Part shown: piece by piece, positions 1 through 64,000 of the stretch
Numbering within the stretch: the stretch's first letter is position 1
Layout of the letters: each line of letters starts with the position of its first letter
Assembly: GCA_010909165.1 (NCBI GenBank)
Contig: MU008181.1
Coordinates: 620,001 to 684,000 of the forward strand
From: Anthoceros angustus
Lineage: Eukaryota; Plantae; Anthocerotophyta
Direction: 5' to 3'
DNA length: 64,000 nucleotides
Program-made: the position numbers and the translations under genes
Notes under the pieces: generated by a model
What the model was told of the DNA's origin: nothing
Seen by the model: the letters and a program-made list of their open reading frames with translations, nothing else
Database searches by the model: none

Positions 1-262
1 CGCTATGGCCCCTTTCCTGATCCGCGTGCATGCGCTAGTGCTCTGGGCGCCATAGCCATGTGCTCACATTTTTTAGATGTGTGTTTGGCTTATTTTCTCT
101 CCTATTGAATGTAATAGATAGTGCAAAAGAGTGATCCCAGTCGGTTCAAAACCCAAGGATGTGTTAATTAATCAATTGATTTATTGATTGATTGATGAAT
201 TTATTTTCTTTTCCTTCCATTTTGGTAGATCACTTGAGGTCAAGATCCAAGGACATAACTAT

Positions 263-460
263 ATGCTATATATGGATGTCATAATGGAAAAGACTATCAT
301 AAAAAGTGGTTACACTTCTAAGATAGAATGTTATACATGCATGTCATAGTATGAAAGACTACCATAAAGAGTGATTCCTCACTTGAGATACTATGCTATA
401 TATATGTATATCATAGTAGGAAAGACGATATATCATATAAAGTGAGGTTACAGTTCTTGC
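263..460. repeat. Degenerate ~65-bp tandem repeat, 3 copies
   Basis: Units start ATG(C/T)TATA at 263, 328 and 393 (period 65), each followed by TCATA..GAAAGAC..TCATA..AAGTG. Confidence 0.7.
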
Positions 461-540
461 AAAAATTTAACACTTGTTCTTGCAGCAACCAATTTGATAG
501 TTCAAAATAAAATCAAAACAAAACTCCTTGAACTTTCTAA

Positions 541-955
541 AGCCATTGCTGGGTCTTAGAAGTAATGCATGTGATGAGGATAGCAATGGAAAAGAAAGCA
601 AGAAGCCTATGAAAGGGTACATAGTTGTGGAGGTGAGGATGAAAGGATTAGGTTTCCTCTTTCAATAGACGAGCTCAACCATGCCTTGGTCAAGCCCTTA
701 TTAGACTATATGGAGGCTGAGTTTGGCTTTCTTCAAAAAGGCAACTTGCATATTCCTTGCAACGTAGAGTTGTTCAAGAGATTGCTTCAATTTATCAGGA
801 GCAATGTAGAGTTGTTCAAAAGATTGCTTCAATTTCTCAGGAGTAAGCCACCGATACCAACTTCAACCTATCAAAGCATTCTTCATTATCATTGCAGACG
901 GAAGTTGGCTTTATGTCAGTCAAATTTGGGCGATGAGAAAAAATTTATTAAGTAG
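541..955 (+). pseudogene. SAUR: SAUR (small auxin-up RNA) family pseudogene
   Basis: Two frames join into KPMKGYIVV.V/EDERIRFPLSIDELNHALVKPLLDYMEAEFGFLQKGNLHIPCNVELFKRLL, the Auxin_inducible core (KGY..V...RF......LNH.....LL....EFGF...G.L.IPC). Frameshift near 633, no clean upstream ATG, 42-bp internal duplication. Confidence 0.8.
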
Positions 956-1312
956 ATTCCTATTTCATAATGTTGTAGTCCCTAGTAGTTGGCACACGTA
1001 ATGATGGGAGAATATGCAAACATGAGAGTCAAGGTTGGAGGAATATGTGGACGGTGTGTCAAATATGCTTAATTTCAACTCATCTGAAAAGTTAGCTTAG
1101 CCATAACTTTATTACTTTATTTCCAAAACGAACCTCGCAGACAAATATGAAGGTAGAAAATTGTAAGTTAGATTTTTAAGTTCCAAGATTTCATCGAGGG
1201 TACGAGCAGACAGCACTCCATCACTTCCATGACGAACTACTACCACATGTGTGGTAGATCTACTAGGCCAAGCAAGAGAACTTGACGAGGTAGGAGCTCT
1301 CACAAGATCATA

Positions 1313-1490
1313 GTGAGTGGGAGTGATAAAATTCTTTATTAATTAGGACACCTAGAAATCCCTAGACTTAAGTAATTTTACTTTGTGGTGGTTACAACTA
1401 CTTACAACCACCCTTACTTTATAACACTTGTATATTCTATGATTCTAATGAATCAATGTTAGAAACTTTTTGAGCAAGTGTATGATTCTC
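1313..1490 (+). mobile_element. Copia-type PPT plus short LTR remnant
   Basis: PPT-like TGAGTGGGAG immediately followed by TGATAAAA; the ~165-bp segment resembles the LTR-like unit at 60250-60400 (minus): GGTTACAAC(T/C)ACTTA..AACCACC..TATAA..GCAAGTGT..ATGATT.TCA. Confidence 0.5.
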
Positions 1491-1647
1491 ATTAGTGGAA
1501 TACCTCCCAAGCAAGATGTAAGAGAACCGTCTCTACACCTCTTAGCTCATACGCCAGACACCTTTTCCCATGGGCATACCTTAAAGAGGACTCAATAACA
1601 GGGATAACTTGATAGAGCGAAGAGCCATAAGCTCCATACAGGAACTG

Positions 1648-1755
1648 GCTTGTGGGTACAATCAAAGGCTGCTCTCTTATAGCTTGTGGGTACAATCAAA
1701 GGCTGCTCTCTTATAGCTTGTGGGTACAATCAAATCAAAGGCTGCTCTCTTATAG
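1648..1755. repeat. 34-bp tandem repeat x3
   Basis: GCTTGTGGGTACAATCAAAGGCTGCTCTCTTATA at 1648, 1682 and 1716; the third copy has an extra 5 nt. Confidence 0.95.
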
Positions 1756-3229
1756 CAAGGCCTGCTGCAAACTTCAAAAATGCATACGTAGTGCTCTGCC
1801 CCCATCCAACTCCTAAGGTCTCCTTGTACTGGAAAGTCCATTGCACGCCCGTCAGCCTCCTAACTTTAGTAGTCCACCTCCATAGCGCGCACACCAAGGC
1901 AAGGTGATTGGCCCGAACTATCTTTTCTTCTAACAGTCCCTTGAACAACGAGAGAATCTGTCAAGCCAAAATGAACACTTAGTTCTGCAACATCAGCACA
2001 ATTGACGACAAATGTAACGATGATGAACACCCCCCGTATCCCCTACACACGCCAGTGGGAGGCAACTCCATCGCCTTGTTGAAACCGATTTGCATGACAA
2101 ACCAATGGATTTGCGTGAGGCTATGTTATACTTGGGAAGTTAGTCAAGGTTACCACTCCTCCCGTTGGACATCTTATAGCTATGGTAGTTAGTACCCTTG
2201 ACGCCTTTGAAATTGAGAAAGATGGGGTTTGGGTGGCAAAATGAAGCATATTAGATGCTAAAAAAGAGTGGTACCGGAGGAGGCAGGTGGGAAGGCAAAA
2301 GAAGAGAAAGTGGGGCCATTTGAGACCTCGTGGCGTGAGCAGCGAGGAAATCGGCGGGGTGCGTGGGAAACGCGGAGCCCGTTGCGGCTTGGGGGCTGTG
2401 GAGCCACCGGCGTGAGCCCGTTGGCTCTGGCTTGTGCTACTTGTCCGTTGCACATTTAAAATCAGGGCCGCCTACACCACCGAACAATAACATTCCATAC
2501 GTTATGCTATAGTAATACCATATCTCCAATCCCCACATACGTGCGTCCCAATCATGAAGAGTCGCGGCACGCAGCAGATTCGAGCCGTCAACAGCTCGCT
2601 TTCCAGACGCCCGCCGGGAGTGGGAATGGACTCGCGGGCGCATTATGTTTGCGCGGCGCCCAACCTTGCCTCGATTTTTTAACCGGCGACTGACCTGATC
2701 TGACCGCCATGTGGGGCCGGGCCCGGCGCAATGGAGGCTGAACGCGGGCGACGTCACCCGACCCCGGCCCCGGCCTTGGCCCGGCCCTCATCTTGCTCCC
2801 AGGAGCCTTCGCCCATGTCCTGCTCCTTGCGGCGCGGGAGTGTCCGACGCCGGCCACGCTGCGTCCCCGCCCGCTGGCTGCCATGGCCGCGCGCTCTCCT
2901 TGTTGCCTCCAGCCTGCGCTTTGAGGCTGCCGTAGCTCTCCAGCTGCCCCGTTTTCTCCCGGCCGCCCTGTAGGAGGATGCGGAAATTCGGAGGGCGCGG
3001 CGGGCCGGCTGACGGGAGGTGGAAGATGAGGCTGTGGCGCTGCGGATCGTGAGTGAGTCTCGTTGCAAGATCTGCGTGTGGGGTGCGTTGGAGCGGGAAT
3101 CTGGAATGCGCGGTGTGCTTTTTTGCTCGAGTGATGTTTGAGGCGAGGTAGCATGGAGGAATGTTTTAGGAATGTTGTGGGGAGCACGCCCGCTGGCTTG
3201 GGGTGCCTGGGGGTGGTGGAGGATGAGGT

Positions 3230-3320
3230 TTGTGGGTTTTTGTGGGGTTCTGTGGATTTTTGTGGGTTTCTGTGGGTTGTTGTGGGTTTTTGTGGGTTTT
3301 TGTGGGTGATGTTGTGGTTG
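3230..3320. repeat. Degenerate (TTTTTGTGGG)n simple repeat upstream of the ATL gene
   Basis: About 7-8 imperfect 10-11 bp units, e.g. gtgggtttttgtgggtttttgtggg. Confidence 0.85.
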
Positions 3321-3565
3321 GGGAGGTCAGGACTTTGCTGACAGCGTCTGGAAATGTGGGTGGTCTCCAGAGCACTAAACGGTGGAACTGGATCTGCGGG
3401 GGAGTGTAGTGCAGCTTGGGGGCCTCGTTGTGAGCATGGTTGTGCAACAGTTTGCGGGGTTCCGTGCTGTGGAAGGATGCGGTGTTGGTGGATTCTCTGT
3501 TCACGAGAGTAGGGGAAGGCCGAAGTGAGACGGGAGTGGTGACGTGGTGTAGGCAGGCAGGCAGG

Positions 3566-4123
3566 ATGAGCAGCAATGTGACTAACCAGGCGGCCTCCTC
3601 GGTGGTGAACAACATGAGTAAAGTAGGGTTGGCCTACGGGATCGCAATTGCGGTAGGGATTCTGGTACTGGTGTCGACCATTATGCTGGCATCGTATGTA
3701 TGTGTGCGGGTGCACGGCAGAGGGCAAGTGAACAGCGGGCACGGCGTCACCGCTGTCGTCTCACAGCGGGTTCTGGATGAGAGCAACATTAGCTGGTCTG
3801 TAAGTGGGCTGGACCAGGCAACACTGGAGACGTATCCGAAGATCATCTACTCCAGTCGCCAGTCGCTGCCTCATCCGCAGGACCCTTCCTGTTCCATCTG
3901 TTTGTCTGACTACAAGGAGTCGGAGGTGCTGCGAATGCTGCCAGAGTGCCGGCATGTGTTTCACGCCACTTGTATCGATGCGTGGCTGAGGTTGCATGCG
4001 TCCTGTCCCATGTGCCGGACTTCTCCCCTGCCGACACCCCAGACTACACCCATCTCGACTCCCCTGTCGGAGCTCATCCCTCTGGCTAGGCGCCCCCTGC
4101 AAAACCCCTTCTCCCATGTGTAG
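3566..4123 (+). CDS. ATL: ATL-family RING-H2 E3 ubiquitin ligase, intronless, 185 aa
   Basis: ATG 3566; N-terminal TM helix GLAYGIAIAVGILVLVSTIMLASYVC, GLD motif (GLDQATLETYPK), RING-H2 CSICLSDY..LRMLPECRHVFHATCIDAWLRLHASCPMCRTSP; TAG ends at 4123. Confidence 0.95.
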   Translation: MSSNVTNQAASSVVNNMSKVGLAYGIAIAVGILVLVSTIMLASYVCVRVHGRGQVNSGHGVTAVVSQRVLDESNISWSVSGLDQATLETYPKIIYSSRQSLPHPQDPSCSICLSDYKESEVLRMLPECRHVFHATCIDAWLRLHASCPMCRTSPLPTPQTTPISTPLSELIPLARRPLQNPFSHV

Positions 4124-7119
4124 GATTTTAGTTGTTCCCTTGGTTGCTTTCTCGGCGGAGCAGGCTCCTGTGATCCTTCTCCCTGACTGGATGGATGGCC
4201 CACCTGCCTGGAAGTGAGAGGTGGGCGCCTTTTCCAAGCATGATGGGTGTGGCATCAACCGAATTTGTTCATCTGGATGGCAGCAGCAGGGGCTATTTGT
4301 TTGATTGAGGAAGACGGTGCAAGCAACACCTGTGGCATATCAGGGTACACTGGAGAGCCATTGCCTGGTATGCGGGGGTGTTGCGGGGACCGTGAGGACC
4401 TGCCTGCTAAAACTTCTGGAGCCTTATCTGGGAATTTTATCTGGCAGGTGCTGGCTTCTCCCAGATCGCGAAGTACGGGTGGGAGAATCCCAGTTAGTTT
4501 TTTTGTTAAGCTGGCAAGGCTCCCTGGTTTTCTGCAGACTCTTGTCATGACTAGCTTTTCCTGGGATTCGTTTTAGTACGTAGCTCCTGGTTGTATTTGT
4601 GCACCTATTGTAGGTTGATGTTGTCCGGTGCGTGGGCCAATTGTGGAACAAGGGTAGCCCTGGCCCTCTTGGCGCACTTCCTCCTGTCCATTTTCGCTCC
4701 CACTTTGTCTTGAACCGGGGTCTGTCAAGCATGCTCTGCAATGCTGGGTCCTGCACTCGATGGCTCGTTGTACATCCAGTCAGGTTGACCTCACCTCACA
4801 TACATCCAGCAGAAAGATGACACACTGGAGCTTTTCCCAGGTTCCTTTGTTGCACCCTACATTTGCTACCCCAAGGAGCTTAGCCAAGGGTACGGACATG
4901 GAGGAAGGCGACATTCGGTGCAGAGGCCCCAGCCTGTGGGCATGAGTGACCCTGCCTATGTCCAAAACCAAAACGGTTAAGCAGGTCAACAGACGCTTCA
5001 ACCCTTCCTTCCACCAGTTCGTACCTCATTCGGTTGCCGGAGTCCAAGGCAACGGACTGGAATGATCTGGATGTGGGATGTCTGCAATTGGCTGTCATGT
5101 GCGACAAGGGAGCCACAGTCCAGATGCATGCTGCATTTTCACAAGCTTGGGAGAGAAGTTCCCAGTTGACCCTTGGGCGATGTTTGCCCTTCCCGAGGAC
5201 ATTGCTTGTCCCCTTCTCGGAGGGACTGCAGCTGGCTGGACAGTCATCGGTGGCCGAGCCCTGCGTGCTTCGGGGTTCGCCCACCGATCATCTCTTGCTG
5301 TGACGGGATGTGTGAGTCCATTTCAAAACAGCACCGTTACGCTTTCACTTGCGATAAGGGGGGCAAGCTTCGAGGAAGGTTTGAGCGGGAGTTTGTGTGA
5401 CTGTAGTTGAAAGGCACTGTCAGGCGGGGACCAAGGAACGGCAAATGGTGCTGTACAATGATCTCACACTCTGGCAAATGTACTCGGAACATCCGGTTTG
5501 TTGGGTGGTAGGAGAAGATAAGCTAAGAGTTCGTATCCTTTCACAGAAGACATCATTCGCAGACAGCGCGGCCAGCAACAAGGCAGGCAACCTGGTTTCG
5601 AAGGCACGCATCACGCCATTCTCGTGGTATCATTGTGATCGTGGAGAGGAAATTTGATCCCACCTGCATCTTGTGTGAGTGTAATGCCTGTTGTGCACAT
5701 TTCCGATTGCGGTGATCATAACAAGGTTGGCATGTGACTCCATTTCAAATTTCCCTTGTTTTCGTAACATCCTTCCTGGCCATGGGTATGGAAGTCGCTG
5801 CCAGCGTAACCCACATCAGCTCCGGGTTCGTGCGTCCTCTTTCTCCGCCATTGCCAGCTTTTAGGTTAACAAAACCCGGCCAACTGCTCGATGGCAGGCC
5901 GCAGTTGCTGTGGCCTTTTGTGCCCAGTTGTTAATAACCACGGTCTCAGCGGCCATCCAAACTAGCCTCCCGGCACCACAGAAGGTGAGATATAGGCATG
6001 ACAATGAGCTCGGTTTTGAGCCTCAGCCATTGCAACTACCACAACGTACGGGGTACACTTAAACCACATGGCGGGCTCGGAGAACTGCAAGAAATTTGGA
6101 CCGTTTGAACCAGGCTGCTGGTGAGCACAATCGGACCTTTTTTCAGTCAGGATTCAGGAAGAAATGACCACATCCGATCATGACCTGAGAAATTAACAAC
6201 TTCGTGAACATGGATGTCTGTTGCTTCATGTCCGGCAACTTTTGTTGGAGGGCTGGAGTTCTTTCCGACTCCAGGTCGGGGACTGCAAGACAACATACTG
6301 CACTTGACTGCAACCACTTTTCTGATTCTGAACCAATCTACCATCACAAGACAGCAACATCTTCCAGCAATTGTGCCTCTGCCGACTATACAAAGCTAGC
6401 TGCACAGTGCTCTTCAAACTCTCTCCTGCTTGTGCTTATAAGTTGGTGCAGGTACTGCCATCCTTTTCTTCTCAACGTGTCTGAGATTATTTATGTATCT
6501 GCTCATTGTCTGGAGGTGAGCTCATTATTAATGTGTACATGTTTGATCCATAAATATCCGTAGGGTCTCGTGCTGAAAGCTTTTCCTGCTGGGAGAGAGC
6601 CCTCATGTCACTTGGTCTTCTCCGGAGTAATCACATAGTATTTCTTACAACAAAGTGAGATAGTACTCATATGCCACAACAGATCCATTCATAAACACCG
6701 CACTCATCCATTTGCTCTGTCCCGAAAGTTCAGCTTCCCGGAGTACACCATCCTTTCCCCTCCAACTGGCATTGCAGTATATATCGATGTTGTCCATAGG
6801 TACCACTTCCTCAGGAAGGTGAATCAGTCGAGAAGCGCTTGTCCCTCAGGCCTGAAAACTCATCTGGAGTTTCAAGTGGATATTTAAAGAGAGACATGTA
6901 ATTGACTGAAAATCATGAACTCAAAGAATGTCATGGTTTGCAATGAAGTAACCCAAAAAGAAAGAAGGCTCCCAACAATCCTTTGTGTGACGCATTTCCC
7001 ATGGACCGGTCGGGCAAACAAGGCAAGTCACCAGCAGGGGAGTGACCGATCAAGCTCAGATTTACTTGCTCCGTTATTCCCGGTTCTCTTATAGAAATCC
7101 ACCCTTACCCCCAATTGGT

Positions 7120-7439
7120 TCGTGGGTGGCTTATCTTTTTCTTTTCATAGACACTCTAAAAGATAGTTGCCTGGGTAGCCTATTCTTTGTCATATGTCCA
7201 TACCTAATGGAGCCCGATACAAGCTCTTTGTTGTATGATCCCAATGAGTTCCGTGGAGCGTAATACAAGCTCTTTATATGATCCCAATGCGTTCCCTGCC
7301 AAAGAAACCGGGATATTAGCTCTTTGTTGTATGATCCATAATGCCCCTAATGTAAATTGTTTTGTATTCCTTAATTTCTGGCTTTTAGTATTATTTATAT
7401 AATTATTGTAATATTTATTTTCAGTAACACCCCCTCTCT
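7120..7439 (-). mobile_element. 3' LTR remnant with PPT of a minus-strand LTR element
   Basis: Minus strand AGAGAGGGGG (7439-7430) directly followed by TGTTA (7429); AT-rich LTR-like tract with three AGCTCTTT(GTTG)TATGATCC copies. The distal end is approximate. Partly duplicated at ~10697-10835. Confidence 0.45.
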
Positions 7440-7914
7440 AGTGAGGTGGAGCAGACACGCAGTTAGAAGCAACAACACCACAAGACATCAGCACTAAGCC
7501 TCCAAGTAGCATACCATCCTTCCACCAGATGACCCGTAGTGAGCCCTTACTTGAAAGTCAACAATAATACATGAGAGATCATGGAGAGCTCCTCATCTTT
7601 GCCTAAGCTGGGTACATGGCTCTCTTAGCTGTCTTCCCTTGATCTTCTCCTCACAGTTCTCCTCTAGACACAGACACACTCTAGGCTCGCATTTCGGTGG
7701 AGGGAGTTTCTGCGACGGAATTGGCGACGAGCAGAAGACATGGTGACCCTTTAGGGGGTGCGCTTTTTGCTATGCCGCTCTTCAGAGCCCTGTATTTAAC
7801 TGCCTCCTCGATATGGGAATGCCTGTACCCATCAATGGCTGACAATACCCATATCCTGCTGGGGACAAGGCTAAGGAGGCTTTCGGTTTCTTCTCCTCGA
7901 AGCTCTCTCGGCTT

Positions 7915-8140
7915 GGCTTGAAGGTTAGGATCTGAAGGTACAGGGTTTTGTCTCTATCGAGTGTTTCGCCCTCTCTTCAATACCCGGAGGGGGATATTGC
8001 TTTTCCGCGGGGTCTTTCTTTTCTTGGCTTGGCTTGAAAGTCAAGATCTTAAAGTACAGGGTCTTGTCTCTATCGGGTGTTTCGCCCTCTCTTCAATAGC
8101 CGGAGGGGGACATTGCTTTTCAGCAGGAGCTTCCTTTTCT
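7915..8140. repeat. ~125-bp internal tandem duplication (also copied at ~11315-11520)
   Basis: GTCTCTATCG(A/G)GTGTTTCGCCCTCTCTTCAATA(C/G)CCGGAGGGGGA(T/C)ATTGCTTTTC occurs twice. Confidence 0.85.
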
Positions 8141-8230
8141 TGACGTCCCGATGGGGCCCCTGACTTTCATTCAAGAATTCGTGGATGCGGCTTAAACGAA
8201 GGATTTGGCACATTTAAAGGACCTTTCTCA

Positions 8231-9514
8231 GCTAAGGGACCCGCAGGTGGCGTTTGGGAAGCTAGGGGACCCGCAGGTGGCGTTTGGGAAGCTAAGGGAC
8301 CTGTAGGTGGCGTTTGGGAAGCTAGGGGACTCGTAGGTGGCGTTTGGGAAGCTAGGGAACCCGCAGGTCGCGTTTGGGCAGCTAGGAGAGCCGCATGTGG
8401 CGTTTAAGAAGCTACGGGACCCACAGGTGGCGTTTGGGAAGCTACGGGACCCGCGGGTGGCGTTTGGGAAGCTACGGGACCCACAGGTGGCGTTTGGGAA
8501 GCTCTGGGACCCGGTGGCGTTTGGGAAGCTCACAGGACCCGGTGGCGTTTGGGAAGCTACGGGACCCTTGGTGGCGTTTTGGAAGCTACAGGACCCGCGG
8601 TGGCGTTTGGGAAGCTAGGGACCCGCGGTGGCGTTTGGGAAGCTAAGGGACTGTAGGTGGCGTTTGGGAAGCTAGGAACCCGGTCGCGTTTGGGCTAGGA
8701 GAGCCGCATGTGGCGATTAAACTACAGGACCCGTAGGTGGCATTTGGGAAGCTCGGACCCACAGGTGGCGTTGGGAAGCTACGGGACCCAGTGGCGTTTG
8801 GGAAGCTACGGGACCCGCGGTGGCGTTTGGGAAGCTACGGGACCCGGTGGCGTTGAAGCTACGGGACCCGCAGTGGCGTTTGGGAAGCTCTGGGACCCGG
8901 TGGCGTTTGGGAAGCTGGGACCCTTGGTGGCGTTGGGAAGCTAGGGACCCGCAGTGGCGTTTGGGAAGCTAGGAGACTCACGGTGGCATTTGGGAAGCTA
9001 GCGGACTGCAGTCGCATTTGGGAAGCTAGGAGGCTGCATGTGGCGTTTGGGAAGCTAGGGACCCGCAGTGGCGTTTGGGAAGCTCGGGACCCGCAGGTCA
9101 CGTTAAGAAGCTAGGGACCCGGTCGTGCATTTGGGAAGCTGGACCCGCATGTAGCGTTTGGGAAGCTAGGGACCCGCAGGTGGCGTTTGGGAAGCTAAGG
9201 AACCCGGTGGCATTTGGGAAGCCAGAGAGGCTGCATGTGGCGTTTGGGAAGCTACGGACCCGCAGTGGCGCTTGGGAAGCTACAGAGGCTGGGTCACGTT
9301 TAGGAAGCTAGGGACCCGCTGGTGCATTTGGGAAGCTACGGACCCGCATGTAGCGTTTGGGAAGCTAGGGACCCGCAGTGGCGTTTGGGAAGCTAGGGAC
9401 CCGTAGGTGGCGTTTAGGAAGCTAGGGGACCCGCCGGTCGCATTTGGGAACCTACGGGACCCGCATGTAGCGTTTGGGAAGCTAGGGGACTCGAAGATGG
9501 CGTTTGGGAAGCTA
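8231..9514. repeat. 30-bp satellite array 1 (~43 units)
   Basis: Consensus GCTAGGGGACCCGCAGGTGGCGTTTGGGAA; head-to-tail with no spacers. Confidence 0.97.
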
Positions 9515-11611
9515 TCGTGGACTTGATTTTCGTGCTACCTCTTCTCATGTGAAGGCCTATGCTGCCACAGCCTTGAATCCCATAAAACCGCAGTCTTATG
9601 AGGAAGCTCTCAACAGGCCTGATCACAAAGAATGGGAAAAGGCAATCCAATCAGAATATGATTCTCTAATTGAGAATGGAACTTGGGAACTTGCAAAGTT
9701 GCCCAAAGGCATAAAATTGGTATCATGTAAATGGGTGTTTAAGCTAAAGGTTAAGGCTGATGGATCATTTGACAGATATAAGGCCAGACTAGTTCCTAGG
9801 GGATTCACACAAGTTCCAGGTTTAGATTACCTTGAAACCTTTGCTCTGTCCCGAAAGTTCAGCTTCCCGGAGTACACCATCCTTTCCCTCCAACTGGCAT
9901 TGCAGTATATATCGATGTTGTCCATAGGTACCACTTCCTCAGGAAGGTGAATCAGTCGAGAAGCGCTTGTCCCTCAGGCCTGAAAACTCATCTGGAGTTT
10001 CAAGTGGATATTTAAAGAGAGACATGTAATTGACTGAAAATCATGAACTCAAAGAATGTCATGGTTTGCAATGAAGTAACCCAAAAAGAAAGAAGGCTCC
10101 CAACAATCCTTTGTGTGACGCATTTCCCATGGACCGGTCGGGCAAACAAGGCAAGTCACCAGCAGGGGAGTGACCGATCAAGCTCAGATTTACTTGCTGG
10201 TTATTCCGGTTCTCTTATAGAAATCCACCCTTGTCCGATAGATCCCATTTTGAAACAACGGTTTCCGCCGGTTCCTAATGCGTGTGGTAAACTATCGCCG
10301 GCTGGCGGCGATAGTTGAACCTAAAGCAATGCTCCAAACTAGAGGAAAGAAAATTAAAATTCCGCCACTTCAAGAAGGTTTTACGCAAACTATGGGAGTG
10401 GCCAACCTTCTTCATACCTCTATCCGACCACAAAACTTATCGTTTAATACCGTCGGACCACATACGGGCGTCTACACTGGATCATTAGGAGGGCTCATCT
10501 GCGCTGCACATCACATCACGAGTCTAAGACAACGGCGAGGTTTCTAATGCGCTCATCTTCTGCGTCTTCAAATTCGTTTTCTTCCAAGGCCTTCTCGTCT
10601 TCACATCACCCTTGGGGTCGTCATGTCTTGCCATACATCATCCAACGTTTGCTGCCCATCTTCCAAAAGTTCACTGTTGTCGCCTGCGTCGGCACTCAAA
10701 GAAACCGGGATATTAGCTCTTTGTTGTATGATCCATAATGCCCCTAATGTAAATTGTTTTGTATTCCTTAATTTCTGGCTTTTAGTATTATTTATATAAT
10801 TATTGTAATATTTATTTTCAGTAACACCCCCTCTCTAGTGAGGTGGAGCAGACACGCAGTTAGAAGCAACAACACCACAAGACATCAGCACTAAGCCTCC
10901 AAGTAGCATACCATCCTTCCACCAGATGACCCGTAGTGAGCCCTTACTTCAGCAAAAGTCAACAATAATACATGAGAGATCATGGAGAGCTCCTCATCTT
11001 TGCCTAAGCTGGGTACATGGCTCTCTTAGCTGTCTTCCCTTGATCTTCTCCTCACAGTTCTCCTCTAGACACAGACACACTCTAGGCTCGCATTTCGGTG
11101 GAGTTTGCTGACGGAATTGGCGACGAGCAGAAGACATGGTGACCCTTTAGGGGGTGCGCTTTTTGCTATGCGCTCTTGAGCCACATGTTTGCGCCTCCTC
11201 GATATGGGAATGCCTGTACCCATCAATGGCTGACAATACCCATATCCTGCTGGGGACAAGGCTAAGGAGGCTTTCGGTTTCTTCTCCTCGAAGCTCTCTC
11301 GGCTTGGCGAAGGTTAGGATCTGAAGGTACAGGTTTTGTCTCTATCGAGTGTTTCGCCCTCTCTTCAATACCCGGAGGGGGATATTGCTTTTCCGCGGGG
11401 TCTTTCTTTTCTTGGCTTGGCGAAAGTCAAGATCTTAAAATCTGGTCTTGTCTCTATCGGTGTTTGCCTCTCTTCAATAGCCGGAGGGGGACATTGCTTT
11501 TCAGCAGGAGCTTCCTTTTCTTGACGTCCCGATGGGGCCCCTGACTTTCATTCAAGAATTCGTGGATGCGGCTTAAACGAAGGATTTGGCACATTTAAAG
11601 GACCTTTCTCA
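9515..11611 (+). repeat. Mosaic duplication: Copia RT piece / unique piece / Sola left-end piece / LTR-element piece
   Basis: 9515-9846 = 12935-13265; 9840-10232 = 6711-7106; 10224-10705 = 13869-14375; 10697-11611 = 7300-8230. Junction microhomologies TTTGCTC, TCCACCCTT and CAAAGAAAC. Confidence 0.9.
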
Positions 11612-12934
11612 GCTAAGGGACCCGCAGGTGGCGTTTGGGAAGCTAGGGGACCCGCAGGTGGCGTTTGGGAAGCTAAGGGACCTGTAGGTGGCGTTTGGGA
11701 AGCTAGGGGACTCGTAGGTGGCGTTTGGGAAGCTAGGAACCCGGTCGCGTTTGGGCTAGGAGGCCGCATGTGGCGTTTAAACTACAGGACCCACGGTGGC
11801 GTTTGGGAAGCTACGGGACCCGGTGGCGTTTGGGAAGCTACGGGACCCAGGTGGCGTTTGGGAAGCTCACAGGACCCGGTGGCGTTTGGGAAGCTCACAG
11901 GACCCGGTGGCGTTTGGGAAGCTACGGGACCCTTGGTGGCGTTTTGGAAGCTACGGACCCGCGGTGGCGTTTGGGAAGCTAGGGGACCCGCAGGTGGCGT
12001 TTGGGAAGCTAAGGGACCTGTAGGTGGCGTTTGGGAAGCTAGGGAACCCGCAGGTCGCGTTTGGGCAGCTAGGAGAGCCGCATGTGGCGATTAAGAAGCT
12101 ACGGGACCCGTAGGTGGCATTTGGGAAGCTACGGGACCCACAGGTGGCGTTTGGGAAGCTACGGGACCCGCAGGTGGCGTTTGGGAAGCTACGGGACCCG
12201 CAGGTGGCGTTTGGGAAGCTACAGGACCCAGCGGTGGCGTTGAAGCTACGGGACCCGGTGGCGTTTGGGAAGCTACGGGACCCTTGGTGGCGTTTGGGAA
12301 GCTACGGGACCCGCGGTGGCGTTTGGGAAGCTAGGGGACCCGCAGGTGGCGTTTGGGAAGCTAGGAGACTCACAGGTGGCATTTGGGAAGCTAGCGGACC
12401 TGCAGGTCGCATTTAGGAAGCTAGGAGAGCTGCATGTGGCGTTTGGGAAGCTAGGGGACCCGCAGGTGGCGTTTGGGAAGCTACGGGACCCGCAGGTCAC
12501 GTTTAAGAAGCTAGGGGACCCGCCGGTCGCATTTGGGAAGCTACGGGACCCGCATGTAGCGTTTGGGAAGCTAGGGGACCCGCAGGTGGCGTTTGGGAAG
12601 CTAAGGAACCCGCAGGTGGCATTTGGGAAGCTAGGAGAGCTGCATGTGGCGTTTGGGAAGCTAGGGGACCCGCAGGTGGCGTTTTGGGAAGCTACGGGAA
12701 CTGCAGGTCACGTTTAGGAAGCTAGGGGACCCGCTGGTCGCATTTGGGAAGCTACGGGACTCGCATGTAGCATTTGGGAAGCTAGGGGACCCGCAGGTGG
12801 CGTTTGGGAAGCTACGGGACCCGTAGGTGGCGTTTAGGAAGCTAGGGGACCCGCCGGTCGCATTTGGGAACCTACGGGACCCGCATGTAGCGTTTGGGAA
12901 GCTAGGGGACTCGAAGATGGCGTTTGGGAAGCTA
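11612..12934. repeat. 30-bp satellite array 2 (~45 units)
   Basis: Same unit as array 1; abuts Copia RT sequence at 12935. Confidence 0.97.
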
Positions 12935-13752
12935 TCGTGGACTTGATTTTCGTGCTACCTCTTCTCATGTGAAGGCCTATCTTTTGACCTTGAATCCCAT
13001 AAAACCGCAGTCTTATGAGGAAGCTCTCAACAGGCCTGATCACAAAGAATGGGAAAAGGCAATCCAATCAGAATATGATTCTCTAATTGAGAATGGAACT
13101 TGGGAACTTGCAAAGTTGCCCAAAGGCATAAAATTGGTATCATGTAAATGGGTGTTTAAGCTAAAGGTTAAGGCTGATGGATCATTTGACAGATATAAGG
13201 CCAGACTAGTTCCTAGGGGATTCACACAAGTTCCAGGTTTAGATTACCTTGAAACCTTTGCTCCTGTCGTCAAGCTTGCTACTCTGCGTACTATGTGTGC
13301 AATTGCAGCTGACAAGGACTACGAGCTTAGAATGTTTGATGTGAAGACTGCCTTCTTGCATGGAATTCTTGATACTGAAATTTACATGCAACAGCCGCCT
13401 GGTTATGAGGTCAAAGGCAAAGACGACTATGCTTGCAAACTAATTAAGTGTCTATATGGACTTAAGCAGTCAGCCATGAAATGGAACGCTACACTGGACA
13501 AGGAACTGCAAGCCCTAGGTTTTACAAAGAGCAAAGCCGACAGCAGCCTGTACATATACATCAAAGGTGATGTGATCTGTTACTTAGCTGTCTATGTTGA
13601 TGACCTTATACTGGCCAGCAACAGCCTGGATTTCATCTCTTTGATCACGAACCTGCTAGCATAGAAGTTCCAGATGTCAGATCTTGGTCCACTTCAAAGC
13701 TGTCTTGGTATTCACATTCAGCGAAATCGTGAGAAGAGAGTGCTTACCTTAA
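12935..13752 (+). pseudogene. Copia reverse transcriptase, N-terminal part
   Basis: EYDSLIENGTWEL..KWVFKLK..YKARLVPRG..DYLETFAPV..DVKTAFLHG..LYGLKQS..YVDDLIL; premature TAG at 13662-13664. Confidence 0.95.
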
Positions 13753-14379
13753 ACACCATATATCTTCAAGAGGGGGAATATACAAACCCTCTTCAGTTGC
13801 TGGTGGACCCTCTTGACAAACATCGCACCTTTCGGGAAACTATGATTTTTTCACGTTGGTGACGTATGTCCACCCTTGTCCGATAGATCCCATTTTCGAA
13901 ACAACGGTTTCACGCGGATCCATGTGTGCGTGTGGTAAACTATCGCCGGCTGGCCGGCGATAGTTGGACCCTCGTGAAAGCAATGCTCCAAACTAGAGGA
14001 AAGAAAATTAAAATTCCGCCACTTCAAGAAGGTTTTACACCAAACTATGGGAGTGGCCAACCTTCAATTGTATACCTCTATCCAGGCCACAAAACTTATC
14101 GTTTAATCTGGTGGACCACATACGGGCGTCTACTGGATCATTAGGAGGGCTCATCTGCGACTCGTCGCACATCATCCGCAGTCTAAGACAACAGTGGTTT
14201 CTAATGCGCTCATCTTCCGTCTTCAAATTCGTCGTTTTCTTCCAAGGCCTTCTCGTCTTCGTTCACATCACCCTTGGGGTCGTCAAGCGGAGGCGGTGCC
14301 ATACATCATCCAACGTTTGCTGCCCATCTTCCAAAAGTTCACTGTTGTAAATGCACGCAAATCACTCAAAGAAACAACT

Positions 14380-15200
14380 TGTGCCTTGGACTATCTTTTG
14401 ATACATACCTCCTTTGCCCGTGTGATGGTCCTCGGCGATGCGGTTGAAATGTAAGCTCTTCCTGCATCCGGAAGCACCTCATAACCATGTATTCGGAGGA
14501 ATGTACCTGCACATCTCAAATCTGCCTCAAGCGCAATGCGATTCGTCCACTCAGATGCGGCAAGTGTGGTGGTCCATCGAACATGCATCAAGAACCCGGT
14601 CCCTTCCTTTGAGAAGGTCCTTATCGATTTCATAAGAAGACCCGGTGGGCGTTGATAAGGGCATACCACAAGTTTGTCATTGGGCGGTACACTGTTTCTT
14701 CACCACGATGGCGTGTCCTATGAGCCTCCCATTGTTGAACGTCCGTGCATAGCATTGACATAGGAGCTCTATCCTTTGTGCTTGTGTCTTTCGGACACCA
14801 TCCCCGATGATACTCCACAGTCTCAAACCCGCCTCTGTCATTATGCATGTTGGTCTTATCCCATATGAAGGATACCAATCCGCCTTTCCATCCATGTCGC
14901 ATGGATTCCACGTGTGGGCTTCTTGACCCCATGCATCACTATAATGCGGAATTCTTCACTTGTTGTCTTTTCCAAAGCTCAAACATCATGTCACCCGCTA
15001 TCCATAGGGCCAATGTCAAACCCTCGTGGAGCGTCCATTACCGAGCGTGTACCCCTCGTCCTCGAAACCCCGCATGTCAAGAATATTTCTTGCCTCCACA
15101 GTATTGAACACTGTTTGTCAACGGAAGGCACGGTAAAATGTTAAGACCTTCTTCCGGTCCTTATCAAAGCCCTTTGCTCGTTTTCAAGTCCTTTCCAGTT
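14380..15200 (-). pseudogene. Beta-class N4-cytosine/N6-adenine DNA methyltransferase-like domain inside the transposon (frameshifted)
   Basis: Beta-order motifs: VMDAPRG (motif IV-like, 15035-15021), FIWDKTN..VEY (14869-14849), CPYQRPPGLLMKSIRTFSKEG (from 14663), DRVLDAC (14601-14581), TTTLAA..NRIALEAD. Matches the N6_N4_Mtase pattern HPTQKP..LL..LI...S..GD.VLDPF.GSGTT..AA...GR..IG.E.D. Needs 2-4 small indel corrections. Confidence 0.75.
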
Positions 15201-15309
15201 GTTGACTTCAAATATGAAATGGCGGAAGTCATCCGGCTCGCCAAAACCTCAACGTCCTTTAGTTGCTGCAAATTAAAACAAAACCACATCGTCGGTGCTG
15301 GTATGCGAA

Positions 15310-15610
15310 AGGCGCCCTCCATCACCGGGCTTCACAGGTGGGCGCCGGCGCCCTCCATCGGCGGGCTTCACAGTGGAGGCGCGGCCGCGCCATCCACGGC
15401 GAGCTTCACGGGTGGGCGCCCGGCCCGCCGCGCCCTCCATCACCGGGCTTCACATGTGGGCGCGGCCGCCGGCACCCTCCATCACCGGGCTTCACAGGTG
15501 GAGGCGCCCGGCCCGCCGCCCTCCATCGGCCGGGCTTCACATGTGGGCGCGGCCCGCCGCGCCCTCCACATGCGGCTCCGGTGGGCGCGGCCGCGGCGCC
15601 CTCCACGCCC
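15310..15610. repeat. GC-rich ~36-45 bp tandem repeat (~8 units) inside the transposon
   Basis: GCCCTCCATCACCGGGCTTCACA(G/T)GTGGGCGC repeated; minus strand gives Pro/Ala/Gly-rich (P/H)VKP(G/A)..EG peptides. Confidence 0.85.
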
Positions 15611-15619
15611 TCCACACCC

Positions 15620-18600
15620 AACTCCCAGAACTATTGAATAGAAAGTGTTTCTCACCTTTCCGGCAAATCTTTTTGAAAACTGCCACACTATCTTGCATGA
15701 TGGGGATACTCTTTCCGCACCTCCTCGAGCGATGAGCACCCAAGGTGTTTCGCCATCGCCACTTGGATGATGTGAAATTTCTTGGGAGGTGATATCATCA
15801 TCCATGCCCTTTAGGTCAATAAGCCGCAAGAACCTTCTCCGTTCTTGATATTAGTATCATTGCCGCATTCACGATGGTATTCCTTGAAACGATTTCCAAG
15901 GCTTTGCAAGCATATCCTTGACTTCACATATGCGACATCGATTTTCTTTGACTCTTGATGACCTTCCGCTTCCTTTGCCTTTCTTGCTCGTGCCCCGACA
16001 TGTTTCTTTTGCTCAAGCTCCCGGCTTCCCACTTTGTAAAAATCTTATCCACATTCTCCCATACTCGCCTCACCTGCAATACACAAAATATGAGTCCTGT
16101 TGTCCACTTTGTTGCTTATATACTCTTCGCCCCTCATCGTCGTCAATCAACCCTAGCGGTTTATGCAGTTAAACTTCCATGCCATGGTCATCTCAGACCC
16201 GTTTCGCGATAATCGTCCCTCAAATATCGACTTGCTCAATGAAATTCATTTTCTTCCTCCGTCGGACAACACATTGTGATCTGTTGCAGAATTCGCATTT
16301 CACCTTCCCACAATACATGGGCCTCCACGTCTTGGCGAGTCTTCCGGGACATATATCGCGGTGCTTCACGCATAGGTGTGGTTGCCTCCAAGAACCCCAT
16401 GACGTATTTTTTGCCACGAACTTGTCCCAATCAAGTTTGCTCGGTCTTCACTCTGGGGTCAATCATACATAATAGAGGCAATCGCCTTCCTCAATCCACG
16501 CCCTTGAAATCACGCGTGCCAAGTAATTTGTCCATGCTTCGTCAACCCTCCGTGTCGAGCATCGGTGTGAGGTGTGATCTGGCGAAGGTTCTCCAACTTC
16601 ACCAAATGTCTCCAAAACAACCTTTTTGAATAGGCCGATTCCCTAATGCGCGTTAGGGGTCTTCATCCGAATAGCATCGCTAACCGCTCCTTGTCCGTTG
16701 ATACATGGACGGAAGGTATGTCCTCCAACTCCTGCGCCTTTTGCATACTATTGGTTTTTTCTCCTGGTCCACTAGCCAGCTCCAAGCTCTCGAATGACTC
16801 CTCTACTTTGATGCATGGCCCTCACCTTCCTTTTCCTTTCTTGCTCTTATTCCACTCACATCCATGGAGGGAAGGAGAGGCGGCCGGCGGCGCCCCTCTT
16901 CAGGATCACCATGATCTGCTGTTGCCCAGGCAGTGCTTCCGGGAATGCCGGGCGCCGGCCGGCCTCTGAGCGCACAAACCAATCCGGATCGGGGTCACCA
17001 AAGTTGCCTCTTCCCCTGCAGGCGGGTGGCCCCTTCCCTCCCTCGGCTCATACCTAACAGGGCAGCCCTAAGGTCTCCACGGCGGATCTCGAACCTGCTG
17101 CGCATCCGATTGATCATCATCAGCGAGAATATCGGAATAGGGCCATCGTCTTCATCTTCGGTCCAAGCTCGCTTCCTTCTTCACAATCATCCAGATGAGA
17201 TGTTCCTCCTCAACCAGCCTTGTAGTGCGCCTTAGGGACATGACTCTTACATGCTGAACAACCGATTGTGTGATTTACGCATAGGGCCTGATGTATGCAT
17301 TTCCAATTTGAGGCCCTGATTGACACAACATTTGTGGTTAGAGACCAAGCGACCGAAAAAACATACGAGGTCTCACTACCCCAAAATGCCTTGAACAATT
17401 ACGTTTGTTCTCGTCTACATTCGCGAAAGATCACGACCTGGGGCTCGCATTTCTTGATGATCAGGTTGTTGAACTTGAGATCAAATGCCCTGTATAGCTC
17501 GGGCCCTTGTGGCACTTCATCAAACTCCACGTGGCTTTGTTATACTGAGGCTTGCGCGATGGGTCTCCTTGACACATATCCGGTTCGCCCACACAACCCA
17601 ACCCTCGCTCGGCGATTAGGCAAGGCATCCTTGTATCCCATGATCCACAACTTGAAGAGTGGTGTCCGAAAATACCTTCATCCTGGCTCCGATTCTTGAA
17701 CCAACATCCAGTCCTTATCCAAAAGAGGTGTGGAATCCATCGGGCTCCAAGCCTTCGTATGTAGACAGTCTCCTCAAAGGCATGAGGGGATGGAATAGGC
17801 CCTGCATGCTTTGTCTCCCTTGTCACCAGTAGGAAGACCTTTGGTTGTGCTAGCCTTACCGGAAGTAAGGCTCCGGTTCGCGATTCGCAGCTCCTACCAA
17901 TTGCGACCCAATCAAGGGACTTCCGCCATCTTGGTCCCGACCCTCCGCGCCTTGAGGTGCATCCATGGCGCCCTTGAGGTGCATCCATGGCGCCCTTGGC
18001 GGATGCCTTCCCTTCCGCGCTTTTGATCTCCTCACCTTACTGAAGTCGGTGGATCGATTCTATCGCCTGGTCCTTCTTGCTCCTGCGACCCATTGCCATC
18101 TGGAAGGCCACCCAAACCAATGAGACCGCAATTCTTGCTCGAGAGGTGGAAGATGGAAGAGCAAAACCCGTAATCGACCTTGGATTAGAGGATGTTGGCA
18201 AGGAGGGCGTGGCGGCGCGATGGCGTGCAATTGCTCCGGCTTCGCGGTGCGGCAGATAGTCTGGCTGCGGATGCGGCGGAAACGCTCCGACCTTCACTGG
18301 CTCGTGGGGCGAATGGGCGCACTCTTGTGAAGTGTTCCCTTCGAGAGGTGTCTCGATGCACACCTCGACTTACAAACACGATTTGCTCCAGTAAAAGAGA
18401 TAATCCTGTTTCTTCCCTAGGCAATAATAACCCCATCGACATTAGGGTTGAAAGGATGCTCAAACATCATGTCCAGCGTATCCACATGAAGGTACCAGCA
18501 AAACCTAACCACTCGGAAAACTCGTATGTATGGATGGAGCGGGTAGAACTATTTTTCATTCGCAAGTTCCACCAAACCAAAGTAGGAGTACCCACAAGTA

Positions 18601-18800
18601 TCACCATCATGGTAATCAAAATCCCCATTGCGCCACAATCATTCCATGTGGGATGCCGAGCATAAATGCAATGTAGTTAAAGCTGCCGCCATTCCTTGTC
18701 CCTAATAAGCATATCTAAGCGATACGCTATTAACGTCCATTTGTCCCGAATGATTGACCCAAGTTTGCCTTAACCTTGCACTCGGCCGCAAGGGTTTCGA
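15620..18800 (-). pseudogene. Uncharacterised transposon accessory ORF(s) upstream of the methyltransferase domain
   Basis: Protein-like fragments across frameshifts (WTNYLARVISRAWIE; VAKNTSWGSW..PHLC.KHRDICPGRL; MLAKPWKSFQGIPS; FYPLHPYIRVFRVVRFCWYLHVDTLDMMFEHPFNP); no family recognised. Confidence 0.45.
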
Positions 18801-19369
18801 GTTCGGCCCGACACTTGAGGTCGTCTGCTGACCACCCTTCACAAACATGTTGAATGCTACTCATCCTTTGGATGGAGATGAGGTATTGTTGTTCTCAATT
18901 TGCGAGTTTTGGGCTTCTTTGAATGACGGACTCTATTCCATCCGTCGGGTGCATCGCCTCCGGTGTTGTCTTGCGAAGCGGTGTGCAATTAGACAGACGC
19001 AAGGAGGGCGTTGCACAAAGGAGGAGGATACTAAGCGTGCCTCAAATACGTCTCGGCATGTGGTGTGTGGACCTCACCTTCCCAAAAGGACAACGCATTC
19101 CAAGGTATAACGGAGAGAATCGAACCGGTGCATTCCTACTTGCTTGAATTCCGTTCCTCACATACCAATCTTGTGGCTTGCATTTGCAGCTCGTTCGATG
19201 GTGGCCACAATGGGCGCCGTTCATCTTCACCATCATTAGGGGGTGTGCCTCGGACAGAAACCTCAATTTGTATGCCGCCTTAGATAGGAGCCCGTCGCTC
19301 GCATGAGAATGCACAAAGTAGTGGACACTGCTGCCCAGTGGGAGGGCCTCAAGCATTGAGGCGACTTAT

Positions 19370-22295
19370 TTCCTACTATGGATGAGTGGGAAAGGTATCC
19401 TCCGGAAGCGGTCGGTGACTTCGAGGAGGATGGCGTCTTTCAAACACCAGGTGGACATGCCCAATCATACCATCCCAAGCCATTGGTAAGCTTGATAGCA
19501 ACAAAGGCTCTTGTTTCAAAAAAAACTGGTGTGCGATGAAATGCGGCGGCTGCGTCTCTTGATTTCCAAGCCTGTTGCAACCAAATGTGTGTTAAATTGA
19601 CTATAGAAAGGTTGCGGGAGCGAGATACGGTTTCTACGAATGGGCGAGGCAGGAGGCGAGACATTTCGAATCTCTTGTTCACGTCGATCGCGATGGCGGC
19701 AATGATAAAGTTGTGACTCATCTATGGGGTCGGTCGAATGCGATCTTGCCTCGAGCCTTCGCAGGTATATTGCATTGGCCATAGTAGGTATGAGGAGGCT
19801 GAAGAAGGGTTATTGCACATGCACCGTGGATGGCTTTAGAGCAAACCCTAAACAGTCTACATATGCGAGTGCAATCAGCGTGGATGGACAGCGCATTCTG
19901 TTCATGGCGGAAAGGCTCCCCAATGTTGATGTGTTCAATCTTCCGACACATTTACAAAGTTCAAATTTGGGCAAAATATAAGCGGCAATGTGAGGGTTCC
20001 ATCAGCGGTTTGTCACCTATGCTTGGTTTTGAAACTTTGGAGGAGAACTTTAGCGGTGAAGATTCCAAAGTCCAACAGTTCTCCACGTGCTCGCTTCGCA
20101 GGATTAAAAGCGACAATTAGAAACACATCGCTAAAGTCGACCAAGGTATTCTCCGAATCCTTTCGGTGAGTACATTATGTGTCCTTCTATGTCCTTTGTT
20201 ACGGCTGCACACTCTCCATGTCAGGTGGTTAGTACATCGTGTTCTCTGTAATTTGAGTGTGGCATGTTGAAAGGGACGTGCTCATTGAAGTAGGCTACCA
20301 TGTCGAGTTCGACCAATGAGTGGGCGGCTGGCCGCCACTCCTCTTTAGCACCTCTCGGGGTTTACGCGCTTGTGCATTCTATGGAAGAGGCGTCCCGGTG
20401 TAGGGAAGAGGAGGAAGTGTCTTGGCCAACCTAGGAAGCTTTGGGTGGGAAGGTAAAGGTGTGTCGGGAAGGTTAGGGTAGTAAGAAGGAACGTTTTCCA
20501 TGCTCCTCATGGCATTGCACTCCATAGTAAGAGGTATGGCCGGCAATGAACATCTGGCTTCCGTCGAGGCCTCCGGATAGAGGCGGCCGGCAGCGCCCTC
20601 ATCTCCCACCAAGATGCATTCTAATGGTAGGCGGTTTGCGGTGTTAGTGGATAGCCAGCGGAGTGGTATGAGGATGACGCGCGGCCGCGCTTTCCTAAAA
20701 GTCCACTTTTGATTCCCTTGTATCGCTCTACGGTTTTGGTGGCGACAAGCATTCGGCCTAAGGGTTGACGCACGATTCTCATGTTGCGGATACGGGTGCC
20801 ATACCGGATCTTGGGTGTTCCATGATCCGCAATGATCCTATATGCGCAATGCTGTGAATGTCTAGCTGTAACACCAATTGTTTGCGAGAAAAATATCAGC
20901 AGCCTTAGATGCCCATCGAGATCGGCTGCACCGGCGAAGATGACAAAGCATCGCGCAAAACTACGTGGAGCCCCACAAATATATGTTATTGGCCATCGAT
21001 GGAATGGACCGGAAGAAACCGCATTTCTTGCGGTGGTAGAATTTGGATGAAGAATGTCGTATTTCGATTGCGTTGTGGGGTGCATGATTCACAATTACAC
21101 TCACAAAGCAAGGGCATATTTGCATTATGCCAACCTCCAATGACGCCTAATTTGACTATAAACATCATTCAAGATGTTATCCACAATTATGATGGGGTCT
21201 GCCTAAAGTGTTGTACTTGGACAACACTTGGGAGAACAAGAACCAACTACTCTTTGCGTATCTCAACATGTTGGTAGACATGGGAACATTTGAGAAAGTG
21301 AAGGTGGGCTTCCGCTAGTTGGGCACACCCATGATCAAATTGATCGGATGTTTTCATGCTTCTCTAAAAGCTTGAAACACAAGGAAGCGCACACTCGCAT
21401 TGGCAACTATTATCGAGGCGTACACTCCAAGGCCGGAGGTGAAGATCTTCAAGTTCCCGACTTAGTATGTATGGCCAATAAGACGGGGATGGGCGGCGGG
21501 CGTATTCGGTGAGTAAATTGAATAATCTATCGTTCCAGCATCAATTCAAGATCACACGCGAGGAGAAACCGGAGCGGTCGGTGTATGTCGAGTAAGCGAT
21601 CTCAACATCGCTGTTGTGGGAAACAGAAGGAGGCTTGGAGTTTTTGAAGTTTGTGCCACGGAGGTCATAAGCTGCTCCTTTAGCCTTGGCTAGAGATAAA
21701 AAGCGCGGCCGCTTGTCTCACGCAGAGGCGTTGCTTACTTGAAGCGAGGTTATAGCTCCGGCCTTACGTTACGCGGAAGAGTACACATGGTGGGAGGAGT
21801 TGGGTTGACCAGAAGAAATTGTAATTGTGGACAACCATATCGGGTTGGTTCCGCGACCATGGAAGTGGTTTTCGAGAGTGGAGGTGGCAGAGTGCCCTTA
21901 TGCATGCCCGTCGGCTTTCTTGGGCAGCTCTGTTGCGCGAACTTCCACAACGCGATATGTATTTGGGGGCATATAGAAATTTGGGCAAGCAACAAGAAGA
22001 TATGACACGTTTGAATGGCGATATTGCGGAGATCAATAAAAGAATGTTCATAGCAGTTCCGTGTTCCACAGACACTCACAACAGGCCATTTTGGATTGGA
22101 AAGGTCATAGAACTGAAGTTGGAGTCGCCCAAACCTCACTTCCTCGTTCATTGGTATATGACCGAGCATACGGATGCATATGAGGGAAGATATGTTGAGG
22201 AATATATAATTAGGAAGCGGTACGAACATGGCTTCAAGGTAGGGAAGAAAGGAAGCAAATCCTTGTATACCAAAAATATTCAACGGTCTTTGTGA
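19370..22295 (+). pseudogene. Sola/DUF7869-type DDD transposase (frameshifted, probable intron from ~20166)
   Basis: LKLWRR...VKIPKSN (~20030), YMLLAIDGMD (~20985), LPKVLYL-DNTWENKNQLLFAYLNMLVDMGTFEKVKVGF-LVGHTHDQIDRMFS (21200-21360), C-terminal FIAV..PFWIGKV..VHWY. Confidence 0.88.
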
Positions 22296-23330
22296 CGAAC
22301 GGTAATCCTTTATTATGGATTCGTCTTGAATGCTCGAAAACATTTATATGTTGTTGACAAGAAAGCGATAAAGGATAAGTTGAATGAATTGCGTGGTTTA
22401 TTCAGATCCAAAGTACCCACGAGGATAGTGATGACCATGGTGCGAGACGGTCCGGCGGCGATGATGAGTGACCTCCGGAGATGAGTAAACGTGCTTCCAT
22501 GGAGAAGGAATTGGGAGAGGAGGCAATGGTTCCCGCATGCTGAGATAAATATAGGGTTCTAGCTTCACCCGGTCTAAATTCCACTGTACTCCTTGTCCAG
22601 AGCCTTTGTTAGGGTAAGCCAGCGCGTGAATCATGTTTGGCTTTTGGTCCATTACCACCTCAATGCAATACAATACCGTGTATCCGTATATGTGGTTTGC
22701 AACACACAATAAATTAAGTATGTGTTTGGGCCGGTTATGCTGTGCCCCAAGATTATAGTGGCGTGTTGTCCATAGCTGGACAAATTTGTCGAGGATGATA
22801 GATAGGAGCGTTGTTGCAGTCATCCCAACCATCTTCGATCCGTAGGTGGTGTTTGTTCTTCAATTTGTAATGGAGGAACCGAATCGGTAGTGACCTCCAT
22901 AGACAAGGCAGGCGCGGCCGACGCGCCTGCTCCACAGGCCGCCAAGCATACGGTCTTTGACCCTGGCATGACCTCTACCCTTTGCCAAACCCTTGACATC
23001 AAAAGCAATTTGCGAAGACTATGGGTTTTGCATGCCAACGTACTTTCTTCCGTGTGGACCCAAATCTAGGTTCAGCATCCTTTCCCGGCATTAACGGCCC
23101 GGTGGGTCTTAATTTGCCTTCATCATATGGGTAAAGGATTTGAGCACCCTTCACGGCGTGTACCCATATTGTAAAGGGGACAACGTGTATGGGACACCTG
23201 TTTTGTGGTTCTTTCACCAAAACATGCTATTAAATCGTTTGAGACCCATGTGTAACCCCCTTTGGCGCATATTTTCAAGAAAACCCCCATCATGTAAATT
23301 CCCCCTCTTGAAGGTTTATGGTGTTCTTAA

Positions 23331-24160
23331 CTCAACCTAGATACTTGCTGGAAAGTGCAGAGTAGCTAGTACTCAAAGATGCAAAGCCTGCTGCCACACC
23401 ACTCCCAAGTGGGTTAAAGTTAAGCAAAGACATGTCACCAGTCACACAATCTGAAAAAGATGATATGAGAAATGTACCTTATAGACAGGGCGTAGGCAAA
23501 CTCATTTATGTTGCCAATACAACACGTCCTGATGTAGCTTACTCAACCAGTGCACTGTCGCAGTACCTTGAGAATCCAGGACAGGCCCACTGGACATGCG
23601 TTAAAAGGGTTTTTAGATACCTCAAAGGCACATCATACAGAGGCATAGTTTATGCACACAAGGATGGTGTGACTCTTGACCTTGAGGTATACACTGACTC
23701 CGATTATGCTGGCGACATCAACACAAGGAGGTCAATTTCAGGCTACATAGTCAACTATGCAGGTGGCCCTATTTGTTGGTCAAGCAAAAAGCATTGCTGC
23801 ACTTTCAAGCACAGGCCGTCAGGTACTGGCGGCGACCAAGGAGGTAATTTGGCTGAAGTTGCTGTTCTCCGAGCTTGGTGTTGATCTTCCAGCCTGTATC
23901 ACAATAAGGACAGATAATCAAGGATCAAAGTCTTTAGCTGAGAACCCAGTCTTTCATTTGAGAACTAAACACGTCGCTGTGGAACATCACTTGATTCGTG
24001 AGCTACTGGCAGAGGGCACAATTGCCTTGGAGTACATTCCAACACAAGAGAACCTAGCAGATATCTTAACTAAAGCTCTGGGAAAAGAGCTGCATGAATG
24101 ACATGTAAAAAGTCTTGGCCTAGGAGACTCCTCAGAGTTCTTAGGAACTGCAGCAGCAAA
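23331..24160 (+). pseudogene. Copia RT C-terminus and RNase H
   Basis: PYRQGVGKLIYVANTTRPDVAY..HWTCVKRVFRYLKGT..YTDSDYAGD..RRSISGY..DNQGSKSLAENPVFHLRTKHV..LADILTKAL. Confidence 0.95.
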
Positions 24161-24199
24161 TTGAAAAGCCACAAAGGCAGCAGGCCCTAACTACGGCCG

Positions 24200-24699
24200 C
24201 TGTAGGAGGAGACATCGTCAGAGTAATCGTTGAACGCTTCACTCCTGGATCTCAAGGAATAGGAATCACCACAAGACTCTGATTCACCAGGTTCAGGGCT
24301 GTCATCATCTTCTTCAGATGGCTCAGATGGCTAAGATGGCTCTGGACTGTCTAAGGGCTTGTGAGATCTCTTCCATTTCCTCTTTTCCTGGCCCGAGATC
24401 CTATCCTCAAACTTCATGTCAGACTCCTCCTCAATGCGTGTATTGGACCCTGCCAGAAGCAGTGGGAGTTTAGCAACCATCCCACTGGCAAATGCTAAAA
24501 AGGAAAACAACAAACAGATATAGTATTGGACACTTACTGTAGGTGCTAACCACATGCCCTGGGAACACCCAGCAAACCTTAACTCGCACTCGCTTCATCA
24601 CTGCCTTGGTACTGCCGATGTAAACCCTATATCACAAGGGGCTGCGAGGATGGTTGGTGGATCCGTATGTCATAATTTGGGTCTCCTTGAACAGGTTGG
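24200..24699 (-). pseudogene. C-terminal part of an antisense ORF in the Copia 3' region
   Basis: Continues the 40122-40637 ORF in frame across the GTTGG TSD (DPSALSLAN/LFKETQIMTYG); acidic Ser/Pro-rich tail with stops and frameshifts. Confidence 0.45.
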
Positions 24700-27600
24700 T
24701 GTGGCGGGACTTTTGCTGATGGCCAGCCGGGCGCGCACAATCCCGTGTCGTTGTAGGAAGAAGTCCGTTCCCAAGGGAATGATAGGCCCGTTTACCGCGT
24801 TTCAGGTGATTCTTACCGTCCAGCGCTCGTTCGGTCCCAACTCACACACATACTCCTAACTACTCTAGCGTTCACCGTCTGAGGCCGGTATGGCCAAGCG
24901 TTTAAGGACCCGTTCGCGTCCGTATCGTTCACATACATCCTTCACGCATCCGGTCCTTTCCTCTCTCCTCTCACGCTACACTCTTGATCTTAGAAAAACA
25001 GATTCTGTGATCGGACCTCCTCGTCGTTCGGGCCTCTCGTCCGGGCTCTACCTCCGGAGTTCCTCCGGCTCACGCGTTCGATCCAGTTCGGTGTCGGACC
25101 GCGGCTCGGGGCGACACGGATCACCGGTCACCCTTCCACACACACACGCGTTAAGTCGTCACGGGACCTTGATCAATCTCCCGGGCTGCACCTTTCGGTG
25201 ACTCGGACTCACGTTAGCAAGAAGACTCACAAAGGTGCGCAGCAGCATCAACACCAAGAAAGATGCTTTACTAGGCGCCTCGGCCCTCTTATCTGCGCCC
25301 AAGGTGGCGTCTTTATTACACCCCTATTACGGCGATAGCCTTTCGGTATACCTAATCGGCCGCCTACCATTCCCCTATCTCCTTCGCCCAGGGGGTGGAA
25401 GGTCCACAGGCCCCTCGGAATGGGTGGTCAATCCCCGTCAGCGGTTGTGGTGCACCCAATCGGATGATCCGTGAGGCGGGCCTCCTCTCCCGGAATCACA
25501 GCCGGGTTGGGCTCGTGATCGACAACGCGTTACGGCGTCATCCTCCCTGGCCTCCACAGGTCCTTGGCGGTGGGGCCACCGGCTCGGCTCCCCTAAGCGT
25601 AAGTCGAAGGGGCTCCTCCTTCTTGCCGGCCCTCGAGGTCTGTCTCGACTCCGAACTTGAGTCCGGCTTACTGGTCCGGCCGGCTAGGTCCGACCTTGTC
25701 TGGGTCCGGACCTCGGGGTCCGGACTTATTAGGGGTCCGGACTTGAGGTCCGGACTTATTGAGTCCGGACTTGAGGTCCGGCCTCCCTCTGAGTCCGGAC
25801 AAAGTCGGACTCACGCCCACCGGGTTTCCTCCCTCACGGGACTCCTCGTGGCTCTCCTCAAGTCCTCCATGTTCCCGATCGCCCGTGACTCGCCGTTGGC
25901 CCCTCCTTCCATGGTGAGGTGCGGGTGCTTACCTCGCATCCGCTCCTCGTTACGCTCCTCGGTTGCTCCTCTCCGCGCTCCGTCATCTCAAGCAGGGGCC
26001 ACTAGGGTCCTGTCTTGTCCCGTGGCCTTCATCTCCTTGAGCCTTCCGGTCCGTCAGTGCGGCCGTCGAGGCTTCTCGCCTTGGGAGCTCGGCGTGGTAA
26101 TAGGCAAAGTCAGATCGACTTGTTGAATTGCCTCTTCCACGTGTGCGGGCACCGATACTCCCTCGCCATAAGTGTTAGGGGGCGTCTTTGCCGGCTTGTT
26201 GGCCACCTCTCTGCCCGGTTGTGGTGGGGCCGGGGCATCGCGAGGCTACAAGGCGGCCTCGGTCACCTCCTGCTGCTGCATTGCTCACCTCCGGCTCCGT
26301 CGTTTCCTTTCCGCCATGGCTTACCGCCATAGCGCGGCGTTCCCTTCCGCCTTTCTCGGTGGACCGGCTTCTTTTACGCTTCCGGTGCTCGCGCTCCCGT
26401 TCATTACGGCCTTTAGCTCGCGGCTCCTCTCAGTGATCGGATACCTCCGTCCGACTCGGACTTCCTCCTCATACATGGCACAGCAGCGTCCAACTCCTTG
26501 GATAGTCGCGATTTTCCTCCGTCTTGAGGCGGGGCCGGGCTACTGTTTCGTGCTCGAGTCGTGGATTCTCGTTGAGAATCACTGCGCTCGACGCATCTTG
26601 GGTTGTAGCTCCAGTGTCCCTTTGTCCTCCATCTGCTTCCTCCTCTGCGGTGTACTCGGAGATCCCCTATCTCCCAGTCTTGGCCCTTCCTCCTCCATAG
26701 CCTTTGTCACGGCCTTGAGTTAGCCTCGGTCTGTGACTCTCTCCACGGTTCGATCACGTCAGAGTGATCCGGTCGCTCTTCACTTGACAGGCTCGCCGCC
26801 TTTACAGGCCTCGCCCACTGCTCTGGCCGCCGCCTCCGTCCCGAGCTCTCTCTTGTGCCGGGCCTCTTCCGCCTCTGCGCTTCCCTCTTCGCTGCAAGGT
26901 CCTCCGCCCGCGCTTGGGCCTCTGAGCTTGCTTGTGACCTGTGAAGAACCTTGGCAGTCTGTGAACCGGGCCTCGCGCTCCACACCGGCGTTTCCCTTCC
27001 TCGATCCGGCGAGGGACTCCGCCTTTCCTTTGCCTCGGCCGCCTTCACTTGCTCTTGGGTTCCACCATCCTCCTCGGGTGGCCTCCACTTCACAGGTCTT
27101 CTCCATTGCACGAGACCCCAAAGCATTCCGTCCATGGCGGTAGCAGACTTCGCCGTGTTTCTTCCACGGCCGCGGTGAGGCCCCACAAAGTCCGTAGTGG
27201 GGCCGGCATTTCTCGATCCGAGGACCTCCATGCATGATCGAGTAAGTCGGAGGTTCTCCGGACCTAATCGGGACCCTCGGGTCACAGTGGTGAGTCGAGT
27301 CTCACCCTCTTGGCCCTCTTGGCCTCTAACTCCTTTGTGCCCTCTTTCTCACAGGGCTCGGAGGAGGTGAGGGGTCGGAGCAAGCTCTTTTGCCCCTTCA
27401 CAGCCGGGGCAGGGGCCGGCTCGAGGTGGGGCTGCGCGACCTCCTGCTCCTTGGGCCACGTCCCTTTGCCCCTCCTTACGCCTCTTGACCTCTTGCCACT
27501 CAGGTGGCGGGGGTAGAATCGGCACCTACGAGTCTTGCGTTGGTGGTGCCGTCTTCCGCCTCTTGGCTCCCTTGAGTTCGTCGGGGCTCGGCCGTCGTGG

Positions 27601-29087
27601 TTGTTGTTGTTGCCGGTCGGGCCGCCTCCGGCATCGGCTCCCTCCTGTCTTGTGCTCGGAGGGCACCAAAGGAGGAAGGGGAATCGCCTCCCAAACTTCC
27701 ACAGGTGGTGAGGGGTTCGCTCAGACGTATGGAGTCAGGAATCCTCGATCGTCCTCCTCCGAGTCGCTTGGTCTTGAAGGGCGACCCCCACCTCAGGCGC
27801 CCTTGCACGCTCTACTTGGCGGGGCCTCCGGCCCCCCGGGCGCCCGCTCAAGCTCTCCTCCTTAGGGGCTCGAAATGTCCCCATACATGAATCGTATTGA
27901 CCCCGATGGCGAGGCTTCGCTCCTTAGCTTGCGTGCCTCTGGCCCGGGCAGGCGAAGATAATCCTTCCCGATCCGCTCTCTTCCCATTGGGCGCATGCGA
28001 GAATACCAGCAGGTTATCACCAAGGTGATCCACCTTGGTGGCGAGTTCAATGGACAATGATCCGGGCTACCGCCCTTACTCGTATCCGGCGGATCGGATA
28101 TCAACCATCCGTTGGTTGTCATTGCGTTCGAGCCTCAACGCCGCGGCGTGGCCCTATCTTCCCCTTCGCCTTAAGGGGCTCGGCACCACGCCCCTTCTTC
28201 CTCCTTGGTTGTAGGCCATCCTCGGGACCTCAAGGTCCATCGCCTCGGGTCCTCCGGAGGTTCTTGGATCGGACCTCCTTGTTGATCGCCGCATCTTCGG
28301 GCAAACTCCGGACTAGGTAACGTTGTCAAAGGTCGAGACCATTTGGAACACGTCCGGATGCCACTCTGCACCAATTCCCCACACTTCCTCCGGCCGGGGC
28401 CAGTCCGGATAGCGCGGGTCACAATGTTGCGCTCCACGGTCCATGGCTCCCGGTCTCGGCTTTTGGGTGCCATTGCTTTCTCCTCCTCTTGTTCTTTGGC
28501 TGGCCGGAGTCCGGCACGATGTTCCTCCTTCGCGCGTTGTTGCTCCAACCCAGCGGTGCGCGCTCTAAGGCGCCCAAAAGATGGCCGAGCGGATTGCGGG
28601 CGCAAGGGGAGGATGGAGGGCTGCGGCAATGACCTCCTCCTTGGCGCTTGTGGAAGTAACGCTGGCGGAAGGCGCCTCTTCGTTGTCCGTGGCGCGAGTG
28701 CATGGCTTACTCGACCCTCGCTTCACTCGGCCTTACGCGCGCCCGGGCGTGAATACCTGCTCGGCAAGGTTACGGTCTGACCTCATGCCCGACCTCCACT
28801 CGGGGCCGTCCACGTGGCGCCGCCTCGTCATCCTCACGCCTCCGCTCCTAGGTTACTTTCACTGGCGTACTTATCCTATTTTGACACAGGTGGGTTCGGA
28901 CTTATCCGTTACTCGGCGTAGTCGGAGCTTGCCATAGTGGTCGGGGTCCGTTGTTCACTCCAGTCGGAGTATACTCGAGCCTCGTCCGGCGCTACCCCAA
29001 TTTATTCCTCCTTTTCCGCCTTATTTATCCTTCAATCCTAAAAAGCGAAACCCTACTTATTTCTTAACTCCCGAGTGCATAGCCACA
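24700..29087 (-). repeat. 3' LTR of the Gypsy element (4388 bp)
   Basis: Starts TGTGGCGGGAC and ends GCATAGCCACA; collinear with 34642-40121. Confidence 0.9.
25690..25810. repeat. Short GTCCGGAC(TT) tandem repeat inside the LTR (also ~35600-35730 and ~36770-36850)
   Basis: About 8 copies of TCCGGAC at 13-15 bp spacing. Confidence 0.8.
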
Positions 29088-29249
29088 TACTCCCTTCTCA
29101 TCATTGGCGTCTCGCCAACACTAAGCATGATACTTCTTCACCGCCACCCGTTTAGGTGGGCTCTCCATCTAGCCGTGGTGACGGACCCGTTGTCATATAC
29201 TTGCACCACTTGTACGGACCCATCCATCTCGGTGAAGTTTGCACGGAAA

Positions 29250-32200
29250 ATGCATGTCGACTATCATAAAGGAGGGCGGTCCCTTCCTTTACATACTCGA
29301 TTCGCGATCGATCGTGCCAAATCTTTATTTGGTTTTGCATCTTGGTGAGCTTCTTCCCTGTCCTCTGTGTCCCCCAAGAGTCGCTCGGTGGCTTTCCTCT
29401 CTGTCAGTCTCCCTTCCATCATTACTCGAAAAGTGGGCACTTCAAACTCTCGGCATTACGGAGAGTGTCGTAGGTCAAGTAAGGGGTCCGTTGTGTGGTC
29501 ACCTTCTGCTGTCCGGGCATACAGTCGGATGGCGACTTATCCAGTCATGGGCGTAGTTCCTTTGAGTTTATTGAGATCCTGCGGATGAGCCCATTTGTCT
29601 TCTCTGTCGACCCATTGGCCTTAGGATTGTAGGGTGCCGTCTTGCGATGATTGATGCGAAATACTCCGTCATGGCGGCCACCACATCATTAAGGAAATGG
29701 GTTCCCCTATCACTTACCAAGCTGCGGACATCCGTGCGGGTTATGATGTTCTCGTCGAATTTGGCCACGGTATTTGCGAGTCCGTTCTTGTCGCCGCCTC
29801 TACCCACAGTGCGATGGTCGTTGCCACCGGGATGTATCTCCTTTGTGTGTGTCTTGTCGTGGTGTATGGGTCCAACAAAGTCAATACCCACTTTTCGAAG
29901 GTGCGGTGCCAATATCGGTACTAGCCTTTGTGTCGTCGGGGTTGGCTTTCCGATCCGACAAGCATCACACTTCTTCCTAAGCGGTGGGTGTCCCCATACA
30001 TTGTTGGCCACGGTATCCGCTTCAAAATCTTTTGGTGGTGACTGTCTTTGCGTAGTGTCACCCCAATCCTTCGTGCATTCCCTTGGCTCCACATCTCTGC
30101 GGTTGCAAGTACCTTCGTTCTACTCTCCGGCCCTAATTTGAACACACACCGTTGTACATTACGAAGGGTCGAGCATAGTGCACGAATGCCTCCCTCATCA
30201 CAGTCATTTTGAAGCTCCATTCCCAGGTACCGCTTTCTTCGTGGGTCGGACGGGCGGGCCCTCCCTTCTCCACTAAAATGATTCGTAGCTTGGGGTTGTC
30301 TGGGCTCCTCGGTTGTACTTTTCTGCGGCAACCAATGTCTCATCCGAGCGCATCTTCACGATCTCTCAACACACTCTGTTTTCAATCGTGACGAAATCGC
30401 ATTTTGGTCTGCCTCCCTTGTCTTGTTTCCACTTGACGTGAACTCCTGCGGCAACAATATCCACCTTGCTATCCGTCCGGACGGTCCGTCTTATTCACCG
30501 GATGCTTGACAAAGTGGTCTACATAGAACACAAACTCCTTTGGGTAGGTAGTGTCGAATTTCTTGGACATATACCATACCCGGTGCTTGGCCTCTGTAGT
30601 TGTGTATTTTCGTTCGCGTGGTGTATCGTCCGGCGTAGTATACGGGATAATCCGCTTGTCGTCCTTACGGCTCGGCACTACTCCGATAGCAAAGCGGACA
30701 CATCTACATACACATGAAATTTCTGCTCGATCCGGTCCTCTTAGAACCGGTCACCAAGGTGTTACGTAAATCCCGAAGGCCTCCTCTCGCTCACGTGACG
30801 GTCCAAACCTCCTCCTTCCATGATGTTACATCAACTTAGCGCCCTCTTGCAAAGTCCTTAATAAACCGGTAGTATCCCACCATTCCGAAACCTCTCGGCT
30901 CCTTTAGGTTCGTCTGGAGGCGGATGACCGGACCTTGTCTGGTCCACCTCGATTCCAGCCGATGTCAACAAGATTCCCTCCGTCATTCCAAAGTAGCATT
31001 TCTCGGGTGTAGGCTCAATTGAGTCTCCGGCTCAAGCACCTTCTTAGATGCCCAAGGTGTTTGTCCTGCTCCCCATGCACACAAAATCATCCAGAATATC
31101 TCCATGAAGTCCCTCGAAGTCACGGAAGGCGTTGGTCACCATACGCATGAGCGACCACAGGCGCTCGGTCATCCCAAAGGCACTTCTCTTGTAGGCAAGC
31201 GTACCTCCGTAGTGAAGGTCGTCTTGTCCCGGTCAAACTCCCTTAGGTGCAATTGGTTATATCCGGAGTAGCCATCCGGAAGGAGTAAGTAGTCGTCCGA
31301 CCACCTTGTCCAAAATGTCGTCTCTGAATGGCATCGGAAGTGGTCCTTCTCCGTTCTTGAGCTTCCTCAATCTTGGCATACCGAATTTGTCTGGTTTCTT
31401 GGGAACCACCACAATCAGCGACCCACCACTTTGTGTGATGGGGAAAATGATGTCGCCTCCGGTACTTATCAAGGACCTCCTTCACCTTGATCGAATACTT
31501 GGGGTTGAGCTTGTATTGTCCATTCGGGTGGCACGCTCACGGCTTCAAATCGATCTTATGCTCTCCCACTTCTTGAATGCCCTTCATGTCCGTGACCTTG
31601 AAGGCGAACACCTCATAAAACTCCCCATGCTTTAGTCCTTCCTTGGTCCGAGGCATGCCTTTCTTAAACTTGAGAATTTTTGGCGGACCTCCACTTCTTC
31701 CACGTCGTCCGGGTTCACGTCTCCGTTCCGTCTTGCCTCGGCGTCCAAACCCTCGTCCTCCTCTGGGGATCGTCCTCTCGCATCCCCATTCTGAAGAGCT
31801 CGTCGGAGGTGAATCGTGTTACTCCTTGATGTCCGCTTTTCCTTGGTCCGACTCTTGTTGTCTCCCTTGTCTTTGGTCCGACCTCCTCTTCACTTCCTTC
31901 CTCCGGCCCGTTGTGGCGTTTACTCGAAAACAATCAATCACTTCCGCAAAGGCATCCCGTAGTCCATCTCCTCCTCGGACCGGCGGATCTTGGCGAAAGT
32001 CGCCTCCTCGGAACTATCTTGTTCGTCGCGGTGGAGTCCTCCGAGGTATACCCTTTAGTGCTCACGGTTTCCCACAATAGGTGTCCTTGCTCCGGTGATA
32101 GCAACCCTCCCTTCGCACCTTAGGGTCCCGTCCAGGCTTGAAGTGAATCTCCTTCCTTCCAAAGTGTAGCTTTGCAGGCCAACCCGGCCATGGCCAACAC

Positions 32201-34575
32201 CTCATACCCTAATGGTCCGGCGGTTTGATCACAACAAAATCCGGTTTGTAGGGTGCGCTATGGTGGCCAAGACTCGGTTAACTCCCGCGGATCTCTTCTT
32301 GACATATACGCCATTCTCGAGTCTTCGTTGAGGTTGAAGGATGTGAAGCCCAATTTTCGTGCCGTGGCTTGGTGATGAGGTTGACTCGGACCCGTGTCCA
32401 GCAGTACATCCTTGATGATACATCCAATCTCCACTTGTACCACGCCAGGTCCGTATGGGACACCACCCTCACTTCCATGTGCTACCCTTCACGGCTTTGG
32501 TGCTCATGTGGGTTTCCCCTAAGACGGACCTCTTGCCGGTTGGTTATCGGTATGTCGAAAGGACACAAGGTCTGCGATTCATCATCGGTCGCCACATTAA
32601 AGGCGGGCTTCTACCCCAATCGAGGATCCTGCTGCTGCGTCCTCATCCTCTCCCGGTCACTTGTGTTACGGTATTCTCCGGATGCTTGCGCATTTCCTCC
32701 TGCAACATCTCGGTCACCTCCGGACTCGTCCTGGAAGCTAACGTCGCCGTCGCGGGAGGCCGTTCCTTCTCCACTGTCATCTGGGAGAACTTCCTTGGGT
32801 AATCCCTCGGCGGCTGCCCGTCAGCCCTCCTTCATCGGTCGGATCCTCTGCTGGTATTTCCGGTTTGATTGCCTTCCTCGGCGTCGTGGCTTCCTCCGAT
32901 CTTGTTCTTCTTCAATGGCGCCTTTCTCGTCGCTCCTTCCTTCCCTGATAGACACCTCAAGATTTCCACTCCCAACTCCCTTCCTTTCGACACCCCCGTA
33001 CCTTCTTGTTCTTTTCCATCTCGCACAGGAATCTCTTCCCACTCCATGGAGCATCTTGACTTGCCGGTCACGGTCTTAGGAGGTGGCGTTGGTGGTCGGG
33101 GTTCTCCGCTTGGTGTGGCATATCGTGACCCTTGTGAGGGTTGGGACATAGCGTCTTGCATCATATGCCCGGCCCTTGCATCGCCACCAGCTCGAAGTCC
33201 CCATTACCACCTCGTTGGAGTGCGGACACGCGTTGGAGTAATGGCGGGATTCCAGTTCCAACGGACCACGGCCGTCGGAGGATACGAAGGGGCTCCCATG
33301 CGGTCTTTGCATCGGTGGGGCTCGTTGTATTGACGGACCTCCGGTTGGCGGATACATGGTTTTGGGATATCGCGGCCCGGAGGGCTTCACATGCACTGAT
33401 AGGCCTCTTCCCATTGCTCCTCGGCCTCCTCCTCGTATTCGTAGTCCACTTGATGCACCGAGGCGGTTGGATTGGATTCGAATGGCCGTGTTCTTGGCAC
33501 GGCACACGAGATGCGTTCGTAGTCGGTGTTTTCCGCGCTCGGTCCTTAACACAGTTTATCGCGGTCCTCTACTCTCTTTATCACTTTTCCGGGTCCTCCG
33601 CGGACTGCTACCTCCTTTGAGGGAGTCGGGTCCGGTGGAGCTTCTCGGACGGTCTTGGTGTCACCACCTCCTTCTTACCACCTTCTTTTTGGCGGGGCTT
33701 TCTTGCTCTTCTTCTTGCGGGATACTCTTCCTCGCTAGAGACCTCCGTCTCTTCTTGGACGTTGCTCCTCCTCCAAGACACCTCCGATTGGTCTTCCTCC
33801 TCCTCGAAGACTCTTCCTCCTCGAGTCCCGAACCCGTTTCTTCTTCTTCTTCTTGCCTCCTTGGCGGATTTCTTTATCCTCGATGTAGCGATTCCTCGTA
33901 GTTTTCGGCCGCTCGACCGCCTTGCCCACGTCCTTCTCGGCGCGGCGTGCACGGCCATGGGTTTGGCTAGGCCGGCCGCGAACCACCGTCGCTTGCATCG
34001 TGGTATGGGTTGGATGCCGATCCTCGGGGCATAGACGCTCGATGTCTGAGCTTCTCCTTCTTCCTCGCTTGATTTTCCAACTTTGATAATACATACCCCT
34101 CACGGTGATCCCTCGAAACCGTTCTAAGAAGGCATTTTCAAAGCTTCAAGCGAGGCGGGTGGGGCATTCTCCGGTGGTCGGTACTTTCTCCGATACCATT
34201 GAGCGGTTCCTCGGAGAACCCCTTGGAAAAATTTGGATGAGCGTCGACTCCCTCTCCGTTGAAGTTGGCTTTGGACGAAGTCCTCCACAAAGGTCTCGCA
34301 TCCGCTCCTTCTTCCCTCCGAATATGGAATGCGCTTGTTTGGTCGGTAGGGGCCATGGCTGCGCCATCGATTGGGTTAGGCGTGGTCCTACCTTCTTCCG
34401 TTGGCGTCCCTCGTACCCGTACTCGTCTTGGTCCGACAATTCGACCACGTTCTCCCTCCTCGATCGGCGGTGCTCTCTCGTTGGGTTTGGCGTCTCTCCT
34501 CTCACGGCTCGGAGAGCACCGAGGTGACCACGTCCATCCTCCGGTTCACTCTTGGACCGTCGCTCGACACGCATT
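29250..34575 (-). pseudogene. Gypsy gag-pol, heavily frameshifted
   Basis: gag ~34570-33600; protease IKDVLLDTG ~32400; RT IIFPIT..IVVVPKK..PMPFRDDILDKV..DGYSGYNQ and MEIF(L)DDF at ~31450-31080; RNase H ERKYTTTE..KKF..EFVFYVDH ~30600; integrase GIDFVGPI..SDRGTHFLN ~29880-29690. Confidence 0.92.
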
Positions 34576-34641
34576 CACTTACCTTCTCTTCCTAAGGCGC
34601 ACTGCGGCACCACACCGATTTCATTCCCAGCGGCGCCAAAA

Positions 34642-37600
34642 TGTGGCGGGACTTTTCTTGATGATGGCGGTGCGCGCACAATCCGTGTCGTTGTAGGAAG
34701 AAGTCCGTTCCCAAAGGGAATGATAGGCCCGTTTACGTTTGTGATTCTTAGTCCTTAGCGCTCGTTCGTCTCACACACACACTCCTAACTACTCTGGCGT
34801 TCCGTCTGACGGTATGGCCAAGCGTTTAGGACCCGTTCGCGTCCGTATCGTTCACATACATCCTCACGCATCGGTCCTTTCCTCTCTCTCTCACGCTACA
34901 CTCTTGATCTTAGAAAAGGCGGGTTGTGATCGGACCTCCTCGTCGTTCAGCCGCCTCGTCCGGGCTCTACACACCCTCCGGAGTTCCTCCGGCTCACGCG
35001 TTCGGTCGTTCGGTCGGACCGCGGCTCGGGGCACGGATCACGGTCACCCTTCCACACACCACAAGCGTTAAGTCGTCACGGGACCTTGATCAATCTCCCG
35101 GGTCGTGCTCGGTGACTCGGGACTCACGTTAGCAAGAAGACTCACAAAGGTGCAGAGCGGCATCAACACCAAGAAAGATGCTTTACTAGGCGACCTCGGC
35201 CCTCTTATCTGCGCCCAAGGTGGCGTCTTTATTACACCCCTATTACGGCGTGCATTTCGGTATACTAATCGCCGCCTATTTCCCCCTATCTCCTTCGTGT
35301 GATGGGAAGGTCACAGGCCCCTCGGAATGGGTGGTCAATCCCGTCACGGTTGTGGTGCATCGGATGATCCGTGGCGGGCCTCCTCTCCCGGAATCACAGC
35401 CGGGTTGGGCTCTGGCGGCGGTGAGCGCCGTTACCACGGCGTCATCCTCCACAGCCTCCACAGGTCCTTGGCGGTGGGGCCACCTATCGGCTCCCCTAAG
35501 CGTAAGTCGAGGGGCTCCTCCTTCTTGCGCGGCCGGTCCTCGAGGTCTGTCTCGACTCACAGAACTTGAGTCGGCTTATTCACAGGTCCGGCCGGCTAGG
35601 TCCGACCTTGTCTGGTCCGGACCTCGGTCGGTTATTCTGGTCCGGACCTCGGTCGGTTATTGGACGGACTTAGTCCGGACTTATTGAGTCCGGACTTGAG
35701 GTCCGGCCTCCCTGGGGTCGGACAAAGTCCGGACTCACGCCACCGGGTTTCCTCCCTCACGGGACTCCTCGTGGCTCTCCTCGAAGTCCTCAGCCGATCG
35801 CCCTGGCTCGCCGTTGGCCCCTCCTTCCATGGTGAGGTGCGGGGTGCTTACCTCGATCGCATCCGCTCCCTCGTTCGCCTCCGGTTGCTCCTCTCCGCTC
35901 CGTCATCTCAAGCAGGGGCCACTAGGGTCCTGTCTTGTCCCCGTGGCCTTCATCTCCTTGAGCCTTCCGGTCCGTCCGTCTGGGTCGAGAGCTTCTCGCC
36001 TTGAGCTCGGTGGTAATAGGCAAAGTAGATCGACTTGTTGAATTGCCTCTTCCACGTGTGCGGCACCGATACTCCCTCGCCATAAGTGTTAGGCGTCTTT
36101 GCCTTGTTGGGCCACCTCTCACAGTTGTGGTGGGCGGGCGTATCACGTGAGGCTACAAGGCGCCTCGGTCACCTCCTGCAGTGCCATGTTGCTCACACTC
36201 CGGCTCCGTCGTTTCCTTCCATGCGACTTACCGCCATAGCGCGGCGTTCCCTTCCGCCTTTCGGTGACTCGGGACTCACGTTAGCAAGAAGACTCACAAA
36301 GGTGCAGAGCGGCATCAACACCAAGAAAGATGCTTTACTAGGCCTCGGCCCTCTTATCTGCGCCCAAGGTGGCGTCTTTATTACACCCCTATTACGGTGC
36401 GTAGCCATTTCGGTATACCCTAATCGACGCCTACCTCTATCCCCCTATCTCCTTCGGGTAGGTGGGAAGGTCACAGGCCCCTCGGAATGGGTGGTCAATC
36501 CCGTCACAGCGGTTGTGGTGCACCCAATCGGATGATCCGTGAGGCGGGGCCCCTCTCTCTCCGGAATCACAGTCGGGTTGGGCTCTGGCGGTCGACAGCC
36601 GTTACCATCCTCCACTGGCCTCCACAGGTCCTTGGGTGGGGCCGCTATCGGCTCCCCTAAGCGTAAGTCGAAGGGGCTCCTCCTTCTTCTTGCCCGGTCC
36701 TCGAGGTCTGTCTCGACTCACGAACTTGAGTCGGCTTATTCAGGTCCCGTGGGTCCGACCTTGTCTCAGGGGTCCGGACCTCGGTCGGACTTGTCGGGGC
36801 CGGACTTGAGGTCGGACTTATTCTGGTCCGGACTTGAGGTCCCTCCCTCTGAGTACAAAGTCGGACTCACGCCCACCAGGTTTCCTCCCTCACGGGACTC
36901 CTCCGTGGCTCTCCTCGAAGTCCTCCATTCGATCCGAGTGGCTCGCCCGTTGGCCCCTCCTTCCATGGTGAGGTGCGGGGTGCCCTCATCGCCGCTCCCT
37001 CGTTCCTCCTCGGTTGCTCCTCTCCGCGCTCCGTCATCTCAAGCAGGGGCCACTAGGGTCCTGTCTTTGTCCCCGTGGCCTTCATCTCCTTGAGCCCAGT
37101 CCGTCAGGTCTGGTGAGAGGCTTCTCGCCGGGGCTCGGTGGTAATAGGCAAAGTCACAGATCGACTTGTTGAATTGCCTCTTCCACGTGTGCCACCCGAT
37201 ACTCCCTCCCATAAGTGTTAGGAGTCTTTGCCCTTGTTGGGCCACCTCTCCTGTGGGCCGGCATATCGCGAGGCTACAAGGCGGCCTCGGTCACCTCCTG
37301 CATTGCCATGTTGCTCACTTTCTCGGCTCCGTCGTTTCCTTCCATGACTTACCGCCATTCCCTTCCGCCCCTCGGTGGACCAGGCTTCTTTTCGCTTCGG
37401 TGCTCGCGCTCCGTTCATTACGGCCTTTAGCTCGCCTCCCTCTCCGGTCGGATACCTCCGTCTCGGACTTCCTCCGGCTCATACATGGCACAGCGTCCAA
37501 CTCCTTGGATAGTCCGATTTTCCTCCGTCTTGAGGCGGAGCGGGCACTCTTTCGTGCTCGAGTCGTGGATTCTCTCGTTGAGAATCACTGCTGCTCAAGC

Positions 37601-40121
37601 GCATCTTGGGTTGTAGCTCCAGCGTGTCCTTCTTGTCCTCCATCTGCGCCTCCCTCTACCTCCTGCGGTACTCGGAGATCCTCCTATCTCCTGCGGCCCT
37701 TACTGCTCCATAGCCTTTGTCGGCCTTGAGTTAGCCTCGGCTGCCCGACTCTCTCCACGGTTCCGATCACGTCATGGTGATCCGGTCGCTCTTTTGCGCG
37801 GAGCTCGCCGCCTTTACAGGCCTCGCCCACTTGGCGCTCTGGCGGGCCGCCTCCGCGGTCCGAGCTCTCTGCTTGTGCCGGGCCTCTTAGCCTCTGCTGC
37901 GCTTCCCCTCTTCGCTGCAAGGTCCTCCGCGCTTGGGCCTCTGAGCTTGCTTGTGTTCGCCTGTGAAGAACCTTGATCTGTGAACGCGGGCCTCGCGCTC
38001 CACCCGGCGTTTCCCTTCCTCGATCCGGCGAGGACTCCGCCTTTCCTTTGCCCCTCGCGCCTTCACTTGCTCTTGGGTTCCACCATCCTCCTCGGGTGGC
38101 CTCCACTTCACAGGTCTTCTCCTGTACTGAGAGACCCCAAAGCATTCCGTCCATGGCAGTGGCAGACTTCGCCGTGTTTCTTCCACGGAGTGAGGCCCCA
38201 CAAAGTCCGTAGTGGGAGGCATTTCTCGATCCGCCAGGACCTCCATACCCGATCCGGAGTAAGTCGGTGGGTTCTCGGACCTAATCGGGACCCTCGGGTC
38301 TGAGTGGTGGTCAGTCTCACCCTCTTTGGCCCTCTTGGCCTCTAACTCCTTTGTGCCCTCTTTCTCACGGGGCTCGGAGGAGGTGAGGGGTCAGGAGCAA
38401 GCTCTTTTGCCCCTTCACAGCCGGGGCAGGGGCCGGCTCGAGGTGGGGCTGCGCGGTGACCTCCTGCTCCTTGGGCCACGTCCCTTTCGCCCTCCTTACC
38501 TCTTGACCTCTTGCCACTCAGGTGGGCGGGGGTAAGTCGGCACCTTAGGTCTTTGCGTTGGTAAGCGGCACCGTCTTCCGCCTCTTGGCTCCGTGAGTTC
38601 GTCGGGGCTCGGCCGTCGTGGTTGTTGGTACTGCATGTGCGGGCCGCCGCGCCCTCCGGCATCGGCTCCCTCCTGTCTTGCTGCTCGGAGGGCACCAAAA
38701 GGAGGAAGGGGTCGCCTCCCAAACTTCCACAGGTGGTGAGGGGTTCGCTCAGCGTATGGAGTCGAATCCCTCCGTCCTCCTCCGAGTCCTTGGTCTTGAA
38801 GGGCGACCCCCACCTCAGGCGCCCTTGCACGCTCTACTTACAGCGGGGCCTCCGGCCTTCCGGGCGCCCGCTCAAGCTCTCCCTCCTTGAGCTCGAAATG
38901 TCCCCATACATGAATCGGTATGGGGTCGGCCCCGATAAGGCTTCTCGCTCCTTAGCTTGCGTGCCTCTGGCCAGGCAGGCGAAGATAATCCTTCCCAGTC
39001 GCTCTCTTCCCATTGGGCGCATGCGAGAATACCAGCAGGTTATCACCAAGGTGATCCACCTTGGTGGCGAGTTCAATGGACAATGATCCGGGCTACCGCC
39101 CTTACTCGTATCCGGCGGATCGGATATCAACCATCCGTTGGTTGTCATTGCGTTCGAGCCTCAACGCCGCGGCGTGGCCTATCTTCCTTAAGGGCTCGGC
39201 ACCACGCCCCTTCTTCCTCCTTGGGCGGTTGTAGGCCATCCTCGGGACCTCAAGGTCCATCGCCTCGGGTCCTCCGGAGGTTCTTGGATCGGACCTCCTT
39301 GTTGATCGCCGCATCTTCGGGCAAACTCCGGACTAGAGTAGCGTTGTCAAAGGTCGAGACCATTTGGAACACGTCCGGATGCCACTCTGCACCAATTCCC
39401 ACACTTCCTCGGCCGGGGCCGAAGTCCGGATAGCGCGGGTCACAATGTTGCGCTCCACGAGGTCCATGGCTCCCAGTTTCCGTCGGCTTTTGGGTGCCAT
39501 TGCTTTCTCCTCCTCTTGTTTGTAGCTGGCGGTCCGTGATGTTCCTCGCCGCGCGTTGCTCCAACCTTGACAGTGCGCACGCTCTAAAAGGCGCCCAAAA
39601 GGCGCGAGCCGGATTGCGGGCGCAAGGCTGTGAGGTTATGCGGAGGCTGCGCGGTGACCTCCTCCTTGGCGCGCTTGTGGAAGTAAGCTGCTGGGCGGAA
39701 GGCGCCTCTTCGTTGTCCGTAGCGCGAGTGCATGGCTTACTCGACCCTCGCTTCCGCCTTGCGGCCTTCGCCGCGCGCGTGAATACCTGCCTGCGGCCTC
39801 ACAGCAGGTTCACGGTCTGGCCTCACATGCCCGACCTCCACTCGGGGCCGTCCGTGGCGCGCCTCGTCATCCTCACGCCTCGCTCCTAGGTTACTTTCCT
39901 GGCGTACTTATCCTATTTTGACTGAGTGGGTTAGGACTTATCCGTTACTCCGGCGTAGTCGGGGCTTGCCATAGTGGTCCGGGGTCCGTTGTTCCTCCAG
40001 TCGGAGTATACTCAGCCTCGTCCGGGCTACCCCAATTTATTCCTCCTTTTCCGCCTTATTTATCCTTCAATCCTAAAAAAGCAGAAACCCTACTTGTTCC
40101 CTGCTCCGAAGTGCATAGCCT
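34642..40121 (-). repeat. 5' LTR of the Gypsy element (5480 bp, includes ~1.15-kb internal tandem duplication)
   Basis: Same termini as the left LTR; at ~36263 the sequence jumps back to the equivalent of ~35110 (CGGTGACTCGGGACTCACG). Confidence 0.88.
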
Positions 40122-40637
40122 GTTGGCGAGGCTTAGGGCGCTAGGATCCTCAGATGGGTTAGCCTCGTCCTCTGAGAAAGCAAACTCGGCATGCATAGGA
40201 GGAGTGGATGTTACTCTCGTAGCTGTCTTGGGCTTCACGGAGGTGGAGCGTGGTACAGAAGGGCCGCCCATGGAGCCTTCTAGGGCACCTGCAGCCGCCT
40301 CTCTACGGCGCTGCAAGACCTCCTTAGTGGTGCCTCTTGGCCTTCCAGGTTTGCGCTTGCCAGTCTTCTCAGCAGCTCCGAGGTCTATTGCCTTCCTTTT
40401 GTTATAGGCAGCTGCTCCAGTAGAGGAGAACCGGCCTAGGGAATCGCATTCCTGGCACTGGCGCTTGGGAGGGACATTCTCAGATAAAGAAGACATCTTC
40501 TCGATCACAGCTAGCCTCCTCTCGAGATGCTCAATACAATCAAGACTCAGGGCGTAAAGAAGAACAATAAGTGGAGCGCACCTGTACTCGGGTGGCTTCA
40601 CACTGGTACAACACTCCATGGTGTCCGGAAATGTCAT
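40122..40637 (-). CDS. N-terminal part of an antisense ORF in the Copia 3' region (CxxC, AT-hook-like motif)
   Basis: About 170 open codons: KRQCQECD, GKRKPGRPRG; interrupted by the Gypsy insertion. Confidence 0.5.
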
Positions 40638-40761
40638 GAAGTTGGAGCGTAAGGCTCTACGCTACAAGATGCCGCTATGGAACTTGGGGAATCCGGAGCT
40701 CAACACCACAGTCTCACAATAAGCCCACAGCCGTGGGGACTGTCCTTGAACCATGATCAAC

Positions 40762-40963
40762 AAGTGGGAGTAATGATAGATAGTGTTGATATCATGATTA
40801 GGGTTTAGTTGGTTCATATATATTTAAGATATGTTGAGTTAGGGTTAACCATATGGTGTCGTTTCACTAGGGTTACGTCTCTAAGTGAATGGGTACCACG
40901 TTTCAACTCTAGTTTTAGTTGTCTTTATTGCATAAGCAGGTTACTTCTTTTCTTGATCCAACA
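40762..40963 (+). mobile_element. Copia PPT and putative short 3' LTR
   Basis: AAGTGGGAG, then TGTTGA (40784) to GATCCAACA (40963); there is no partner LTR to confirm it. Confidence 0.5.
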
Positions 40964-41015
40964 ATGTAATTATAAAATGAATAATTGATCTACATTTATA
41001 CATATAAATTCATTA

Positions 41016-41194
41016 GCTAGGAGACCCGCAGGTGGCGTTTGGGAAGCTACGGGACCCGCGGGTGGCGTTTGGGAAGCTAGGGGACCCGCAAGTGGCGTTT
41101 GGGAAGCTAGGGGACCCGCAAGTGGCGTTTGGGAAGCTAAGAGACCCACAGGTGGCGTTTGGGAAGCTAGGGGACCCGCAAGTGGCATTTGGGA
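41016..41194. repeat. 30-bp satellite array 3 (~6 units)
   Basis: Same GCTAGGGGACCCGCAGGTGGCGTTTGGGAA unit. Confidence 0.95.
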
Positions 41195-41400
41195 TCCTCT
41201 ATATATGCTTCGCTTGCCAGCCTGGGTACCTTTTCTGTACAGTACCTCCCTCTTCGGTCCTCTTCGATTTTCTTGTCCTGCCAAGGAGCTTTCGACAAAA
41301 AGAATATGCAAGCTTTGGGTGATATCATCGGCCCAGGCACCTTCGAGTGTGCCGTCGGGGATTTGGCGAAGTGGCAGGCTTTCTTTCCTGGGTTGTTTTG

Positions 41401-41516
41401 AGGTGAGTGATCACGGAGGTTAGTCCCCCTTGGTACGGTGCCCTTGATTGGGTTGTTCCCCCTTTTCCTTTTGGGGTAGATGAGTTTTTCCATCTCTTTT
41501 CTTAGATAAAGTCTCC
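41401..41516. repeat. Dispersed repeat related to 62281-62394
   Basis: Shared GAGG(T/C)TAGTC..GGTGCCCT..GGG.TGTTCCCC..GGGTAGAT..CCATCTCTTTT.CTT..ATAAAGTCTCCA. Confidence 0.7.
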
Positions 41517-41989
41517 ACATTCTCAGCTAAACCTCACAACTACTAACCACATAAATTAATAAAGTAGATCTAGAGATGCATGCCTCTCATGCATGGCTTC
41601 TTAGTTTTCTACAATAACTATATTAAATAATATTTTTTATAGAATATTTCTTAGATATCCTTTCTTAATCGTATGAATCATAAAGACTTAAAATTGGGCG
41701 ATCGAAGCCTAAAGGTTGGTAGGTACAAACGTTGATACGCTTTCCGCGCTAAGGACCGAACATACGTAGAGGTCCTTGCGTACACCGATTTCCAAAGCAG
41801 AGTTTGTTGCTTACTTGAGCAAAGGCAAAGGGGTCCAAACCCTGGTTAACAAATATTCAAGGTGGAACACCTGTGAACCAGGGTTTAAGGAAGCCGTTGA
41901 CAGTTTGGAGGGCGTGGGTTCGGGCCTCTCCAGGTGCCAGCAGACGAGACGAGCGTCGCGGCTTCAATTCCATGTTGTCTGCACTCTGG

Positions 41990-44068
41990 ATGCAAGGCGC
42001 CGAGTTGGATATGGATTACACGGTTTGGAGTGATATGGAGCTGGCGTACGAGCTGCAGCTGCAAGAGGCGCTGGCTGCTTCCAGAGGACAGGATTTGGCG
42101 GAAAACGATGTGGCAGCTGCAGGTGAGGAAATAGGACGCCACGTATCTGTGGTGGCGAATTTGCAGAACGATGAACGGATTAGAATGGAGACGGAAGTTC
42201 TGGATTCCAAGCGAGCTGCTGAGGATGCGGAGGAAGGCATCTGGAATCTGAAGCAGTGCCTGCATGACCGGAAAGTTGCGGAGAACATCTCAAACATGCC
42301 TGACGAGGAGTGGGATGAGGAGGGCGATGAGTATGAGGAGCCCTTTGAGGAGGAGTGCAACTTTTATAATCAGGGAGCGAACGTGTTCAAACTGTTCTTC
42401 CATGGCACCGTGGTGGACAACAGGTTTGCTGGTATGGGATGGGTTCTGTTCTCTTCCGGTGGGGAGGTTCTGTGGAGTCGGAGCAAGTATGCTGGAGAGA
42501 ATATTACAGTTCGTGCTGCAGATTATCTAGCCCTGATTGATGGATTAGCGTTTGTCCGAAACATTGGCATTAAGGTGGTTTCTGCGCATGCATGCTCGGA
42601 GCTGGTCTGCAATCAGGTGACTAGGCGTTAGTTTTCGGACTTGCATGTGGCTTGGCTACTGGTGTTTCTGCTCAGTTGCACATTGTCTGTGCTGTCTTTT
42701 AACAGAGATTTTTTTTTTGTGTTGTGGTAGGTATCTGGTGTGTGGAATGTAGCTTTTCCCGATTTGCGTTTGAAGTGGGAGCAGGTTATGGAGCACGTGA
42801 GGGAGCTCGAGGAATTTGAAGTGGTTCGTATCCCTATAGCAGGAAACGCTATTGCAGTTCGCTTGGCAAGAGAGGGGGCCGAAGCCGGAAGACTACAGGA
42901 AACGAGTGAAACTGCTGAAACAAGGGACAGCGGGGTTGCCAGTGCTTCATCATCTGGTGTGAAGTCGGAGAGCTGTGAGATATGTCTGGAGGACAAATCC
43001 TTGAGTGAGATGTTCCTGGTGCAGGGGTGTAATCACTCGTTCTGTGAAAAGTGTATGAGGCAACATACTAGTATCCAAGTGCAGGAAAATCAAATACCTG
43101 TAAAGTGCCCACATGTGAATTGCACCAAAGCCCTGGCAACAGAGGAGTGTAGAGTGCTCTTGTCTCCCAATAAGTTTGAAAAACTCAGGATGAGACAGGC
43201 AGAAGCAGAGATTCCTGAGGCAGAGCGGATATATTGTCCATATCCAAATTGCTCTTTACTGATGTCAAGACGGGAGGTTGACGTCAGTGGACAGGCCAGT
43301 TCATCCAGTGGTGCAGGAGCTCAACGCCCTGGCAAGCTTGAATGCCGCTCTTGCTCCCGATGGTTCTGTGCTGATTGCAAAGTTCCCTGGCACGGTCCGA
43401 TGAGTTGTGCAGAGTATCAGGCGCTCCCTCCTGACCTCAAACAAGCTGAAGACGCAAAGTTATACGAGCTTGCGAAGAACTTGAAGTGGCAGCGTTGTGG
43501 AAAGTGCAATCGCATGATTGAGCTGGCAGAGGGTTGCTTTCATTTGACATGCTTGTGAGTTCTTGATCCATCCCATGCATAAGATACAGAAGCTGTGCCA
43601 TTTTGTTTCTTCAGTCACCTAGCATATTGTTAGATATCTACTAATGGTACCTTGTGCTTGCTCAGGTGTGGCCACCAGTTTTGTTACAAATGTGGAGCAC
43701 CATGGCTAAACAGCAAGCAGACCTGTTCTTGTGAGCTTTGGGACGAGAGAAATATATTGCACCAACTCGATGGGTTAGGCATGCCTGGGTTCGATCGGGG
43801 AGTCATGTATATGCCCGATAGGGCAGCCGCTTATAGGCCCGATGGGATAGTCATGGCTGATAGGTTCTGGGATGATTCAGACGAAGAAGACGAAGAAGAC
43901 GAAGAGGCCCGAGAAGAATTTATCCTGTTTATTGAGCGTATGAACGCTCGGGATGCGGTACCCGGAGCCGCTTACAGAACTCAGATTTGCAGATATTGGA
44001 GGAGAGGCTACTGTCGCAATGGGTACCATTGCAGGTTTGCTCATGGAGCTGAGCAGCTTAGACGGTAG
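41990..44068 (+). CDS. RBR (RING-IBR-RING) E3 ligase with degenerate N-terminal RNase H-like domain and C-terminal CCCH zinc finger; 3 exons
   Basis: Exons ~41990-42616, 42731-43554, 43666-44068 with GT-AG introns. LAYELQLQEALAAS; RING1 CEICLED..C.HSFCEKC..CP; IBR YCPYPNCS..CRSC..FCADCKVPWH; RING2 CGKCNRMIELAEGCFHLTCLCGHQFCYKCG; CCCH YRTQICRYWRRGYCRNGYHCRFAHG. Start codon uncertain (41972, 41990 or 42011). Confidence 0.93.
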
Positions 44069-44644
44069 TACATCGTGTGAAGGTGTGACGAATATCGTCA
44101 CGGCAGAAAAGCATTTGATTAGACTCCATCTGTTTTGATCGTGACCAGTCTGTCGATCTTTCGCTTTTGAAAGAGCCGTGGTTGTTGAACAAAGCTTAAC
44201 GGCGTCCAGAAATGCGGACAGCTATGCAACTCTCTTTTCACACGCAAGGTAGAGCGTCCTGCAGAGCTCGAAGACCTTGAGCCTACGAGCACCAACTCGC
44301 TGCCTTACTTCAAGCAATACATGCGATTCCCCGCTTGCATAGCATGGAGCCTGCTTGTGTCGATAGGCCTGCACTCGATTACTCCAATGCAGCTTATCGA
44401 AGCTTAAACTCACAATCGCCTCTCTTCTACGGGCTTGTGAAAAGCAACACCGATGTAAGTAGATTTCGCGTCAGATTCACTGGAGCTCCAAGATTCACTT
44501 GGAGCTTGCTGGCGTGCCTGACAAAGTCGGTTGCTGGGCAAGCTCTAATCCAGAGAGGAGCAAAGGGCGTACAGTACTCCCTGGTAGTGACCTGCTTCAG
44601 CAACTTTGTGAGACTCAGATTTGCCACGGGACTGAGGACGGGGT

Positions 44645-45339
44645 ATGGCCTCCATAGCCGTGGGGAGCAGGCTGGCCGCCACCCAGCACTTGGTGCAGCC
44701 CTCTCAGGTGAGCCCCTCGTTCTTCCCTCTTCACCGGGGATGCCTGGAGTCCGTGGCTCACTTAAGACGAAGGCTATGCTCACGATGCTCTTACCTATTG
44801 CAAGTCCTAGCTTGGCATTCCACGGGTTGGCCTTCCAGGGACATGACGCTTCTCGCTACTCTGCAGAAAATTCAGCTTTGTCAGAGATTCCCAAGCAAGA
44901 AAGTTAGGAGAGCACCTACGACATCAGGGAGCGGGTCGGATAGAGACGACAGCAGCGACAAGGGGAAAGGCAAGTGAGTCGGGGCTTCTCAGTGTGAGGC
45001 TGGATCAGGCACTTTTCCCCTGGATGTCACAGTTTAGATGAAGAATCCTGTGGGCTCTCTTTTGCAGGTGAAACACCACCAGTGGACTGGGACAATGCTT
45101 GGTCCAGCTACCGAAAACAGAAGAAAGTGAATCCCTTCAAGATCGATATGGAGAAGTATGTCAGTCGCCGGCCGACCCGGTCTGACTATCCCTTGAGAGA
45201 AGAAATTGATCCGTTGCGCAAGACCGAGAGATCGGCTTTGGGTGCTTGGACAGATCCTAGATTCACTTACGCAGGCGTTGGAGTCATCCTTGGGTTGTTT
45301 GTGTACATGGTGATCATTGTTGGGCCACCTCCTTCATGA
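44645..45339 (+). CDS. Small conserved plastid-type membrane protein of unknown function; 2 exons
   Basis: Exon 44645-44969 (transit-peptide-like MASIAVGSRLAA); intron 44970-45067 GC-AG; exon 45068-45339 DWDNAWSSYRKQ..MEKYV..EEIDPLRKTERSALGAWTDPRFTYAG plus a TM helix. Confidence 0.75.
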
Positions 45340-46095
45340 GAGAGCAGATTGTCATCCTGCTTCAGCAGATCAGGGCCTCCCTGCAATTGTCCTGTACGTA
45401 TGTAGAGGGTTGTGAGACATATTGCAAAATGAGCCGTGGTTGTGATATCTGCATCTATGCCGGATTCACGTCTGGTCAGTCATTTGTACAGAGTTGGAAG
45501 ATTCTGGATCCCTACCATGGTCCAGGTGGCTAGGGGATAGAAATTTTCAGCAAGAAGATGCTGGGTTTGTATATCTGTCCTTCTGAAATTCAATTTGGAT
45601 TGGTCTTGCAAATACCCAAGCAACCTTAAAAGATGGGGAAAATGAGCTATGAATTGCGGGGAATGTCTGTATGCACTTGAGATGACATACTCTTGGGCTC
45701 CGTTGCGAGGGACACAGCAACCTGCTCTTGTTGGTAAGGCGGCAACGCGAAGATCACGGGTGGCTTGAGATTGTTGTCGTCCGGTCTATTCCCAGCGTAT
45801 GTTCTAAATTCGGTTTCGTTTTTCGTCAAGCAAAGCCAAGGGTTTTGTGGCGAGGCTGCCGAATCCAAAAAAGAAGCGTCAACGTAGGGGGAAATCGGGG
45901 AACTGCTTTGGCGCAGCGGGTGACCCAGAGGCTGAACTGACGATAGAGTGATGAGCTATGGACAACAGGATGGAGAGCAGTTTGTTCGTTTTCACATTGG
46001 ATCCCGGTGTAAGCTGTGCATGTTGCCGTTGCCAATCTGTCGTCTGTCTTGCGTTGTGCCTGTGGGCCTTAGGTTTATCTGCTCTGCTTCCACAG

Positions 46096-47559
46096 GATCT
46101 GAAAAGGGTGCGGAGTAATCTGAGTGCTCTTGCACGTCCGAGAGAGCGCTCGGCCGGGGAGCCTCCCCGGGCTCGTAGCTCCACATCTGAAGCAGGTACG
46201 AGCAACTCGACCTTGTCAAAATTGGCCTACTTGGATAAAGTTTGAGTGGCAAGTAATGGAGGACCAGCTCAAGAGGCCAAACAGGGTTCCTCGTTGAAAA
46301 GGCAGCTGCCCCCTTCTGATTCTGAAGTGCCTCAAGACGGAAGTGGGACCAAGGTGCATCATACGGGATTGTTTGGAGCAGCATCTCTTGCTCGGAATAA
46401 GGTAGTACGTGTTTCTGTTACCAAGAAGATGCAGTGTATGCCTGGTGTTCATGGATGCTCAGGGTTTTGGTGGCTCCTCATGATAGGGCGAGTACACTTT
46501 GGAGTATGACGGTGCCGCAAAGGGCAACCCTGGTCCTGCTGGTGCCGGTGCACTGCTTAAAGATCCAAGTGGGATGGTGGTGAGTGTAGACCACAGGTCA
46601 TCTGTCTTGGAGCATCAGTAGTTGTAATAACCTGGTTCTGGTCTGGCTCATGGGCAGATCTTTGAGCAGTCCCTGGGGTTGGGCAGAACAACGAACAATG
46701 TTGCAGAGTATCGGGGCTTGATTGCTGGGATGAGGGCTGCTCTGGAACGTGGAGTCAGTCATCTAACAGTCAAAGGGGATTCGGACCTTGTCTGCAAACA
46801 GGTGCTGTACAGGAGAAAAGTAGCTCATTCTCCGTGTTTGTCCTCTTGGACGAAGTGACCCGTCACTTCGCTGCTCTGTTTCAGGTCAATGGTGAGTGGA
46901 AAGTCAACAAACCACATTTGGCAGTTTTGTGTAAAGAGGCACAGTGGCTCAAAGGGAGGTTTGCCAAATGCAAGATCGTTCATGTCTTTAGGGTTGGTAT
47001 TTCGATTCCGGGTGCATCAATTGACTGACTAGAATAATCAGGGTATTCTTCCTCATGCATGCCGCTAGATTATAGCATATCGGTGATCTTCCCCACAGAT
47101 GCTGCTAAATTGATATTCTTTTACCTGATCCACTTGCCAGGAGAGCAATGCGGCAGCTGACAGCTTGGCAAACAGGGGTGTAGGGCTTCCAGGTAATAAG
47201 AGCTGTAATTTCACCGTATTCTCCACTGAGAATGAACATATCATCTGGTCACAGCTGAGCTAAGCTTATGAGCGCAACCTGTGTTCATGCAGAAGAGAAG
47301 TTTGTCAGCGAGTTTGCATAGAAGCTGTGGCTACTGTGTCCTGAATGGATGTCCTGGCGGTACGGGCCCCACTACCCAGATCAGACAATGGATGTCCCCA
47401 AGAGTTCTCGATGCCTTCAGTGCAGATGGTGCCGAGTATGGGGCTGACTTGTTGCACCATAGCCAGCTGGCTTTGCAGGTTGAGGAAGGTGTGCATCGCA
47501 AGCCTACAACAAGTCCTCCGCAGACCTCCATTTTTTCATGCTTAAACTTATGTCGCTGA
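46096..47559 (+). CDS. RNH1: Ribonuclease HI, multi-exon; 5' end and last exon uncertain
   Basis: Exons encode EYTLEYDGAAKGNPGPAGAGALL (~46490-46579), TTNNVAEYRGLIAGM..VKGDSDLVCKQ (46659-46801), VNGEWKV..HVFR (46886-46993), ESNAAADSLAN (47141-47192); all four catalytic acidic residues are present. Confidence 0.88.
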
Positions 47560-48509
47560 CCCGTACTAGTATTCAGCCTGATGGCTTTCAAACGAGTGGA
47601 CTCCTGCTCATGGCGTCAAGGGGAGACTCCAACTTGGAATCCCCCTTTGACGCGACAGGCCTCGGTTGTGAGTTTTTTTGAGAGAGAAACCATCACAACG
47701 AGCTCGTGGGAGCCGTACCAGAGCAACGACTGCAGGCTGCGAGAAGTCAGAGGAACGCGCTCACGGAGAGCGCGTCTTCAGCTCTATCTGCTCGCTTGCA
47801 CACGGAAGACAGGCACGTCGCCGAGGAGACCAGCTCTTCGCCAAAGCTCCCGGCGGGTCACGTCACCGTGAGGTCTGGCTGGCTCTCCACTTACCACCAA
47901 ACGAATCGTGCTTTCCGCAACCTACGAGTGTGACGCAACGATTTCTGCTCACGTCGCACATGGGGCAATTTGTTCCGTGGAGTAAACTAGACTACTAGTA
48001 CTTGCTCCACAGAGTAAACTAGGCTGCTAGCACCGGAGGCTGAATGGGAGCTTTATCGTTGGTGGCCGGCATCTCAAGAGTGTAACCTAATCAATTTTGA
48101 AGTTATGCAAGCCTTATCACAAGGCCGTATGAAAAGCAAATTACCTGGAAACACAATCCAAAATCACATGCATTCCACAAAACAATGCTTCACATGTTGA
48201 ACTGGGTAGGAATTCAACTTTCCCCATACCTAGCGGGTTACTAACTTGTGCTTGTTAGATGAGAAATAGCGGTTTACGCTACATGTTTCTAGCTTGAGGC
48301 TAATGCTTTGCGATCTGTATAGTAGTTTGCGTTACATGTTTACTGCAGGCTTACCGAGTCCTGCGACCCCAACCTTCCTCAAAAGTTTCAGAGTTGATTT
48401 CATCATGGCTTCCATCTTGTGGCATTTTAAGAGGACTTTACACATCAACGGATTTTGCAGAAGAGGGAAGAAACAATATCGTGCAACCAGGACGAGATTG
48501 ACAAACAAG

Positions 48510-48963
48510 ATGCCGATGAATCTCCAAATTCCTCCTGATATGGCAACAAGCATTATCAATAGGCTTACCTGGTTTGATGTTCTCAGCTTGCGACATATCT
48601 GCACTTGGTGGCATAGCATAATTGATGAGCATACAAGTCTGGTTGTTGCACGGGCTGCTGCACAAGAGACCAGGGTTGCAGTGTGGCTAATCATCCACAC
48701 AACAAACCAAGTTACAAGTGATGCACATGGTGAGATCTTTTTCAGAGTTCTTCTCGAAGGTTGGAATGTCATGATTGGCCATTGGGAAGACATCCTGCTA
48801 CTTTCCCCTTAGTAAGGCTTTCATCCGACGACTCCATCTTATATGGCTCGCAGATGGACCATTATCCAGCTTAGCTTTGCTCGCAATGGGGACTAATCGA
48901 CATGTCTTAATTGTTTGCAACCCTTACACTAAGAGATGTCTGTGTCTTCCAAATCCTTCGTAA
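48510..48963 (+). pseudogene. Truncated F-box protein pseudogene
   Basis: IPPDMATSIINRLTWFDVLSLRHICTWWHSII (F-box), then after a frameshift ADG..LIVCNPYTKRCLCLP followed by a stop. Confidence 0.7.
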
Positions 48964-49450
48964 GCCTTGGACAAAGAAGAGGAACCTTCTTGCAGTAGAA
49001 ATTGATTCTAGCCTTAATATTGCCTTCTATCACCACCCACTGCAAAGATTGAAACTTATGGAAGAGAATTTGCAATTCCAGGAGGGACAGGAGAGGAATA
49101 GCCAAGAGTGTGAAACTCGCATGGTGACCATAATAGCAGACATCTTGGAGCGTTTGGAGATGATCAAGAAGAACCTGAAGATATTAATAATGTATCAACG
49201 AGGAAGGGATTGTCTCCACAAAAAGGGATTTGTCTGAAGTCTTATAAAAAATACCCAAAATCTTACTAAAAAATAAGACTCTCTTTAGAAAGTGCCTTTT
49301 TGCACATATTTGTTGAGTCACAAACACCCTGAACACTTTCAATAATTTACAAAATCAGGATATAAAGGGCCTAGGAGTTGCCGATCATATCTGCTATGGA
49401 CATGGATTTTGTCATTTCCAACATGTGTGTGGATTCCAAATGGTGTCCTT

Positions 49451-50611
49451 CTAGACATCAAATGCTGCGAAGCAAGTACACATCAGCCGACTTAACAAGC
49501 TGGCTACCTCCGAAGCTGTGACTCGCTTATTTGTAGGGATAAAATATGCTTGTTTGGTGAATCTATCCACCACTGTTATGATAGCTGTACAACCATTATT
49601 GGGTGGCAAAGGCATGATAAAATCCATAGAGATACTCTTCCATGGTCCACTTGGAGTAGGGAGGGGCTGTAGCAAACCTCTTGGGTTAGCTTGCTCTACC
49701 TTATCCTGCTGACAAACAGCACATGCCTTGACATAATCCACTGTATCTTGATACATTCCCTGCCAGTAAAACAACTTCCTTAGCTTCTCATAAGTGGGGT
49801 CAATTTCATAGTGACCTGCACTTGGCACATCATGACATTCAGCAAGCAATTTGCTCTTCAACTCTGAAGAAATATGGATCACAATCCTCTTCTGTTTGTA
49901 TATCAACAAACCATTCTGCAGTTTGAACTTGCTTCCTTTCTGCTCTATTCCATTAATCTAGTCTTAAACATTTGGATCCTGCGGATATGCTTCCTTGATT
50001 TGTTTGTGAGTGTCCATAGGTTCAACCAGCATGGCCATTGCCTTTACCTCCTGACTCTTTTTGCGACTCAGTACATCCACAACCTTATTTTCTTTTCCAG
50101 GTTTATACTTGAGAGTCACATCATACATAGCTAGGAAATCTTGCCATCTAGCTTGTCTTGCATTCAACTTCAACTGGTTAGAGAAGAATGTTGTGCTGAT
50201 ATTATCAATATAGAGCACAAAAGATCTGCCCAAGAGATAGTGTCTCCATACCTTTAGACAATGAATGACAACAGTCATTTCCTTCTCATAGGTGAGATAC
50301 TTCAACTCATAAGGATACAATTTCCTTGACTGAAAAGCTATCCGCTTATGGTCTTGTATCAACACTCCACCTATGGCCACGTCTGAGGCATCGCTGTACA
50401 CTTCCACATCCTTCTTGGGATTATATATTCCTAAAACCGGAGTAGTGCTCAATTTCATCTTCAAGTATTCAAATGCTGCTTGACATTCAACATCCCCCTT
50501 CCAAGCTTTCGTCATCTTTAAGAGGTCAGTTATGGGGGCTGCTATCTTAACAAACTTATGTACAAATCTCCTGTACACAGAAGCCAAACCCATTGGCTCG
50601 CCTTCAGTCAC
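49451..50611 (-). mobile_element. Chromovirus-type Ty3/Gypsy pol fragment (RT end, RNase H, integrase)
   Basis: GLASVYRRFV..DASDVAIGGVL..AFQSRKL..EKEM..CLKVWRHYLLG..RQARWQDFLA; integrase HDVPSAGH..CAVCQQDK..GPWKSISMDFI..VVDRFTK. Confidence 0.93.
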
Positions 50612-51008
50612 AACTATAGTCTTGCAATTCGATCACCCCTGAAATAGCTATTCCCCATGAACTCTTGTATCCTAAAAACAAGGAAAACAAAAAACTTCCA
50701 TACGCAAGCAAACGATCTATTTTACCATATGGAGGACGAAGGATGCAACTACATTGAACTTACTTTCCAGGCTTTGTGTATGGGAAACCAGAGAGGAACT
50801 TGAGTCTTGCGTTAGCAGTCTGGCGCATCCCATCACTTTATCTATCGAAGACTCGAGAAAAGGAATCTTCAACGGACTACGATGCAACCCTTCACTCCAA
50901 ACTTTAGAATGCAATACTAAACCCCAAAAACTATGCAAAATAACGACATGTTTTCAGCGGCAAGGTTAACAGGCAAACGATCCCCAATCAGTTCTTAAGT
51001 GGAGCATG

Positions 51009-51158
51009 CGACGCACTCCATGCAAGAGTGCGTCGGAATACCGTCGCACTTCACACAAGAAGTCGTCGGGGGTATTAGCGCACTTCACACAAGAGTGCGT
51101 CGGGCTAGCGCCGCACTTCGCACAAGAGTGCGTCGGGCTACAGCCTCACTTCACACAA
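51009..51158. repeat. 33-34 bp tandem repeat with internal palindrome (~4.5 units)
   Basis: Core CGCACTTCACACAAGAGTGCGTCGG at ~51012, 51045, 51079, 51112. Confidence 0.85.
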
Positions 51159-51420
51159 TTTAAACAAATCTAATTTTTTTAATTTATTTTTTGGTTTTTC
51201 CAGATTTACAAAGTGGCTTCACTCCGCCGGGCAGCGCACTCTCCACCCCATTCACCTTGGTATTCCTTGCCACCCAACCCTTGCGACCGCTTGCCACCCC
51301 TTTCCTTGCAAGTTGCCACTCCTCCCCTTGCTACCCCATACCACCCAACCCTTGCCACCCCTCGCTCATCACTCTACTGGGCCCGATAGCATCGCCATCA
51401 GGCACAAAAATGCGAATTCT

Positions 51421-51600
51421 CTAACCGGGTCACATGATTCGGGGAAATATCAAACAACCCATGTGCAATTGTGCATCCTAGGCGATTATCTCCGTCTGCA
51501 GACTTCTCTAAATTGAATTTCACAGGGTTACGGATTCAACTCCAACCGGGTCACATGACTCCCGGAAATATCAAACAACCCTTGTGGAATTGTGCATCAA
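51421..51600. repeat. ~58-bp direct repeat pair
   Basis: AACCGGGTCACATGA.TC..GGAAATATCAAACAACCC.TGTG.AATTGTGCATC at ~51423 and ~51544. Confidence 0.75.
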
Positions 51601-52622
51601 CTGAGATCCACACCATGGTACAAGTTGTTAAGTACCAAGTCCCATGACGGAAATCCGTCCTTAGTGGAATTCAATAAAATTCTTCTTCTCTACTTCATAC
51701 GCTGGGATTCTCTCTCTACAAACATGCAGCGAAACATGATGTGGTCCAGTGAGAAAGAAAGGTCTGTGTATGAAGGCACGAAAGTACCCAGAAAGTGCTC
51801 TGTATGAGGTACAAAATATCCCTGACTGCACCACGGTGGGGTATGTTTGTGACCTAATAAAGTTTGTACGTTGTAGTGACTGGTCACTGTGCACTGTCTG
51901 GCGAGTTCTGAGAATATGACCACGCATATTAGAAGGATTTCAAGGTAAATTCACTTGTCATCCGACGTCACCTGCCAACATCTAAAGACGTCTCACCCAG
52001 CAGGAGATACGTTCTCAGTCGACTTCAGGGTCTGAAGTGCATGCCAGCTTTGGTGGCTCCGAAGCCCGACTTGCAAGCACGTATACATTCACTTTCGTCT
52101 TCCGCAACAGAAACACCCTCGATTGGCTGTGCTGTCTTGCCAGTGGCCATCCACCGAAGGCAGCCGTAGATTCCAAAGTGCAAAACACAGCTTTCTCCAG
52201 GTCCTGCAGATATCAAGTCGTATCGAAGTCAACAGGCTTGGACACACATTGAGATGCTCGACAGCTGTGCCAACGAATTGATAGAGTCAACATGGCGTAA
52301 GTTTGGATCTCGTCGACAGAGGTCCTCATACATTCAAAAGTGATCATCATATATTGAACACAACCCGCAATTGTGGCGCACCAATTACAGCGCAATCAAT
52401 ACAGCTTCAATATTTCCCACAATGTGAGGAACGTTAGCTTTGGGCTCATCTGCTCACTATCGATACTGCTGAACGTTGCTCAAAAATCACAGCGCATCGT
52501 CTCCAATGCCCCAGTACTGAAGGAATCCAGAACAACCTAGAACGCAACGCAGATGCGAGCGTGGTGTATCGAGTGCATGGTATGAAAAGATCTAAGGGTG
52601 GTCAGAAGGATTGAAGAGGTGG

Positions 52623-53773
52623 CTAGAGAATGGAGCAATCGGCACGGATTTGTCCTGCTGTTCCTGTGAGCACTTTGTTGGCACCCATCTTGCCAATGGC
52701 TGTAACGAATTTGGAGAAGAAGATGGACTGGGACCGGGCGAACAAGACGGTCTCGCTGTTGGTAGAATTGTCGATGAAGAGGTTCTGGTCAGACTGGAAA
52801 ATGCCATCTGCAGTTTTCAAGCCCTTGTAGTAGGCGTTGTCGAATTTGGTGCTAGTGGAATCCATGGGCGTCTGGGCTGCGGTGGTTTGGGTGGGACAGA
52901 GAGCCTGGAGAGTTGCGGCCAGCGTGGAGTTCAAAGTGGGATCCAGTGGGGAGAGCCTGAAGAAGAAGGAGCCACAGTTGGCTACTCCGATGGTGTGCGC
53001 CCCTGCATCCTCACACAAACGATATTAATCTCTCCGCCAGCTGAAACGAGCTCACACTCTCGGACAGGCCGGCAGGAGTCCAGGCCACTCACCAGACAGG
53101 GCGACCATGTCGTTGGTGTTGAGCCCGTTGTTGGCAAAGATAGTGACCAGCTGGGCCACAGTGAATTGCGGGCCGGGGAGATTGCCGGTCACGTCCGTGC
53201 TGAGAGAGGTGAGCCCGTCCCTCCGCCCCCCCGGGACCGAGTATCTCGGCCCTCCTGACTGCAAACAAATTCATCCCACCATCCCACCGTTAAGGATGGC
53301 AAACCACGTCACGACGACCGCAATGCTTGCAGACACACCCTGGGGCAGGGCACCGGCCACCTCACCAGAGCGACCACATCCCGAGCCGCGTACGCCAGAA
53401 TGTCCGCGCAGGAGACCTTCCCGGGGCACGCCGCCTCCACCGCCGTCTTGGCGTCGAAGATGGCCTGGAATCCCCGCAGCGACTTGTTGGGCGGAGCGTC
53501 ACGCTCCGCCGTGTTGCTGGAAGTGGAGGTCACCAGCACGGAGCCGTCGCAGCCATTGACGAAGCAGTCGTGGAAGTGCATGCGCAGCACCCCGGGCGCC
53601 GTCCCCGAGTCCGCTTTGTAGGACGCCGTGATGGACTTGGTCACGATCGATTCCACGTTCACGGTCTTGGGGCACACGTTCCTGTAGAACCCCACGGCCA
53701 ATTGCGCGTCCGCCGGCCCCATTGCGAGAACCAACATTACCAGCACCACCAACCCCGTCCCCATCCTCCCCAT
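52623..53773 (-). CDS. PRX: Class III secretory peroxidase, 317 aa, 3 exons
   Basis: Exons 53773-53366, 53258-53093 (166 nt), 53002-52623. Signal peptide, QLAVGFY..CP, VLRMHFHDCFVNGCDGSVL, VSCADILAYAARD, DMVALSGAHTIG, FDNAYY, G.IR..C. Confidence 0.97.
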
Positions 53774-53807
53774 CCCCACCACCCACCTCCTCCCAACAAG
53801 ATTTGTC

Positions 53808-54010
53808 AAGTGGTCTGGCGCTCAAGAACTCTTCGACAAGAGAGTAATAGTGAAGTGGTCTCGCGCTCAAGAAATCTTTCACAAGAGAGTAAGAGCAGTA
53901 GTGAAGTGGTCTCGCGCTCAAGAACTCATTCACAAGAGAAGAATGAAGTGGTCTCGCGCTCAAGAACTCTTTCACACGAGAGTAATGAAGTGGTCTCGCA
54001 CGCAAGAAAT
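53808..54010. repeat. 42-51 bp tandem repeat (5 units) immediately 5' of the peroxidase ATG
   Basis: AAGTGGTCTCGCGCTCAAGAA(C/A)TC.TTCACAAGAGA starts at 53808, 53853, 53904, 53946, 53988. Confidence 0.92.
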
Positions 54011-55869
54011 CGCACGCGCTAAGGTATGGTGGGATTGAAGGGCGGGGGTGAGATGGAGGCGAGACCAAGCTCGAGAGAAAACAGGCAAAGGCGAGGCGCC
54101 GAGGAGAGGGAGGGCGATGGGTATTTGTATTGGGGACGCAACGCAATAATACGCACACAGCGGGGGAGACGGGGGCTGGGCCCCGCGAGAGGAGGGAGGT
54201 CAAAGCCGGGAGCGGCAAGAGGCGAGAGGCGAGCGGCGAGCGCAGCCGGCGGGAAAGCAGCGCGCGGTAGCTCTGGGTCTCGCCCAGTCACACGACCCCG
54301 CGTCGGGTGTTCTCGTTTCGTCTCCGCTTTACTGCTTTCCAGGAGGGCAACATCCTGGAGCTCCCGGCGTCGTCGGCACGCAGTCGGGCCGGGCCTTGCC
54401 TCCATCATCTCGCATCTCGCAGGGCAAAAGCTAAGCGATGCGCGGCATTATGACAGATTCTTCACTATTCTATGTTTCCCGCATAAAGCGAGCGCACAGT
54501 GCAGTGATGCCACCGATGCCCACTCCACAGCGCATTGCCAGTGCCTCAGGCGATGCATGCACAAGAAGGACGACATACGCATGTACCAATGGCGCATGCG
54601 CTGCTTCTCAGGAGTTCTGCATTGTTATGTGTGGAAAGCTCCTGGCAGGGGGAGCCGGGACGGGTGTCGTTTTGGACGTGCGGCAGCCCGGCAACAATGC
54701 CTCGCAGCCCGAGCCCTGGGCCTGGTCGGAAGCTCGAATTGGAATGTGGGAAAATTCCACTCCGTCGATCGGGCCCGGTCGACGCCGGGCGGACTGCGGG
54801 CTGCGGGCTGCGGCGACTTGGGTCCCGACTCCCGAGTCCCCGATCACTCACCGCCGTCCGCTATTTAAAGCTGGCCAACGCGCATACACCATGGACTGTT
54901 TCAAGCTTCCATCACGGATGCTGCGGAGTGATAATGCCGTCCGTTATGCACTTCATGGCTTGACTTGGCTGGACCAAATAAAATTATTCTTCTTCTTCCT
55001 CGCATCGTCGTGTCTTGCAGCCCGGGTTACATCTGACACAGACGGGACGGCGCGCCGGGATGGGAGAGACTGGCATCCTCTCCCCGGCGCGGGAGCCGAG
55101 CAGCTTCGGGCCGGCCTTCGGCTGGGTTGCCGGGAAGGGCGCACCTGTTTTCCATTGCATTGGGGCGGGCGCCGGGCAGTGGACAGCGCTAGCGGCGCCA
55201 GTACTGTACATCGATCTCTGCGCTGCGCAACTTGGTGTCAGGGGAGAGGCCTAGGGTGGCGTGTGGTTCAGGACTGTGATCTGGGGGGAGATTACGGGCT
55301 GGACGAACGGAACGGGGAGGGGAGGGGATTTGGGTGGATTTGGGGCACCCTGATCGCGTTTTGGTTGTGTACTGTGGCGCTGATGAGTGCTTGAAGTTGT
55401 CACCCTGCCGTGGACGAGATGGCAGGGGAGATATTTGCCTGCAAGTATGTGTACAGAGATATGCATGTACATATCTCCTGGTGGTCGGGCCCACGAGCAT
55501 GGCATTCCCTTGTGTCGCAGCAGAAGTTGCTGCGCCTGGACCGCTGCCACGATTCCCGCTTCAGGCACGTACCGTCCCGAAAGGCAGCCAGCAGCCAGGT
55601 TGCTTTTGCACGCACTCTGCAGACTACGAGGCACCCGCCAACATTGTTAACAGCATAGTGGATGCAAGGAGGTTGCAAGTTGCAGCCATCGCAAACATTC
55701 AATGTTGCCGTACCTGAAAATGCGACCACTTGCAATCTCCGAGCTGAACTGGGAAATGATCAACCAGTGCGCTGGTTTACGGGCCATCCTTCAGCTTAGG
55801 AGAAAATGATCTTACATTTTCACATGGACAAGGTGATAAAGCGAGGATCCAACTCACAACCTTTCGCAC

Positions 55870-56983
55870 CCGAGTATGGAATACCGATCTGGTCACACGG
55901 GAGCGTGTGTGTGACTTTCGTTTTCTTGGGTGTACGCTACGGAAATATGCCACGGCATCTTTTAGATACTTACATACAATATACATATCATACGTACCAC
56001 ATCAGCTTTCTCGTACGTAGGGCAAAAACTTTCTATGACGCGATCACACGCCTGGTTTCCGATTGTGTCATGCACATGTCTTGTTTAGGGTTTTAAGGTT
56101 TCGATCCGATCAACACACATATCTGTTAAATAGGCGAATAAGCGGGCAAGACACACATACACAAATTTTTGTTCGCCAGGAACTGCATGTCGCGAGGGAC
56201 AATGCCTATGCGAAGGGCTTGGAGGGCATGGACTTCCTCCCCGATATGTACCGCCTACACCTGGCACTCACGACATTGTGAAGGGAGTGCAGACGCAGGG
56301 GGGAGGCACTGCCCGAGTACCTCCAGCAGCGGACGCAGACTGAAGCCACGCCGTGGGTGTGGATAGGGATCACCCTGCTGCGTCATGTAGTCCTGTAAGC
56401 CCTTTGAACCGTACACTTGTGCACTGCAAGCTTTTTTGGGTGCAAGCCTTGTATGTGTCGCTTGCCATGGAAGCCCTTCTCTGGTCCTTTGGTACAAGCT
56501 TGTTTCGGGTAGCAGTGCTATGTGAAACCGCACTCTAACAGGCGCGAGCTTAGGAAACGCTGCAGCCCAGATGTAGCTGCCAAACACCGCAGCCTTTGTA
56601 CGTAAGGGCAAACGACTCACCGACCGCAAACACAATTGCAAATGGTAAGCGTAGCGCTAACGCAACCGCTGACAACCGTAACAAATTGTGGATGCCGCGT
56701 GACTAGAGATGGCATTTTGCGTGCCGCAATGGCGCGGCAACGCTGAAGACCTAAACGCAACCCTAAACCCGAGAGAAGAAAAGTTTCTGTGTATCATGAA
56801 ATCTTTTCATGCATCATGGGGTAGGTTGACGACATCGGGACTCTGAGGGGCCGCAGCCCCAACCGATGTGGTCATGCGTGATATACCGAAATAGTTTCGC
56901 CGTATGCGGCAGGACTATTTCTTTCTGTCCACAATCCTAAAAAAATGTGGATGCCGTGTAACCAGATCGGTATTCCATACCCG
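55870..56983. mobile_element. Possible decayed non-autonomous TIR element
   Basis: 30-bp inverted repeat with 2 mismatches at 55871-55900 and 56954-56983; inner inverted TTTAGGG (56084) and CCCTAAA (56761). Confidence 0.4.
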
Positions 56984-58879
56984 AGGCAGCGACAATGTGT
57001 TCGCTAAGTGTGAAATCCTATCACAACCCTTCCCACCTGGAGCGACAACAGCAATTTATATGCAAGGCCTAAAACAACTCTATATTCACAAGCACACAGT
57101 TAGAAGAAATAGAAATTACTATTTGAACTCCAATTATCCTAGCATATATATGAGCCACAAGGGCTTTGTCCGCGTAGCTTGTTGTTCTCTTGTTTAATAT
57201 AATATTCTTTTCAACAATAATCAAGGCCGGAGGCCTTGATTCTCTCTTTATTCGATTTATCTAGAATCGAATGCCGGAAGAACCAAAAACAAAAATGGTG
57301 AAAAGGTTGGAAAATCTTGCCAAAGAAGGTGATAGCCTTGTAACTTTTTCCTATGGTTCGATTGAATAAGTAAAACGTGCATACTGTATTTGAATTCTGA
57401 TCGCCTTAATGCGTCCGCAGGTTTTTGGACGTGCTGTTGCACATGGAGGGACTACTAACATGTTGCGTTCGGGGAACTCTCACTATTTCCCCAAATAGCA
57501 ATCCTTAGATTTTCTAGGTCGAACTTAGACTCAACCTCTGGCTGTCAGCCAGCACAAGCGGCCGCTAAGAATAATCTTCAAGAAAATTACATGAATCTTC
57601 ATGTAAGAGGAATTTTTGAGTCTTAATGTAAGAGGAATTACAAAAATGAGGAACATAGCCTGTGACTTAAAAGAGGAAGGAAAGAAATAAAAGCGTGGTA
57701 TTAGAGACGTAGTAACATATGTGCTCGAGGCTTCCGTTGATTCTGTACAAATAAAAAATAAATCTAAATAAGGCAAGGTGAGAGAAGATCTGGCTAATAA
57801 AAAAATACGCTCTTCTGGAAACCAATGACACGTAAACCATGTCAAACTAAAGCGAATCAATATCCGAAAGAAATGAATTCTAACTTCCTCCGGAATAGTT
57901 TTGAATACAAAATTCATGATATTTCGCCATGTGTTGAATCTGAGTCTTCGACCCCGCCAACCCCTCCCCTCCCCCCCTAAGTGGCTGCTATAGAAGGCCC
58001 ACTCTTCCCATAGAGGTATCTAATTTGCTCGTACAGAAGACAGACTAGGTATATAGTGCAAGTTGGTTTCTAGACTGAAAGTTCCGAGATGATCACAGCT
58101 CCCCATGCTTTCACACCTTTTGGGTAGAAAGAGGTTTCTCTAGTAACCCCTTCTTGCACGCGGACTTCCGCAAACCCCAAATTGCACCCTAAAAAATCCG
58201 CACTAAAAACGGCCTTTTTGAAGAGTTTAGGTGTACGCACGAATGTATTTAATTTTAAACTTTATCCAATTTTGAGGTTTCCTAAAAGAAGGTCATTCTC
58301 ACAACCAGCACGTGTACAAAGATTTAGACTTTTTAGGGCACATGCTTTGATTCTGGTGCCCAAACTTGTTTGCGCACTAACCTTTCACTTGTACCATTTA
58401 GTCCTAAGACTATACTCTCGCTCTAGGAATTCTACAAGACTTTGTTTCTCAAATATTACATGATGCTCTTGATCCGCGTGTAGTGCGAGAATAAAATTGG
58501 TATGGTTTGCACTTGGAACTGGGCCCGTGCCAAACGTCTCAAGATTCAAAAGAGGCAAAAGGTTCTCACTACTAGCTCAAAGTTTTGATCACTAGAAAAA
58601 AAAAAAAGGGCTAAGGCAAGATGAGGACATGTCCAGATTATGGAGGTGCACAAAAAGGGTTGAATACGCCAAAAGGAACCCTTTAAAACATCAAAAGTAA
58701 ATACGAAAAAGCGCAAAAAATGCCAAATTTTAGGGTAAGTGCGTGCACTTACCTCTAAAATTTGGATTTTTTTTCCATGTTTTTTTAAATTTTTTGCTCA
58801 TTTTTGCTGGGAATGAATCGTCGGGGAATGCACTAGAAGGCATGATCTATATGGGTTCATGCCCCAGGGCCTTCTTGAC

Positions 58880-59110
58880 CCCAGGTGCGTGCACTTGTGC
58901 GTGCACCAGGCCCCATTGCCCCCCGGTGCACACACAACATGGTCCCCTTGCATCAAGTTGCGCGCACAACAGGGCCTCCTTGCCCGCAAGTGCGGCACAA
59001 CAGGGCTCCCTTGCCCCGAGGTGCGCACCAAGGCCCCCTTGCCCCAAGGTGCGCACCAAGGCCCCCTTGCCCCAAGGTGCGCATAGTTGGGTCTTCTTGC
59101 CCCCGAGTGC
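58880..59110. repeat. 28-bp degenerate tandem repeat
   Basis: GTGCGCACCAAGGCCCCCTTGCCCCAAG at 59021, 59049 and 59077, with diverged flanking copies. Confidence 0.85.
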
Positions 59111-59494
59111 GGAAATATGTTTGCGCACCTGGATCTTCTTGTTCATTTTGCACAAACAAGCTTGCACATTGCCACGTTTGGTGCGCAAACTTGTTTGCGC
59201 ACTCATTTCATTCCGTCCGCTTTCTAACAAAAACACTAGTATGGGATGAACGGCGGACATTCAAAACTAACGTGCAACTGACGGTTCTGATTATCTTCAC
59301 CCCTTCAAAATCGTGTTGCCCAACCATGGATGCGACATATTGTGACCAAATGAACATGTAGGGTATGGCATCGCGAGTTTGAACACCACGTTTAAACTAA
59401 CAAAAACATAAAAAAAAGCCTAAAATAGGGAGGGCATGGCATGGGAGGGCTAATAGGGAGGTTGCGCCCTCTAAAATAGGGAGGTCTCATGACA

Positions 59495-60045
59495 TCTTTA
59501 GATGAGGCATCTTTGGAGGAGATCATTTGAGGAAGTGACTCGATGTAGAGATCTTCATCAGAATTAGAATCTGTAGGTAAATGTTGACTCTGCAGAGAAC
59601 TATTAGAAATTATGTTTTCTAAATCTTCAATACGTTTATTTAAACGATTGAGACCAAGAATAAGCAATGATAATTGCTGAATTGTGGCCTTATGATTTAG
59701 TTCTGTATCTAATTTGATGGATTCTACAATTGGCTGCAAGAAATTTGTGTTGGTAGAAGCACTAGGACCAGCAAATATATTTGGAAGATGTTGGAGTGCA
59801 AGTGTAATTGATTCTACTTGTGAGCAGCTAAAACGAGAAAGTAGATCTCTTCTAGCAAGCTTGATCAATTGCCCTTGATTTTCTGATTTGATTATAATAG
59901 CTCCAATGTAGTTGCTAATAATCTTGGAATCTCCTTCAACTTGATCTCTAATGTGCTTAGGATTGATGATGTTTAGTCGTTTATCCTTTGTTGCAGCCTT
60001 GGATCTCCTTCTATTCTCTTGTCTACAAGGATTTAGGAAATCCAT
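59495..60045 (-). CDS. Coiled-coil ORF downstream of a tRNA-iMet PBS (retroelement gag N-terminus or caulimovirid-like), 3'-truncated
   Basis: ATG ~190 nt after TGGTATCAGAGC; 183 open codons with heptad QQLSLLILGLNRLNKRIEDLENI and acidic DSNSDED. Cut at 59494 by a foreign sequence beginning TGTCATGA (minus strand). Confidence 0.5.
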
Positions 60046-60237
60046 GGTACATAGACAAGAGAAAAATGCACAAATTGTGCATTATAAATGTATGAAATAA
60101 AGCATAATGAAGTTGCCGCCAAATAGAAGCCCTCCTTGGAGAATAATCTCCATATAAATGATCTAGAATAGAAAATGCATAGCAGGATTAATGCCTCAGA
60201 GGATGGCAAACAATATGCTTGAGAATCTAGAGCCAAA

Positions 60238-60430
60238 GCTCTGATACCATGATGAAAATCATGCACACACACTTGCACAAAAGCTTGTTGCATTGCATAA
60301 TAGAAAATACATGCCTTTATATAGGCAAGGTGGTTATAACCATAAGTGGTTGTAACCAATAAGTAGTTGTGACTAATATAACAACTATTTACCTAAATAA
60401 CTCCCTGCTCTGATACCATATGAAAACTCA
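60238..60430 (-). mobile_element. Two tRNA-iMet primer-binding sites flanking a short LTR-like unit
   Basis: TGGTATCAGAGC on the minus strand at 60249-60238 and 60418-60407; the intervening ~150 bp has CTATATAAAGG and ends TTCATCA. Confidence 0.75.
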
Positions 60431-60909
60431 TGGCAGATAGGAATGTCTTTCTTTTATTGCAGATTGTTCTCTCTTACAGAGAGCTGGGCTGGTATCCAGC
60501 TGTAAGCCTATGGGGACAGCAAAAATGGGTCCCATCAGTCCTTGCCATTCAGTACTTGTTAGCCATGGATAGGCGACTGTTGAAGACCCAGCTGGATCAC
60601 TGAACAGTTCACACCACTCATGAACAGTCACACCTGAACAGACACACCTCCTCATGAACCGTTGCACCTCCACATGAACACCTACACCTACACACATGAT
60701 CACAAGAGTGTATTGTAACGATGAGCAACTACTTAGTGCCCTAGAATTAATTAATATTTAATTTTAGATACCCTAGTGAATAGTGCCCTATTAGGTATAT
60801 ATTTTATCAAAAAGTGAATACGCGTTTGCACCCCAAAAAAAGACGGATTATAGCCATAACCCCCTTTTTGCAGAGAAACCCTTTTCTTACCCAGAAGATG
60901 TTAGGTGGA

Positions 60910-62070
60910 TAAGATGTATGCGATGGAGCACCTTCAATACAATGGTGAAAACTTTCAGCTTTTGAAGTTTCAGATGTCATTCATGTTGGGATGGTTGTGG
61001 CCTATTGTTAATGGAGACGAAGTTTTTCCTGAGCATGGAACACAAGTAAAGAAGGATAAATGGATCCTTGGGGATTACAAGGCTTTTAAGATTATCCTAA
61101 CCAGCTTGGACCAAAATCATGTTTGTATGGTGGAGGCGAAGACCTCGAGTGAAGCCTGGACTGTGTGAGGTTTGATGAACGAGCAACACAATGCTAAGAA
61201 CTTTGTCTACCTTCACTGTAAGCTTCTTTCTCTTAATGCAAGAAGGTGATTCAACTAACAAACATCTTATTAAGTTTAGTTCTGTTGTGAGTGAATTGTA
61301 AGCCTTCAATGCAAGCAAGAAGCTCTTTGAAGACCTTCAGGTGGATACTTTGTTGATGAGTCTACCTCCCTCCTATGCTCAGTTTGTACGATATGTCTTT
61401 CATGGTGAAGGACTGGCTCTTAATCAACTTCGCAAGAAGTTGCAAGTTGATGAAATTATTATGAAGAGAATGCAAAATGTTGGGACCAAGGAAGAGGCCT
61501 CAGGTGTTCGCAAGGCTTGGAACAAGAGGCTTTCATTTGCTAATGCTCGTAACAATGCCTATTCTCTTGATACTGTATCTACTATCGTTCACGGGTCATG
61601 TAAGCCCTATCAAAGGCAACCATTCCTGTGTTACTTCTGCAATGATGGATATAGAGCTAAATTCTATCGACTTTCGCTTGCTCAACAATCTTGAAGTTAT
61701 GTTGCTGCCAGAAGAGCGTGCAGGTGAACAAGCTAGTAAAGCCTCGAAGTTCTTGAGATGATGAAGCAATTTTGATTATGAGTGCTCTCTCTATGCATGA
61801 GGATGAGGATACGGCATGGTATGTTGACCCTGTTGCGATTCAACACATGTCCTTCCGTCGAGAGTGGATTTTCCTCCTACTGAGCTATTGCTAAACCTCA
61901 TCAAAAGAATTTCCTTGAAGATGATGCATATCGCCTTGTCCATAGTGTTGGAGATGTGTCCATAATGTTGTTAGTAGGTACTCAATGTCTAACTGAGGTT
62001 CTCTATGTGCCCAGGCTAGTCTTACCAAAAACCTTTTGTTGATAAGCAAATTGGCCACTGTCAATTTGCT
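60910..62070 (+). mobile_element. Degenerate Copia gag-protease fragment
   Basis: YNGENFQLLKFQM..LWPIVNG.E..KA..I..SL..AKTSSEAW; LLMSLPPSY; CYFC knuckle remnant; WYVD...HM protease remnant; EVLYVP. Confidence 0.85.
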
Positions 62071-63153
62071 GCAATGTTCTCTTGATAGTGCTTTGCCGTT
62101 GGGTGGATCTCAAGAGGTAGATCCCTGTGCTTACCAACATGTTGTAAGCAAATTAATTAATTCCCAATATTAGCCACAAACTCTACTTTCAATCCTCCCT
62201 TTTAAGGTAGGCCCTTTTGCAGGGAAGGCCCTCTCATATCCCTGACCACGATATTCTTGGAACGATAGATAGCTTCAAGATAGGCGATCATCGCGAGGCT
62301 AGTCTCCCTAGGCCTGGTGCCCTCCTATGGGGTGTTCCCCTTTGTCTCAGGGTAGATAGGATTTCCCATCTCTTTTTCTTCAATAAAGTCTCCAAGGTTT
62401 TCTTCCAATCCTCCCATCGGATAAATATGCTGCGAACAAGCGCCCTTCATCATTAAAGACGTTTCGGGGATTCTTTAAGGCCATTTCTTACCACATTGCA
62501 TTTCGATCTTGGAGACCTAAATATAAATATGGACAAGAGCTCACTGGGAATATGGGCAATGAAACACAAATTTGCTCCAGAATGGATCAGCCAGCCAGGC
62601 ACCTCTGCGGAATCTTGAGAGGAGGATCGACAAAGTCTCAAGTCGGTCGGTGGACTTAGTAGACTTCTTTGCCATTTCAGTTCCGTGATCATCCGAAGCA
62701 CACGCGCATGTACAGAATTAGACATGCACACGACTTTTGAATTGCGAGGGCATGGTTCACGAAGACCATGGGAATCACAGGTGCCATTTTTTTTCTCTGT
62801 TACTGATCAAGTTTCATCATTCCAGTTAGGCTTCTCGGAGAAGAGTACTTCACTAACTTCTGATAAAATGCCGGAACACACTTCCGCTGGATCTTTGACT
62901 GCCGGAGAGATCCTAGCACTTTTCTTGGACCTGCGTGGCACGTAGATACATGATATCAGAAGTTAAAAAGGGGAAATTTCTTGCATGAAGCAGATCGATG
63001 GGCACTCATGCAGCTTAAGATAAGACAAACAAAATTAACCAGCGTCTAACAATACTCAGAGTGAGACGTGGAACGTACAAGCTTGAACTCTTTTCTGCAC
63101 AAGTGCGATGTCAGCAGGTCCCGATTGCGCTTGTAACTCAGCTTTGAGTGGCT

Positions 63154-64000
63154 CTATTGAGACGGTTGTCCCATTTGCCCAGTTGACAAAGGTCTCCTTC
63201 CACGCCCCGCACCTGTCATCAAGCTGTTTGCCCGATTTGCGTTCTGCACGTCTATGGCAGAGCTTGTCAAACCTGTGACAGAAGTCAATGCCTGGGAATT
63301 CAACTGGGGGCTTTGTGGCCCACCTACGAAAGACCCCAATACGCCCACATTGAGCGAAGAATTCAGTGGCTGAGAGCCTAAGTGCTGCTGTGAGCTTAGC
63401 TGCTGAGGATTTGAACCTGAGTTGATTCCAAATGTCTGCCCTGAAACACCTGCCATTGTTGGATTATTTTTTGGGGAGGCAATCCCTGTACCAGCCGTTC
63501 GTTGCACGGGAACAATACCCCCCCGCCCTAAGGACTGGCCCATCATAGGCACTCCTGCTGCGCCTTGCAGCTGACTGGGCCCAACTAAGGGTGACATGGT
63601 ATCCAGAGGAGTTCTCGGAGGTTGCACAGCTCCTACGTTTCCTGTGCGGGCCCTTTGGGAAGCCATGATGCGATTCTTCGCCGCTGCCGAAAGAGTTTGA
63701 GGATTTGGAACTGCTCCTGGACGCAGCTGCTGGGCCATCAAGTTCCCAACAGCATTTGGGCCAAGAGAGCTCATGCCCAAATTTGTGAGTCCAGACAAGC
63801 CCATGATTGACCCTGTCATAGGATTCATTGATGTCATGCCTGACATACCATTCATGCCACTCAGACCTACTAGATTTCCCATTCCAGCAGGTGCACCACC
63901 ACTCATGCTAGCCATCCCATTCATTGCACCCATTCCCATAGCACCAGAGAAGAGAGCATGTTTTCTCTGCTGCAGCATTTGCGCCTGTTGATGCTGTTGT
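63154..64000 (-). CDS. PHL: C-terminal coding region of PHYTOCHROME-DEPENDENT LATE-FLOWERING / Spt20-like protein; gene continues beyond the window
   Basis: Recognised from memory of the PHL C-terminus: QQRK..GMG.M, QQLRPG..A..K.R.MA.QRA, MMGQSLGR..QR.A..PK, SPQL.SQ.L.SV..TSS..D.Q..NRANS; stop at 63154-63156. Confidence 0.75.
   Translation of the reverse strand, partial: QQHQQAQMLQQRKHALFSGAMGMGAMNGMASMSGGAPAGMGNLVGLSGMNGMSGMTSMNPMTGSIMGLSGLTNLGMSSLGPNAVGNLMAQQLRPGAVPNPQTLSAAAKNRIMASQRARTGNVGAVQPPRTPLDTMSPLVGPSQLQGAAGVPMMGQSLGRGGIVPVQRTAGTGIASPKNNPTMAGVSGQTFGINSGSNPQQLSSQQHLGSQPLNSSLNVGVLGSFVGGPQSPQLNSQALTSVTGLTSSAIDVQNANRANSLMTGAGRGRRPLSTGQMGQPSQ

Follow-up and report, generated by a model that had tools for sequence, protein, structure and literature searches.

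We identified a 9.6-kb DNA transposon with terminal inverted repeats at positions 13753–23326 of the 64,000-nt stretch of DNA analysed here (the window), inside the RT reading frame of a Copia element. The interrupted RT was recognised as RVT_2 on 12924–13664 (E = 1.7e-53), and the Copia frame (...RVLTL/TQPRYLL...) is restored once 13753–23326 and one copy of a 4-bp duplication are taken out, with TQPRYLL resuming at 23331. The inverted ends, at 13753–13779 (+ strand) and 23298–23324 (− strand), are 27 nt long (27–28 nt) and match with two mismatches; 100 shuffles gave no match. The preliminary description of this locus had reported a TTAA-flanked element. A real cut-and-paste transposon is present, and the TTAA label is in doubt: the target-site duplication parses either as TTAA (13749–13752 and 23327–23330) or as CTTA (13748–13751 and 23326–23329). 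We prefer CTTA as the better fit, because the ends are then fully symmetric (AACACC...GGTGTT), whereas with TTAA the right end is asymmetric by 2 nt. The Sola superfamily of DDD transposons is characterised by inverted ends and a target-site duplication of 4 bp, and the present element, a candidate Sola-type transposon, shares both.

A tandem duplication of ~3.1–3.4 kb (6711–9850 versus 9840–13268) takes in the beginning of the Copia RT frame, and its two units agree at 94.5% over 7300–9850 and 10697–13268 and at 99% over 6711–7106 and 9840–10232. In the second unit, blastn identified an additional 480 bp (10224–10705) as an 85–88% copy of a subterminal segment of the transposon (13869–14375, just 3' of the methyltransferase-like ORF described below), without any inverted end. 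The duplicated region also holds a tandem array of 30-nt units at 11611–12934 (45 copies, 83% matches), several frames of which translate to repeats such as GGVWEATGP, and, 3.4 kb upstream at 8230–9522, a second array built from the same unit.

Within the transposon, a transposase relic (VGHTHDQIDRMFS) at 21294–21509 on the + strand matched DUF7869 (PF25273) above the Pfam cut-off (E = 2.2e-8; 34.4 bits against 26), and this match is partial, covering profile positions 99–125, that is 27 of 192. The element is thus established as a cut-and-paste transposon with a transposase relic, and DUF7869 is its sole transposase signal, as none of its other ORFs (~30 scanned) matched a Pfam family. The same scan gave no DDE_Tnp_1_7 match, and piggyBac, the other TTAA-inserting superfamily, was rejected. 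Word-indexed protein searches returned no relatives of the DUF7869 piece or of a 156-aa ORF, no other copies of the element were obtained from metagenome contigs, and no mention of DUF7869 was found in the literature searched.

On the strand opposite to the transposase relic, the preliminary description had joined a chain of peptides in 14380–15200 (−) into a beta-class amino-methyltransferase (MTase) domain. All of its peptide strings were found on the minus strand, at 15131–14391. They are spread over three frames, and connecting them takes a minimum of three frame changes (a mere 30 nt separates two of these) as well as reading through two stops (G*HDV*). The supposed motif IV lies in a stop-free piece at 14991–15131 (−), which holds VMDAPRG and ends in VMDAPRGFDIGPMDSG; past the two stops the same frame runs on with EEFRIIVMHGVKKPTRGIHATWM. 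A 100-aa ORF at 14630–14932 (−) holds SFIWDKTNMHNDRGG..VEY and GLVSFIWDKTNMHNDRGGFETVEYHRGW, with a motif VIII-like FIWDKTN...RGG...VEY..GW. It is followed by a 92-aa ORF at 14391–14669 (−) with VCPYQRPPGLLMKSIRTFSKEG and, further along in the one frame, TTTLAASEWTNRIALEADLRC; its CPYQRP..LL..I..SKEG ... TTTLAA ... NRIALEAD resembles motifs X, (I) and II of beta-class amino-MTases. The motif I lead-in of the preliminary description, GRDRVLDAC, belongs to an alternative frame that overlaps the 92-aa ORF (14551–14664, −) and needs two frame changes: the motif I region reads FLMHVRWTTT in frame and VLDACSM/TTT after those changes, and neither G-x-G nor an FxGxG SAM loop was found there. Taken together, the remnant has the spacing D-x-P-x-G, ~64 aa, IWxK, ~68 aa, PxQRP, 17 aa, VLD/TT..AA and R..I.LE.D. 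Just upstream of the remnant, and still inside the transposon, lies a G+C-rich tandem array of 42-nt units (15312–15609, 7.4 copies).

We compared the stretch with two custom profiles, a beta-MTase HMM made from E. coli YhdJ and 26 diverse IMG/VR relatives, and a ParB-MTase profile made from the Wolbachia phage WO methylase (confirmed ParB_N + N6_N4_Mtase) and its relatives. The explanation that has to be weighed most seriously against MTase ancestry is chance resemblance, which we put somewhat below an even chance: the remnant would be an unrelated, uncharacterised transposon ORF or non-coding DNA, and its motifs would have come from selecting the most favourable frames out of 128 kb of six-frame translation. 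Several results sit well with it. In an unfiltered hmmsearch of 1973 stop-free pieces with the beta-MTase HMM, the 92-aa ORF ranked just 11th with 1.3 bits. A purpose-written frameshift-tolerant profile alignment gave the region 19 bits under ordinary penalties, which is noise. Lenient penalties recovered the colinear alignment of the preliminary description unguided (IWDK..., PYQRPPGLLMKSIRTFSKEG, VLD, TT..AA, R..IALEAD) at 33.3 bits, against maxima of 29.6 bits in 14 shuffled windows and 28.1 bits in six reversed decoys. We withdrew this score as significant against shuffles, as the same settings, which favour the region, gave 40.6 bits to a false alignment at 29774–30228, at a decayed Ty3/Gypsy integrase relic (29568–30092, −; CDACRIGK..., GIDFVGP, DRGTHF) that Pfam misses at E ≤ 1. 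This false alignment is a useful warning against reading motifs by eye. The ParB-MTase profile gave the region 26.7 bits, with decoys reaching up to 32, and the hhalign P-values of all 851 pieces 45 aa or longer were distributed as expected by chance. Both diagnostic motifs, moreover, are missing in two copies of the sequence, and a ParB signal is absent directly upstream.

Other results argue against chance. The motifs are colinear at four or five positions, spaced much as in the family, and an accessory gene would be expected at this place in the element. When conserved columns only were scored, the region became the top match of the window at 22.8 bits (reached by two of 40 shuffles; Gumbel p = 0.034), a rank lost with other settings. 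With hhalign and the ParB-MTase profile, the 92-aa ORF aligned in one frame over motifs X-I-II (P = 0.0083 at columns 326–372, and P = 0.007–0.008 for the 50-column alignment; 4th of the 851 pieces), and the IWxK of the 100-aa ORF fell at the expected profile columns (P = 0.15). A read-through with X at each break scored 1–2 bits and was beaten by 18–26 of 1000 residue shuffles with the YhdJ-type profile and by 4–7 with the ParB-MTase profile. These three partly independent tests give empirical p values of 0.004–0.034 (0.004–0.03 when rounded), all before allowing for the choice of stretch and frames in the preliminary description and for eight parameter settings. The order IV-VIII, TRD, X, I, II that had been claimed was thus recovered objectively; its significance, and with it the resemblance beyond chance, is marginal.

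Library searches all speak on the side of chance. The preliminary description had staked its assignment on a PF01555 search, which at E ≤ 10 gave no match to N6_N4_Mtase or to any other SAM-MTase, either for the pieces or for the frame-corrected composites (71 and 80 aa as typed for the search; the gathering score of PF01555 is 26.7 bits). At the same threshold, six pieces, the frame-corrected composite of the C-terminal half and a mosaic of the N-terminal half were all without any Pfam match. NCBIfam and PHROGs gave nothing relevant for pieces or composites, and phmmer against the PDB gave nothing. An exhaustive HMMER search of the 100-aa ORF against 1.84e9 representative proteins returned 12 weak matches, none of them an MTase. 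All seven of these that were scanned with Pfam were FG-GAP repeats, and we rejected an FG-GAP affinity of the ORF: the repeated VYRPSTGxWY sums to a false score. Recognition in the ESM Atlas was low for the flagged ORFs (1970 and 2047, a range typical of shuffled sequences) and pointed to no family, and the AF2 model of the 100-aa ORF was unusable (pLDDT 51.5, pTM 0.19). An MT-A70 reading of the pattern W-x-K-T-N...G-G...E was likewise rejected, as it had no Pfam match and the spacer of 50–70 aa before PxQRP fits N6_N4 better. Negative library results on decayed genes are weak evidence, because an integrase relic as obvious as the Gypsy one in this window also escapes Pfam.

Because motif order and spacing fit a beta-class enzyme, descent from an MTase gene would be the most likely single origin of the remnant. 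Homology of the ORF remnant to MTases is possible but unproven, and we rate an MTase origin at close to an even chance.

The ancestor, if an MTase gene, may have been of the phage ParB-MTase type. A preset test addressed the segment directly upstream of the remnant (15131–16800). The best match to the ParB profile was not there, and 15690–16820 was without signal. The doubtful ParB_N-like candidate that did emerge is a 154-aa ORF at 20621–21085 (−) with DGHLRL and AYRIIAD (hhalign P = 0.0036, rank 2 of 851), the score of which lies within the range of decoys. It had no Pfam or PDB match, an Atlas recognition of 1088 and an AF2 pLDDT of 35. This ORF may be antisense noise to the transposase, given its overlap with a + strand ORF immediately upstream of the DUF7869 match.

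Contigs from a low-coverage DNA run of the same organism (X1, 98 Mb) cover much of the element at 80–99% likeness and leave uncovered the 42-nt array and 14484–14607, a span that includes the G-run deletion proposed in the preliminary description at ~14601. The flagged stretch is multi-copy. A 300-nt X1 contig with a word depth of 43 spans 14838–15099 (−), where over 262 nt it has 21 inserted bases and one substitution relative to the window; it is without both stops, and its rebuilt translation reads ...VMDVPRGFDIGPMDKRVDMAMMRQCLSFEEKTTSEEFRIIVMHGVKKPT.... The stretch was once coding, because this contig lacks the stops. If the indel states of X1 are adopted, minus the contig's own +1 at 14911, a single frame of 173 codons opens from 15131 to 14630; this mosaic is hypothetical. 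Another X1 contig has a 1-nt deletion within the CPYQRP codons, at 14644. Distinct copies appear to carry distinct lesions, the pattern expected of a decayed gene, and the data support the flagged stretch as the remnant of a second ORF, in opposite orientation to the transposase, that is open in another copy of the family.

These copies also bear on whether the gene is largely intact, with the breaks in the window being assembly indel errors, and codes for an MTase-like protein that has diverged and may be catalytically silent. The near absence of substitutions among the differences to the 300-nt contig, the loss of both stops in it and many further indels across the element would fit such errors. 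The explanation is nonetheless very unlikely: the lesions at 14911 and 14644 belong to the X1 contigs themselves, a word depth of 43 in a 98-Mb run marks repeat-family sequence and not this locus, the stretch was absent from all RNA runs checked, and motif IV still reads DVPRG.

The preliminary description had cautioned that motif IV lacks the catalytic aromatic residue, and this was borne out: the window reads DAPRG and the X1 contig DVPRG, so the abundant copy, as judged from its translation, is also without motif IV, and no [DNS]PP[YFW] tetrad was found in frame near DAPRG. An isolated DPPW tetrad follows SDILADDD in a short stop-bounded piece at 17077–17088 (−), ~2 kb upstream of the remnant on the same strand; its surroundings lend it no support, and chance is the probable explanation. 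When real MTase genes were degraded in silico with 10%, 20% and 30% substitutions, they still scored ~175, 88 and 39 bits, compared with 33 for the remnant. With just two differing positions in the 27-nt inverted ends, and with D-V-P-R-G in the abundant contig as well, DPPY and FxGxG cannot have been lost through decay after the insertion; the loss is not recent. If the ancestor was an enzyme gene, the master copy of the subfamily would already have been without the catalytic and SAM-binding motifs.

That the window copy is an active N4C/N6A MTase marking the element or its targets, as the motif resemblance had led the preliminary description to propose for self-recognition or against silencing, is exceedingly improbable and already contradicted by the two in-frame stops, at least three frame breaks, the missing [DNS]PP[YFW] tetrad and FxGxG loop (APPA for SPPY kills the activity of N4CMT; PMC8885841) and the absence of transcript evidence in the RNA runs checked. 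As read from its sequence, the probability that this copy functions is near zero.

We therefore favour, at even confidence for the explanation as a whole, a pseudogenised, MTase-derived accessory gene of a DUF7869-type transposon. A DUF7869-type element of 9.6 kb with terminal inverted repeats inserted into the Copia RT and carried, besides its transposase, what we read as an accessory (non-transposase) gene on the opposite strand, the remnant of which ends ~640 nt inside the left inverted end. The most likely single ancestor of this gene would be a beta-class, phage ParB-MTase-like N6A/N4C DNA MTase gene, and its catalytic [DNS]PP[YFW] and FxGxG SAM loop would have been lost already in the master copy of the subfamily. 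The window copy makes no enzyme and is simply carried along by the element.

Among known systems, the phage and bacterial fusions of ParB_N and N6_N4_Mtase (PF02195 + PF01555), such as the 'DNA methylase' of Wolbachia phage WO (MN180250.1, 5433–6662), provided the best-fitting profile tried. The IWxK, HPxxKP-like, VLD/TT..AA and R..I.E.D positions are alike in order and spacing in these fusions and in the remnant. Unlike them, the remnant has no significant profile match, reads DAPRG or DVPRG in place of DPPY, is missing FxGxG and is broken, and the only ParB candidate is doubtful and 6 kb away. Giant DNA transposons of red algae, Plavaka and also Mutator, carry the accessory genes PAG2 (PF01555 DNA methylase + SET) and PAG3 (ParB-like + 2OG oxygenase) (bioRxiv 10.1101/2025.02.11.637652). 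Plavaka resembles the present element in being a cut-and-paste transposon that combines its transposase with a beta amino-MTase family gene as an accessory and with a ParB-like domain, both domains being only candidates here. The differences are a DUF7869 transposase here versus a Plavaka DDE transposase there, another host lineage, and a PF01555 domain that InterPro detects in the red algae and not here. N4CMT of bdelloids (PMC8885841) and MpDN4MT1a/b of Marchantia (bioRxiv 10.1101/2021.02.12.428880) are beta-class N4C enzymes of bacterial origin, encoded by intact, expressed host genes and with 4mC activity; their catalytic tetrad is SPPY or TSPPY, and changing SPPY to APPA abolishes the activity of N4CMT. 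They share with the remnant the proposed permuted family, in which the catalytic half precedes the SAM-binding half, whereas the remnant is broken, transposon-borne and without the catalytic tetrad.

A further step would be that land plants harbour a DUF7869/Sola-like transposon family whose intact members encode a phage-type, ParB-fused beta-class N4C/N6A MTase, with the window holding a decayed member; we consider this tentative and well short of an even chance. Were it true, such a family would be a vehicle for amino-MTases into plant genomes, might mark DNA with 4mC or 6mA, and would link the transposon-borne enzymes of red algae with the N4C host genes of rotifers and Marchantia. The window alone cannot establish an MTase-carrying family, its copy being dead and its identity resting on marginal statistics. 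It does fix the ends of the element, its layout (a DUF7869 relic opposite an accessory ORF) and the finding that the catalytic motifs are already missing in an abundant subfamily.

Downstream of the transposon, the window contains two pairs of direct repeats with 87% identity, ~11 kb apart, of ~4 kb (25191–29084 versus 36257–40120) and ~1.7 kb (24700–26355 versus 34642–36262). Long LTRs, or a single retroelement present twice, could account for them.
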